Shown piece after piece: positions 1 through 64,000 of a DNA stretch of 64,000 nt (positions are counted from its first letter, which is position 1; the number at the start of each line of letters is the position of its first letter). The stretch covers positions 248,001-312,000 of the forward strand of contig CDROCS010002546.1 in assembly GCA_977020255.1 (NCBI GenBank), written 5' to 3'. Under the pieces are notes generated by a model, which had not been told where the DNA came from, did not search any database, and saw nothing but the letters and a program-made list of their open reading frames with translations. The position numbers and the translations under genes are program-made. Origin of the DNA: Obrimoposthia wandeli (taxonomy: Eukaryota).

Positions 1-1079
1 TCTAGTGAAACAGAATATTTAAATTTGAAGGATTTTCTATTATATTTGAAAATTAAAGTTTTAAAAAATAATGGAACAAACAGTTATATTAACATGGAGG
101 AAGCAGATAAATTTATACCAACAAATTTCTTTTTCCATACACTATTTAAAGAATTGCAAATTCACCTGAATAATACTTGTATTGAAGGAGGAAATGGTAA
201 TTATGCTCACAAGGCTTTGATTGAATCTATGCTTAATTATAGTAAAGATACGAAAAGTGTTTCATTAGATGGAATTGGTTATGATAGTGATGAGAATGTA
301 CAAAAAGGGTGGATTGGAAAATCTAATGAATTTGAGTTGTGCGGTTCAATTTGATCGGATTTTCTTGAACAACCCAAATATCTGCTTCCCGGTATGAATG
401 TCGGTATAAAATTGATTATTTCCAATGCAAACATGTCACTAAAAACAGGTACAACTCATTGTAGAATAAAATATTTAGATGCTAGAATGAAAGTTAGACG
501 TGTACAAGTTGAACCATCAGTTTGGAAACTCAAAATGCGGTATATCCATATAGACGGGGAAAAGTGGTACATTATTCACTACCTAAAGGCGCTACAACAT
601 TTTATAAATCACCAATTTTTGATGATGAGCAATTACCTAATTTTTTTTTGGTTTCATTTCAACATAATCTTAAAATGGATGGGTCTAGTGCAACAGACAC
701 TTCGGAATTTGATTATTGTAATGTCGGTTCAATTTCCCTTAATAGAAACACTGATTTTGTTGAAACATATACTACAAACTTTGAAAAAGATGAATACATG
801 TTTGCGTATATTCAATCACTGGTTAGAAACATGGGATTATTGGATAAGAATATAAACATAGGTATAACATCTGAAGATTTTAAGGAATGTTACCCATTTT
901 TTACATTCGTATTGGCCCCTGACTTTGATTTAAAACAACATCAATTACCGATACAAGTTAATCTAAGACTTGACGTAAAGTTTCTCACCGGATTGGAACA
1001 TTCATCAAACATTATAATTTACGGTGTTTTCGATACTGAAATTCAAGTAACTAAAGGCAAATGGGCAATTGTAGGATGA
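1..1079 (+). pseudogene. Polinton/Maverick major capsid protein, C-terminal part, disrupted
   Basis: ORF pieces 25-354, 394-855 and 522-1079 join into one reading (FFFHTLFKELQIHLN...YAHKALIESML...FLEQPKYLLPG...YPFFTFVLAPD...NLRLDVKF...IIIYGVFD). It has an in-frame TGA at 352-354 and a frameshift near 520. It lies directly upstream of an adenain-type protease, as expected in Polintons. Confidence 0.8.
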
Positions 1080-1130
1080 AGTAAGTGTTGAGTATTTATT
1101 GATCTTAATAAATGTGGTTCTAAACAGGTT

Positions 1131-1445
1131 AATACTGTGGAAATTGAATTATTGGAACATAAATTCAAATGAGTGTTTCCTATGGATAAAATACCGATTC
1201 TAAAGCCTGGTGGATATGTTGTAAATACTCATACAAGTAATTTACCTGGTGAACACTGGATTGCACTATTCAATAGACGTGATAGTGTACACGTATTCGA
1301 TCCTCTAGGAATTTATTATCCATCAGCACTCATCAGACATGTGGAAACTCAAGATAAACGTCATGTATTATATAATAAAACTCGTATGCAAAACCGATTA
1401 ACTACTAATTGTGGTCCTTTATGTCTTTTATGGTTGTATCATTAA
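1131..1445 (+). pseudogene. Polinton adenain-like cysteine protease
   Basis: NTVEIE...KFK*VFPMDKIP...VVNTHTSNLPGEHWIAL...VFDPLG...MQNRLTTNCG carries the H, D, Q and C catalytic residues in order. A TGA replaces the expected Gly codon just before 1173. Confidence 0.85.
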
Positions 1446-2236
1446 GTTTCTTAATACATTTTAGGAATTTAAACGACTTATTTTATAAAAATATATATAT
1501 AGATTATAAATATTAATTTCAATAAAATTTATAAAATACATTTATAAATTACATGTTTTACAATCGTTTGCAAATTGTTTTTATGAAAAATAATAAACCT
1601 TTTTAAAAATATTAATTAAAAACTTAAAAACTCTAAAAAAATACTGTATGATCATACTAAATTACATAAACGATAAACTAGAAAAATAAATTTTAAAAAT
1701 TTCTTACATTTTCAGAATCTGAAATTTATTTAGAAATATAAAAATATAAAAAATTTAAACTTATAATTTAGATTCGTTAGAATTTTACAAAACTTTTCTA
1801 AATAAATTTTAAAAACATTTACACTTGCAAATAAATTTGTTATTTCCAAAGACATGAAAATAATAGCAAACATATTATGACATACTGTATTTCACAATAT
1901 AGATTTTAATCTATGAACTTTTAAAACGATAGAATGGAATCTTTTGTATCAAAAGCTGAATTTGAGATTAAGAACTCAAAAATTACAAATTGGATACTTA
2001 CAGAATCAGGCAGATATTAAAGAGTTGAAAATCGAAGTTGAGAAGTTAGAACTTCTCATCTTAAAACGTCAACTACAAAACTTAAAGTTGTAAAAAAATA
2101 TATATATTTTTTGTATTTTTTCGTTGAACAATCAAAATTGAGTATAAACATGAACTGATTTCATTATTATTTATTATCTTGTTGTTATAAACACATAGTA
2201 TAAAATAAATATTTGTATATCCTTATTATTTTTTAA

Positions 2237-2386
2237 ATGGAAACTGTTTAGACACGTATAATATCGGTTAACCACCAGCTTCATACAACATTTACCTCTA
2301 AAATTGCTTTAAAATGTTTTGATGATAAAAGGAGATGGGTTAGTAAGAATAAAAGCCTTGTTTACGGTCATTTTAATTTAACTTAA
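2237..2386 (+). pseudogene. Protein-primed DNA polymerase B (pPolB) C-terminal fragment
   Basis: Reads SVNHQLHTTFTSKIALKCFDDKRRWVSKNKSLVYGHF* and is nearly identical to the pPolB end at ~38490-38612. Confidence 0.85.
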
Positions 2387-2392
2387 TAAGAT

Positions 2393-2558
2393 ATATATTG
2401 GCTTGAGTTCGTATGCATGATTTAAAAGGCATTTAACGACATTCTGTCTAAAAATGACTATATATACATTTTAAGCACTATATTGTTGGTACGAACTCAA
2501 AGGAACAACCCCAAGGGGGCTTTTTTCCCTTGAGTTCGTACCGACACTATTTACTACT
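2393..2558. mobile_element. Polinton right terminal repeat with subterminal hairpin
   Basis: Ends in ACTACT at 2553-2558. The 17-bp stem TGTTGGTACGAACTCAA/TTGAGTTCGTACCGACA is homologous to the termini at 35112 and 39514. Confidence 0.8.
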
Positions 2559-2919
2559 GCCTATCCTCCACCTAATTTGAATTTACTAATAGCCGATTAG
2601 TCCGCAGTACCAAGCTTCGATTTTTTCGTTATTTTATTCTTTTATTTCCGTCATATTTTTTGGTTAATTTTTATTAGTTAATTTATGTCTAAATAAAAAT
2701 TACAAATATAATAGAAAATAATAGTAAACAGAATAATTAAAATGTTTTGATATCAAATAAAATCATTATAATTATGTTTTCTTTCTTAGACATAATTCAA
2801 GACTTCGATTTCACAACACAATTTATATTCCGATTATTAAATATCAGTTCTTAAACAAATTATTGAGAGTATGATAATTCCGGTTTCTGATTACATAACT
2901 TTCCCCTTCACAAATCAAA

Positions 2920-5140
2920 TTTACACTTCTTCAGCCATTCGATTCTCCTGGGAAGTATTCCTCTTGGAAACTGAATTGATACTTTTCGTGGACTCATGAA
3001 TTCTATTATTATGAATGGGCCTTCATACTGGTCACTATCCTTGCTTCTTTTAATTGGGTCCTTTTTAACAAGCACCTTTTCATTAACTTCAAATATCCTT
3101 TCCTCTCTTCTTTCATTGTCTAACTTCTTTAACTTTTCAGCTGCGATTTGTTGATTTTTCCTTACGTCTTGAATGATATTTTCTTTATTGTTTGTTGTTG
3201 TATTTTATGCTTGAATTGTTATTTTTTTTCCACAAATGACCTCAAACGGTGAATGTTTTGAAGAACTATTTACTGTTGGATTTATAGCAAATACAATTTG
3301 TGGCAATAAATCGTGCCAACATTTTCCTGTTTTAGTAGACGCCATTGTCGTTACAATCATATCTCTTACCGTGCGTAAAACTCTTTCTGCTAGACCGTTA
3401 GCTTGGTGTTGATAAGGTGCTGTAAGCTCTTCTTCAATACCAAATTTTCCTAGCCAATTCTGAAAATAATTTCCAGTAAATATTCGTCATCTATCTGTTA
3501 AAATACTCTTAGGTTTTCACAAATTTGTATATCCAATTTGTCTCGAGAGCTTTAGGAATTTTTATTTCATATTCTTTCGAGGTTGCTGATAGTGATACCA
3601 GTTTGCTAAATCGATCGATTACTATCAACATATATTTATCTTTAGATCTTCCTTCCTTCATGTGGGCTATATCGACAACTATTTGATCTAAAAAAATTTC
3701 TTTGATTTTAGGAATATATACTTCTTTTGTTCTGCTTGTTTCAATTTTTCTTTTGGCACAGAAAACGCACTTTGACATACATTATTTTATTTCTTGAAAA
3801 ATTCCTTTAAAATAAAAATTATCTTACATATAGTTATAAACGTTTTGTATTCCTAAATGACTAAGATAATTTCATTAGCGTTCTTAGGAGGTATGACAAA
3901 TAAATCTGTAAAATTTTGTTTTAAAAATAAAGGATATCATCGCAGAGTTTAAGTTTCTCTCTTATTTGATAAATCTAACTTATTTTGCATTCTTCCGATA
4001 AATCCTTAATTTCTAATTGGAGAAATTATTTCATTTCTTTCACATGAATATCTTCTTGTTGTATTTTCCTTATCTTACTGAAGAAGTTGTCTTTGTTTAG
4101 TGAGTTAATATATCGTATTTTAGATATCTACTCTTGTGCATCTATATGTTTAGTTTCAAACTGAGCACATACTGTTTCATTTAATCTTGACTTACCATCG
4201 GCATTACCATGGTCAATACCTTTACGATGTTCTAACTTAAAATTAAATTCTGATAAATTTTCCAGCCATGTTCGAAATTGAAGACTGATTGGTTTTTTCG
4301 TCGTTCTTAAAAATACTAATGCTTTATGATCTGTTCTTGCCAAAAATTCTGTTCCATATAAATATTGTTTGAAATGTATAATAAACTCGTATACTGCTAA
4401 AAGTTCTTTTCTGGTAATACAATATCCTTTATCATGGGAAGTCAGATGTTTTGAAGCGTATGAAATCACTTTTTCGTTTCTCATTTCATCCAGTTGGCTC
4501 AATTCTGCCGATTCGCACCAAAGCGAGCGTCTGTATCATTATAAATTTTATATTTCACTTGGGAAAATCTAATATGAAATATGTTGTTAATCTTTCTGTA
4601 GGGAGTGCAAAACTTGGTTTACAATCCGGTGACCATTGTATTGAATTCTTATCTTCGGACCCCACTGCATATAGTGGAGCTGCCATATTTACATAATCTT
4701 TAATAAATTGTCAATAATAGTTTGCCATTCCTAAAAATGATTTTAGTTTTTTGCTACAATCTGGTTCTTTGAAATTTATAATTTAATTGAATTTCGACTG
4801 ATTTGTATGTATTCCGCTTTCTGTTATGGTATGACCTAGGAATTTTAACTGTTTCTGGCCAATGTAGCATTTATTAGGGTTTATTTTGAGGCCTGTCGCT
4901 GAAATTCTTTTGAATACCTATCTTAATAATGTATAACGTTCTTCTTGGGTGTTACTATAAACAAGGATATCATCCAAATATACAATTGTTCCATTGAACA
5001 ACAAACCATCCAATATGTTATGCATCAAACCCAAATGGCAAGCGATTGAAACAAAATAGTCTCAATTTTGTACCGAAAGGCGTTTTAGCCTGAGACTCAT
5101 TCTCTAGATGTACCTGGAAATAAGCTTGTCCAATATCTAA
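2920..5140 (-). mobile_element. Ty3/gypsy LTR-retrotransposon pol relic (RT-RNase H-integrase)
   Basis: Minus-strand translation gives RT IVYLDDILVYS and LKFLGH, RNase H YCITRKELLAV...TDHKAL, Zn-finger CVFC, and integrase TAPYQHQANGLAER...SPFEV. The domain order is gypsy-type. Multiple stops and frameshifts. Confidence 0.9.
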
Positions 5141-5434
5141 TGTCTAGTGTAAAGGTATCAAGAGGTATCAACACCTATTTTCGTTTATTTGAGAAAGTAC
5201 ACTTTACACTACTTCATTAGCTGCGCAGTGATTACAGGCGATGTTACAGCGTCCCGAGAACCATTTACTAGAGTGGAAAAATAAAGTTATGTGATGTCCA
5301 CAGCAAACAATATTGTTTTTTCTTCGTGAATGGCCGGTTTCCCTATTTGAATGTGTGTACCATTGTTAGGACTCACAGTAGTATTTTATTTTATAAAATA
5401 AGGTCAACATCTTCTATTGAACGGCCTTACGCAC

Positions 5435-5946
5435 CTGATCGCCAGTGTCAGTGTCGACGATGTGCAGAGGGAAGTCGATATTGAGCTCGTCACTGCTGAG
5501 CTCAAAGGAGCGGACGCATTGTTGCAGGTGGAGCTTATCATCTGCCGGTTGCTTCCCCAAAGCTTCCCTTACAGACGGCTCGATAGGAAAGGGCTGCTGT
5601 TGCTGGTGCAGGTGAACGAGGATGAGTGCTGCGCCATGCGGGTTTGGAGCGAGAGACGACGACCGAACTTCCGCACACATAGTGCCCCATCTCGCACCAG
5701 CAGCAGCACCATCAACACCAGCACCAGACACCATCTTACCACGATCTCCAAAGTCAGGTACATGTTCTTGCTGACATTTAGAGCCTCATCCAGTTTGCTC
5801 TCCCACTGCAAACTGGTCTTCACCCATTCTTCCACAACCACTGGACTCTGTGAGCTCTCATCGCCACTGTCGCTCGACTCTACCAACAGCTGAGACGTTG
5901 ACATTTCTTCTTCAATCGAATAACACAAGATGTGTTGGTAACGGTC
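5435..5946 (-). pseudogene. Diverged, frameshifted paralog of the tandem-array coding module
   Basis: Shares ESKL...RRLSLQTR and ALILVHLHQQ..PIEPSVR...DELNIDF...DQVRK with the array module. One frameshift lies near 5635. The acceptor-like TTTTTTCAG| and donor-like CAG|GTGCGT are both phase 0. Confidence 0.8.
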
Positions 5947-6016
5947 CTGAAAAAACATTTTAACAATTAATATGTCAACTTTTCAAAATATTCGATAGAG
6001 TTTTCTATATTTTTTA

Positions 6017-6053
6017 TTAACCCATTATATCACAGCGTCCTCATATGAGGACA
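6017..6053 (+). mobile_element. Solo piggyBac-like terminus
   Basis: TTAA|CCCATTATATCACAGC is followed by the perfect 16-bp palindrome GTCCTCATATGAGGAC (6037-6052). This is the same layout as MER85-type piggyBac ends. No partner end was found. Confidence 0.55.
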
Positions 6054-7232
6054 CTCACATTTTTTATGTGTGGTTATCTAAATATATCGCAATGATTAAA
6101 TTGAATATATGTACCGTATTTATGACAATAATTTTAGTCTAATAATTACACACAGTAAGTATTTTAGTGTATAAGAATGCTCAGATCCTCTACAATACTC
6201 TTTCTTGCTGCCAGATGTGACTTAAAATCTTCGGCGGATCTGCGGCACAACAAAGAACTAGTCTCTCTAGTTCGTTCTTTGGCCATGGAGCCACCTAATC
6301 TTCACTTCAGGAGTTTTAAACATGTTTAAGTACGTTTAGACAATTGCTGCGGTACAGTCGAATCTTCACTTTTTATGGGGGTATTCATTATTAATAGACA
6401 ATACCTCTTTTATTCCAGATTTCACATCGATATCAAATTGAAAAATTCATATAAATTAACTCCTAATTCATTGAAATTAAATCATCTTAACCCAAATTTC
6501 ACACAGGTTTCAAATAAATTGACAAAAATCGATAATTTCACTTCATTAAAACGAAATTAATTAAATGTACGTTAAATTCATTCAAATTAACTCAACATAA
6601 CCTTAAATTTCACATTGATTTCAAATAAATTACTAAATTTTGATTTTAGTTCATTAAAACCAAATTCAATTAAAATTTTGTAACAAAATTCTGGACTTTT
6701 TAGAGCAATTTCCAGAAAAACGCATTTTAGTTTTAGATGAGTTTTGTTAAAACTGATGTTTTGGATTGTAGTTTATGCTTTAAAACCAAAAACTTTACTT
6801 CTCTTCCAGTCGTTTATGGATTGAGTTTTACACATAAATCTCTAGTAGCTTCTCTAATTGATAATTGAAGGATCTTGATGTTTCTAATGTGTCTTCTTTC
6901 TTCCTTGCGAGTCCTCTCACAATATTTTAAGATATTCATCGTATGTTAGAAGTGAATTAAGAATATATTTTACAGTAACTATATGTATATGCTTAATTTT
7001 ATCGATTTGGTATCGATTGTTTCCTTCGCCTTTTAGTGGACCATTTTTCGTAAGCAGAACTGGCGATGTTCGATGAATCAAACATTAAATAAATACTTTT
7101 CAATTAATACACTTCTTTTAATTTATTCAATTTTGTCAAATCTTTCTGCAAGAACATAATTCGATTATTAAAATAATATATATTAGATCAATTTAAAAAT
7201 TATATGAAATTTCAGACAATGTCCTTACGCAC

Positions 7233-7919
7233 CTGATCAACAGTGCCAGTGCCGATGTGGAAGTCGATATTGAGATCATCGCTGCTGAACTCGAAGGTGC
7301 GACCGGAGCGTTGCAGGTGGAGCCTGGCGTCTACTAGTTGCTGACTCGCAGCTACCCGTACAGACGGCTCGATAGGACAGTGCTGGTGTTGCTGATGCAG
7401 GTGCACGAGAATGAGTGCTGCCGCCGTGCGGGTCTGGAGCGAGAGACGACGGCCGCACTCCCGCATACAAAGCGCCACATCTCGCGCCAGTGGTGCAGCC
7501 ATCGATTCCGGCACCAGACCGCACCGCGTTGCGACCTCCACTGCCAGACACACGTTTTCACGAACCTGAGCAATGGCCCCCAGTTTACTCTCGCGCTGCA
7601 AACTGACTACCACATCCGCTTCCCCTGGCAACTGAGCCTTCACCGACTCTTGGCCAGTCAGATGCGACAGTACCTCACACAGCAGCGGTACCAAGTCTGG
7701 GATGTGCTCATGCACGTCTTTCATGCTGATCTCAGCGGATATGCTCGACTTCAGCTCGCACCAATGCTCACATAGCTGCATAACTCTGTTTGCCAAGCTC
7801 AGATCCTCTTCCACAATCTTTCCTGCTGCCAGATGTGACTTAAAATCTTCCAGGAATTTCTTCTGAGACCAGAAACATTGCAGCTTAACTGGAATAGCTT
7901 GGAGACGTGCTTCGTCGAT
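7233..7919 (-). CDS. Array module copy A, 229-codon helix-rich domain of unknown function (probable exon)
   Basis: GC-rich open frame within ORF 7212-7970, bounded by TTTCCAG|ATC and CAG|GTGCGT, both phase 0. Confidence 0.75.
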
Positions 7920-8440
7920 CTGGAAATTATATGTAGAATTTTTTATTTTGACTCCAAATACAGTCTTCATGTTTTAGTTTTTTTATTGCAGAAATACACG
8001 ATTATTATTAGTTATTCAAAGATTTTAAAAAATTATTATATAAAATATTATGAAGATTTCAAAATATTCATGTTATTTTTGAGTGAATCACTTTAAGTAA
8101 ATAACAAATGAAGCTTGTAATAAATAACAAATGAAGCTTGTAAAAAACTAAAAAACTTAAGGCTTTGTTGAACAAGTATCTTTATACAAAATAAGTAATA
8201 ATAAATCAATTTTGAAAATGTCTTGAAGCCAAATTCAAGAAACAAGAAAAGAACTTTTAAAAATAAAATGTATTAAAACATAATTATTATATCTAAAATA
8301 TTCAACATTCTTAAAATTCCAAATTCCAAATATAACCAAATAATATTAATTGAGGTTTATTCCGTTTTGTCTAAATATACAATTTATAAATAACTTTATA
8401 AATAAAGTTGTCAAATAAATTTGATACTGCTTAGTGATGC

Positions 8441-8605
8441 TAGTAGTAAAAAGTGACGATTCGGCGGATCTGCGGCACAACAAAGAACTAGTCTCTCTAG
8501 TTCGTTCTTTGGCCATGGAGCCACCTAATCTTCACTTCAGGAGTTTTAAACATGTTTAAGTACGTTTAGACAATTGCTGCGGTACAGTCGAATCTTCCGT
8601 TTTTA
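8441..8605. other. Fold-back element in each array unit (Polinton-terminus-like, or a structured ncRNA)
   Basis: AGTAGT-AAAAAGTGACGATTCGGC...GTCGAATCTTCACTTTTT, with inner hairpins GAACTAG/CTAGTTC and the palindrome TTAAACATGTTTAA. Other copies lie at ~10671-10833, 12897-13060, 15144-15307 and 17368-17531, plus a 5'-truncated copy at 6230-6375. Confidence 0.55.
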
Positions 8606-9461
8606 GGGGGTATTCATTATTAATAGACAATACCTCTTTTATTCCAGATTTCACATCGATATCAAATTGAAAAATTCATATAAATTAACTCCTAATTCAT
8701 CGAAAATAAATCATCTTAACCCAAATTTCACGCAGGTTTCAAATAAATTGACAAAAATCGATAATTTCACTTCATTAAAACGAAATTAATTAAATGTACG
8801 TTAAATTCATTCAAATTAACTCAACATAACCTTAAATTTCACAATGATTTCAAATAAATTACTAAATTTTGATTTTAGTTCATTAAAACCAAATTCAATT
8901 AAAATTTTGTAACAAAATTCTGGACTTTTAGAGCAATTTCCAAAAATACGCTTTTTTAGTTTTAGATGAATTTTGTTAAAACTGATGTTTTGGATTGTAG
9001 TTTAAGCTTTAAAACCAAAAACTTTACTTCTCTTCCAGTCGTTTATGGATTGAGTTTTACACATAAATCTCTAGTAGCTTCTCTAATTGATAATTGAAGG
9101 ATCTTGATGTTTCTAATGTGTCTTCTTTCTTCCTTGCGAGTTTTCTCACAATTTTTTAAGATATTCATCGTATGTTAGAAGTGAATTAAGAATATATTTT
9201 ACAGTAACTATATGTATATGCTTAATTTTATCGATTTGGTATCGATTGTTTCCTTTGCCTTTTAGTGGACCATTTTTCGTAAGCAGAACTGGCGATGTTC
9301 GATGAACCAAACATTAAATAAATATTTTTCAATGAATACACTTCTTTTAATTTATTCAATTTTGTCAAATCTTTCTGTAAGAACATAATTCGACTTTTCA
9401 AACAATATATATTAGATCAATTTAAAAATTATATGAAATTTCAGACAATGTCCTTACGCAC

Positions 9462-10148
9462 CTGATCAACAGTGCCAGTGCCGATGTGGAAGTCGATATT
9501 GAGATCATCGCTGCTGAACTCGAAGGTGCGACCGGAGCGTTGCAGGTGGAGCCTGGCGTCTACTAGTTGCTGACTCGCAGCTGCCCGTACAGACGGCTCG
9601 ATAGGACAGTGCTGGTGTTGCTGATGCAGGTGCACGAGAATGAGTGCTGCCGCCGTGCGAGTCTGGAGCGAGAGACGACGGCCGCACTCCCGCATACAAA
9701 GCGCCACATCTCGCGCCAGTGGTGCAGCCATCGATTCCGGCACCAGACCGCACCGCGTTGCGACCTCCACTGCCAGACACACGTTTTCACGAACCTGAGC
9801 AATGGCCCCAAGTTTGCTCTCGCGCTGCAAACTGACTTCCACATCCGCTTTCCCTGGCAACTGAGCCTTCACCGACTCTTGGCCAGTCATATGCGACAGT
9901 ACCTCACACAGCAGCGGCACCAAGTCTGGGATGTGCTTATGCACCTCTTTAATGCTGATCTCAGCGAATATGCTCGACTTCAGCTCGCACCAATGCTCAC
10001 ATAGCTGCATAACTCTATTTGCCAAGCTTAGATCCTCTTCCACAATCTTTCCTGCTGCCAGATGTGACTTAAAATCTTCCAGGAATTTCTGTTGAGACCA
10101 GAAACATTGCAGCTTAACTGGAATAGCTCGGAGACGTGCTTCGTCGAT
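9462..10148 (-). CDS. Array module copy B
   Basis: Intact frame and the same splice-like boundaries. It has the most private amino-acid changes of the six copies. Confidence 0.75.
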
Positions 10149-11690
10149 CTGGAAATTATATGTAGAATTTTTTATTTTGACTCCAAATACAGTCTTCATG
10201 TTTTAGTTTTTTTATTGCAGAAATACACGATTATTATTAGTTATTCAAAGATTTTAAAAAATTATTATATAAAATATTATGAAGATTTCAAAATATTCAT
10301 GTTATTTTTGAGTGAATCACTTTAAGTAAATAACAAATGAAGCTTGTAATAAATAACAAATGCAGCTTGTAAAAAAGTAAACAACTTAAGGCTTTGTTGA
10401 ACAAGTATCTTTATACAAAATAAGTAATAATAAATCAATTTTGAAAATGTCTTGAAGCCAAATTCAAGAAACAAGAAAAGAACATTTTAAAATAAAATGT
10501 ATTAAAACATAATTATTATATCTAAAATATTCAACATTCTTAAAATTCCAAATTCCAAATATAATCAAATAATATTAATTGAGGTTTATTCCGTTTTGTC
10601 TAAATATACAATTTATAAATAACTTTATAAATAAAGTTGTCAAATAAATTTGATACTGCTTAGTGTTGCTAGTAGTAAAAGTGACGATTCGGCGGATCTG
10701 CGGCACAACAAAGAACTAGTCTCTCTAGTTCGTTCTTTGGCCATGGAGCCACCTAATCTTCACTTCAGGAGTTTTAAACATGTTTAAGTACGTTTAGACA
10801 ATTGCCGCGGTACAGTCGAATCTTCACTTTTTATGGGGGTATTCATTATTAATAGACAATACCTCTTTTATTCAAGATTTCACATCGATATCAAATTGAA
10901 AAATTCATATAAATTAACTCCTAATTCATCGAAATTAAATCATCGTAACCCAAATTTCACACAGGTTTCAAATAAATTGACAAAAATCGATAATTTCACT
11001 TCATTAAAACGAAATTAATTAAATGTACTTTAAATTCATTCAAATTAACTCAACATAACCTTAAATTTCACATTGATTTCAAATAAATTACTAAATTTTG
11101 ATTTTAGTTCATTAAAACCAAATTCAATTAAAATTTTGTAACAAAATTCTGGACTTTTTAGAGCAATTTCCAGAAAAACGCATTTTAGTTTTAGATGAGT
11201 TTTGTTAAAACTGATGTTTTGGATTGTAGTTTATGCTTTAAAACCAAAAACTTTACTTCTCTTCCAGTCGTTTATGGATTGAGTTTTACACATAAATCTC
11301 TAGTAGCTTCTCTAATTGATAATTGAAGGATCTTGATGTTTCTAATGTGTCTTCTTTCTTCCTTGCGAGTCCTCTCACAATTTTTTAAGATATTCATCGT
11401 ATGTTAGAAGTGAATTAAGAATATATTTTACAGTAACTATATGTATATGCTTAATTTTATCGATTTGGTATCGATTGTTTCCTTCGCCTTTTAGTGGACC
11501 ATTTTTCGTAAGCAGAACTGGCGATGTTCGATGAACCAAACATTAAATAAATATTTTTCAATTAATACACTTCTTTTAATTTATTCAATTTTGTCAAATC
11601 TTTCTGCAAGAACATAATTCGATTATTAAAATAATATATATTAGATCAATTTAAAAATTATATGAAATTTCAGACAATGTCCTTACGCAC

Positions 11691-12374
11691 CTGATCAACA
11701 GTGCCAGTGCCGATGTGGAAGTCGATATTGAGATCATCGCTGCTGAACTCGAAGGTGCGACCGGAGCGTTGCAGGTGGAGCCTGGCGTCTACTAGTTGCT
11801 GACTCGCAGCTACCCGTACAGACGGCTCGATAGGACAGTGCTGGTGTTGCTGATGCAGGTGCACGAGAATGAGTGCTGCCGCCGTGCGGGTCTGGAGCGA
11901 GAGACGGCCGCACTCCCGCATACAAAGCGCCACATCTCGCGCCAGTGGTGCAGCCATCGATTCCGGCACCAGACCGCACCGCGTTGCGACCTCCACTGCC
12001 AGACACACGTTTTCACGAACCTGAGCAATGGCCCCAAGTTTGCTCTCGCGCTGCAAACTGACTTCCACATCCGCTTCCCCTGGCAACTGGGCCTTCACCG
12101 ACTCTTGGCCGGTCAGATGCGACAGTACCTCACACAGCAGCGGCACCAAGTCTGGGATGTGCTCATGCACGTCTTTCATGCTGATCTCAGCGAATATGCT
12201 CGACTTCAGCTCGCACCAATGCTCACATAGCTGCATAACTCTATTTGCCAAGCTTAGATCCTCTTCCACAATCTTTCCTGCTACCAGATGTGACTTAAAA
12301 TCTTCCAGGAATTTCTTCTGAGACCAGAAACATTGCAGCTTAACTGGAATAGCTTGGAGACACGCTTCGTCGAT
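11691..12374 (-). CDS. Array module copy C
   Basis: Intact frame with an in-frame 3-nt deletion (ECGRL instead of ECGRRL). Confidence 0.75.
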
Positions 12375-13917
12375 CTGGAAATTATATGTAGAATTTTTTA
12401 TTTTGACTCCAAATACAGTCTTCATGTTTTAGTTTTTTTATTGCAGAAATACACGATTATTATGAGTTATTCAAAGATTTTAAAAAATTATTATATAAAA
12501 TATTATGAAGATTTCAAAATATTCATGTTATTTTTGAGTGAATCACTTTAAGTAAATAACAAATGAAGCTTGTAATAAATAACAAATGAAGCTTGTAAAA
12601 AAGTAAAAAACTTAAGGCTTTGTTGAACAAGTATCTTTATACAAAATAAGTAATAATAAATCAATTTTGAAAATGTCTTGAAGCCAAATTCAAGAAACAA
12701 GAAAAGAACATTTTAAAATAAAATGTATTAAAACATAATTATTATATCTAAAATATTCAACATTCTTAAAATTCCAAATTCCAAATATAACCAAATAATA
12801 TTAATTGAGGTTTATTCCGTTTTGTCTAAATATACAATTTATAAATAACTTTATAAATAAAGTTGTCAAATAAATTTGATACTGCTTAGTGATGCTAGTA
12901 GTAAAAAGTGACGATTCGGCGGATCTGCGGCACAACAAAGAACTAGTCTCTCTAGTTCGTTCTTTGGCCATGGAGCCACCTAATCTTCACTTCAGGAGTT
13001 TTAAACATGTTTAAGTACGTTTAGACAATTGCCGCGGTACAGTCGAATCTTCACTTTTTATGGGGGTATTCATTATTAATAGACAATACCTCTTTTATTC
13101 AAGATTTCACATCGATATCAAATTGAAAAATTCATATAAATTAACTCCTAATTCATCGAAATTAAATCATCGTAACCCAAATTTCACACAGGTTTCAAAT
13201 AAATTGACAAAAATCGATAATTTCACTTCATTAAAACGAAATTAATTAAATGTACTTTAAATTCATTCAAATTAACTCAACATAACCTTAAATTTCACAT
13301 TGATTTCAAATAAATTACTAAATTTTGATTTTAGTTCATTAAAACCAAATTCAATTAAAATTTTGTAACAAAATTCTGGACTTTTTAGAGCAATTTCCAG
13401 AAAAACGCATTTTAGTTTTAGATGAGTTTTGTTAAAACTGATGTTTTGGATTGTAGTTTATGCTTTAAAACCAAAAACTTTACTTCTCTTCCAGTCGTTT
13501 ATGGATTGAGTTTTACACATAAATCTCTAGTAGCTTCTCTAATTGATAATTGAAGGATCTTGATGTTTCTAATGTGTCTTCTTTCTTCCTTGCGAGTTTT
13601 CTCACAATTTTTTAAGATATTCATCGTATGTTAGAAGTGAATTAAGAATATATTTTACAGTAACTATATGTATATGCTTAATTTTATCGATTTGGTATCG
13701 ATTGTTTCCTTCGCCTTTTAGTGGACCATTTTTCGTAAGCAGAACTGGCGATGTTCGATGAACCAAACATTAAATAAATATTTTTCAATTAATACACTTC
13801 TTTTAATTTATTCAATTTTGTCAAATCTTTCTGCAAGAACATAATTCGATTTTTAAAATAATATATATTAGATCAATTTAAAAATTATATGAAATTTCAG
13901 ACAATGTCCTTACGCAC

Positions 13918-14604
13918 CTGATCAACAGTGCCAGTGCCAATGTGGAAGTCGATATTGAGATCATCGCTGCTGAACTCGAAGGTGCGACCGGAGCGTTGCA
14001 GGTGGAGCCTGGCGTCTACTAGTTGCTGACTCGCAGCTACCCGTACAGACGGCTCGATAGGACAGTGCTGGTGTTGCTGATGCAGGTGCACGAGAATGAG
14101 TGCTGCCGCCGTGCGAGTCTGGAGCGAGAGACGACGGCCGCACTCCCGCATACAAAGCGCCACATCTCGCGCCAGTGGTGCAGCCATCGATTCCGGCACC
14201 AGACCGCACCGCGTTGCGACCTCCACTGCCAGACACACGTTTTCACGAACCTGAGCAATGGCCCCAAGTTTGCTCTCGCGCTGCAAACTGACTTCCACAT
14301 CCGCTTCCCCTGGCAACTGGGCCTTCACCGACTCTTGGCCGGTCAGATGCGACAGTACCTCACACAGCAGCGGCACCAAGTCTGGGATGTGCTCATGCAC
14401 GTCTTTCATGCTGATCTCAGCGAATATGCTCGACTTCAGCTCGCACCAATGCTCACATAGCTGCATAACTCTGTTTGCCAAGCTCAGATCCTCTTCCACA
14501 ATCTTTCCTGCTGCCAGATGTGACTTAAAATCTTCCAGGAATTTCTTCTGAGACCAGAAACATTGCAGCTTAACTGGAATAGCTTGTAGACGTGCTTCGT
14601 CGAT
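13918..14604 (-). CDS. Array module copy D
   Basis: Intact frame and the same boundaries. Confidence 0.75.
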
Positions 14605-16166
14605 CTGGAAATTATATGTAGAATTTTTTATTTTGACTCCAAATACAGTCTTCATGTTTTATTTTTTTATTGCAGAAATACACAATTATTATGAGTTATT
14701 CAAAGATTTTAAAAAATTATTATATAAAATATTATGAAGATTTCAAAATATTCATGTTATTTTTGAGTGAATCACTTTAAGTAAATAACAAATGAAGCTT
14801 GTAATAAATAACAAATGAAGCTTGTAATAAATAACAAATGAAGCTTGTAAAAAACTAAAAAAGGCTTTGTTGAACAAGTATCTTTATACAAAATAAGTAA
14901 TAATAAATCAATTTTGAAAATGTCTTGAAGCCAAATTCAAGAAACAAGAAAAGAACATTTTAAAATAAAATGTATTAAAACATAATTATTATATCTAAAA
15001 TATTCAACATTCTTAAAATTCCAAATTCCAAATATAACCAAATAATATTAATTGAGGTTTATTCCGTTTTGTCTAAATATACAATTTATAAATAACTTTA
15101 TAAATAAAGTTGTCAAATAAATTTGATACTGCTTAGTGATGCTAGTAGTAAAAAGTGACGATTCGGCGGATCTGCGGCACAACAAAGAACTAGTCTCTCT
15201 AGTTCGTTCTTTGGCCATGGAGCCACCTAATCTTCACTTCAGGAGTTTTAAACATGTTTAAGTACGTTTAGACAATTGCTGCGGTACAGTCGAATCTTCA
15301 CTTTTTATGGGGGTATTCATTATTAATAGACAATACCTCTTTTATTCCAGATTTCACATCGATATCAAATTGAAAAATTCATATAAATTAACTCCTAATT
15401 CATCGAAATTAAATCATCTTAACCCAAATTTCACACAGGTTTCAAATAAATTGACAAAAATCGATAATTTCACTTCATTAAAACGAAATTAATTAAATGT
15501 ACGTTAAATTCATTCAAATTAACTCAACATAACCTTAAATTTCACATTGATTTCAAATAAATTACTAAATTTTGATTTTTAGTTCATTAAAACCAAATTC
15601 AATTAAAATTTTGTAACAAAATTCTGGACTTTTTAGAGCAATTTCCAGAAAAACGCATTTTAGTTTTAGATGAGTTTTGTTAAAACTGATGTTTTTGGAT
15701 TGTAGTTTATGCTTTAAAACCAAAAACTTTACTTCTCTTCCAGTCGTTTATGGATTGAGTTTTACACATAAATCTCTAGTAGCTTCTCTAATTGATAATT
15801 GAAGGATCTTGATGTTTCTAATGTGTCTTCTTTCTTCCTTGCGAGTCCTCTCACAATTTTTTAAGATATTCATCGTATGTTAGAAGTGAATTAAGAATAT
15901 ATTTTACAGTAACTATATGTATATGCTTAATTTTATCGATTTGGTATCGATTGTTTCCTTCGCCTTTTAGTGGACCATTTTTCGTAAGCAGAACTGGCGA
16001 TGTTCGATGAATCAAACATTAAATAAATACTTTTCAATTAATACACTTCTTTTAATTTATTCAATTTTGTCAAATCTTTCTGCAAGAACATAATTCGATT
16101 ATTAAAATAATATATATTAGATCAATTTAAAAATTATATGAAATTTCAGACAATGTCCTTACGCAC

Positions 16167-16850
16167 CTGATCAACAGTGCCAGTGCCGATGTGGAAGTCG
16201 ATATTGAGATCATCGCTGCTGAACTCGAAGGTGCGACCGGAGCGTTGCAGGTGGAGCCTGGCGTCTACTAGTTGCTGACTCGCAGCTACCCGTACAGACG
16301 GCTCGATAGGACAGTGCTGGTGTTGCTGATGCAGGTGCACGAGAATGAGTGCTGCCGCCGTGCGGGTCTGGAGCGAGAGACGGCCGCACTCCCGCATACA
16401 AAGCGCCACATCTCGCGCCAGTGGTGCAGCCATCGATTCCGGCACCAGACCGCACCGCGTTGCGACCTCCACTGCCAGACACACGTTTTCACGAACCTGA
16501 GCAATGGCCCCCAGTTTACTCTCGCGCTGCAAACTGACTACCACATCCGCTTCCCCTGGCAACTGAGCCTTCACCGACTCTTGGCCAGTCAGATGCGACA
16601 GTACCTCACACAGCAGCGGTACCAAGTCTGGGATGTGCTCATGCACGTCTTTCATGCTGATCTCAGCGGATATGCTCGACTTCAGCTCGCACCAATGCTC
16701 ACATAGCTGCATAACTCTGTTTGCCAAGCTCAGATCCTCTTCCACAATCTTTCCTGCTGCCAGATGTGACTTAAAATCTTCCAGGAATTTCTTCTGAGAC
16801 CAAAAACATTGCAGCTTAACTGGAATAGCTTGGAGACAAGCTTCGTCGAT
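16167..16850 (-). CDS. Array module copy E
   Basis: Intact frame with the 3-nt deletion. The upstream ATG is mutated to ATT while TTTCCAG is kept. Confidence 0.75.
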
Positions 16851-18388
16851 CTGGAAATTATATGTAGAATTTTTTATTTTGACTCCAAATACAGTCTTAA
16901 TGTTTTAGTTTTTTTATTGCAGAAATACACGATTATTATGAGTTATTCAAAGATTTAAAAAAATTATTATATAAAATATTATGAAGATTTCAAAATATTC
17001 ATGTTATTTTTGAGTGAATCACTTTAAGTAAATAACAAATGAAGCTTGTAATAAATAACAAATGAAGCTTGTAAAAAACTAAAAAAGGCTTTGTTGAACA
17101 AGTATCTTTATACAAAATAAGTAATAATAAATCAATTTTGAAAATGTCTTGAAGCCAAATTCAAGAAACAAGAAAAGAACATTTTAAAATAAAATGTATT
17201 AAAACATAATTATTATATCTAAAATATTCAACATTCTTAAAATTCCAAATTCCAAATATAACCAAATAATATTAATTGAGGTTTATTCCGTTTTGTCTAA
17301 ATATACAATTTATAAATAACTTTATAAATAAAGTTGTCAAATAAATTTGATACTGCTTAGTGATGCTAGTAGTAAAAAGTGACGATTCGGCGGATCTGCG
17401 GCACAACAAAGAACTAGTCTCTCTAGTTCGTTCTTTGGCCATGGAGCCACCTAATCTTCACTTCAGGAGTTTTAAACATGTTTAAGTACGTTTAGACAAT
17501 TGCTGCGGTACAGTCGAATCTTCACTTTTTATGGGGGTATTCATTATTAATAGACAATACCTCTTTTATTCCAGATTTCACATCGATATCAAATTGAAAA
17601 ATTCATATAAATTAACTCCTAATTCATCGAAATTAAATCATCTTAACCCAAATTTCACACAGGTTTCAAATAAATTGACAAAAATCGATAATTTCACTTC
17701 ATTAAAACGAAATTAATTAAATGTACGTTAAATTCATTCAAATTAACTCAACATAACCTTAAATTTCACATTGATTTCAAATAAATTACTAAATTTTGAT
17801 TTTAGTTCATTAAAACCAAATTCAATTAAAATTTTGTAACAAAATTCTGGACTTTTTAGAGCAATTTCCAGAAAAACGCATTTTAGTTTTAGATGAGTTT
17901 TGTTAAAACTGATGTTTTGGATTGTAGTTTATGCTTTAAAACCAAAAACTTTACTTCTCTTCCAGTCGTTTATGGATTGAGTTTTACACATAAATCTCTA
18001 GTAGCTTCTCTAATTGATAATTGAAGGATCTTGATGTTTCTAATGTGTCTTCTTTCTTCCTTGCGAGTCCTCTCACAATTTTTTAAGATATTCATCGTAT
18101 GTTAGAAGTGAATTAAGAATATATTTTACAGTAACTATATGTATATGCTTAATTTTATCGATTTGGTATCGATTGTTTCCTTCGCCTTTTAGTGGACCAT
18201 TTTTCGTAAGCAGAACTGGCGATGTTCGATGAATCAAACATTAAATAAATACTTTTCAATTAATACACTTCTTTTAATTTATTCAATTTTGTCAAATCTT
18301 TCTGCAAGAACATAATTCGATTATTAAAATAATATATATTAGATCAATTTAAAAATTATATGAAATTTCAGACAATGTCCTTACGCAC

Positions 18389-19075
18389 CTGATCAACAGT
18401 GCCAGTGCCGATGTGGAAGTCGATATTGAGATCATCGCTGCTGAACTCGAAGGTGCGACCGGAGCGTTGCAGGTGGAGCCTGGCGTCTACTAGTTGCTGA
18501 CTCGCAGCTACCCGTACAGACGGCTCGATAGGACAGTGCTGGTGTTGCTGATGCAGGTGCACGAGAATGAGTGCTGCCGCCGTGCGGGTCTGGAGCGAGA
18601 GACGACGGCCGCACTCCCGCATACAAAGCGCCACATCTCGCGCCAGTGGTGCAGCCATCGATTCCGGCACCAGACCCCACCGCGTTGCGACCTCCACTGC
18701 CAGACACACGTTTTCACGAACCTGAGCAATGGCCCCCAGTTTGCTCTCGCGCTGCAAACTGACTTCCACATCCGCTTCCCCTGGCAACTGGGCCTTCACC
18801 GACTCTTGGCCGGTCAGATGCGACAGTACCTCACACAGCAGCGGCACCAAGTCTGGGATGTGCTCATGCACGTCTTTCATGCTGATCTCAGCGAATATGC
18901 TCGACTTCAGCTCGCACCAATGCTCACATAGCTGCATAACTCTGTTTGCCAAGCTCAGATCCTCTTCCACAATCTTTCCTGCTGCCAGATGTGACCTAAA
19001 ATCTTCCAGGAATTTCTTCTGAGACCAGAAACATTGCAGCTTAACTGGAATAGCTTGGAGACGTGCTTCGTCGAT
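18389..19075 (-). CDS. Array module copy F (array edge)
   Basis: Intact frame. Sequence upstream of the acceptor diverges from the other copies (MNETILALE versus MKTVFGV). Confidence 0.75.
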
Positions 19076-20062
19076 CTGGAAATGATATGTAGAATTTTTT
19101 ATTTCGAGCGCTAGTATAGTTTCATTCAATAGTTATTTATGTTGCAGAAATACAATTTTTATGTCTGAAAAATCCGATTTATAAGCATTACTAAAACCTT
19201 AGAAAATGTTTTTATTTAGAAAAGTAGAAAATGGAAATTTATGGTATTAAAATATTTCCTTCTTAATATTACTAAAACTATTTAGTTAAACATAGTGAGT
19301 GAATTTAGTATTATTTTCATCTACTTAGATTCATGCTTTTTTGAACAGTTTCAAATTTAAATCCCTTCAATTTAGGTCTTAAACCGAACTTGCTTGCATA
19401 ATTTCTTGAAGATTTCATTTCTAGTTGGAAGTGTAAACTGTAAGTTTACACTTCTGTCGAGAGATGCTCGCTGAAGAAAAAAGATTGTCCCCAAAACGTG
19501 ATTTTTCGCCTTTTACGGTGTGATAAAGAGCTCCAAAGACGTCATCTTTGGAGAGAGATGTATTTTTCAGGTCCCGAAACGTTTGAAAAAGAAGTCAATT
19601 TTTGAAAAAATATGTAGGTCATACACTTGATGACCTTCATTTTGAAAAACGATTAGCGACACCCTTTTTTTATCAATGTTTTGGAGACGCTTCTTAAAAA
19701 TATTGCCCCTATATGTTTTCAGATGTTTCATATACTTCTTTATTTGACCTATATTTAGAAATTAGTCCGATTTTCAGTACCCTCTATGTTGCGCCTTTTC
19801 ATCGGTTGAAGTTATTTCATTTTATCTTATTAAAGTTTAACTGTGTAGAAGAAAGAAAAATTTACAACGTATTAGAATTAAATTTCTGGCTATTGCGTAT
19901 TGGCTGAGAAATCATTGTTTTTGAAATACTTTTTAAAAAAGGCTTAAAAGGGGAAATTTAGGGCCATCTGATTTCACTTTGCTTCATTAGCAAGAAATGC
20001 TTGATTTATATATATATATATATATATATTATTCATATATATTCATATTCATTTTTACATAT

Positions 20063-20185
20063 TTTTCACACCCCACCACCTTTTAAAGCCAAATATTTTT
20101 TCACACACCATCACCTTTTCAAGCCAAAATTTAATTTCACACCCAACCACCTTTTGAAGCTAAAATATAATTTTACACCCCACCG
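20063..20185. repeat. ~36-bp tandem repeat (about 3.5 copies) next to a (TA)n microsatellite
   Basis: Units of the form CACCCCACCACCTTTTAAAGCCAAATATTTTTTCA. (TA)n lies at ~20007-20029. Confidence 0.8.
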
Positions 20186-20489
20186 CATCGTAAATTTACT
20201 TTAAAACGAAAAGTGGTCATCGTAAATTTTCTTTAAATATAAAAACAGGTTTACACTTCCATTTTGCCAAAGGCTCTACTAGTTGGAATAAACAAAAATT
20301 AACAGGATAAAGAGACTTGTTTTCAAATAAATAATTACTTCAGCAAAATAGAAACAAAAAGAGTGGAAAAATAACAAAATATTATGTTGTCGTCGTTTTA
20401 AATATACTTTAAAGCTACAATTTACTGATTAAGCTTAATTTATTACATATGCCGTACATATTGCTGTGAGTTCATGATCTCAATATCAC

Positions 20490-21137
20490 CTCATGGAGCT
20501 TCTTATCGATGTCAGCTCGGGAGAGACCATCCTCTCCGGTCTGCTTGAGGTGGTCCATGAGACGCAGGTACTCGTTCCTGTCGATGATCCTTTTTTTACG
20601 CCGGTCTAACTGTAGAGAGTCAGAAAAGTAGACGCTCACACAGACGAGAGCACTGAGGTCACGAGCTCGAGCCGACAGTTTTAGCTCGTAGCATCGGTAC
20701 AGCTGGGTTGTCATCTCCGGCGTGAGCGCGGTCCACAACGATACACGATACAGCACGGTCACCAGATGCTCCACCAGCTCTATGAAGAGGTGGTGATCCT
20801 CTTGGGGATGGTTCAATATACTGGCCAGCACCATGTACACGTACTGAGACCTGGTCACAAATTGGAGCAAGTCAGTCTTGTACACCACGAGGATGTCAGA
20901 TAGAAGGTGCAAGAAGCTGATGAAGAAGTTGCGCTGCTCCAGGTCTATGGCGGGAAATTCCAACAGCCAACCCACCATTTCCTTGAACACACCAACTGAT
21001 ATTAACCGGTCCAGTTCAAGCTCATTCAGTCGATCTATGCCCACTTCTGATATAGCGCATCTTATCGCGTCACATATCCGGATTTTATCTTCTTTATCGG
21101 TTACTTTGGGGAGATGATTCATTAATCCATTTAATAC
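20490..21137 (-). CDS. Diverged helix-rich (ARM/HEAT-like) module, probable exon
   Basis: ORF 20472-21143 has GC-rich codons, with ATGCAG|GTA and GAG|GTGATA at phase 0. Its motif LSARARDLSALVCVSV matches LSLQTRTAAALILVHL in the array module. Confidence 0.7.
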
Positions 21138-22480
21138 CTGCATGAATGGTTAACCTTCACTACTGGACAAGTATTCAAAATGTACATTATATGGAGTAAA
21201 GTCCTTGGACTCATATAAAGATAAAAGGGATACAAAGCTAGAAGAAACATGCTGTCTATAGATGTTGAAGTAAAAGTTTAAGGATAAAAAGGTTTAGATT
21301 GTAAATAGTACATACTTTTCGAGAGTATTGATTTACCCATAGATTGTTTGTATTGGCTAGAATATATTGTACACTAGTAAAACAATTGAATGTAGAGGTT
21401 TAAAATGTTATCTATTTTTTGTTTACTAAATTCTTTTTGTTAATAACCAATAAGGAACAATCAATGAAAATCAAATAATGTAAATAAATTGATAAGTAAA
21501 TTTCAGAAATTAAAATAATTAATGTAATAGAAGAGGACATTAGAAACAATCAAGTTTACTTTTCATTATTATTTAAATTGAGATTATCAATGCGACTCAA
21601 TGGTGAACAAAAGTATCTAACGTCTGAAAAAACTTGATTGATGAAACCCCCGAAAACTGATTAAGTTTCTCGAAAATGTATTCAATAAGAAGCATCCAAA
21701 TGGACAAAGAAGCATAACGTATCGAATTCTTGTGCTGCAAGCGATGGTTGACTTCAGATGTTCTGCGTTGTAATCATATATCACACGACAATTTCTCACA
21801 AGAAATATGTTGACTGTGCATCCAAAATCGTGGAAATTCTTCAAATACACCTGGAACCCCATTTTCAAAACCGGGTGTTCAAATTCTGACACTCCGATAT
21901 GAATAGACAATTGGAAATACAGCGTTCAATTCAACCGATGTCAACGAGGTTCCCACAAAGACAACTGTAAAGTATATCTTCATAGGCCATTATAATACCA
22001 TACAAAATGCAACTCTTTTTATGTCTGAGTAGAACAACGGCGCTATAAAGGCGGGAAAATGCGATATTTACTATACAATGGTTTTATTTTACTTTGGTAG
22101 TTTAATCTCAGCTTATGTATATATTCAGATAACTGCACTCGCGTAGAATCCGCAATTTCATTTCTCTCCCATAAAGCCACAGTTAACCCGCGGCATATAC
22201 GGAAGGTTTTAAGGTACTTTATTATAAATGTTTGGGTACAGATCTCTATATTTTAAGCTTTTACAAACTTCCACACACCAAAGAGGATAACTTCATAATT
22301 ATCTATAAACATTGATTCAAAAATGAATTATTATAAAAAAAAATCCCATTCAAAAAAGCCAATCAAATTGACTGTTTAAAATTTAAATGCAAAATACATT
22401 ATGAAAGCTTAGAAACATTCCAGGGCTGTAAATGACAATATCAGACAAATTGTATGGTGCCTTTTAAAACTGGAACTTAC

Positions 22481-22840
22481 TCCACTTATTTCTTGAATTA
22501 CTTCGACATCTGGAATTTGCTCACACTTTTGTCGATAATATTCCAAGAAGGTCTCCAATTTCGTAAATAATTCTTCTCGTGAGGGAGTGTACATAAGAGC
22601 CGCGCAGTGAGCTCTCGTGGCTATAGGCAATTCTTTCATTTTGGCAATCCTCCAGAAAAGAATTGGAAACTTCTGGGCCAGCTGCTGCATTCCTGATTGC
22701 GCCTGCACCGGATAATCAATGTTTACAGATTCATCCACATCACTCGACCAGGGTATAAGAGAGACAAGCTCGAAAGCAGTTTGTCCAGAAGAAACAACAT
22801 CGGTGAAGACAGAACCATCTTTATGTAAAGAACCGACAAC
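22481..22840 (-). CDS. Diverged module, probable exon
   Basis: Frame is open from 22840 to 22409 and contains LPIATRAHCAALMY. A strong donor GGA|GTAAGT lies at 22481. The 5' boundary is uncertain. Confidence 0.55.
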
Positions 22841-22965
22841 TCACAAAATACAATAGCAATATCATAGACAGTCGACCAGTTTTAATGGAGATAAATTTGA
22901 TTCTTCATAATAAATCATGTTTTGAAGGGGTTCTTAACATTTATCTGCATTCCCTAAAGTTACAA

Positions 22966-23157
22966 TTATGGATATATAAAGTATAACCATATTTGTGTAC
23001 TCTTTTGATACTTTCTCAATTTAGATGGCCTTGTAATATTTGCAGAAGTCAAGATCTTGTCGTTTGACTGCTTACTTATCGTACTTTCCGTTGTTGGATT
23101 AACAGCAGCATTATCCCTACAACCAATCAGTTCGTTTCTTATTAACCATTTTTCCAT
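22966..23157 (-). mobile_element. Possible hAT (Charlie/SPIN-like) transposase N-terminal relic
   Basis: MEKWL...RPSKLRKYQKS resembles the starts of these transposases. The match is short and weak. Confidence 0.3.
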
Positions 23158-23639
23158 ATTTAAAAGTCTAAAGTCTAAATTAAATTCTGATCTACAATGA
23201 CATCAACTTTGAAACCTTCATTTAAAGATTTTATTTCTTTCAGGTATACTCATGAAGGATGATTGAGAAAAATATCCATCCAGTGTTTATTCCTGGAGAC
23301 TCGATAAACAACTACCTTAGTGTGAGATGGAAATAACTTTTAAAATTTTATTTTTAAGGAACAATCAGTTTCAAATCTATGAACATGCAACTCTTGATAA
23401 AATACTTCTTATTTCTAGGTCGAGGCTAAGGAGATGGGAAAGGAAAAAATGCAACGATTCAGCTTCAACCAACACGAAAGGTTCAAACCAAGTCTACATT
23501 ACCAGATCAAAGTATGACGACTTAATGCTCCTAAAGCTATTTTTACCCAACGAATATCAATATTTTATGAAGAATCCCTGGTCTGGTTAAAGAGTATGCT
23601 TAAATCTAACTGGAAGTCAGTGCTTCTATTTTCAAAAGG

Positions 23640-24117
23640 TGGCAAATAAAGGTCCATGTCGCATATGCCTGCATATAGAGGAGGTTAATTGTTTGATCTT
23701 AGGCTCAATGGGTGGGCAAACATCGGACAAATCTGCTTGTTTCAGCTATGTTTGATGAGCACCAACCTGCTTGCTGGTGAGGACGTGCACAGCGCGCTCG
23801 AGATGGATGCTGTGTCGAGTCGTGTTGTGATCTGTAATCGACTCCAGCACAGTGAGGCCAGATTCCACTGCTGTGCACAGACGCTCCAAGAAGTCCAGAT
23901 TCAGCTCCAGAGTCTTGTCGAGCTCGACACAGATAAAGTTGAGGTCCTGCTCGAGAGATTTGTGTCTTTCCTCGGAGCTGCAGCTACACTGACTATAATC
24001 TCCCGCCAGGTGCAGTCTGTCAACAACCGTTTGGAACCTTACATCTTCTTCTTCTTTTGCTTCTTTTGGTGCTTCATTTGACTCGTAGGAAGTCTCTTTT
24101 GCACTACTGGACTTAAT
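23640..24117 (-). pseudogene. Diverged module with in-frame TAG (not in the ORF track because it has no start codon)
   Basis: After CTTTAG| it reads IKSSSAKETSYESNEAPKEAKEEEDVRFQ...LCTAVESGLTVLES..., hits TAG at 23746-23748, then continues ...VCPPIEPKIK. CxAVE..GL.ES and PIEP echo the array module. Confidence 0.6.
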
Positions 24118-25584
24118 CTAAAGAAGATACATATTGTCAGCCACCTGATTGAATAGCAACTTCAACAATTATTTAGTCGGATCCAAGTTTCTTTACACTC
24201 CATATTTCTGAAATAATTTCATTGGTTTTGCTTTAAATTACGAATTAAAATGTTTAAGTTTAGAAAATTGCTAATTTGTAAAGTTCTGTACTGTAGCTTT
24301 TTTTAGCCAAATGTGATTTCAGTAATTAGGAAAGTGTAACCGATTTTTTTGCAAAATTTATTTTACACCTTTTTTAAACACAACATTATATTTTTATAAA
24401 AGCACTAAAGAATTAAACAAAACCAACAAAATGTCATCAGTTTATATTAAAATAATATCCAAAACAGATTCAATATTTATGAAATACGTATTTTCTATCA
24501 TTTGAATTTTCATCTACATTTGACAGTTATTCAAATATCTTGCTTGTAATAAACTTCATTTCTTATATTTTTCAACTTCCCAAATACTTTAATACGAATT
24601 CCCGAATATCATTTTAAAAATTCAATGGTTGCTTCATCTATGTTTGAAAGCAATATTTTGCAAACATGCAGTCTTATATTTGTAAAATAAACATTGATGA
24701 AAATTTATCCCTGTTATATATTTGATTATTCCCCTACATAGACTTCCATGTCGAGGCCTCATTCTGAAAATCATAATTCACCTCCTTTATAGGGTCTATA
24801 ATCTATAGAAACATTTTTAGGACCATCATGCGGCTGCAACATTGGAAATTGTTAGGACCAGGTAGCAAAAACATGATCGACTCTAAAAATGAACTCTTAT
24901 TTTAGGATATCATTTTTATCATGCAAAACTGCTAAATACCTGTAAAACGATCAATTCTGAACTAAGAGATCAAACTAATTTTGTTTAAATGTTCTTAAAT
25001 AGTCAACATTTTAAACAAAACTTTTTTTGAAAGAATTACATTCTACAAATATTTATGTCGGTTATTAAAAGTCTTGTTTTAAGTTTGTAATATTTAAAAT
25101 TATATGTTTAAGTTATTTAAAATTAAAATTTTAATAGGTTAAACACTATTTTGGGTTTTGACATAAAATAAACTATTTTAAAAGTTATAATGTTTGTTAA
25201 AAAATAAATTTACAAAAATTCATTTGAGCTTCAAAATAATTTCAAATCACTAACAATATTTATTTATATGAAAAAAATAGAATACGTTTTTATTAGTAAA
25301 CAAATGTAGAAAAGAATTTTCTTTTACACAATTTCGTTTAAAATTTCTCAGTTTTTTACCGGTATATGGCAGTTTTAAATTATGTAAATTTTAAATATTT
25401 ATATTGATTTAAAACTGTTTATTTTAATATTCAGAGGTGCCCAGTTGGAATTATTTTCTTGCTATTGTGTATTTTAATTGAGTTTCCAATGTTTATAAAA
25501 TTCGTAATCGAGGAATAATTTCCACGAGTATTAATCAAATTCTGTAAAGTTTGATTTGCTTTATAAATCGAAAAAATGACATAC

Positions 25585-26159
25585 CTCGTCTAAGAAAGCG
25601 ATTACTTTTCGTCGAAATGATTTATCAACTATGTTGCAACAGTTCTTCCCATCTTGCAGCAAAAACCTTTTTATTTCATCGCTAGGAATTTCCGGTATAT
25701 ATATCAGCAATAAGCCTGCAAAAGTCTTTATTTCAAAAGTGAAATTGGGACTTTCATAGATTGATGCGAGGCTGCTGTGCCATGATTTACCAAACCTTTT
25801 CGAGTCTGTTAATGCTATGTACCTGAGCACAACATGAAGGACCATACTAAGCGCCTCCTGGTAAATAGAGATCTCTTTGGTATCCGAGAATCTACGGATA
25901 ATTTCCAAGAACAAAGGCAGAACGGTTGCATATTCAAATAATTGTACAAATATCTGTTGTTCCAAGTTTAAAAGACGTTTGAAAAATATTAAAGTATCTT
26001 CTCCACCAGACGATAAACGCAGCCCCTTCAATGTAAGTACAAAATGATTTATGACATCATTCTTTATAGAATAACTTTTTGACAGACCCTGCAATACTTA
26101 AAGAGTTATGAAATCTCAAATTTACTTTAGAGGCGTGACACGGCATACCGGCTTGATCC
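25585..26159 (-). CDS. Diverged module with an upstream 34-nt mini-exon and a 37-nt intron
   Basis: The mini-exon 26126-26159 (DQAGMPCHASK) and the GT-AG intron 26089-26125 join in frame to exon 25585-26088. Donor is GAG|GTATGT; motif is FTFEIKTFAGLLLIYI. Confidence 0.65.
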
Positions 26160-26419
26160 CTGAAAATGTGATGATTAAATGAGTTAGTAATAAAAAGTTA
26201 TACAAAATGTGTAGGTTAAAATAAGACTCGTTAAGACATCAGTGTTTTTATAGAAAAAAGGTTAAATGTTTCTAAATCTTCTATAATTAGCTGCGAACTT
26301 ATTATCCATGGCTACGTTCCGTTTGACCCACATTTATCTCAAACGTAATCAATGAATTTACATATTGGTATATTTATCACAAAACATGACGCATACATCA
26401 GGGAAAACGATGGATTCTT

Positions 26420-27345
26420 ATTACACCGGAAATCTTAACACCAAAACTCTTAATCACTAGAAATGCTACAAAATGCATCAGTAAACTCTTAATGTCAAAA
26501 ATTATCAGGTTACCTTTGAATTTACGCTCTTCATGATCATCTTCTGAATAATCTATGTATCGACCTTTTGTAGTTGTTTTCAAATTCTGGATATGAGTGT
26601 CCTTTTGATTTTTTCATTCATTCACTTGAACAAGAGATTTGAGAATTGACCAACAGTGCTCAATTGAAAGTAACTCAGAAATCTTAGAAGGGTTTTTTAT
26701 TAAGAAAATATAGCGTATATGTTTCTCAGTAAACGAACTAATCCTTTATATATGCATTCTTTGAGATACATATCGCTATTCATATTTTCTAAAAGGTGGT
26801 TGGGTGAAAATTCCACTCAAATGAACTTTTTGCATTTCTTAAAATCAGACATTGACAGGGCATTTATTTTCTCTTCTGAGTAAAATCTACGGTTGTCACT
26901 AAATTGATCTCCATTAAAACTTCAGTCCACTTCATCATACATCACTAAAAATAGAGAATTCGATAGTTTGAAATCATTTCATCGCAGTATTGGTACCTTC
27001 TCTTTATTCGTTCTGTAACAGATTCACCACATTTATGAATTGGTGTTATTTTGAAATATTTAATTCTAGACCTTTTCAAGATCTTATTATTGTACGTTTA
27101 GCACACATTAAAGCGTTCAGCAGCCTTTATTTGAAAAGCTCCAATTTTGTCATTCATCAATTTTACCAAAATCGAAATGTTTTCATCAGGTATTTTCACA
27201 GCAACTTTTCATGTTCCAATTTGTTGCTTCCCTTCGGAAACTTTCTCCATAATTCGATTTATGAGGCTTATCTCTAATCCCTACAAAATGACTTAATGAC
27301 TTAATATGTATGCTTTTCCAAGGTTCAAATGTTGCTCATAAACGT
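26420..27345 (-). mobile_element. Tc1/mariner-type transposase relic
   Basis: Degenerate reading includes ...RIKYFK...DE..SFNG...NMNSDMYLKECI...NPSKISELLSIEHCWSILK, which corresponds to the N(S/V)PxLxPIE.W motif. Many stops. Confidence 0.65.
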
Positions 27346-29329
27346 TTTTCTCGACATCGTTTCTGTTGAATTGGGTTAATTGATTCATTTTGGAAATTTA
27401 TATATTAGACACAAGAATTGATGCTCAAATGTTAAAAATATTTTTTGTAAAAAATTAAATCATAAAAAAAGATTTTGTAAGTTAATATATATTTTTGGTT
27501 ATTTGCTGTTATTTAATTTGGACTGAAATTTGTCGCATTTTCTAGTGACATAACGCTATAATCTTTATTCTAATACAAAATTAAAAGGAGTAAATAAAAC
27601 TATTCATTATATTGAATAATAGTCGAAATAATTTGTTCTGCTTTATAAAAAAAATATAACTCCTCTATTGTATTTTCACAAAAATAATTTATAGCTTCCG
27701 AAAATTGAAAAGTTACCAGACTTTTGATGTTATGGATTTCGGTGTAATACTCAACCTAGAAAACAGAGCAATTTACTGTTGAGAACTAGAGAAAACTAGA
27801 CAAGCTATGAAAGTTCATCGTATAAATTTAATTTGACTGTAAGATCTGACACGATTTACAAATTTATCAGTCAAAAATTCTATAAGAGGATTGATTTAGC
27901 TTGATTTCGTTAAAACATGCCAAGTGAAAATTTTACTTCTTCAAGTAAAGCTTCTCTCAGTAAAGAAAGATTAACTAAGCAATGGCCTGGGTTACCAAGT
28001 TATATCAAGTTATGTTCATATTCTAATAACCATAGAAATATAACGACTTGAAAATCCCCCACAAACAACTTCAGATAGAGATGCAGAGCTAAAACTCAAA
28101 TGAGAAACATTTTACTGAATTTTTCAATTTCAACTTAAAAGAAATTACAAAGAAAAATTAGAAGAAAAACATTTTTTGTTGCATTTTTTTCTCGACACGG
28201 CTACAACTTTCTAGCTTACTCTAAATCTGAGAAGTTTTGGGATTTGATCAGTTTTGTCGATTCTTGTCGAACAAATGGAAACTATTTCTAAACTCATCGC
28301 ATCAGTTGTAAGCAACAAGTCACAACTTCTAATAATTCTCGACTTGGAACTGCTAGAGGGATGTCAAAATCATGACGGTGCTTTGACACAATTCTGTAAT
28401 CTTCATACAATTTATTAGTCTTGCACACGAAATTAAATTCATAGCATAACAATTCATCACTTTTTACTCACTGAAGAATTATAATGATAAAAAACTTGCT
28501 GACATCCAACTCGAGAGCTAATATATTTTCTCTAGCGAACTCTTTTGTAGGTGTGCAAGGGTCCGAGAATTGCTAAAAAGCCATATTGACAATTTACTTG
28601 TTAAACCATCAATTAGAAGTTGAAACATGTCTATTAGACTTTGAACGCGGCTTGGATGTAAAGAAGTCAATAAAACGTGTATTGGTTGAACTCGAATGGT
28701 CATCAATTATTACAGCAAAATATTTTGCAATGTTTTTCTGACTTACTGACACCATTTCATAACTTTACACAGAAAACTGGAGTTAATCTTGCACTTTATA
28801 AGACTAAGAAATATTTACTGATGCCAAAATTTGAACGTTTGTTAGAATTTCACTTTTTTTTCTTTAAATTTTAATAACTATTAACTGTTTTTCTAGAATT
28901 TAAAATATCCTAAAATTTGTGAATTATGTTACATCTAAATAAAAACTCTAATTTGTATTGAAATTGGAGGCATAGAGAAATATTCTATGATTTATCCCAG
29001 TAAATTGAGTAAAATTACACTGATTTGAGTTGAAATATTTTAAAGTTGCTTTTTTAAATTAAAATTTATTTAAAAATTTTAAATGTATCATTTTTAAATG
29101 TTTCATCGTAATAAAAACTCCTGATACTTTTATGAAATAAACATTCCTGAGTGTTGAAATTTTAAAACGTTTCGATAAATTTTATATATTTTTAATATAA
29201 ATTTTGATTTTGAATTACTTTTTTCAACTAAAAAAGAAGCCTAAAAGAAAATTATTATCAAATCGATGCAGTAATTTTTAAAACAATTTATAGCTTAGTC
29301 CCAGTAAATTAAGGCACAAAATACAATTC

Positions 29330-29985
29330 AAAATCAAAAAATACCTTTAAGAGACAGAATAAGATTTGCTGCCTCAACTGAAATGTGAATGTTTAAAAAT
29401 TGAAGATTTTCAGAACATTAAAAAGTGTTCCTCTCTAAAAAAACGTCTAAAATTAGCTAAATAACATTCAAAAAATATACCCCGGTTGCAATTGGGATAA
29501 ATTTGGATTATTGATAAAGAAGCGGTGCTTAGGTGGTCCTGATAGAATAAATTACTCTTGGCATGACTTAAGAAATGATTGACTTACAAATATCAGATGT
29601 TCATATGGTGATGGTTCAGCAATGGTTTGAGGGGTTATACGAGAATCTGTAACAAGTTATCTCGCTTTTATTAACGAAGCATTAAATTCTACAAACTAAC
29701 AATTATTATATCGAAAAATTGTCAACGATTATCATCAAAATGAAGAGTTTATGCAGGATAATGCATCGATCCATGTTTTAAAATCATCATTAGAGGTTTC
29801 GACAGAATAACTTTCAATTACTGGGTTGACCTAGCTGCTCCTCGACCTAAATCATATTGAAAATATAATCGAAGACGTGTTTCAGCAGCAGGTAAACAGT
29901 ACTCCAATCGTGCAGAACTAGAAAAAGCTATTAATCAAGAATGGAATCCATCAACCCCAGATGAAATTAGAAACTGAATCTCTGA
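29330..29985 (+). mobile_element. Tc1/Tc3-like transposase relic
   Basis: Reads GGPDRINYSWHDLRN, GDGSAMV*G, FMQDNASIH, DLNHIENI and ELEKAINQEW, with stops and frameshifts. Confidence 0.85.
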
Positions 29986-30769
29986 TGGATTGATTTTGCC
30001 ACTCCATAATGAAAAGAAGGTATAACCAAATACGAATGTAATATAATAAACGTTATAGCTATTTTATATTTATATATATCTTTAAAAGTGTTCTTATTTA
30101 GATGAAACCCGAGTATTTTGATGACAATTAATTTAAGTTCTTATTTATGCATAATAACCTTTCAGAATGTAAATAAAATTTAGTGTTAAACTTGGTTCTA
30201 AAATAAAAATATTTTAAAGAAAGTGAACCAAAATATAAGAAAAAAGTAATTGAAAAAATGACATTCTTAATTGTGTCTTTAGCTAGATGTAACAGACTAT
30301 ATATTACAAAATTACCACAGGTATTAAACATTTTTTAAAATGTCCAAAATGAACGGTTCAAAAATACAAAAAGTCAAATATATTAACAAATTAACTTAAT
30401 ATTCATCAATGAAATGTTTTCCGACATAATTTCCTCAGTGAGAATTATCCCACCTTCTTTTGTTATTTTATTTTGCTCAACTGGCGTTCCCATATTGTAA
30501 AATATATCAAGTAAAGTTCAAATTTTAGAAACAGTAAATATTTTAAGTTCCATAAAAATTGTTTGAGTTCGGAAATCTTTAAACAAATTGTACAACAGTA
30601 CACTCAGTTATTGCTGCCACGAAAATAACAGCAATAACCGGGAACCTATAAAGCAGAGTATTTGTGCCGAAATATTAAAAAATGAATTGAGAAAGAAATA
30701 AATAAAAACGAAGCTTTTACATACAACTATCATTTCTTGCAACAGTCGGTGTTGAAAAAAACATCTATG

Positions 30770-31290
30770 AAATTGTTTTTTTATAATAAAATATTGTAGC
30801 AAACTTGCTTGCTTTGAAGGTTTTTTCCTAACTTTCGTCATACGTCACCCTATAGAGCTAATTCCACGGTATATTTCTCGACGTACCTTATTGCACGCTC
30901 GAAATTGGGATCGCCGTCGATTATGTTTTGTTTGGGAATTCAAGATTACGAAACATTTCTTAAAACTGTTATAGCGTAAATTATTTTACTGTTGTATCAA
31001 TCACATATTCTCCTACGTCGACATCCTAATTGATACACAACAGCTCCTGATCAAGATTATTGAGGTCTTCAACACTATCATGAGACCAGATCAATTCTTC
31101 TACCCCTACAGTATCTTTTTCAGTTAATCTTGGGTCTAATTCATGTTCAGTTATTTTTGCTAAAATATGATTCACTTCAGCTTCCAATTCTTGATTTTTT
31201 TGTTGCACAATGTGGAAAAATATTTTTATATACAGCTCAAATGTTACTCTATGTAACATCACTCCAAGCTTCTTTGATGTTTCCAACTGC
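30770..31290 (-). mobile_element. pogo/Tigger-like transposase C-terminal relic
   Basis: The acidic segment VEDLNNLDQE, DPNFERAIRYVEKY and a terminal KQASLLQYF are typical of Tigger C-termini. Confidence 0.6.
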
Positions 31291-31378
31291 TATTAGATTT
31301 ATTGAATTTTCTTCATATGTTCACCAGATTTCTCTTTGAACCCATTTTTAAAGGGATTTCTCAAAACAAAATTACTCA

Positions 31379-31481
31379 CAGTAGAGCGCCGCTATAAAGG
31401 CACCCCTTAGGCGACAGACAATCCTACCTTTACAGTGGATGCGCCTCTGTAGTGACGTGCTTACATAGCGGCGCTCAACTG
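31379..31481. mobile_element. 103-bp pogo-type MITE or internally deleted element
   Basis: 17-bp TIRs CAGT(A/T)GAGCGCCGCTAT with 1 mismatch. The right flank is TA and the left flank is CA. Confidence 0.7.
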
Positions 31482-33847
31482 TACGTAATTTACTCTTTAC
31501 TTAAAGTGCTTCAGTTTAGTGTAAATATGGCTGCTAATTACAATCGTATTTTTGGTCCAAATCTAAATTTTGACATGTTTAATGGCATACAGGTGTTACG
31601 ATATGGCTAGTTAAAATATAAAGGTATTAATTATAAGCCGCATTAATAGAAATTGAAATAAACAGGATTTTCCTGCATACTTCTTATGCAATTTGATAAT
31701 TTATAAGATTAAAATTAACCGAAAATGGCAGATTTCTCAAATCCAAGCCAGTGGTATCAACGAGTATTAATAATCATCGGTAGGTCTCCAAATATAATAC
31801 TTAGAATATTACGCTCTATTCTATAAAGAACGTCCTAGGTATATGTATAACATAATCAAACAAAGTGATGAAAACACATATGTTGTAAGGGATAATCCTG
31901 ACACGTATGTATGGTCCAATTGTGCGTGTATCAGTTTTCAGAAGCAATCTTCTACAACTTCGTCTTTAACTTTGGATATGGTATTTACACTTACAAAAAA
32001 ACTTATTATATTGCGTGTTTTACTTAAAGTATAATTAGTATTTTAATTCCATATCCATTGCGTAAATTGTCTATTTCATATATCTGACTAACATAAATTT
32101 AACAATCATTATTTAAATTTGTGAATTTAAAAATAAATTTGTCTAAAAGATTAAAATCCTTTGAAATCCTTAAATATGAAGCTTACCGTTCTTAGCAGAA
32201 AATGTTTACATATGCTTCCTCTTGTAAAGTTGAAAAACAATAAAATTTTAAACAATGAAAACTATTGCAAAATATTGTAAAATATAGCCAATAAAATAGC
32301 TATTAAGGATAAATTACTTAAATAGAAACGAACGTTTGTACGATTAATAGGGAAAGTGAAATTCACAGATTAGATTTAGAATTTAAATATTTATTAGATT
32401 TATATGAGAAACTAATTAATTAAATAATAATTCATAAAATGAAAAAATAAATTGAAAAAGAAAGAAATATATTTAGGTAAATATACAAAAATACATTGTA
32501 TATCTAAAAATCAAACTACTTTCTATTGATTTGCATATGCTTGTTCAATTTTAAATGCGTTTTTATACTAAAGGTCTGAAATATAAAAATATTAACCATA
32601 TTTCATAAATTACAACTATGCGTAAATAAACATAAAGTAATATACAATTAAATATAAATTATAATAATTTTTTACAGTTAATAATAGTATTTTCTTTTGA
32701 ATTATTTTAAAGTTAATATTAATTATTGTAACATTTATTTATTTTACTAATAGTTTCTTTTATATTTTTATATAGAATGATAATGCATAAATTAATCATC
32801 AATTTTATAATATTAACCTATAAAATCAAAATTATTAAGATTAAAGGATAAAACTTGGGATTTTATCCTTGATAAAAACACATTATTTAAATATTTTTCT
32901 AATATTAAATACTTATAATTATTTAGATTCTGAGGGTAACAGCTGTAATTTAAAATAAAGAGATTCGATTGCATAAAATAGCTTAATATTGATAGATCAT
33001 TTCAATGCATATTTATAATTTGAAATCATTTCTTAGCTTATGTAAAATTATCTGTAATGTAGTTTTTTATTAACATGAAACTTCTCATAAATATTTAATT
33101 TTTTAAAATTTGATTAAATACTGCTTTGTAAATAAACTAATTATTTTTTAAATATAATAGCCATATGTTGTTGAAAAATCATAGGAGTGTTTTCATTTTG
33201 TTAGGGGCAGTAAGAATTTAAGATGCATTCGGAGCTATCATGATGCATTCGGATGTTAGGAGCGATAATGATTAAAATGAACAGTATATTTTGATAAATG
33301 CTAAGGGGCATTTATGTAATTATTTAAAATAATACTTTCATATATAAATTTAATATATACCAATAGAAAATTTATGAATCACCAAACTACCATGAGTTAA
33401 ATTGTTATCTGAGGAAGGTCGCTCTTTGATCTCAATAAAGCCTAAATGTGAAACGACTAATATCAGATTAGATTTTGATAAATCTGCCATTGAGGCGTCT
33501 AGATTTCAATGGAAATAAGATCAGTATACAAAAAGAGTCATATCTGCATAAAACACATAACCAACTTTGCTTCAAACTTTCAAATATTTTGAACGAAAAA
33601 GAAATGATAATCATAAATCTGATTTCTAAAATATAATTTACAAAATCTAATTCAACTTTGTTTTTAAATCGTCAACGAACTCTAATTTAGATATTTTAAT
33701 AATTTGTTAGACTTAATGTTTCAGTAATCGAACTATCGTACTTCTTGGGTGCATATTTGTCATTAAATTTCAAGCAGTATAATTTAGGTATGAAAAACAC
33801 CAATTTTTTATATTTACAACCTTCACTTTCATCCTTTATATAATAAT

Positions 33848-34192
33848 TTGTTGAATAGTATGGTAGGTAAATTTAAGGATGAAAGTGAAGGTTGTAAATA
33901 TAAAGAATGGGTGTTTTTGACACCTAAATTATACTGCTTGAAATTTAATGATCGTATAGAAAATCATAAAGCGAAAGAAATATCGAAAAATACTAAAATT
34001 CTTCATTCTGCATATGTAAATACTTTTAATAGTAGTGAAATATTAAAAGTAGAACAAGAAAACTTTAAAAGCATAAATAATCAGATTTTCACTATTGTAA
34101 ATAACAAAGTAGCATTAAGTTCAAGTGATGAAAAGCGGGATTGGTTAAGTTTAAATGAATCAAAAGCATATGGTCATTATTCTCTTTTATGA
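33848..34192 (+). pseudogene. pPolB C-terminal fragment
   Basis: Reads VGKFKDE...FLTPKLYC...KAKEISK...KVALSSSDEKR...KAYGHY. Confidence 0.88.
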
Positions 34193-34639
34193 TTAAATTT
34201 GTTGTTGTTGTTGTAGTGTACATATGAGATTTATAATGTAATTTACATAATAAATAATTGTATTTAGATGTCTTATTATTAATTTTATATATTAGATCGA
34301 ACTTTAGATTTGAATAATCATTAAATTATACGTAAATTACAATTTTATAATGAGACAATTTAAATTTATCTTACTTTGTCTTATAAGTTTATTTCATATG
34401 TTTTAAAAAAAAGAACTCATGACCATGAAAAATAATATTTTATACACAATTAAGTATGATAAAATTGTTTCCTATATAATCATGATCTAGATCATCCACT
34501 TTCAGCTCCTCTAGTTGCTCCTTTTTTGATCGCCCGTAATCCCGAATGAACCATGGCGTATAGTAGTCATAGTTGTTCCGTAATAAATATATAGTTTAAA
34601 TATTTAGTTTAAATAATATAGTTTAAAAAATTAATAAAA

Positions 34640-35110
34640 TTTTTAAAAAATTACCAGTTCGAATTTTTTAAATTCATTTGCAAAGTTTTCGTATGAGGAT
34701 TCCTCACTACTATCCATGATTGTTTTCTGTTTTCTGGATAGAGGGCCATGTTCTTCATCTAACTCACGTAAAAGGTCATTATATAATATAATTGAGTTGT
34801 CTTCTTCAACATATAATGCATTTTTGACTCTATGATTCCAATCAAGGCATTCTTCAATCCTTTTGTATTCTTCAACCCTTTCTTCTAAATCAATGAAGTT
34901 ATATTTAGATAATTTATCAATAATGCTTTCTTCGAGAGGTCCATGTTTTTACTCGATTGTCCAGAGTCCGTAAGATTCATGTATGCTGAATTCATTATAA
35001 AGTTGTTTGAAAACAGATCCTTCGAATTTTTCGTAGGTATAATTTCTTCATCATCTGAAATTAAAATAGTTTCTATACTGGAGATTTGTGGACCATATAT
35101 GATTTCCCGC
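34640..35110 (-). pseudogene. Frameshifted ORF of unknown function, cut by the Polinton terminus
   Basis: EIIYGPQISS...SDDEE shifts frame into KHGPLEESIIDKLSKYNFIDLEERVEEYKR...EEHGPLSRK. Confidence 0.35.
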
Positions 35111-35378
35111 AAGTAGTATATAGTGTCGGTACTAACTCAAATCGATAAAACTCGCACCAAATGAGGGGGCTCTGTCGCTTTGAGTTAGTCCCAACACTTT
35201 TTTAGACAGAATGTCGTTAAAATGTCTAAAAATTGTTTAAATTTGCTTAAAATGACTCAAATTGACTCAAATTTTTACTTTTTACTACAAAATCTATTTG
35301 AGTTCGTATGCGTGATTTCCAGACTTGACCAAAAAGTTTCGAAATCGCGCATACTAACTCAAGGCAATAGGTCCTTCC

Positions 35379-36046
35379 CAGGCCCAGTTCTAGAACTTTT
35401 ATGTGTGTAGGCGAGATGTATATTTGCCGCCCAAAAAAATTCAATTATTTTAAAATTGAAGAAAAATAGAAAAACAATATAACCTAAACTTAATTATGTA
35501 TATATAAATATAAATTTACTTACCTACTCAATAAAATGTTAAGATGAAATATTGATATTATGATACACTTGAACTGAATATTTCTAATTTATTACTTATA
35601 AAACTTTTTTATTATTGTTTCCTTTTCGACTTTTTAAACAAAAATGAAATATGCATACAAAAGAACGCAATATTTTTACAGTATAAACTTGGTATTTAAA
35701 TCGCGGAAAAGTCACCGCCACCTAAGCAAAAAATTCAAATTTCAAAAGCAAGAAAACCAATCATTTTAAAAGCAAGAAAACCAATAAACCTAGATGGCAT
35801 TGTAATCAACGCCATCTAGTATACGCTAGAGCTAAATAGATAATTTCATACTTAATAAACAGGAAACATAGTTACTGCAAAACAAACGAAAAATGCGAAA
35901 ACATAACGAAAAATTTAAAATTTTACATGGATTTTGAAATTTATTTCGTTTCGTTTTGAAAAAGTATCAAAAATAAAATTAAGAAAATGCCTCCCTAAAA
36001 AATTTCGGAAAAGTGCCGACGTCGCCTACGCCTAGAACCGGGCCTG
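35379..36046. mobile_element. 668-bp non-autonomous hAT element
   Basis: 15-bp TIRs CAGGCCC(A/G)GTTCTAG and a perfect 8-bp TSD GTCCTTCC at 35371-35378 and 36047-36054. Confidence 0.92.
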
Positions 36047-36377
36047 GTCCTTCCCCGAGGAGTACCTTTAACTACAAAACCATATTGGTGTTGTATGTGT
36101 GATTTCAAGATCATTTTCAAATATGGCGCTAAATATCTTACTGTTATTTTTATTTAATGTCATCATTTATACACACACTCATTCACTTGTATATATTAAT
36201 ACAACTTTTGTCTTTATTCAATTTATTTCTTATATAGAATTATTTTGATTAGTTGACCAATTATATTGAAAAGTTTTTTTAAAAGCATTTCATCATTATG
36301 ACTAAGTACTTTGGATATGTTATGTGCTCTTCGCACCAACTTTAAAGAAAATTTTCAATATCATTACCATCAAAGTA

Positions 36378-36850
36378 TCATAGTAAGAAATGACCGTAAT
36401 CAAGGCTTTTATTCTTACTAACCCATCTTCTTTTATCGTCAAAACATTTTAAAGCAACTTTAGAGGTAAATGTTGTATGAAGCTGATGGTTTACCGATGC
36501 TATACATGACTGGTTAACACTAATAATTTCTTCATTTTCCTAACAATTGAGGTAGTGTTGATGTCTAAAGTTAGTTTGTTTTAAAGAAATACCCTTAGCC
36601 CTTAATTTATTTTGAAGTGAATAACATTTTGGTTTTAAGAAACCCATTCATTATAATCAGTATCCTGACTTTCATATTAAAATTTTCCAATTACAGCTTT
36701 GAAGTTTTCTGAATACAAGGGATGTGTTTTAGGATAATTACTCGTATCTCAATACCCATCCTTAATCATTTCTTTGAATAATTTCTCCTTATTAATATTC
36801 ACACATTCAAGGAAAAAATAATCTGTGTCCATAGCTACAATTCTAATTCT
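36378..36850 (-). pseudogene. Inverted pPolB C-terminal fragment
   Basis: Minus strand reads IVAMDTD...HPLYSE...GKF...KVALKCFDDK...YGHF. It is a paralog of 38140-38612. Confidence 0.85.
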
Positions 36851-38612
36851 ACAATTAAAAGTTTTTACAACTACTAATCTTGAAAGATTGGTTAGTTATC
36901 TTCCAAGTTCACCGTATACATCAAGATATTTTAGTACTGCTTTGATATCTAGTAAAGGTGTTTTTCCCTATGAATATATTTCCAGTGAATCTAAGTTGTA
37001 TGAAGATAGATTACCTCCAAAATGTGAATTTCCTGATAGTGTTACAGAGGATAAATATAATTTAGCTCATACAATGTGAACAAAACTAGCTTGCATTAAT
37101 ATTAAAAACTATATGATGGAATATATGCGTCTTGATGTATACTTACTTTGTGATGTATTTGAGACTTTTAGACAGAAAGTTAGATCTGATGATAATCTTG
37201 AGGCTCTTAATTTCTTTAGTATTCCTGGTCTTAGCTGGTGTAGTACAGTAAAATCATTAAAACATTAAGTAGAATTGTTACATGATCCAGAAATGTTTAA
37301 TCTATTTGAAGCAGGTATTAGAGGAGGTATGACTTTTGTTAATAAACATTATTGTAAGTCCGATGATAATACATCACTGCTCTATATAGATGTGAATAAC
37401 TTATACGGATGGGCTTTAAGTCAACCTTTACCACATATGGAATTTAAATGGGTGCATGATAAACTTGATTATATTTTGAATTTAGTTGGAAGTAAAAAGG
37501 ATTTAAGTAAAACCGTATGGGGTTTTCTTGTTGAAGTAGATTTACATATTCCGGATCGTATACATGATAAAGTTGATGACTTACCTGTTGGACCATATAA
37601 GATGTGTTCACCAAACTCGAAAACTTCTAAATTACTTTTAACACATAATGATAAAGAACATTATGTAATACATTTCCATTTACTACAATTCTATGTTTCT
37701 CTTGGTGCTGAAATCTTAAATATTCATAGGGCTATTCGGTTTAGACAAGCACCTGTTTTAAAACAATATATATTTTAATTCAAACAAGCGAGCACCTAGT
37801 GTTAATAAGTTTGAATATGAGTTTTACAAATTAAAAAATAATTCCGTTTACGGTAAAACGGTTGAGAATCTTAAGAGACGACTTGATATTAGATTATGTA
37901 ATAATGATAAAAGGTTTGAAAAATTAGTTTCAAGTCCTAAATAATAATTGTAAATAATTGCTTTAAACATCATACTCAAATAAATGATGATTTAAATTTA
38001 GTTTTTATTCAGAATCAGGAAATATGTTTAGACCGGCCTTCATATATCGGGCAAGCTGTACTTGATCTATCTAAATTACGAAAGTATCAATTATAATATG
38101 TTGAGCTTGAACAGTATAGGCATACTTTTAAATGTAGTATTAGAATTGTAGCTATGGACACAGATTCTTTTTTCCTTGAATGTGTGAATATTAATAAGGA
38201 TAAATTACTCAAAGAAATGATTAAGGATGGGTATTGAGATACGAGTAATTATCCTAAAACACATCCCTTGTATTCAGAAAACTTTAAAGCTGTAATTGGA
38301 AAATTTAAATATGAAAGTCAGGATACTGATTATAATGAATGGGTTTTCTTAAAACCAAAATGTTATTCACTTCAAAATAAATTAAGGGCTAAGGGTATTT
38401 CTTTAAAACAAACTAACTTAAGACATCAACACTACCTCAATTGTTAGGAAAATGAAGAAATTATAAGTGTTAACCAGTCACGTATAGCATTGGTTAACCA
38501 TCAGCTTCATACAACATTTACCTCTAAAGTTGCTTTAAAATGTTTTGACGATAAAATGAGATGGGTTAGTAAGAATAAAAGCCTTGCTTACGGTCATTTT
38601 AATTTAACTTAA
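36850..38612 (+). pseudogene. Protein-primed DNA polymerase B, central and C-terminal region
   Basis: Reads KGVFPYEY, LDVYLLCDVFE, GIRGG, YIDVNNLYG (motif A), KLKNNSVYGK (motif B), MDTDS (motif C) and YGHF. Multiple stops and frameshifts. Confidence 0.93.
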
Positions 38613-40881
38613 TAATTTTTAAATAATATATAGTGTTGTTATTGTTGTTATTTTTATTTAATGTCATCATTTGTACACACACTCATTCACTTGTATGTAT
38701 TAATACAACTTTTGTCTTTAATAAATGTATTTATTATATAGGATTATTTTGATTAGTTGCCAATTATATTGAAGTTAGGTTTTTATATAATAGAAACACT
38801 TTAGTTTTAAAAGCATTTCATCATTATGACTCTAAGTACTTTATATATGTTATGTGCTCTTCGCCTCAACCATAAAAAAATTAATATGTTTACCATCAAA
38901 GTATCACATGATCACATAAATAAATAATTTTTTATTATTACTTATTATTCTTTCAAGGTTAAAGGTTTACTATAAACAACAATTATATAAATATATAATC
39001 TTTGCCAAAGGTGCTGTCCGGTCTTTGGATGAAGGGCTCCCATCTTATGAGGCTCCGCAAGGGAGACTTTGGTCACTTAAAATCTACTTTATCTTCTTTT
39101 TGTTTTAAACGGTAAGATATATAGCACCATATTTAAAAATGGTCTTGAAATAACGCCTTCAATGCCAAAATGGTTTTGCAGTAAAGGGTACCCCCTGAGG
39201 GGAACCTATTACCATTGGTGTAGTATGCGTGATTTTCAGACCAAATGTACGTCAAGTCTCGAAATCCTGAATACAACACCAAAATGGTTTTGCAGTAAAG
39301 GATCAAGTCCAGAAATCACACATACGAACTTAAATAGATTTTTCCATCTTGGGTTCGTATGCGCGATTTTGAGACATTTTAACGGCATTCTGTTTAAAAA
39401 ATGACTATATATATATATATTTTTGGTACTATAGTGTTGGTACGAACTCAAAGGAAGAAGCCTTCCCTGGAGGGGGCTTTGTTCTTTGAGTTCATACTGA
39501 CACTATATACTACTTCGGAGGATTGTTGGGAATATTTTGTGGGCATTTTTTTATCGGACTCAAAAAGTCAAGTGTTTTGTGATTAATATTTGTTATAAGT
39601 AATTTTAAACTTCTCTGTGTAAATTAAAATTTATTAAAAGATAAAGGAGAAAGTTAGAAATCATTTCATTAGTGAAATGTTAATTAAACTATTTCTTTAA
39701 ATAGAGAAATTGTTAAAAAATAAATTTTTAAATAAACATTTTTAATAATCCTCTGGGTTCATCAGGGAGGCGGCAAGCTTATCTCTGGCTTAGTGGTGGG
39801 CAAAATACCCACGAAGTCAGAGATAAAAAGAAAAATACGGTGAATAATACAGCATTTACCTGCACAAAGTCGCCCAGATTACAGCATACATAGGTCCGGG
39901 AATTCGTCTCGTTATCGGACATCAATTCCGTGGACAAACTGCAGTCTCTAGCATTTTCCGTCGCTGTACAGAGCGGTCGTCCTCAATTTTTATTAGTGGC
40001 GAGAATACCAGTTACAATATATAACTATGTCTAAGTTGCACAGCACACAATATTGTCTTATATTTTTCTTGCTTTTCTTGTTGCTAAAAATAGATTTTTC
40101 AATTATCGATTTTCCAATTCCCAATTTCCAAGAAATTCAAAGGAGAAATATTATCAACTTATCAATTTTATTGTTACAAAACAAGAGATCTGAAAGATTT
40201 TACCTAACTGGAAGAAATTCAGGAGTTGCAATCTAATTTGCTGCAAGAAAAGATACATTATTGTTACAGATGTATTATATTACACACAAAAACTAAAAAA
40301 TATTACACAACTCTTTAAAATGCTTAATCCAAGTGTGGTAACATTTTAAAATTCTTATAGTTTTCTATGTTAGTAATATTCTAATTTGTCTGTATACTTC
40401 CCTTGTCTCCACGTTCTATCCGACGAACTCGTAAGGTATCTAACAGGACTTATAAATGGCTAACTATTATTAGTATCTGACTATTGTCAATACTACAGAT
40501 TGTTACTCTCCAATTATTATTCTAAATAACAGCTCGTTTAAAACAATTATGTTTCAAATTATTCCTTACTGATTATACAATTATATTTTTTAAAAAATTT
40601 AAACAATTATTTTCCAATATATTGTTTACTGGTTAAATAATTATATTCAAATTTATTCGTTATTAAATTGCTCAACTTACACTTTCCGACTCGAGGAATA
40701 GTCCTTGCACTCCTGGATGTTCTCGACTGTTAACGAAGGTTATATGCATTTCATTTAAATAGGAATTTTATAATATTACCCATTGTTTTTTAAAAGATAA
40801 TTTGTTTTAACTCATCAATGAAATCAATGAGGCTGAGAAGAGTATATAAGAGAATTTTTTTAGTTTCATTTCATTATTAAA

Positions 40882-41067
40882 ATGGAATACAAACAAGAAA
40901 TTTTATTGAACGAGCTCCTGAACGACGAAAAGCAGTCTCTAGCAAAGAAGTGCTATCTCACAGAAGGGTTGATGCTCAGGGAGTCTCTTAAAGTAGAAGA
41001 GATCGCAGGCTTCATTGGTTGGTCTCCAAATGGCCAACCACTCATACTGTCATATAAAGACTGGTAG
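40882..41067 (+). CDS. 61-aa orphan ORF behind a duplicated promoter-like leader
   Basis: ATG ORF preceded by TATATAA, a T-run and AGTTTCATTTCATT. The leader is duplicated upstream of 41421. Confidence 0.45.
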   Translation: MEYKQEILLNELLNDEKQSLAKKCYLTEGLMLRESLKVEEIAGFIGWSPNGQPLILSYKDW

Positions 41068-41420
41068 TGAGTCCTTTGCATGCATGCACAAACAAGTCCT
41101 CATTAGGGATACATAAAAAGGAATGAGAGGAATGCTTACTTTTTGCTAGAGTTTTGAGGGTCTTATAACGTTATATAGAAAAATATTTTTAGAACTTTAG
41201 CTACTTATTAGTAAAAGTAGCTAACTATCTACTGGTAAAATAAAATTATAATTGCATTTAAATATTCATCAAAATAAGCAGTATATAATTTACTAAACTT
41301 TATCAAAATAAATTGTATTTACCATTGTAAACAAAATGTGTTTTAACGCATCAATAAAATCAATTAGACAGAGAAGACTATAAAAGATTATTTTTTTTAG
41401 TTTCATTTCATTATTTAAAA

Positions 41421-41600
41421 ATGGAATTTCCTAAAATGAAGGAGGTCTTGGCACGGATAGAGAAGAATTATAAGAAGAATTCAAAGAAAAGAGACCTGCA
41501 TAAGCAAGTTTTAAATCTTAATTTATATAAGATCTTCAGAACAAAGTGGAATGAGAAGCTGGAAGTGGTCACATGTGTACATGTTACATGTTTTATCTGA
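41421..41600 (+). CDS. 59-aa basic orphan ORF behind the second copy of the leader
   Basis: Reads MEFPKMKEVLARIEKNYKKNSKKRD...TCFI*. Below the ORF-track cutoff; translated by hand. Confidence 0.4.
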   Translation: MEFPKMKEVLARIEKNYKKNSKKRDLHKQVLNLNLYKIFRTKWNEKLEVVTCVHVTCFI

Positions 41601-41924
41601 CAACTCTTATTATGATGAAATTATTATTATAGGAATAATAAATTCCACTAAAGTTCAAATTAAAGACAAAGAGGACAAAACAATTAAATTCCTTAGATCC
41701 CAGTTAGGAAGGAATCAAACAAAGCGATAAATATTTTATATTTTAAACATTCAATTGATTTTCTAAAATTCTCACATTCACAGATATACAATTGATATTT
41801 CATACATTCTTACATTGACAAGCATTCATAAACATACAAGTAATATTTTAAACATTCTTACATTCACAGGCATTCAATCATTCATGATAAAAACGATAAG
41901 TTTATTGATAAATAAAACAGTAAT

Positions 41925-43140
41925 CTAGAAGAGGTCCGTATAATTACAATGACCATAAGCGACGCTCTGATTCTGTCCAATTCAGTTCCGTTTATTGTCA
42001 ATATTGCTGAGCGCGATCTTGGAGGAGATTGTTGTCAACAGCTCATGATTTATTGATTGGATCCTCTGCTGCTGGAAACGTTCACTTACTCTCGTATCAT
42101 ACACTTGCTGATAATTTACATGCTTTATACATATTCGGTCATCATTATAGACACATTATCTATTATGTTTCTTAATTTCACCTGATCTAGTACCCACTAA
42201 AGGTCTCCAACTGGTAGATATTGTGACATTGCCAACCCGTATAGATTATTTATATCTAAGTAAAGTATATAATCTCGATCTGTTGTATCTAATTTATGAG
42301 TGTTAACAAATTTCATGCCTCCCATTATACCATGTGCGAACATTTTGTGCATCTCAGGGTCTTGTATCAATTTTACCCTTTTAGCTGCTTGACTGGTTCC
42401 ATCAGCAGAAAATGATGCGTTAGAGTTTATTGGAAGCAGTGACTTGAAGGCGCCAGCAAAACTGATACCTGTAATGAAATAATAAATTAAATATCGAAAA
42501 CTTAATTATTAATGAAAAACTTTAAATAAATAAATATCACAAACCTGATATGGATAAGAAGTTCAGAGGCTCCAGCCGTCTTCGTCGAAGGTCTTTAATC
42601 GAAACGATGTGAATACGTCGGTGAAATCGGAAAATGATGGAGGACACGACTTATCCGTTGAGATAAATTACATGTTGAGTGTGCGACATCTAGGAATTCC
42701 CCGGTCATGTGATCATGATCCCTCACCTTATATACGCACCGTTTCTTACAGAGATAGCAAATAGTTGCAGCATTGTAGTTAGCATGTTGCATCAGTGTTA
42801 GCGTCCGCATAACTTCAGTTGCATGCTGACTGCATGATGGAAGAACTGTTTCCTTTGCAAGCATTTCAATTTTTTTCAGTGAAATATTATGTGTAGGAGC
42901 CGCCTTGATCGAAGATAGCAGCATAACTACTGCTATTGGAAATGCTGTTGAGGGTAGATCTCATGGGGGTAATCACCGCTTCGAAATCAGCATATACGGC
43001 ATATGGAGGCGAAATAGTTTTAGAGAAATCCGTAAACTCTATATTAATTCAGGCCTAATGATGAAGGTTGTATGAGTAAAATGAGTATGTGGTACACAAA
43101 CACCACTAGTCGTTAAGGGGTTATAAGTAGTGCCTGCTTT
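41925..43140 (-). pseudogene. Internally deleted pPolB
   Basis: In order: PPYAVYADFE, CYLC...KVRDHDHMTG...AHSTCNL, QDPEMHKMF...GG...YLDINNLYG, then QQQRIQSINHEL...KIALS...VAYGH. Confidence 0.88.
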
Positions 43141-44002
43141 ATGCAAACATAGCTATCACTTATGTGGCTGTCTATTTCCTAAATGTTACGCTTTTTCCTT
43201 TTATTCTTTCAAACTCTTTCTATTTTTATTTTGATATTTGCTCATGCCATTTATTCATTTACAATTTTTTTACTTGCAGAATTTTATCAAATATAAAAAT
43301 TTCAGTATACTTATAACACAGCCCATATATTTTCCATAATAAAATTTTTATATCTAAAACTTGCTTCGTTTTTCGGAAAAAAATTTAAAATTTCCGACGC
43401 TTATCTAATTCTCTAACTATTCATTCTGTTGTACAACTTATAAAGTACAGTGTGTAAAAGGTTCAAAATCATTATGACCTTAAAACAATTATTGATTTGA
43501 ATTTTTTGATTTATGTTATTGTTTGCAGAAGTACACTTTATTAAAATCATATGCTCATATTTATATAAACTACTACGTAGACATATATTCAACTCCATTT
43601 TAGAACTTAACTTAAATGAAGTTATTTGAACTTAAGTTTTATTTACTCAAATATATTAACCACATATTTTCAAAGGAACTATAAATGATATTAGATAATG
43701 ATTTAAAACATTGTGGAATAAGACGACAACGTGATTTCGTAACTTCGATTTCGTAACTTCGATTGTGCTTCATTTGAGTAATTAGTAGGCGCCCTTCAAA
43801 CCCATTTGCTTATATATATTTAATTTATTTCTTTAAAAGAACTTGATCTCCCACTTTATATATACAATATTATTTATTTTCAAAGAAGCCTTTTCTCATG
43901 CGCTAGTAATGGGAAATAGTAAGGTCAAACAACCACCCAAGATTCGTCGTTTTCTCTCACTCGGGTGATACTCTGGATCCTCCATGTTCCCATTACTGCC
44001 AT

Positions 44003-44959
44003 AGTAGGTAGAAGAATAGAGTCTAGACCGCTTGACCCCCCTTGTGTGCACACAATGATTAAGGGTTTCACACCATAAGGGTATATGTTTCCTCACCAAA
44101 GGGGTGTCACACCATAAGGGTATATGTTACCACACCATAAGGGTGTCACACCATAAGGATGTCTTGCCACACCATAAGGTTATGAAAAGCTCAGAAAGGT
44201 TATGATAGGGGGAGGATGGAGGGATCAAGTGATCTAGTCTCCATCCTTCTTATGGTCGACCAACATATTCAAGGGTTGTGGTCGTCCATAGATGAAAGGG
44301 TCAGGCAGAGTTTTGACTTGAAGGTTTTAAGGTATAGTCATGACCGTCTATGGTTGACCAACATACCTAAAGGGTCATAGTCGTCCATAAATCAAAGGGT
44401 CGGACTCAGTTTTGACTTGAAGATTTGAAGGTATAATTAAGGTCTACTATGGTGGACCATCACATCTAAAAGGTTGTGGTCGTCCATAAATCAAAGGGTC
44501 AGGCTAAAGACAAAATCAATTGTAAAATATCAAGGTTTTAGTAAATGGTTGGAATCATCTTTAGAAGGCGAATTCATCCATAAAGGTATGGTCGTCCATA
44601 GATGAACAGTTAAAAAATGTTGGAATTTCATAGTTTTAATTACATGATTATGTTTGTCAACATATTACGAGTTTATTCATGTAAAATGTTTATGGTCGTT
44701 CATAATGTAAGGGATATATTTGACATAAATTCAGGAAACCTATAGTATTCAATCAATTATTCTATGTGAAAGTTTAGGTTAAATTTCACTTTTAACAGTT
44801 AAAGAATGTATTACGTAATAATACCCACTATTCTATGTGAAAATTTAGATCAAAGTTTTTTCACAGGCTTACATATACCCTTATGGTGTGACACCCTTAA
44901 ACATTGTGTGTGCACAAGAGTTGGGGTCAAGTGGTTTAGACTCCATCCTTGTACCTACT
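44003..44959. mobile_element. 957-bp non-autonomous mini-Polinton
   Basis: Termini are AGTAGGTA...TACCTACT, with ~87-bp imperfect TIRs and a perfect 6-bp TSD TGCCAT (43997-44002 and 44960-44965). The interior consists of CACCATAAGGGT repeats and ~105-bp repeats. Confidence 0.85.
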
Positions 44960-45879
44960 TGCCATATTTACAACAATTTTCTTTGTTATTCTTGAAATTT
45001 TCAACTAAATTCAAAAGTGAAAATGTGTCAAAAATTATGAGGTGATTAATGGAATATTTTATCGATTTATAGGGATTTTAGGTTTATTTAGATGGAACTT
45101 CGGTCAAAATTACCGTGTGTCTTTCAGAACTCGCCGAATTCTGAGGCGATAAATGGAGTATTAGGTCAACTTATAGAGATATTCAACAGTTTAAGATTAA
45201 TTTTGTCGTATGTCTTTCGGAACAAGTACTGTGGGAATATATGAATATTCATGGTTACTTATGCAGTGAGCAGCACTCGACATGGGATCTTCTAAGTTTA
45301 GATGTACTTCTCAGTATGGTTCTTGCATGCTCTCTTCTGTGGTTACTTCAACATGTTATATTTTAGGCTTCCTCTGTAATCTCTTCTAAGTAACTCTTCC
45401 GTATGTGATATTTCAAGGATTTATCTGTAATATCTTCAACATATTTAAAGGTCTCTTAAATGTGTTGAGTTTATTACAAATAATAGTTTATTAGTGAGAG
45501 TTTATTACGGTCAATTAGAAGAAGTTGGTTAAAAGGGTATAAAAGTCTTTTACAAAAGAAAATAGATAACGAAAAATTGTAAAGAAAATTTAATAAAGTA
45601 TTTACAAAAGAAAGTATAAAAGGTTACTTTAAAAATTTCAAAACATTTTTAAAATACAATAATTTATTTAATTACAGTCAAGGGCTTTTAGAAATTTTTT
45701 ATTAAATTACGTTAGTAGAAAATCGATTGAATAAGTTCTTAATTTTTCAAAAAAAAATTGAATTTAGGTTTTAGCTCGTTTTGAAATAAATTTTGTACCA
45801 ATTTATGCATTAGGGTCTTTTCCAATTACAGTTAGAGCTTTATCTAACAAAGAGCTTTATTATACAAAAATATAAAGTA

Positions 45880-46060
45880 AGTAGGGGGAGGTGGGTCTTC
45901 TGACTCACCCTCTCCTATGTGCAAGTGAGTCAAAAGACCCTAGTAACAATGCACGTGCCATTGCACGTGCACACACCTGACACGTGTGCACACACCATGG
46001 TACATGCCGCATGTGTGTATTGTTGCCATGGCTACTACGACACGTGTCAAGGTCATGTTT
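45880..46060. mobile_element. Solo AGTAGG-type terminus with GC-rich hairpins
   Basis: AGTAGGGGGAGGT is followed by the stem GGGTCTT.TGACTCAC/GTGAGTCA.AAGACCC and CACGTG-rich palindromes. No partner end was found. Confidence 0.55.
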
Positions 46061-46119
46061 TTGTTTTACTATTCAATTTTTTGCGTCAAATTTAACATTT
46101 TCAAAATGGCTTTTTAAAA

Positions 46120-46260
46120 ATAAAATTTAATTCTACACACAATTTTTATACTTTAGAAATAAAATTTTACACAGAACTTTTATACTTTAGAAATAAAATT
46201 TAACACGGAACTTTTATACTTTAGAATAAAATTTTACACAGAATTTTTATACTTTTGAAA
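46120..46260. repeat. 33-34-bp tandem repeat, about 4 copies
   Basis: Unit ACACAGAACTTTTATACTTTAGAAATAAAATTTT. Confidence 0.85.
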
Positions 46261-46369
46261 AGATAAAAGACAAATTGGATACCAATATTTATTAAACCAA
46301 AGAGAAAAAATTAGGTACAATAAATTGGTTTCATATAAATTCAAACATACAAAAACAATCATTCAAGTG

Positions 46370-46816
46370 AAAAAACATCTGGATATCGATGATGTCCGTA
46401 GGCAACTGACCGGTTTTTCTCTACCCATTTTCCCTTATCGTCATTGCTACTCAATGCGATCTTACTCATAGCTGATGATTAATTGAACTAATGCGTTGTT
46501 GTTGCACTCGTTCACTAACTCCACTCACATATGCAGCTAAATAATTCGCATGGCGTAGCGCAGTCTGCTTAAGGCTAATTCCCGTTGCTCCCTTTCCGTC
46601 TATAGTTTCTAAGCTATATGATTTGGGGCGTAAAACTATCCATTGCTTATATCTACAGACACCCTTACTCTCATCCTTAAACTTGCCTATTGCAGTATTG
46701 ACTAAAAAAAATAAAGGATGGTTTATAGGAAATTTTGATGAGTCTAATAGCCCATCCAAAATCATTGCTGACAACAGTGTAGCTTGCACGTCTACATAAG
46801 GACACTTTAGAAACAT
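46370..46816 (-). pseudogene. pPolB C-terminal fragment
   Basis: Reads IGKFKDE...LRPKSYS...GISLKQ...QRISSINHQL, then a frameshift to KIALSSNDDK...VAYGH. Confidence 0.88.
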
Positions 46817-47148
46817 TTCTAATTTGGAGAGAAAAAGTTAGATTTTTAATTATTTTATGTTTATATTTATGGATTTTAGAATAAATTGTTCGTGTATATT
46901 TCAGAATAATGTATATTAAGATGCAAAAATTGAATCTTAGATCATTTATAGCGATTTTAGTTGACAAATGGATGAATTTACTGTGTAATTTTCAGAATAA
47001 TATAAATTTCGAAGTAGAAAGTTTGATTTTTAGTCATTTTATATTTATAGATTAGAAGATAAATTTACCATGGATTTTTTAGAATAATGCAAATTATAAT
47101 GCAAATAATAGATTATTTTTCAGTGAATTTACCCATATTTGTATCAAT

Positions 47149-48030
47149 TCAATTTACAGCGTTTCATTTAATAATTACTTCATGTGAGTACTTTTTTTTT
47201 ATTTCAAATATGTGAATAATTTTTTTGTTACTCAAGTTTATTAGTTTTCTTCAATAACTTGTTGATATAAATTTATGTGTACTCTTATTTCTTTTAGTTT
47301 GGGTCATTTTCAAGTTTGGCTGTTATATTCGTTCCTTAATTACTAATTATTGTATATGAACCTTTGTATAGCATAGCTAATTTGTGATATAGACAGGTTG
47401 TAATTTGTGAGTTGTGATTCATTATTTTACTTCCAACTTTTAATTCTGATGATCTAGTTGGTCTGTTGTAATATTCTTTATAGTTTTTTTGAATATATTT
47501 TATAAATAACATAGCTTTTTCAAATGTTAGTTTTAGGCTATTTTTATTTTTTTTATATTCTGGTATTTCTAGATACTGTGTTGTAGGTTGTATTAATGTG
47601 AGATTAATATACATTTGAGGATCTCTAAGGAACATAAGGTAGAATAGTGTTTCTCCAGTAGTAAAGACATCTTTAAAATTTAAAACTTTGACTATTAGTA
47701 GTGTTTTCCATAGTGCAGGTTTTACTATTGAGTTGTGACTATGCTGTTCACAATCTGTTATGAATATCTCTATGCGTACTCTACAATCAAAATCTTCTGC
47801 ATATATAAAATCTGTTTCTTGGTTTACTTGATATAATTTTGTATTTTAAATTTTTATCTCTTTTAGGTCAGCCTCTGTGCATTGTTGCAAATCCATTAAG
47901 GAAAATTTGTTTTGTATTTTATATTTTGGCTCGCCAAATTGTTATATATTTTTATGTTCTGGAACGTTCAAATTGAATCAAATATCGGAGATTGTATTTC
48001 AAATTGTTATGAGTTATAATGTTCTGAAAA
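47149..48030 (-). mobile_element. Gypsy-type integrase tail, copy 1 (inverted duplicate of 54915-55799)
   Basis: Reads TTGETLFYLMFLRDP...HKLAMLYKGSY...RVHINL and is near-identical to the plus-strand copy. Confidence 0.75.
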
Positions 48031-48034
48031 TTGA

Positions 48035-50212
48035 AATTGATGTGATTTATTTAAGATATTTAGGTATTTAGGAATGAAATTTAACGGGGTGTTTAAGAGG
48101 TTCAAAGAGGAAATTTATGGGGTATTTTGGAAGTTTATAAAATAAATTATCACATAGAAGAGTCCAAAGAAGACATTTACGGGGTATTTAGAAGGTGCTA
48201 GAAGATAAATTAATGCATAGAATGGTTATAAAAGACAAATTGAAGAGGTATTCAAGAGGTTTCAGAAGAAAGATTACATATTTGAATGGTTTAGAAAGGA
48301 TTTAGCAAGAGTGTTTAGGAAGTATCAGAAAATATAGCCTTAAAGACGTTTAGAGGAGTATTTAAAAGGAGTATTAGGAAGTTTCAGAAAAAGAAATTAA
48401 AACCTAAAATAGGTTCAGAAGGGAAATTAAAGCCTAACCGGTTAAGATGAGGATTTAATTGAGGAGTTCAAGAGGTTTCAGAAGAGGAAATTAGAGGGGC
48501 TTAGAGGGAGATTGAACGGGGTATATTTAGATGGTTCAGGTGAGAAATTAAAGCCTAAGGGGATACCTGTTATGATTGTAAATTTCATTAAATATGTGCA
48601 TTATTGCTAATTTTGATATAAGTTTCTTTGACATGAGGTATTTTCATCAGGTTTGTGCATAATATTGATACACTACATACATTATTGATCATTTCAGTAT
48701 AACTATCTTTGAAAATAATCAATAATATATGAGGTTATGTAAGATTTCGTCATGCAATACATGTTATTATCGTGATGATTTGTATGCATTATGCAGTCCT
48801 TTTAGAGTTTCTTTGAAGAGGAAATAACCCATCTCACTTCTAAAACTTTCTTAATATTCCGTCATACATCACAATATCTGATTAATTCTTTAACTCCTTT
48901 TAGGCTATATTTTCTCTTTAGAAATCTTCTATATACCCCGTAATATCTTCTTCTACTTTCCATTGCTTCATGAAATGCGACATTAGAAATATCATACCTA
49001 TGATGATTCAAGGCTGATTGATGAAATGAATATAGATAAGATGCTTGAATATTGACTTTGGAAGTAGTCTTTGGATTTTAGTTAAATCTACATAATTTCG
49101 GTATAACTTTCTTTGAGGTAATCAATCTTGAGTTAAAACTATTTATGATCAATCAAGAAGCATCTTCAGTGATTTCTATGTTATGTTCGGAGTTATTGAT
49201 ATTGATTGAATCGGATGATTCATGAATTTGAAACGATGGATGGAATTGATAAACAATGGATAGATATGTCTCTGTAACAATTTGATTCATTCTCACTAAT
49301 ACTCTTAGAAATTTTCAATATTTTCCTTTTGAAACATATATAAATAGAAATAAATCATTTCTATTCTTGAAAATTGCATACGTTTTAATTACTATCCCTT
49401 CTCATATATTACAATCCAGGTATGATTTCTTCATAAATATCAAGTCCAACTTTTAGAACATAATTAGCAATTTTCCTATAATTCTCAATAACTTTCTTTC
49501 TCATACACCTTTATTATTAACCCTATTTTTCTTTATAGCAAACAAACCAGGTACAATTCATCAATTTCCTCATATATATCAATCAATTCTCGATTATCAC
49601 TTTAAGATATAGCCTCTAATTCATCCTAATTTCACTTCTTTAACACTATTCTTCATTATTCCGTCTAAATTTCAATAAAATACTTCTAACATTATGTTTA
49701 GAAATAACATGCCTTGCTTTGATTTTAATTGAAGGAATGTAGAAGAAATATATGAAATGCTTAAATATTGGCTTTGGAACGATAATATTGATGACTTCGG
49801 TAAAACTCTCTTTGAAAATAACTTATTTGCTGTGTATTAATGAAATCGTTAATTTGAAAAACTTCCTAATACTCTTTTAAAATACTCCTCAAAACGCCTT
49901 TAAAGCTATATTTTCTGATACTTCCTAAACACTCTTGCTAAATCCCTTCTAAACCATTCAAATATGTAATCTTTCTTCTGAAACCTTTTGAACACCTCTT
50001 CAATTTGTCTTTTATAACCATTCTATGCATTAATTTCTCTTATATAACCTTCTAAACACCCCGTAAATGTCTTCTTTGGACAAATTATGTGATAAATTAT
50101 TTTATAAACTTCCAAAATTCCCCATAAATTTCCTCTTTGAACCTCTTAAACGACCCGTTAACTTTCATTCCTAAATACCTAAATCTCTTAAATAAATCAC
50201 ATCAATTTCACT
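48035..50212. repeat. ~350-bp inverted repeat (48035-48385 and 49858-50212) around a decayed LTR-element segment
   Basis: The reverse-complement match is visible directly. The interior minus strand reads AFHEAMES...KGVKELIRYCDV, resembling an integrase Zn-finger. Confidence 0.8.
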
Positions 50213-52548
50213 TCATAATCTAACCGACGCTATTTTTTTTTCTGAACCTCCTGAAAATCTCGTTAATTTCTCCTCTGAACCGCTGCTTATTTGATTATCT
50301 TTAATCTTCTATGTATTAGTTACTCTTCTAGAGAACCTTCTAAACAATTCGTGATTTTGCTCTTCTAATACTTCTACCCATTATTTTCTATTCTTAAACC
50401 TTATAAACACCCATGTCATATCTCATCTAAATGTTACAAATCTCATGCATCTTGTTAATTTATATTATATAACCTTTTATGTATAATTTCTTTACTAGAC
50501 CGATCATAATTTATTTGAAGTAATAAATCGACTGGTTGTTAATGTTTGAAAAGAAGTTTCTAAGTTTCCATAATATTGATAACATCAATGAATCAATAAG
50601 CTTGTAGAGTTTTGTAAGAATTTTCTTGTTTGATATATTGAACAATGAAAAATAGATAATGTATTTTTGATAGATAATGTATTTAAATCTTAATTTAGAC
50701 ATAAATTCTTTAACGGCGAGGTGTTTAACTGCTTTGTAAATGTCACTTAAAAATTTAAAATAATCTATATACAATGAACTAATTATAATTCATTTTGCGG
50801 ATGTTATTTAGTTTATTTATAAAAACCTCCTAAATTTTACTCAAAACAAATTTCTAGATGGTTTCTTTTTCTATTTTTTGTGCATTACAATTTATTTTAG
50901 AGTAGACTTCACAATCGTTTTTGTTTCTTCATTGTTAGTAATAAACGGAGTAAACATATTAATGTCGAAGAAGATATTGAACAACATGAATTGTACGACT
51001 TTGATGAAGGTCATGATGGAGTCTGTTGCAACTCGTGCAATTGTCGTCGTAAAGTTATATCAACGGAGTCACACTGCCATTGCCTAATACCTGAAGAGCA
51101 CGCGTCCTGTGGCTTATGTTGCTTTTCAATGACACGGAATGGACAGAACGAAACGTTTTTAGCTATAGACAAGGATGAAAGTGTGGATTACACAAGTTTC
51201 GTGCCTATGGGGAGTAAGGTAAGTCATTGGCATTATACTGGCAACATCGATGATATCAATCCCTACGAAAAGTTTCAATGTGAAGAAGGAGACAGAATCT
51301 TTTTTATGCATACTAAAGCGCCAAATGAGGTCCTGGTCCATATGGAAGTGAAGCTGTTTGTGCGAGCCTAATTGCCTGACTGATGACATAACATTCCAGC
51401 TTATTTTAGTTTTAGTGTTATTTAATAGATTACACTTCTCTCTACAGTGAACTATTTCTGCGTCATGTTTTGCATATCTGTTTCCATGTACCACATAGCT
51501 TGTCGAGTGACACCCAAAGAATGCCTGCTTTATACTCGACCACTGATAAATGATAACAACTTCATAAAACTGATGATTATGACTGCCTCTGATACCGATC
51601 GTCCACGCGTACTGCTGCCTTTGATCATAGATTCTCTTCTAATCTGAAACGGTTGCTGTTCTCGATTCACCGAATCAGCGCTAAGGAGTTTTTTGGTCAG
51701 TGGTGCTTCTTCCAATTCCTCGACTGTTGCTTCTTAAACACCTTCATTTGGACCCTTTAGACTATAATTTTCCCTCTGAACCATTTTAGGTTTTGTCTTT
51801 TCGTTTGTCTTTTATAACCATTTATTATAACCAATTTCTTCTAATCCCTTTAAAGCTTTAATTTCTCTTCTGAACCCTCTTGAACAACTCTTCAATATGT
51901 CTTTTATAACCATTCTATGCATTAATTTATATTCTAGCACCTTCTAAATACCCCGTAAATGTCTTCTTTGGACTCTTCTATGTGATAAATTATTTTATAA
52001 ACTTCCAAAATACCCATAAATTTCCTCTTTGAACCTCTTAAACGACCCGTTAAATTTCATTCCTAATTACCTAAATCTCTTAAATAAATCACATCAATTT
52101 CACTTCATAATCTAACCTACGCTATATTTTTTCTTCTGAACCTCCTAAAAATCTCGTTAATTTCTCCTCTGAACCGCTGCTTATTTGATTATCTTTAATC
52201 TTCTATGTATTAGTTACTCTTCTAGAGAACCTTCTAAACAATTCGTGATTTTGCTCTTCTAAAACTTCTACCCATTATTTTCTATTCTTAAACCTTATAA
52301 ACACCCATGTCATATCTCATCTAAATGTTACAAATCTCATGCATCTTGTTAATTTATATTATATAACCTTTTATGTATAATTTCTTTACTAGACCGATCA
52401 TAATTTATTTGAAGTAATAAATCGACTGGTTGTTAATGTTTGAAAAGAAGTTTCTAAGTTTCCATAATATTGATAACATCAATGAATCAATAAGCTTGTA
52501 GAGTTTTGTAAGAATTTTCTTGTTTGATATATTGAACAATGAAAAATT
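49985..52548. repeat. ~670-bp direct repeat (49985-50652 and ~51880-52548)
   Basis: Near-identical sequence from AAATCACATCAATTTCACTTC to GATATATTGAACAATGAAAAAT. Confidence 0.9.
50901..51371 (+). CDS. Cys/His-rich orphan ORF or exon between the direct repeats
   Basis: Frame is open upstream of 50991 back to an acceptor-like TTTTAG| at ~50900. Contains CCNSCNC...HCHC...HASCGLCC. Confidence 0.45.
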   Translation, partial: SRLHNRFCFFIVSNKRSKHINVEEDIEQHELYDFDEGHDGVCCNSCNCRRKVISTESHCHCLIPEEHASCGLCCFSMTRNGQNETFLAIDKDESVDYTSFVPMGSKVSHWHYTGNIDDINPYEKFQCEEGDRIFFMHTKAPNEVLVHMEVKLFVRA

Positions 52549-53985
52549 ATTTTTTTGAGAATATAGTTAACAATAAACTCAAGTAATATGAATAAATTAT
52601 AACTGAGATAAATACATGCTCTAAACATTATTGAATAAATTATATCAATAAATGATACTTGAAAATAATAAATTAGGTTAAAATGAATCGAGGAAAAGAG
52701 GAAGAGGATATAATTTAATCTATTTCAAGTCCTAATGTAATAATTTATAAAAAAATATTCCAATATAGTATTGATATCCGATGTTTACTAGTGATAATTT
52801 AATTAATTACTTATGTATTACATAGATTAAATTCCTTAAATAAGCTAATCTCAAACAATAATCAATTTTTAGTAACAATACTTTTACAAATTCTCTTACC
52901 AATAAAAACTTTTACAAAAGAAAGTAGATAAAATTTTAGATTTAATTAGTGAATCATTTTGAAATTTATTAAAATTCTTAGTTAAAGATGCATATTAAAA
53001 TTAATAATTTACTCTTGATCGTAAATTGACTATTTGATAATTGTAATCTCTCTAATTATCCATAATAAACTATTACTAATTAATCATAATAAGTTCTCAC
53101 TAATTGTCAGTAATAATCTTTATATAATTGACCGTAATAAACTCTCACTTATTGATCATATCTCTTCAAATTATAGCTTTATTACACGGAGGAATACTTT
53201 TAAAATGTTGAAGAGAAATCCAATGAGTGTATCTACCATATAAGAAACCATGAAAAACTTTTATACCGTAAGACGCATTGGCCCATAAGAATCGTCCGGA
53301 AATACAACTTATTTATTCTGAAAGTAAATCTGTTCTTAAACTAAAATCAAAGAAAATTGATACAAATATGGGTAAATTCACTGAAAAATAATCAATTATT
53401 TGCATTATAATTTGCATTATTCTAAAAAATCCATAGTAAATTTATCTTCTAATCTATAAATATATAATAACTGAAAATCGACATCCAGATGTTTTTTCAC
53501 TTGAATGATTGTTTTTGTATGTCACAAATTTATTGTACCGAATTTTTTCTCTTTGGTTTAATAAATATTTATATCCAATTTGTCTTTGTCTTTTCTAAAG
53601 TATAAAAGTTATGTTGAAAATTTTGAAAAATTAATTTTTGAATTTTTGAAATTATTTTTATAACGATGTTCCTGGGTAATATTGGGACTCAACAATCCTC
53701 AAATACGTGAGTGCTTGAAACACCGCCACGTAGTTGTACCTCGGCAAAAAAATAATGTTCAATTTATCTCTTTATTTGTGTTTTTTATAAATATTTCTAT
53801 AGACAAAAGGTTTAGAATTATTTATTTAAATATGAAATCTGATGATGATTACTAAACTTCATCAATGAATTACAGTAATTATGATAGTGATAAAAAACAT
53901 TAGTGATTTTAATAATTATGATAGTGATGAGGACATTATTGTTGGGAACTAAAATTAATTAACTTTTGTCAATTTAAATTGACAT

Positions 53986-54790
53986 TTAACTGAGGTGCCC
54001 ACATTCAGGGAGGTATTCATTGTTTGCCTCCGACGGGGTAAAAACCCCATTTCGCCTTGCCAGGCTCGTCAGGGAGATGGCTAGATAACTGGTTTTGACC
54101 ACCAAAGATTTTTCCGCCCAGAAAAGACAGCGGATGCGATTGCAGTTTGATGCAATCTGGCTGATAATCATCATCATCATCCATACAGCCAGTTCAACAT
54201 CATCATTATTCCAGTTCATGTTTTGTCTCATCCCATCTCGGAGACAGTTACCTCCCGCAGTCCACATCACTGCAACATCAATGCGTGTGGTATGTCCCCA
54301 TTCGCCACGGACAAGTTGTGGACTTTTCCCTCGCTGTCTCCCCCTTGCCGGATGTGTCCCTCAGCATTTAGAGTCCGGCATTCACTAAACCGGATTGCCT
54401 AATCTCGATCGTGACCAGACCAACCAACAGAAGCAACAGCAACAATACCGGCTGCACTCTGACGCAAATGTCACTCCTTCGCTCTTGTTTTAGCCACAAT
54501 CACACACAACTACAGCTGATGTGACACAATTATGTGTATGTGTGTTGTCCCGACCTACATAATCATTATTATCATCATCATTAGTTCGGGTTTTCTCTCC
54601 CCATTCAGCGGCAACAGTGGCTATGCGTGTCAGTGTGCCTCAACTACAGCAGTGGATATAGTGACAGCAGCATCAGTCGATAATGTGGTGTTGGCCTGCC
54701 TCCATGTGGGCGACTTATCTCCCTGATTTTAGGCTCTACTGAAGATTCAGATTCTGATTCCGACTGTGATGAAAGTGAAGTTGATTTATT
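53986..54790 (-). other. GC-rich island with broken reading frames
   Basis: GC content is clearly above the flanks. It holds short acidic or Ser-rich frames (SQSESESESSVEPKIRE, MDDDDDYQPDC) and ATC microsatellites. No coherent product. Confidence 0.3.
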
Positions 54791-54914
54791 ATGTAGATTT
54801 CATTGATTTTCTTCCCTCTCTCTTATTAGCCGCTGTCGTTGCTTTATAAAACAACAGTCATTTTACTGGTCATCCACAAAAAATAATAGACTAATAATTG
54901 ATTCAATTTTAACG

Positions 54915-55799
54915 TTTTCAGAACATTATAACTCATAACAATTTGAAATACAATCTCCGATATTTGATTCAATTTGAACGTTCCAGAACATAAAAATATA
55001 TAACAATTTGGTGAGCCAAAATATAAAATACAAAACAAATTTTCCTTAATGGATTTGCAACAATGCACAGAGGCTGACCTAAAAGAGATAAAAATTTAAA
55101 ATACAAAATTATATCAAGTAAACCAAGAAACAGATTTTATATATGCAGAAGATTTTGATTGTAGAGTACGCATAGAGATATTCATAACAGATTGTGAACA
55201 GCATAGTCACAACTCAATAGTAAAACCTGCACTATGGAAAACACTACTGATAGTCAAAGGTTTAAATTTTAAATATGTTTTTACTACTGGAGAAACACTA
55301 TTCTACCTTATGTTCCTTAGAGATCCTCAAATGTATATTAATCTCACTTTAATACAACCTACAACACAGTATCTAGAAATACCAGAATATAAAAAAGAAA
55401 TTAAAAAAAGCCTAAAACTAACATTTGAAAAAGCTAAGTTATTTATAAAATATATTCAAAAAAACTATAAAGAATATTACAACAGATCAACTAGATCATC
55501 AGAATTAAAAGTTGGATGTAAAATAATGAATCACAACTCACAAATTACAACCAGTCTATATCACAAATTGGCTATGCTATACAAAGGTTCATATACAATA
55601 ATTAGTAATTACGGAACGAATATAACAGCCAAACTTGAAAATGACCCAAAACTAAAAGAAATAAGAGTACACATAAATTTATATCAAAAAGTTATTGAAA
55701 ACTAATAAACTTGAGTAACAAAAAAATTAATCACATATTTGAAATAAAAAAAATGTACTCACATGAAGTAATTAGTAAATGAAAAGCTGTAAACTGAAT
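54915..55799 (+). mobile_element. Gypsy-type integrase tail, copy 2
   Basis: ORF 55310-55705, preceded by the TTGETLFYLMFLRDP post-catalytic motif. Confidence 0.75.
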
Positions 55800-56609
55800 A
55801 AAAATAAAATTATATATATTTTAAAACTCAGAAGAAAAAAAATGACGACAAGAAAAATAATAATATTGGTAATATCAAATAATTATATAATTCTTGTAGT
55901 TATAAGATTATTTGTTTTTGGAAAAAAACACAATTTTATATTGAAACTTTTTATTTTTACTGATTTACTACGTAACGCAAATAATTATTATGAATCCTTT
56001 TATTTTTTTTATCTTATAATACATTTTACATTTGCATGAACACTGACATTCTTATTCTAATTATATGCAATATTCTGAGCACCATTCATAGTGTAGTAAG
56101 ACTTTTTTTTTTGATTACGAATGAAATGTGTATTATTATTATTTATACAAATTAAGTTTTAATGTAAAAGCAAGTTTTATTTAATTATGATATTTTTATG
56201 ATTTTATTACTTTAACGTCAGAGGTCTGACTTTGATTTCCTCTATAGTATTGTTGGGAATTAAAATATTACAATTTAAATTTAAATCAATTTATCAAAGT
56301 GCCCACAGTCGAACAGCAATTTTTGTCAGTGATGTTCAGGTTTTATGTTGTGCTTCGTGTTAGAAAAATTGCCCGCGAAGTAGGAGATAACACAGAAGAA
56401 ATGACTTCATCCTCTATCGATTTTCTGCCTATCCAATTTTAAGTGCACCACATACACACATGTTATTTTACTGCTTCTTTCGGTGTAGAGGTGCCGATTT
56501 ACGTGTGTGTCTGCAAATTTATGTAATGTCACTTATGATAGAAAAATAAATATAAAATTGTTTGACATAGAGAGATTTGATATAATTTCTAAAACTACTT
56601 TTTTAAATT

Positions 56610-56895
56610 GCTACAGAAAAGAAGAATTATTACTGATCATATTTATTACTGTTATTACAGAAAACAGAGAATATTACTGACCATATTTATTATTGTTATT
56701 ACAGAATACAGAAATTATTGCTGACTATAATTATTACGGTTATTACAGAAAATCGAAATTATTGCTGACCATTGTTATTGCATTTACTGATTAAAACAGA
56801 ATTTTAACTGATCATTATTTTATTGTTATTGCTGAAAATATAATTTTGCTGATCATTATTTGTTGCTGTTATTACTGAAAACAGAAAGTATTGCT
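56610..56895. repeat. Degenerate ~41-43-bp tandem repeat
   Basis: Recurring TTATTACAGAAAACAGAAATTATT(A/G)CTGA(C/T)CATATTTATT, about 7 copies. Confidence 0.8.
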
Positions 56896-57419
56896 AATGA
56901 ATTAGTTGGAAATAATAATCAAATATAACAATTATCAAATATAACATTATTGTTGGGGTTTCTATACGAGACTTGTATAGATCCTCTTATGTGCGGAGGG
57001 CCCCAACGTGAGTTCGAATAGAAGCAGGTCTTAAAGTTGGTCGTGGCCTACTTAGTGTTATGGTTGCCTATCTCTATTACTTATCTGAAGGTGTTTGGTT
57101 TGACGTCTCTTAATCTGAAGGGTTTAAAACAACGTTTTCTAATGTAGGAAATCGTTTATTGGTAACACACTAAACTAAAACACAACAATACGTTTACGTA
57201 CGTATTTCTAAAAAGTATAGTAAAAATTCCTAAGACTTCTGTAAGTCTCTACAAGTGGGGATGAACCACGTATCGATTTTATGTTAAGGTTAATCGAGAT
57301 CTTAGAGTTGTTCCCCTAACTCTCGTGTCTACAATGTTGTGGGGCAAAACTTCTTAAAAAATGGACATACTTAATCGTGTCGACAATTAACGTAGGGCAA
57401 ATGCAACTTTAAAACGGGA

Positions 57420-58190
57420 AAGTATAAATTAATACTCAAAACTTTAAATGGTATAAATTTAATACTCAAAACTTTCAGACTTAAAATAGAATTGTCTAAA
57501 TTTAATACTCCAAACGGTATAAATTTAATACGCAAAACTTTCAACTTAATATAGAAATGTCTAAATTTAATACTCCAAATGGTATAAATTTAATACGCAA
57601 AACTTTCAACATAATATAGAAATGTCTAAATTTAATACTCCAAATGGTATAAATTTAATACGCAAAACTTTCAACTTAATATAGAAATGTCTAAATTTAA
57701 TACTCTAAACGGTATAAATTTAATTCACACAAATTTTCAACTTAAAATAGAATTGTCTAAATTTAATACTCCACACGGTATAAATTTAATACGCAAAACT
57801 TTCAACTTAATATAGAAATGTCTAAACTTAATACTCCACACGGTATAAATTTAATACGCAAAACTTTCAACATAAATTAGAATTGTCTAAATTTAATACT
57901 CCAAATGGTATAAATTTAATACGCAAAACTTTCAACTTAATATAGAAATGTCTAAATTTAATACTCCAAACGGTATAAATTTAATTCACACAAATTTTCA
58001 ACTTAAAATAGAATTGTCTAAATTTAATACTCCAAACGGTATAAATTTAATACGCAAAACTTTCAACTTAAAATAGAATTGTCTAAATTTAATACTCCAA
58101 ACGGTATAAATTTAATTCACACAAATTTTCAACTTAAAATAGAATTGTCTAAATTTAATACTCGAAACGGTATAAATTTAATTCACACCA
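57420..58190. repeat. 65/66-bp tandem array, about 11.5 copies, two unit variants
   Basis: GGTATAAATT recurs at 57450, 57516, 57581, 57646, 57711, 57777, 57842, 57907, 57972, 58038, 58103 and 58169. Each unit has two AAATTTAAT-based halves. Confidence 0.97.
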
Positions 58191-58239
58191 AATTTGTGGG
58201 TATTTATACCTTTAGTTTAAGATAATGGCTGGAAGTGCG

Positions 58240-58737
58240 CTGGAGATTGGGTTGAGAAACTGTAGTTGAGAACTGGAGATTGGGTTGAGAAACTGTAGTT
58301 GAGAACTGGAGATTGGGTTGAGAAACTGTAGTTGAGAACTGGAGATTGGGTTGAGAACTGGAGATTGGCCGATCTGGAACAGTGAGACAATTGGAACTGA
58401 TTCCAACTCGGAGGGAATTGCTGAGCTGAATCGGATAGAGTAGTGCGATCGGCTGGCGCGGGATCGGATAGAGTAGTGCGATCGGCTGGTGCGGAATCGG
58501 ATAGAGTAGTGCGATCGGCTGGCGCGGGATCGGATAGAGTAGTGCGATCGGCTGGCGCGGGATCGGATTGATGAGATTGTTGTATTTCTGTAATGATCGA
58601 ATTAATGTGGCTCAAAATTAGGAGCGCTCACCCAAGTTTTTCCGCTGTTGGTGTGTATCCGGCGTGACTTTTCTTCTTCTTGCGACAATGACTTTTCTTC
58701 TTCTTCTGACAATGACTTTTCTTCCTCTTCTGACTGG
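58240..58737. repeat. Three successive short arrays of 33, 33 and 24 bp
   Basis: CTGGAGATTGGGTTGAGAAACTGTAGTTGAGAA about 4 times, TCGGATAGAGTAGTGCGATCGGCTGGCGCGGGA about 4 times, and GACTTTTCTTCTTCTTCTGACAAT about 3 times. Confidence 0.93.
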
Positions 58738-59391
58738 TTGAGGCGACTTATATAGTCGGTCGTCGAGTGGAGGCAATTTCCACCTGGCTCTTGAAAGTCA
58801 GTGGAATTAAAATCTAATTAAAATAATATGCCTACGTTGGCGAATTTTTCCTGATTGACGTTTTTCCTTTTTCTTCTTAGTTCCCTTTTCCAATTAACTC
58901 TTATTCTTATTTTTGCACTTTTGTATTAATAATCTTAACCTATATATACGACACACTACACACGACCTTCGTGGTCCTATTAATATTTACCCCTGATTTT
59001 ATCCTCTAATATTTTAACTTAATTTTAAATATTTAATTTTCAACCTTGCTTTCAAGGATTTTTATTTTAGTATAAATTTAACTAATTCTTTTAATTTTTT
59101 AATTCCTAAATCTAACATATCTCGGGGGTTCCAAAAAAGTTACGTCCCCGGAACGTATCGATTTTACTCTTATAAGCCTCTGGCTGTTGATTTTAGGCTC
59201 ATCCCTACAAAATCAGTCATTCAATTCATCAAACATGCCCAAAACTTTAAAAGAAACTCGGTTTTTTCTAAAAAAGTGAACATTTGGACAGAGTCTCAAA
59301 TATTCACTAATTTATTACTTATACACAAAAATGGCTACATAGATAAGTAAGGAATTAGGAAGGAAAGAGGGAAGGAAAGAATGTAGTGTTA

Positions 59392-59928
59392 TCAAATGTC
59401 GTTAGTAAGGTCGATTGTAATTGTCGGCTGGTTCCGACTATTTAGGTAGCGCATGACCTGCTCCAGGGGTAGGTCTGGAAAGGACGGACTGTCCCCGTTG
59501 TAGAGGTGCAGTTGCTGGCTCCGGATCAGGTGTGGGCTCTCGACAAACAGGTCAAAATATTGCCCGTTCAGCTCATGGTTCTCCATCCATAAGCGTCTGG
59601 CCTGGAACCATGAATGGCAGTCGCGGCTAGACCGCCATCGCTCGCGGATGCCCAATTGTGTGTCGCGACGGCGTGCGAGACACACGTAGCACTGGCAGTG
59701 TATGCCACCAATGCAACTGGCAGGTGATCGGTTGCCCTTGGATCGTCCACGGCACTGGAGCGTCCACTTGCAAAAGGGTGCCCGGCACAATGGGCATGTG
59801 ATTTTGCCAGGGGGTCGAGCCTTGGCCCACAAATAGAGGCACGACTCGTGGAATTTGTGACGGCAGCCGACAGGGGATGCCGATGCCGTCCAAATTTTCT
59901 CCATGCATACTGAACACTTCATCTGCAC
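59392..59928 (-). CDS. RING-H2 protein 3 (putative E3 ubiquitin ligase)
   Basis: CSVC...CRHKFHESC...CPLCR is a C3H2C3 ring, followed by CIGGIHCQCYVC. Confidence 0.85.
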   Translation of the reverse strand: MQMKCSVCMEKIWTASASPVGCRHKFHESCLYLWAKARPPGKITCPLCRAPFCKWTLQCRGRSKGNRSPASCIGGIHCQCYVCLARRRDTQLGIRERWRSSRDCHSWFQARRLWMENHELNGQYFDLFVESPHLIRSQQLHLYNGDSPSFPDLPLEQVMRYLNSRNQPTITIDLTNDI

Positions 59929-60274
59929 AAGAAAATGATTCCTTTCAACTTGGGGTTCAACTGTTTTCGTCGTTAATTTATAAGGTTAAAATTTTAGTTT
60001 CAAAATGAACCTTTAGTTTTTTAATCCTACCGAGTTTTGTTCTGATTTTAGGCATGTTTACACATTCACACTAGGCATAAAAAATTGTCTTTTAGAATTT
60101 CAGTATAATAATTACAATTTCAGTTAAACAACATACATAAAAATGGTAATGGTCATTTTACAGTTTCACAAGATTATACAATTATGATTACAATTATGGT
60201 AGCTAATTTATCGCGGTATGCGATACACAGGGTAGTTCATGATGTCACGTTCAAAGTCAGAAAGTTACCTTCGA

Positions 60275-60580
60275 TTATTGCTGGGAGTTGGGCTGGCCTG
60301 TGCGTCGCTCCTCCACGCAGAACGAGCACCAGCAATCGCAGATAGTTTTCCAGCAGTGTACTATGGGTACCACTGCTTGGAGGCTGTCCTGGTTGTACAC
60401 GTAGTGCACTGAGAAGGTCGCTCTGCACATCGGGCAGGTTGGGAAGTCGAGGGGATTGTTGCTGTTGGCGATGGGAATCCACGTCTCGAGGCATTCGATG
60501 TGGAAAAGGTGGTCGCAGTTGTTGGGCTTGGTGTAGAAGTCCACGATGCTCTCGTAGCAGATGGAACATTCTCCAGACAT
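60275..60580 (-). CDS. RING-H2 protein 2
   Basis: CSIC...CDHLFHIEC...CPMCR, followed by CWKTICDCWCSFC. Confidence 0.88.
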   Translation of the reverse strand: MSGECSICYESIVDFYTKPNNCDHLFHIECLETWIPIANSNNPLDFPTCPMCRATFSVHYVYNQDSLQAVVPIVHCWKTICDCWCSFCVEERRTGQPNSQQ

Positions 60581-60640
60581 TACTGTGAGAGGGTTGATGT
60601 TGAATTTGGGCTCGATTGAGGACTGGTGATTGTGTGATGT

Positions 60641-60940
60641 TTACACAAAAGTGGTCGGATTTTGTCGTTCTGACAAACAGTAGTAACACCAACACTCTCC
60701 GAAATTCTTCCAACAGAATACCACCTGTACATATACATCCTCTTGGTTGGGTTCTAACATGATGAATCTTGCGAATTGTCTTCTGCATACAGGGCAACAA
60801 GGGTATGTTGGATGTCCGAACTGTCCATAAGTTCTGATCCATGTCGATAAACATTCCTCGTGGTGTAAATGGTTGCAGGTTTCGGGTCTTGTTCTTCGTT
60901 CGGTTAGATCTTCCAAACATATTGGGCATTCTTCGGACAT
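60641..60940 (-). CDS. RING-H2 protein 1
   Basis: CPIC...CNHLHHEEC...CPVCR, followed by CWKNFGECWCYYC. A TATATAAAA lies upstream. Confidence 0.88.
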   Translation of the reverse strand: MSEECPICLEDLTERRTRPETCNHLHHEECLSTWIRTYGQFGHPTYPCCPVCRRQFARFIMLEPNQEDVYVQVVFCWKNFGECWCYYCLSERQNPTTFV

Positions 60941-61062
60941 TCTAAATACATGATGATGATTAATTTCTACATGAGTTTTATATATTTCTACTATTTGTAC
61001 AATTGCTTCTAGGTATTTCTACATATTTCATACATTAATTATCTACAACCTCCTCTGACTTA

Positions 61063-63021
61063 TCATATCTTGATGGGAGGCGGAGGTAAGGGTCGCAATT
61101 CCACTTCCTCCATGGTGGGTGTGTCACAGCATCGCAATCCTTCGCATTTTCGCCGTATTCTTGGGCATACTTGACTGCCTTTTACACACACGACTGTCAA
61201 TAGAACCACTGCTGTTGACACTACGGCCATTCCAATTAGAGCATTGACCGCTGTTACTCTGCTATCTGATGATTGATAATCATACTTCATTTTGTTGTTT
61301 GTCGGTTCGAATGACATTTCCATGGATTTTGATCGGTTTCCATGTATTATGTCCGATTTTCTAAAAATTCGTGGATTTGGGTGTTTTGTTTCTGGTAGAA
61401 CAGGTATTATTATTTTGGATTGGAAATGATGTTTGGGATCTAGTGGGATCGTTCCCCTCACTCTTGTCCTCTTAATAACTGTACTTTGGTTTCTGGAATT
61501 TAGCTCTTTTTCTTTCGCTTCTGTCTTTGTTCTGATCACTTTCGGCTTTTTGGAATGGTGTTTACTTTCGTTTACCTTTGCCTTCTTTTTGACTAGGATT
61601 GGTTTTTTGGGAATGATTTTCCTGGGTTTGATACTTATACCGGATCTACGAAATCGACGGTTCTGGTATCTTAGAGTTATGTAGAATATTTCACCTGTTA
61701 TTACCATGATTATGGTCGAGGTCTCTGTAGCATTACTGGGAATTCGGTTACACAGGCATTCTGTATCAAAATGTGGTACTAACATTTGGTTTTGGATTTC
61801 GAATCTGATTCCGCCATCTGGATTGGGACACGACACTGTTACTCTGTCGGTTTCTAGCAATCTGAAAAATATTCTAACGGAATTCCATACGGTTTTGCGT
61901 CGTCTACCTGTGATCATAATCCTGTCGACAATTTTCCAGATGCGCTCATCTCTAGGCAATATTAATGACTTTGTTCGGATACTTTGGATAATCCGCTTCT
62001 TCTTTGATATTGTTATCCGTAGGTATAACACTCTTTCATGATAGAATAATATTAGTTTGTAATCGGGTGTACTTTGGTCGATCTTTATTCTGACCTGTCG
62101 GATGACATACAATTTCTGATCGATATTGTCGGTTGCTGACGTCTGTAGATGAATGTCTACTACGTGATTTGTTTTTAACAGAGGGATTTCTATGTATAAC
62201 GCCCGTATTACATCTTGTCTCCATTTACTGATCATGATCTCATAACTAGCCTTGGTAGTGGTAATTTGTATGATCAGCATGATTCCTATGATCGTTCGAT
62301 TCCTAAACTCAGGAACTTCAATGAAACAACTCAAATTACTCATATAGTATGGTCTTTCCTCGATATGTTCATATATCGTTGGCTGGTACTCCGGTGCTGG
62401 TTCATCTAGGAATGGTGGTCTTGGTATACTTGTGTTGAATTTTTGTAAATTCATTTGACCTGTTCGTCTTGCGAGATCATGACGCTTCTTTTTTGATCTC
62501 AACTCTATCTTTGTACAACAAAACAAGATGAGTAATATTAATATTATGAATCCAATGATCAGTGCGAGTATTGGATTAACCAATTCTAGAATACCATAAC
62601 GTACTGCTGGTATACCTTTACTCTTGATGGTTAATATTTTAAATTTGTGTGCACTTTGGTTGGACATGTCACTGAGAAGTACTATTTTAGTTTGTCCAAA
62701 TATGTAGTCTTCACATGTGACAATTCTAATTCCATAATGTCCATTAAGTGTTTTCATTTCGGTCGCTGGAACTATACACATTCGTCCTGGACATCCTTTT
62801 ACACACATGATCATTACGGCTTTACTGTGGGACGTCTTGATTATTTCGAGGGTGTTGTCTAGATTTCTCAAATGTAGATTATATTCGGATAATGTCATCA
62901 TTTCAGCTTTACTGGTTGGCATGGCTTGTAGTACCAATCCAATTACTACTCCATAGATCAATCCTTGTGCAACGGTGCACAGGGCCTTGACTGACCTTTT
63001 GCAAAGGGTTTTAATTATCAT
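61063..63021 (-). CDS. 652-aa membrane protein or polyprotein of unknown family
   Basis: Long intact ORF with an N-terminal signal-like segment, a TM at ~150-169, an internal signal-like segment at ~243-258, RFRR at 456-459, several NxS/T sequons and a TM at ~591-613. Confidence 0.8.
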   Translation of the reverse strand: MIIKTLCKRSVKALCTVAQGLIYGVVIGLVLQAMPTSKAEMMTLSEYNLHLRNLDNTLEIIKTSHSKAVMIMCVKGCPGRMCIVPATEMKTLNGHYGIRIVTCEDYIFGQTKIVLLSDMSNQSAHKFKILTIKSKGIPAVRYGILELVNPILALIIGFIILILLILFCCTKIELRSKKKRHDLARRTGQMNLQKFNTSIPRPPFLDEPAPEYQPTIYEHIEERPYYMSNLSCFIEVPEFRNRTIIGIMLIIQITTTKASYEIMISKWRQDVIRALYIEIPLLKTNHVVDIHLQTSATDNIDQKLYVIRQVRIKIDQSTPDYKLILFYHERVLYLRITISKKKRIIQSIRTKSLILPRDERIWKIVDRIMITGRRRKTVWNSVRIFFRLLETDRVTVSCPNPDGGIRFEIQNQMLVPHFDTECLCNRIPSNATETSTIIMVITGEIFYITLRYQNRRFRRSGISIKPRKIIPKKPILVKKKAKVNESKHHSKKPKVIRTKTEAKEKELNSRNQSTVIKRTRVRGTIPLDPKHHFQSKIIIPVLPETKHPNPRIFRKSDIIHGNRSKSMEMSFEPTNNKMKYDYQSSDSRVTAVNALIGMAVVSTAVVLLTVVCVKGSQVCPRIRRKCEGLRCCDTPTMEEVELRPLPPPPIKI

Positions 63022-63465
63022 TCATTTGAGTGATATCTGTTTCTGATTGGATCGTTTTGTTGTCTGTCGTTGTTTTGACATCTCTTCGATTCCATTTTTT
63101 CCGATAATCAACTGTACCTGTTTACCTTGTATCGTCAACTTTCCGAATCCATTTTTGGCGGACAAGCATGTTTTATGTCCTTCCATCGTTTCAATTATCA
63201 CTCTCTTACTTCCATACTCACGTGTTTTGATGACATCGCCGTCGAATATATACGTCGGTCCTTTTGTATCAGCATCTTTTTGTATTTCCTTTACAATTCG
63301 TTTCCTTCGCTTGCATCCGGCGAATGTTGTTGATATTCGGTCAAGTGTGCGCTGTCGGTCAGCTTCGTAATCTATTCGGAATTGATTCAGTATTCTGTTT
63401 TGTGGGTAAAATATCGCTTCATTTACTATGTTGTCCTCGATCCTTTCGTCTAGATACACAAGCAC
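63022..63465 (-). CDS. 147-aa basic ORF, same frame as and abutting the 652-aa ORF
   Basis: Only a GTG start is available, and the frame is open back to ~63510. Its TGA is immediately followed by the ATG of the next ORF. Confidence 0.6.
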   Translation of the reverse strand: MLVYLDERIEDNIVNEAIFYPQNRILNQFRIDYEADRQRTLDRISTTFAGCKRRKRIVKEIQKDADTKGPTYIFDGDVIKTREYGSKRVIIETMEGHKTCLSAKNGFGKLTIQGKQVQLIIGKNGIEEMSKQRQTTKRSNQKQISLK

Positions 63466-64000
63466 TTTGTTCGTCGGTCCATTTGGTCTTAAACTGAAAT
63501 CTTTTACTGTCGGTTCTCATAGATCGGAGACATTTTCGGATGATCCATACATCAATTAATCCTAACAACACTAATAGCATCATCAGTGCCGGCGTATGGT
63601 ACTGTATGGTGTAGTTGTGGATTTCGTTGAACCAGGAACTATTTCCGTGGTTGGAGCCTATCTCTTGTGCTCCCGTTATCGGCATTAGACAACTTAACAA
63701 GCCTATCGCTAGCAATCTTTGGTATTGAAAGCTGGGCACTGTTGTTGTAGCTTCATTTGTTTCTCGTTGTTGTTTCCTCTTTTCGGCGTACTTCTCTATT
63801 TCTCGAACGAGTAACGGTTTGAATTCCGTATCTGGTCTATTCTGTTTGATGTAGACCATCGCTTCTTCTGGTGTGTGACCATGGTACTCTACCAACAAGG
63901 ATACACCTATGGTAGGCGCTAACATTGTACCTTTTTCTGATATATCAGAACGCCGTTTCCTTCTGTGACTTCGGCTTGGATGGTTTGAGTCAATTTCGTC
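63419..64000 (-). CDS. 5'-truncated ORF: DSP-phosphatase-like C-terminal helices, then an internal signal peptide and TM
   Basis: Frame is open to the window edge. TIGVSLLVEYHGHTPEEAMVYIKQNRP...P...IEKY follows the post-P-loop pattern of dual-specificity phosphatases. It is followed by LLAIGLLSCLMPITGA and ALMMLLVLLGLIDVWII. Confidence 0.7.
   Translation of the reverse strand, partial: DEIDSNHPSRSHRRKRRSDISEKGTMLAPTIGVSLLVEYHGHTPEEAMVYIKQNRPDTEFKPLLVREIEKYAEKRKQQRETNEATTTVPSFQYQRLLAIGLLSCLMPITGAQEIGSNHGNSSWFNEIHNYTIQYHTPALMMLLVLLGLIDVWIIRKCLRSMRTDSKRFQFKTKWTDEQSACVSRRKDRGQHSK

What the first reader, a model, noticed from the sequence alone, without database searches (positions are those of the whole stretch)
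7233..19075. Six near-identical phase-0/phase-0 cassettes: a repeated-exon array rather than six simple genes?
Seen: each 684-687-nt GC-rich block is bounded by TTTCCAG| and CAG|GTGCGT in phase 0, right where composition turns AT-rich. The apparent start ATG is lost in copy E and replaced in copy F, but the acceptor is invariant. The only indel inside the blocks is an in-frame 3-nt deletion, while the spacers have 1-nt and 23-nt indels. Inference: the blocks are under frame selection and could splice serially into a giant repeat protein, or be used as mutually exclusive alternatives (Dscam-like). A tandem gene family with short upstream exons remains possible.
Basis: partly seen in the sequence, partly recalled or inferred. 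Interest (0 to 1): 0.75.

Follow-up and report, generated by a model that had tools for sequence, protein, structure and literature searches.

The report
Tandemly amplified coding exon array
Six near-identical 2.2-kb repeats each carry a copy of one coding exon, with its splice sites, from an unknown multi-exon gene of an AT-rich eukaryote; this is an ordinary kind of exon amplification, and whether the extra copies enter the mRNA could not be tested.

Summary
There are six 684-687-nt GC-rich blocks (55% GC in ~25% GC DNA). Each runs from TTTCCAG| to CAG|GTGCGT in phase 0, inside 2.2-kb tandem units that are 96-100% identical.

The blocks are exon-derived, not six simple genes:
- Four more phase-0 coding exons lie upstream on the same strand. 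One has no Met at all.
- The last of these, exon d, ends GAG|GTGATA in phase 0 and is followed by a cassette at three loci.
- Cassettes in that native position have no in-frame ATG.
- The ATG of the inner units lies in 74 nt of duplicated intron, where a 1-nt shift put it in frame.

The units were joined at a TGTAT microhomology. The spacer also forms its own 1.25-kb array elsewhere.

Array copies show fewer amino-acid changes than neutral expectation and only in-frame indels. Solitary copies elsewhere look neutral.

A Dscam-like role is unlikely, because the copies are nearly identical and no docking complementarity was found. Serial in-frame inclusion (like LPA KIV-2), stand-alone ORFs and unused young duplicates all remain open.

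No RNA data were available. The protein has no detectable relatives. This is a new member of a known kind, of modest interest.

The parts
18389..19075 (-). Cassette F, 687 nt. It is the first copy, in native position behind exon d. The original intron lies upstream and there is no in-frame ATG (the ATG is 50 nt upstream, out of frame, followed by TAG).
16167..16850 (-). Cassette E, 684 nt. It carries a 3-nt in-frame deletion, and its leader ATG is mutated to ATT.
13918..14604 (-). Cassette D, 687 nt. It lies in a 252-aa ORF at 13897-14655.
11691..12374 (-). Cassette C, 684 nt. It has the same 3-nt deletion as E.
9462..10148 (-). Cassette B, 687 nt.
7233..7919 (-). Cassette A, 687 nt. It is the last intact copy.
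7920..7970 (-). The 51-nt AT-rich leader of an inner unit (shown for A; the same in B-E). It derives from the last 74 nt of the original intron. A remodelled 35-nt stretch with a 1-nt length change puts an ATG in frame and removes the TAG.
7212..7232 (-). The 21 nt after the GT (GTGCGTAAGGACATTGTCTGA). This is either the intron start or the C-terminal VRKDIV plus stop, if the exon is terminal.
7104..7145 (-). Candidate 42-nt mini-exon behind a candidate 87-nt intron (7146-7232). It is doubtful: GC is 19%, its stop codon varies among copies (TAA/TCA/GAA), and its acceptor is deleted in the C4928 copy.
10281..11527 (-). The 1247-bp spacer module (unit positions 898-2144, shown for the C-to-B spacer). 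It forms a cassette-free tandem array of its own at C2546:156000-163000. It holds a 110-bp internal repeat and dispersed-repeat fragments.
5435..5946 (-). Decayed seventh cassette G, 76-79% identical in nucleotides. It has its own acceptor ttttttcag|GAC in phase 0 and an identical GATCAG|GTGCGTAAGG. A 1-nt deletion shifts the frame. A Gypsy-like retroelement follows.
6179..6232 (-). A 54-nt fragment of the cassette 5' part (about 90% identical). It marks the broken distal edge of the array.
20490..21137 (-). Exon d, 648 nt, bounded atgcag|GTA ... GAG|gtgata, phase 0 at both ends. A cassette follows it at the window, C593 and C1285.
22481..22840 (-). Exon c. The donor is GGA|gtaagt in phase 0. 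The acceptor is not resolved.
23767..24117 (-). Exon b, 351 nt, bounded tttag|ATT ... CAG|gttggt, phase 0 at both ends. It has no Met codon, so it can only be an internal exon.
25585..26088 (-). Exon a, 504 nt, bounded attgcag|GGT ... GAG|gtatgt, phase 0 at both ends.
19430..20335 (.). A repeat insertion of about 900 bp with very high copy number, in the intron between exon d and cassette F. It is absent at the C593 paralogue.

Best explanation
The array is a tandem segmental amplification of one coding exon of an orphan, probably all-helical, multi-exon gene on the minus strand of an unidentified AT-rich eukaryote.

Shown:
- Each 2.2-kb unit holds the last 74 nt of the intron that precedes the exon (a complete 3' splice site), the 684-687-nt phase-0/phase-0 exon with its GT, and about 1.45 kb of downstream DNA.
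- Units were joined at a TGTAT microhomology.
- The downstream DNA is satellite-like. It also forms a cassette-free 1.25-kb array elsewhere on the same contig.
- Copy F sits in the native position behind exon d, whose donor GAG|GTGATA is phase-compatible.

Inferred:
- Exon d is spliced to F.
- The five inner copies keep acceptor, frame and donor, so they can be included in frame. Purifying selection on the array copies, together with neutral decay of solitary ectopic units, favours their use as exons of this gene over use as autonomous genes. The likeliest form is a variable number of serially included 229-aa modules, as in LPA KIV-2.

The expression mode itself is not shown.
For: Structure:
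- Six TTTCCAG| and six CAG|GTGCGT sites were found, with blocks of 684/687 nt in phase 0.
- Upstream exons a, b and d all have AG|...|GT boundaries in phase 0. For exon c only the phase-0 donor is resolved. Exon b has no Met.
- Codon-position GC of the cassette matches exons b and d.

Linkage to the upstream gene:
- In the whole assembly, exons b, c and d occur only next to cassettes: at the window and C593, and decayed at C1285 and C2609.
- Native-position cassettes (winF, C593a, C1285, C463) share the upstream intron and lack an in-frame ATG.
- C593 and C1285 continue past ...CGTGTAT into unique DNA, which places the unit junction at TGTAT, 74 nt before the exon.
- A spacer-only 1247-bp array exists.

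Selection:
- Across the six window copies there are 14 N: 14 S variants, against a neutral expectation of 19.7: 8.4 (P=0.02). Window plus C5827 gives 23:26 (P=0.0004).
- Group-confined variants in the array plus C5827 are 8N:13S (P=0.002). Ectopic solitary copies plus C593a are 30N:12S, which is near neutral. Fisher P=0.015.
- ORF indels are only 3 or 9 nt, while the flanks hold many non-3n indels.
- Ectopic units have no upstream exons within 10 kb.
Against: - No transcript evidence of any kind exists.
- Each unit also has a stop 21 nt past the GT and an AATAAA at +105, so the exon could be the terminal one, leaving the inner copies beyond the poly(A) site. Exon d shows the same two features, however, so they are weak evidence in 25% GC DNA.
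- Inner units A-D have an in-frame ATG with A at -3.
- The two-unit ectopic locus C5827 also shows few nonsynonymous changes (3N:7S), which does not fit strict dependence on context.
- Selection counts are small, and gene conversion can import pre-filtered variants.
- No intact unique exon is seen downstream of the array, only the frameshifted copy G.
- The paralogous locus C593 looks as if it is degenerating: exon d has dN/dS 0.78, C593a is near neutral, and C593b is frameshifted.
Confidence: 0.6

Rival explanations
1. Tandem family of stand-alone short genes. Each inner unit would be transcribed from its own promoter in the spacer. It would be translated from the junction-born ATG (MKTVFGVKIKNSTYNFQ...) through the apparent donor to the TGA, giving a 252-aa protein. 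The splice-like motifs would be relics of the exon's origin.
For: - ORFs of 251-252 aa with ATG and TGA are present in A-D, and 10 of 12 inner-type copies genome-wide keep the ATG.
- A localized cluster of changes plus a 1-nt shift turned an out-of-frame ATG followed by TAG into an open in-frame start.
- AATAAA lies 105 nt after the GT.
- Units exist at loci without upstream exons and keep the frame.
- C5827 shows 3N:7S.
Against: - E and F lack an in-frame ATG yet are otherwise intact.
- Solitary ectopic units with the same flanks evolve neutrally, at 18N:7S.
- The leader is 25% GC intron-derived sequence.
- No promoter evidence exists.
Confidence: 0.2
2. Only cassette F is used, as the last coding exon of the upstream gene and ending ...DQVRKDIV*. 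Copies E-A would be young, unexpressed by-products of satellite-type unequal crossing-over that have not yet had time to decay.
For: - The units are 96-100% identical, so the array is young.
- The spacer amplifies without the exon elsewhere, so amplification is driven by the repeat and not by the exon.
- Copy G, C593b, C1285 and C463 show that copies do decay.
- The stop lies at the same codon after the GT in G and in A-F.
- Substitution density in the ORF is no lower than in the flanks.
Against: - Nonsynonymous variants are deficient in the array (P=0.02, and 0.0004 with C5827).
- There are no frameshifting indels in the cassettes against about 9 in equal-sized flanks of the same copies.
- The array contrasts with the neutral pattern of ectopic copies (Fisher P=0.015).
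Confidence: 0.25
3. Dscam-like mutually exclusive cassette cluster, or alternative 3' ends, with one of the six copies chosen per transcript.
For: There are six same-phase, same-length exons in a row behind constant exons.
Against: - The copies differ by only 1-9 residues out of 229, so a choice among them would create almost no diversity.
- The longest complementarity between the d-F intron and the inter-cassette intron is 10 nt, below the shuffled mean of 11.2.
- The array is young and copy-variable between paralogous loci, with 6 copies here and 2 at C593.
Confidence: 0.07
4. Spliced-leader trans-splicing. The invariant acceptor of each unit would receive a leader, which in some phyla donates the AUG. 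This would release one mRNA per unit from a long primary transcript.
For: It would explain intact copies without an ATG (E and F) and the phase-0 acceptor. This is only an inference from general knowledge of SL trans-splicing in several animal phyla.
Against: - The organism is not identified.
- No SL RNA or other Rfam family is present in 4000-28000.
- No reads were available to show leader sequences.
Confidence: 0.05

Closest known systems
LPA kringle IV-2 coding copy-number repeat (human apolipoprotein(a)); from my own knowledge
   Same: It is a kb-scale tandem unit that contains whole coding exon(s) with their splice sites. The phases are symmetric, so any copy number keeps the frame. Copies are near-identical, and copy number differs between loci or alleles.
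   Different: In LPA the unit has two exons and is flanked by unique exons on both sides, and multi-copy mRNAs are documented. Here the unit has one exon, only a decayed copy lies downstream, each unit also carries a possible stop and poly(A) signal, and no transcript is known.
Dscam / other mutually exclusive exon clusters; from my own knowledge
   Same: Both have a row of same-length, same-phase alternative exons behind constant exons.
   Different: Dscam variants are strongly diverged and are chosen through docking/selector RNA pairing. Here the copies are 96-99.6% identical and no such pairing was found.
ORF-bearing macrosatellites (D4Z4/DUX4, RS447/USP17, TSPY arrays); from my own knowledge
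   Same: Both have 2-5-kb tandem units, each holding an open reading frame, with satellite-like spread of units to other loci and decayed edge copies.
   Different: Those units derive from whole (often retroposed) genes with their own start. Here the ORF is one exon of a larger gene. The ATG lies in duplicated intron sequence and is missing in 2 of the 6 copies.
Partial-gene tandem duplication that creates new start codons (exon-to-gene birth); from my own knowledge
   Same: A duplicated 3' gene segment acquired an in-frame ATG from formerly intronic sequence.
   Different: Use of that ATG is not shown, and solitary copies that carry it evolve neutrally.

Membership tests
Mutually exclusive exon cluster (Dscam type) | Tandem alternative exons of equal phase and similar length inside one gene | tested here: met
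   There are six 684/687-nt phase-0/0 blocks behind exons a-d.
Mutually exclusive exon cluster (Dscam type) | Variants differ enough to give distinct isoforms | tested here: not met
   Protein identity among copies is 96-99.6%.
Mutually exclusive exon cluster (Dscam type) | Docking/selector complementary intron elements | tested here: not met
   The longest complementarity is 10 nt. The shuffled mean is 11.2, and 98 of 100 shuffles reach 10 nt.
Mutually exclusive exon cluster (Dscam type) | Exactly one variant per mRNA | not testable with these tools
   No RNA run holds the locus, and the runs laid are DNA.
In-frame coding exon copy-number repeat (LPA KIV-2 type) | Tandem kb-scale unit containing complete exon(s) with both splice sites | tested here: met
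   Each unit holds 74 nt of intron with the acceptor, the exon, and GTGCGT.
In-frame coding exon copy-number repeat (LPA KIV-2 type) | Symmetric phase, so any copy number keeps the frame | tested here: met
   Lengths are 684/687 nt with phase 0 at both ends, and the exon d donor is also phase 0.
In-frame coding exon copy-number repeat (LPA KIV-2 type) | Array embedded between unique exons of a transcribed gene | tested here: inconclusive
   Unique exons a-d lie upstream. Downstream there is only the frameshifted copy G and then a retroelement.
In-frame coding exon copy-number repeat (LPA KIV-2 type) | mRNA contains several copies in series | not testable with these tools
   No RNA data were available.
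ORF-bearing macrosatellite / tandem gene family | Every unit holds a complete ORF with its own start and stop | tested here: not met
   A-D qualify. E has ATG changed to ATT, and F has no in-frame ATG.
ORF-bearing macrosatellite / tandem gene family | Units function autonomously (constraint on solitary copies) | tested here: not met
   Ectopic solitary copies show 18N:7S, which is close to neutral. Counts are small, and C5827 is an exception at 3N:7S.
HEAT/ARM alpha-solenoid proteins | Match to a HEAT/ARM family model or fold | tested here: not met
   Pfam best hits are below cut-off (HEAT_ECM29 at 13 bits against a cut-off of 27). The ESM-atlas neighbours are solenoid families, but recognition is low. 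The AF2 model is all-helical with pLDDT 42.7, too poor for fold search.

The most novel reading that the evidence does not exclude
The gene makes mRNAs in which exon d is followed by up to six serially spliced, near-identical 229-aa helical modules. This would give a copy-number-variable repeat protein whose size differs between loci or alleles (6 cassettes here, 2 at C593). It would be caught at a very early stage, when the exon array is still being homogenised by a hitch-hiking satellite.
Probability: 0.3. Interest if true: 0.55.

Novelty: new member of a known kind. Interest (0 to 1): 0.35.

Why it matters
If the copies are spliced in series, this would be a young, clean example of how repeat proteins grow by whole-exon amplification. 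The driver would be a neighbouring satellite rather than selection on the exon. The ancestral one-copy locus (C1285), a two-copy locus (C593) and a six-copy locus are all preserved in one genome. It also shows duplicated intron sequence acquiring an in-frame ATG, which is a possible route from exon to new gene. If the inner copies are unused, it is an ordinary segmental amplification. The protein itself has no detectable relatives, so no function can be attached.

Tried and rejected
**RNA evidence**
- The look-up of sequencing runs found no RNA run.
- The four holders, X1-X4, are DNA contigs. Their depth is even over spacers and single-copy DNA, and they show no splice-type joints.

**Homology**
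- The cassette found nothing in the word search (the length filter applies), in 1.84 billion representatives, in the PDB, in Pfam, in PHROGs or in metagenome contigs.
- Exon d was blank in the word search, the PDB, Pfam and PHROGs.
- Exons a-c were blank in Pfam and PHROGs.
- The ESM-atlas lead to DUF3689 (TRPC4AP-like) was not supported. PF12463 matched nothing in the whole assembly, but that search also matched none of its control genomes, so it carries little weight.
- Exons were searched one by one by reference.

**Structure**
- The single-sequence AF2 model had pLDDT 42.7, so no fold search was run.

**Other ideas tested**
- The cassette is not a repeat of exon d or exon a (BLASTP E=0.93 and 0.09).
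- The 87-nt intron plus 42-nt mini-exon idea is considered doubtful. The mini-exon is 19% GC, its stop varies among copies, and its acceptor is deleted in one copy.
- No Rfam family or tRNA lies in the array, so it is not an RNA-gene array.
- The bacterial promoter scan is irrelevant for a eukaryote.
- The plus-strand 144-145-aa ORFs are shadows of the GC-rich minus-strand frame (codon-position variation).

**Organism identity**
- Not obtained. The assembly is a pool with many bacterial contigs.
Full report
**What is there**

The window is G000:C2546:248001-312000, from an assembly that is a pool of bacterial and eukaryotic contigs. This contig is eukaryotic and AT-rich, at about 30% GC. It carries retroelement and Polinton-like fragments.

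Between about 6.2 and 19.2 kb lie six head-to-tail units with a period of 2222-2249 bp, 96-100% identical to one another. The coding strand is the minus strand. Each unit has an open frame of 251-253 codons. Within it sits a 684- or 687-nt GC-rich core that starts right after TTTCCAG and ends at CAG before GTGCGT, in phase 0 at both ends.

The composition step sits at the acceptor. The 51 nt between the apparent ATG and the AG are 25.5% GC, and the core is 55.5% GC. The codon-position GC profile of the core (0.67/0.39/0.60) is the same as in neighbouring exons b and d. Copy E has ATG changed to ATT. Copy F has only an out-of-frame ATG followed by TAG.

**The cassette is an exon of a larger gene**

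Upstream on the same strand lie further GC-rich open blocks with AG|...|GT borders in phase 0:
- exon a at 26088-25585
- exon b at 24117-23767
- exon c ending at 22481
- exon d at 21137-20490

Exon b has no methionine at all, so it can only be an internal exon. Exon d ends GAG|GTGATA in phase 0, which matches the phase-0 acceptor of cassette F.

In the whole assembly, exons b, c and d occur only at three or four places, always beside cassettes. These are the window, C593 (two cassettes), and in decayed form C1285 (one cassette) and C2609.

Cassettes in this native position (winF, C593a, C1285, C463) share at least 130 nt of upstream intron and have no in-frame ATG. At C593 and C1285 the last spacer runs past ...CGTGTAT into unique DNA. 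In the inner units, the same TGTAT is followed by the last 74 nt of the native intron. The repeat unit is therefore 74 nt of intron with the 3' splice site, the exon, and about 1.45 kb of downstream DNA, joined at a TGTAT microhomology.

The ATG of the inner units lies inside those 74 nt. There a 35-nt stretch differs sharply from the native intron and is 1 nt longer, which puts the ATG in frame and removes a TAG.

**Why it amplified**

Positions 898-2144 of the unit form a cassette-free tandem array with a 1247-bp period about 85 kb away on the same contig. Pieces of the unit with different end points sit at five or more other loci. Parts of the spacer belong to dispersed repeats. This is satellite-type behaviour, and the exon appears to hitch-hike.

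At the distal edge of the array lie a 54-nt cassette fragment and an older copy G (5946-5435). G is 76-79% identical and has its own phase-0 acceptor, an identical GATCAG|GTGCGTAAGG and a 1-nt frameshift. A Gypsy-like element follows it.

**Is the frame under selection?**

Across 13 full-length copies, variable sites fall 28/23/42 on codon positions 1/2/3, and mean dN/dS is 0.45.

I compared variants with a neutral expectation built from the observed mutation types:
- The six window copies show 14 N : 14 S (P=0.02).
- Window plus C5827 shows 23:26 (P=0.0004).
- All 13 copies show 61:38 (P=0.025), with no stop codon.

Variants confined to one group split clearly. The array plus C5827 shows 8N:13S (P=0.002). 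The solitary ectopic copies plus C593a show 30N:12S, close to neutral. Fisher P is 0.015.

Inside the ORF, the only indels in any intact copy are 3 or 9 nt, whereas equal-sized flanks of the same copies hold many 1-, 2-, 5-, 7-, 8- and 23-nt indels.

Four caveats apply. The counts are small. AT-rich flanks are more indel-prone. Gene conversion may import variants that were already filtered by selection. C5827, an ectopic two-unit locus, also looks constrained.

**How the copies are used**

This could not be tested. No RNA run holds the locus.

Each unit has a TGA 21 nt after the GT and an AATAAA at +105. Exon d has the same two features (a stop after 5 codons and AATAAA at +45), so they are weak evidence in such AT-rich DNA.

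A possible 87-nt intron plus 42-nt mini-exon after the GT looks unlikely. It is 19% GC, its stop is variable, and its acceptor is deleted in one copy.

A Dscam-like choice is disfavoured because the copies are almost identical and no docking-type complementarity exceeds chance.

On balance I favour use as in-frame exons of the upstream gene. Two points support this: the array is constrained while autonomous-looking solitary units are not, and intact copies exist without an ATG. Stand-alone ORFs and unused young duplicates remain serious rivals.

**What the protein is**

It is unknown. The cassette and exons a-d gave no significant hit in Pfam, PHROGs or the PDB. The cassette also found nothing in 1.84 billion representative proteins or in metagenome contigs.

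Language-model neighbours are alpha-solenoid families, at low recognition. A single-sequence AF2 model is all-helical but unreliable, with pLDDT 42.7. The cassette is not detectably related to exon d or exon a.

Exons were searched one by one by reference.

**Comparison and verdict**

The closest known kind is a coding exon copy-number repeat such as LPA KIV-2. It shares the kb-scale unit with complete exon and splice sites, and the symmetric phase. ORF-bearing macrosatellites such as D4Z4/DUX4 are the alternative model. These comparisons rest on my own knowledge, not on a tool result.

This is a new member of a known kind, in an unidentified organism. It has a well-resolved origin but an unresolved expression mode. 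Interest is modest.

Noticed in passing
G000:C2546:156000-163000 (locus L020), about 85 kb from the window on the same contig: There are at least six tandem copies of the 1247-bp spacer module alone (unit positions 898-2144), directly downstream of one solitary cassette unit. The cassette-free register seems to arise by deletion between two TTCAT microhomologies.
   Followed up: partly
window 19430-20335: A roughly 900-bp insert of a very high-copy repeat lies in the intron between exon d and cassette F. Word depth in the DNA runs is 10^4-10^6, against about 100 for single-copy DNA. The insert contains GGTGGGGTGTGAAAA-type sub-repeats. It is absent at C593, and a contig joining 19404 to 20279 is present at about half depth.
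   Followed up: partly
window 21000-25950 versus G000:C593:39500-44300: About 5 kb, including introns, is 98-100% identical between the two loci. Exon d just beside it is only 88-98% identical (21 N : 8 S), and DNA beyond 26000 is 65-85% identical. This mosaic points to recent gene conversion or haplotype mixing.
   Followed up: partly
window 2911-5200, minus strand: A Gypsy/BEL-like retroelement pol (RT YLDD motif, RNase H, integrase) with several frame breaks lies directly downstream of the decayed cassette G.
   Followed up: no
window 37275-37778 (+) and G000:C2546:167400-169200 (-): There are Polinton/Maverick-like protein-primed DNA polymerase B fragments.
   Followed up: no
whole assembly G000: The 'genome' is a pool. 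It holds dozens of bacterial-type COX1 genes without stops on multi-Mb contigs, several mitochondrial-type COX1 copies with 4-5 TGA codons, and several actin loci. Counts 'in the genome' may therefore mix organisms.
   Followed up: partly
window 26613-26100, minus strand: Possible further 5' exons of the same gene. One open block ends AAAG|gtaacc (phase 1). It is followed by a 35-nt candidate exon, ttttcag|GGATC...CTAAAG|gtaaat, that would restore phase 0 before exon a. The first exon was not found.
   Followed up: no

Follow-up and report, generated by a model that had tools for sequence, protein, structure and literature searches.

We found that the genes at one end of the window (the whole stretch of DNA analyzed, 64,000 nt) are very likely the 3' accessory end of a recently multiplied, ~23-kb Ty3/Gypsy LTR retrotransposon with a Burro-like layout, made up of the tail of a ~5,400-aa polyprotein and three RING-H2 genes that are likely expressed from spliced messages, and that this cargo likely alters host ubiquitin and kinase signalling. 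The features are as follows.

56951 to 59117, minus strand: 3' LTR, 2,167 bp, TG...CA ends
59392 to 59922, minus strand: RING3 ORF, 176 aa; RING-H2 plus four-Cys motif, variable C-terminus; YAG abutting the ATG
60275 to 60580, minus strand: RING2 ORF, 101 aa; RING-H2 plus four-Cys motif; YAG 2 nt ahead of the ATG
60641 to 60940, minus strand: RING1 ORF, 99 aa; RING-H2 plus four-Cys motif; YAG 1 nt ahead of the ATG
61063 to 64000, minus strand: C-terminal ~980 codons of the polyprotein, broken near 63,931, near 63,490 and at 63,022-63,024
61063 to 62298, minus strand: predicted membrane unit 3; beta-rich ectodomain 61654-62247, K/T/P-rich stalk, TM 61183-61251, Pro-rich tail
62248 to 62298, minus strand: signal-like stretch of membrane unit 3, assigned by eye, below the hydropathy cut-off
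62299 to 62964, minus strand: predicted membrane unit 2; signal 62905-62964, ectodomain 62593-62904, TM 62515-62571
62362 to 62400, minus strand: Pro/Tyr motifs in the cytoplasmic tail of membrane unit 2
63490 to 63715, minus strand: predicted membrane unit 1; signal-like stretch 63668-63715, short ectodomain with two N-glycosylation sequons, TM 63539-63589
63788 to 64000, minus strand: C-terminal part of a pseudo-phosphatase (DSP family, catalytic Cys absent), running on past the window edge
past 64000, minus strand: ~15 kb more of the element (DSP, integrase, RT, env, gag and 5' LTR)

What we observed directly for this giant element is the following: it has LTRs, 4-bp target-site duplications and a tRNA-Met primer site; its domain order and copy number could be read off; its copies together give one continuous frame; a YAG stands before each RING ATG; and selection on the cargo is purifying. 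The TG...CA LTRs, target duplication, tRNA primer site (tRNA-Met type) and PR-RT-RH-IN order are all as in Ty3/Gypsy. The total length is 23.0-23.5 kb (6 copies), the LTR pairs within an element are 99.0-99.85% identical (4 copies), and 4-bp duplications flank five of the eight copies having both outer ends. The ends of the 3' LTR are conserved, while its interior is filled with minisatellites that differ among copies; an AATAAA lies ~210 nt from its end, and the conserved sequence before the LTR, where a polypurine tract would be expected, is not purine-rich. Genome-wide, a 21-mer from RING1 and the LTR-primer-site junction gave 4,562 and 4,883 exact matches, respectively (controls, 0), which, together with the target duplications, rule out the single-copy host genes or contaminant contig that the earlier note had weighed. 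Should most of these 4,500-4,900 copies be nearly complete, the family would account for ~8% of the assembly, as an upper estimate. A mitochondrial-type COX1 with several copies on large contigs is best read with table 9, the code common to flatworms and echinoderms; the same assembly also holds bacterial-type and table-5 COX1.

Past position 64000, the element codes for Gag, a chuvirus/gB-type env, two proteases, a BIR-RING, RT, RNase H and integrase, which bears out the proposal that the window holds the end of a young giant mobile element with its replication genes further on. The env (PF24664, E 4e-95) sits between a Bcl-2-like region and a protease, and the BIR and its RING match PF00653 (E 8e-10) and PF13920 (E 3.5e-11). 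Ubiquitin/SUMO-like and Bcl-2-like calls occur in the expected order at E 0.0014 and 0.051, both under the Pfam cut-off, and the PDB gave no Bcl-2 match to the region. No ankyrin, MATH_TRAF or dUTPase-like domain was matched in the element by a Pfam search, and a homologue search of the env region against longer proteins gave no match. Polinton-like genes adjoin the 5' LTR of the window copy.

The minus strand of the window segment holds six co-oriented frames of 193 (open at the window edge), 164, 652, 99, 101 and 176 aa. The earlier note had described an intact cassette of six ORFs; the six frames are indeed present, but they are not six genes, and the window copy carries frameshifts near 63,931 and 63,490 and an in-frame stop at 63,022-63,024. 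The 193-, 164- and 652-aa frames are fragments of the single ~5,400-aa polyprotein, broken here and read as one in most copies, with the three junctions at or inside the window segment open in 11, 15 and 14 of 15 other copies. Across all eight junctions between the frames of the window copy, the open counts in other copies are 11/11, 11/11, 14/15, 14/15, 15/15, 11/15, 15/15 and 14/15. Among 16 widely fetched copies, not one has an uninterrupted polyprotein frame, and DSP to TM2 is a single frame in only 8 of 40; the ~5,400-aa ORF was pieced together by overlapping natural frames across copies and is whole in no single one. The only separate genes in the segment are the three RING-H2 ORFs. A 229-234-aa frame overlapping RING1 and RING2 was rejected as a gene (omega 1.3-1.7, present in 11 of 40 copies), though it has no shared stop change. 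GC is 41.4% in the segment versus 29.6% in the 50-57 kb flank, in agreement with the higher GC first described. On the other hand, the reported A-richness of the coding strand (A 35%, T 23%) is a skew and not an A excess, since A also makes up 36% of that strand in the flank. The motif [IL]xM[LI][RK] recurs at domain borders, matching three times apiece in two natural frames (P 0.007 and 0.004 by shuffling); picked after inspection, it may represent cut sites of the first protease. An "IPT-like" label given by eye to the three post-integrase repeats was unsupported.

All three RING-H2 domains score above the Pfam cut-off (PF13639, E 3e-9 to 9e-8), which upholds the identification of three RING-H2 ligase ORFs, their ligase activity being predicted. 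For the three RING genes, a YAG lies 0-2 nt ahead of the ATG in 54 of 55, 52 of 54 and 49 of 50 copies, with acceptor AGs at 60942 (RING1), 60583 (RING2) and 59923 (RING3), and the RING3 acceptor is fixed while the spacer around it varies among copies. Only 48 of 444 element ATGs have a YAG at this distance (10.8%), and by this background the chance of finding 3/3 RING ATGs behind one is about 0.001. A donor-like site is present ~80 nt past the primer site in 11/11 copies having that site. Together, these signals suggest that the RING ORFs are probably reached by splicing, one of two routes being used: cis-splicing from the donor-like site or spliced-leader trans-splicing. We consider it rather unlikely that they are functional but unspliced, with expression from an internal promoter, by re-initiation or by stop read-through. 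The short spacers ahead of RING1 and RING2 (about 120 and 60 nt) would suit such a mode, as would the frame that these two share, with one stop between them, in the copies listed, and a probe for a spliced retrocopy that gave one match, not at a RING start. The YAG behind which each ATG stands argues against it, however, as does RING3, which lies 350 nt further on and, in the window copy, in a different frame. Eight internal-deletion junctions were inspected, none of which joins GT to AG, and the search turned up no spliced retrocopy.

Omega was estimated in 11 segments from variants common to three or more of 40 sampled copies. Shared variants gave 0.03-0.44 with 0 shared stops, compared to 0.38-0.61 and 40 stops for singletons, and every cargo segment is under purifying selection. 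Omega is 0.03-0.17 in the repeats, DSP, pseudo-DSP, TM1, TM2 and RING2. It rises to 0.35 in RING1 and to 0.29-0.44 across the final 420 codons, and segment 2170-2250 has a lower value in another frame (0.23 vs 0.33). Were the tail and RING ORFs passenger cargo, that is, captured host pieces without function, their YAG motifs would be leftover host exon edges that came along with the captured exons, and the broken individual copies and the higher omega of the last 420 codons and RING1 would fit. We find this quite improbable, however, as no segment has a shared stop, omega is low in the remaining cargo, every one of the best 150 RING2 matches is open and 98-100% identical, and the RING3 acceptor is kept inside a variable spacer.

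What had been called a phosphatase remnant is phosphatase-family sequence, but it is the end of a conserved DSP domain (PF00782, E 1.7e-6) predicted to be catalytically dead and preceded, just past the window, by a DSP whose HCxxGxSRS motif is intact. The best PDB match to this DSP is DUSP10 (E 3e-23), and poxvirus VH1 is absent from the best 60 of 88 PDB matches; judged by its sequence, the DSP is nearer to animal MAP-kinase phosphatases than to the viral VH1 type suggested before. A homologue search with the polyprotein tail returned the DSP match only, and "dual specificity phosphatase" was absent among the matches listed in a literature search. RING and DSP genes are frequent in large DNA viruses, and five IMG/VR contigs hold RING relatives at 32-38% identity. 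Nevertheless, the idea of an endogenous large DNA virus, which the earlier note had considered, or of Polinton cargo, with the cassette part of a dsDNA virus-like element, is refuted as extremely improbable because the gag-to-tail frame is continuous; moreover, the cassette is enclosed by the two LTRs and, in other copies, shares a frame with RT and integrase, no DNA polymerase, capsid or packaging ATPase lies between the LTRs, the viral RING matches cover only the core (residues 1-60), and the Polinton-like block is outside the element's coding region.

The three membrane units of the retrotransposon are predicted type-I membrane proteins. Unit 2 has a weak WBP-1 match (E 0.014, under the cut-off). 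The ectodomain at 61654-62247 is modelled as a beta-sandwich with a 7-strand first domain (pLDDT 49-75), with best VIA Z scores of 8.4 and 7.6 to C2-type sandwiches (for Z 7.6, rmsd 3.7 over 108 aligned) and no FN3 among the leading VIA rows. Foldseek against PDB and BFVD gave no match at E 0.001, a profile search recovered its own seeds only, and ESM Atlas matches of 0.81 or lower are leads only; a fold of the 687-aa tail from its single sequence could not be used (pLDDT 39).

We propose that the element's proteases would process the polyprotein together with signal peptidase, which would act at the signal-like stretches inside it. Going by domain families, the RING-H2 proteins would serve the element by changing host ubiquitin signalling, the DSP would dampen stress MAP-kinase signalling, the pseudo-DSP would bind or regulate, and the BIR-RING and Bcl-2-like domains would block cell death and so keep the producing cell alive. 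Tentatively, the last membrane unit could be the surface partner of the fusion protein. A more speculative and unlikely reading is an invertebrate "complex retrovirus" of Gypsy descent that still moves between host cells as particles, with a two-part envelope (a class III-type fusion protein before pol and an attachment protein cut from the polyprotein end), accessory ubiquitin ligases made from spliced messages, paired phosphatase domains, and LTRs whose interiors evolve much more rapidly than the genes. The family keeps host-signalling cargo under selection, and with it come candidate E3 ligases and a pair of domains resembling MAP-kinase phosphatases. Should the acceptors be used, the family would represent lentivirus-like or operon-like accessory-gene expression in a Gypsy element, and if the post-integrase surface protein is common to relatives, it would be a candidate receptor-binding partner for enveloped elements.

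By its sequence features, the layout is Burro-like with extra cargo, namely the phosphatase domains, predicted surface proteins and three RING genes. Burro1-4/GYPSM1 are giant Gypsy elements of Schmidtea mediterranea, with a Dugesia tigrina relative (PMC6431247). Passages of that paper describe features found here as well: one ~5,000-aa gag-env-pol ORF (here ~5,400 aa, from overlapping frames), Gag-CCHC, BIR plus RING, an env of mononegavirus type placed in frame with gag before it and pol after it, thousands of copies and a flatworm host, which is likely in our case. Ubiquitin/SUMO-like and Bcl-2-like domains are also described there; the candidate counterparts here keep the order but fall under the Pfam cut-off. 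Since the backbone fits this published layout, the element is not of an undescribed kind, as had been thought possible; we term it Burro-like, not Burro, because at 23 kb it does not exceed 30 kb, as Burro does (PMC6431247). It also differs in having one CCHC, two proteases and no ankyrin or MATH match; in the same passages, not every Burro element has the same set of ankyrin, MATH_TRAF and dUTPase-like domains, and the dUTPase call rested on HHpred (PMC6431247). The passages of PMC6431247 and PMC13465017 make no mention for Burro of a post-integrase DSP pair, membrane units or three downstream RING-H2 ORFs, and the supplements of Grohme 2018 and Lee 2026 may describe similar cargo. The Burro1 IAP (B-IAP) is reported to be protective of planarian stem cells (as cited in PMC13465017). 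GAG-ENV-POL errantiviruses with an HSV/gB-type env, from Platyhelminthes, Nematoda and Bryozoa, have the same gene order and likely the same class of fusion protein (PMC13524379); the main text of that paper never uses "accessory", "phosphatase", "apoptosis", "fibronectin" or "Burro", and its supplements may describe similar cargo.

Seven relatives (P0006, P0009, P0011, P0015, P0028, P0030 and P0060) are 42-54% identical to this element in pol. As in this element, a PF24664 env lies ahead of pol in P0009, P0015 and P0060, with env-like sequence in the smaller sister family C430 (G000); P0006 and P0009 have two proteases; and a signal-like stretch plus ectodomain follows the integrase in all seven and C430. 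In contrast, no BIR, DSP or RING-H2 was detected in the seven or C430, and five of the seven plus C430 have an FN3-type motif in this ectodomain, to which ours is without a sequence match (hhalign probability <1% against the relatives' profile, and no match by HMM search). The relatives' ectodomain gave 22 PDB matches (best E 0.0011), all 22 of which are receptors, adhesion proteins or a chitinase with FN3 domains. Complex retroviruses such as lentiviruses and foamy viruses have a donor past the primer site, 3' accessory ORFs behind acceptors of their own, and accessory proteins that target the ubiquitin system. Their donor, acceptor and accessory layout resembles the predicted layout of our element, whereas the element has RT, RNase H and integrase of Ty3/Gypsy type, places env in frame before pol and encodes its own RING domains.

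The six frames at 59392-64000, all on the minus strand, form the accessory tail of a Burro-like Ty3/Gypsy LTR element, the remainder of which we found further along the contig, past the window edge. The frames do exist, but the intact cassette of six genes described in an earlier note is not upheld: the window copy has frameshifts near 63,931 and near 63,490 and an in-frame stop at 63,022-63,024, and one polyprotein frame underlies several of the supposed genes. Because this copy is broken, the stretch had been partly misread, and what was taken for a phosphatase remnant is a pseudo-phosphatase; it follows a DSP whose motif is intact in 30/40 copies and whose closest match is DUSP10. The higher GC noted earlier holds (41.4% vs 29.6% in the flank), but the A content of the coding strand is 35%, with the flank already at 36%. 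RING-H2 domains scored above the Pfam cut-off in three of the six frames; identity to RING1 is 37% for RING2 and 29% for RING3, and in all three proteins the RING is followed by a common second four-Cys motif, which no Pfam or PDB match spans. The RING3 C-terminus is of several types across copies.

Features of the element (positions past 64000 are window-continued; contig coordinate = position + 248,000)
56951-59117, minus strand, 3' LTR
59392-59922, minus strand, RING3, RING-H2 ORF
60275-60580, minus strand, RING2, RING-H2 ORF
60641-60940, minus strand, RING1, RING-H2 ORF
64089-66333, minus strand, three related ~95-aa repeats and DSP (window-continued)
66315-67901, minus strand, integrase (window-continued)
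67892-74692, minus strand, protease-BIR-RING-protease-RT-RNase H and env (window-continued)
74696-77485, minus strand, gag, then leader (window-continued)
78489-79175, minus strand, 5' LTR (window-continued)

In the natural frames of two other copies, Pfam identified CCHC, the PF24664 fusion protein, two aspartic proteases around BIR and RING, RT, RNase H, integrase and DSPc with two stretches, while ubiquitin-like, Bcl-2-like and second BIR matches were weak. With 62000-64000 as query, 40/40 scored places, the window itself among them, were at least 98% identical, and exact-pattern counts were 4,562 for RING1 and 4,883 for the LTR-primer junction, against 0 for the controls. LTR pairs were 99.0-99.85% identical in four copies, 97% in one and 85% in one, leaving out three further mis-paired rows, and 5/8 copies having both outer ends showed a 4-bp target duplication. 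Host tRNA-Met genes carry a match to the primer site. The element is a real Burro-like retroelement, young and very abundant. It occupies thousands of places in the assembly, with target duplications where checked. The tRNA-Met primer site lies 8 nt from the 5' LTR end, unusual for minus-strand priming, and the stretch that precedes the 3' LTR (59118-59140), though conserved, is not rich in purines, unusual for plus-strand priming. Tandem arrays of tRNA genes (contigs C2252, 200-11858, and C2837; tRNA-Met where scanned) match the primer site at the genes' 3' ends.

We compared the nine frames of the window copy with those occurring naturally in 15 other copies, picked among the closest matches. 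Since the frame junctions were open in most covering copies (11/11, 11/11, 14/15, 14/15, 15/15, 11/15, 15/15 and 14/15), a single ORF extends from gag to 61063, ~5,400 codons in length; none of the copies examined was open from end to end. Forty copies, drawn from the first 100 listed of the 4,562 pattern matches with contig starts avoided, held 247 frameshifting private indels vs 26 others; some of the indels may be assembly errors. By simple counting in these copies, uncorrected for transitions, variants in at least three copies gave omega 0.03-0.44 and no stops, and singletons 0.38-0.61 and 40 stops. Among sense frames, omega was lowest in the annotated one, with segment 2170-2250 and the short RING1-2 spacer as exceptions.

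The RING genes follow the polyprotein stop, no LTR separates them from it, and they are likely expressed by splicing to YAG acceptors before their ATGs. YAG stands 0-2 nt before each of the three ATGs, in 54/55, 52/54 and 49/50 copies (copies with the start found, out of 56), against a background of 48/444 ATGs in the element, and the RING3 acceptor is constant while the surrounding spacer varies. In 11/11 copies with the primer site, the donor-like site CAG|GTAAAT is repeated from ~80 nt past the primer site. Against splicing, we found no spliced retrocopy, and GT-AG at 0/8 internal-deletion junctions. Flatworm operons are also resolved by spliced-leader trans-splicing (PMC12582326). A tandem array at 184001-204000 of contig C91 repeats, with a 5.2-kb period, a deletion derivative that has lost all but the LTR, the leader and the three RING genes.

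At the polyprotein C-terminus, hydropathy delimits membrane units 1 and 2 by signal-like and TM stretches and gives the TM of unit 3, whose signal was assigned by eye. Among seven high-identity pol relatives chosen from 150 listed, a hydrophobic stretch and ectodomain follow the integrase in 7/7; the C-terminal TM exceeded the cut-off in 4/6 scanned and is visible in one relative, P0030. A smaller sister family in the same genome has the same plan. The element and its relatives have a post-integrase membrane architecture in common. An ectodomain profile built from two sister copies and five of the relatives matched 22 PDB sequences (best E 0.0011), which we take to be FN3-bearing proteins; the element's last ectodomain did not match this profile. 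In its model the first domain, of moderate confidence, is seven-stranded, and fold searches returned middling C2-type matches only. This ectodomain may be homologous to that of the relatives and may serve attachment. The sister family (gag-env-PR-RT-RH-IN-membrane tail, a single 2,911-aa frame without extra cargo) lies on contigs C430, C2708, C1708, C538, C937, C749 and C1824, and window fragment 55310-55705 matches the end of its integrase at 66% identity.

Among 42 3' LTRs (29/40 sampled and 13/16 widely fetched copies; six sampled copies had no LTR start found and five no end within the stretch), 1,257/1,722 ordered pairs had <10% of the interior in common. In one sample's read contigs, depth over the window copy's interior was ~1,000-fold below the cassette. 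Each copy has its own minisatellites in this interior (57320-58900), and two LTRs of a single copy can reach 99.0-99.85% identity despite it. Since TATA-like boxes and an AATAAA kept in 41/42 LTRs flank it, the interior may represent an exceptionally long R region.

COX1 occurs in eight near-equal places, mostly on large contigs, and the one read is best translated by table 9, with AAA coding for Asn and ATA for Ile; with the Burro-like layout, this points to a flatworm host. Bacterial-type COX1 genes free of stops are also numerous in the assembly, and at least one animal COX1 is of table-5 type, so foreign contigs are included. Just 687 bp of the window copy's 5' LTR match the 3' LTR before a Polinton/Maverick-like gene block (window-continued 79427-86767), with an integrase-chromodomain by Pfam and remaining genes labelled by eye; a similar block interrupts the copy on contig C1537. 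Window ~5000-19000 is an array of ~2.2-kb units with alternating GC, carrying a 23-bp repeat at 8098, 10327, 12553, 14782 and 17029.

The element is rather unlikely to be an invertebrate counterpart of the complex retroviruses, with an envelope in two parts and accessory ligases made by splicing. GAG-ENV-POL elements with gB-type env have been reported in flatworms (PMC13524379), and passages of PMC12440569 and PMC8532177 describe no cargo. Burro, the giant Gypsy elements of Schmidtea mediterranea, has a single ~5,000-aa ORF with Gag, SUMO-like, Bcl-2, in-frame env and BIR (PMC6431247), and a protective role is ascribed to the Burro1 BIR-RING, as cited in PMC13465017. Full copies of our element span 23.0-23.5 kb (n = 6), whereas Burro exceeds 30 kb, and because of this difference in size we class the element as Burro-like, by layout: it works alike and has the domain order in common with Burro.
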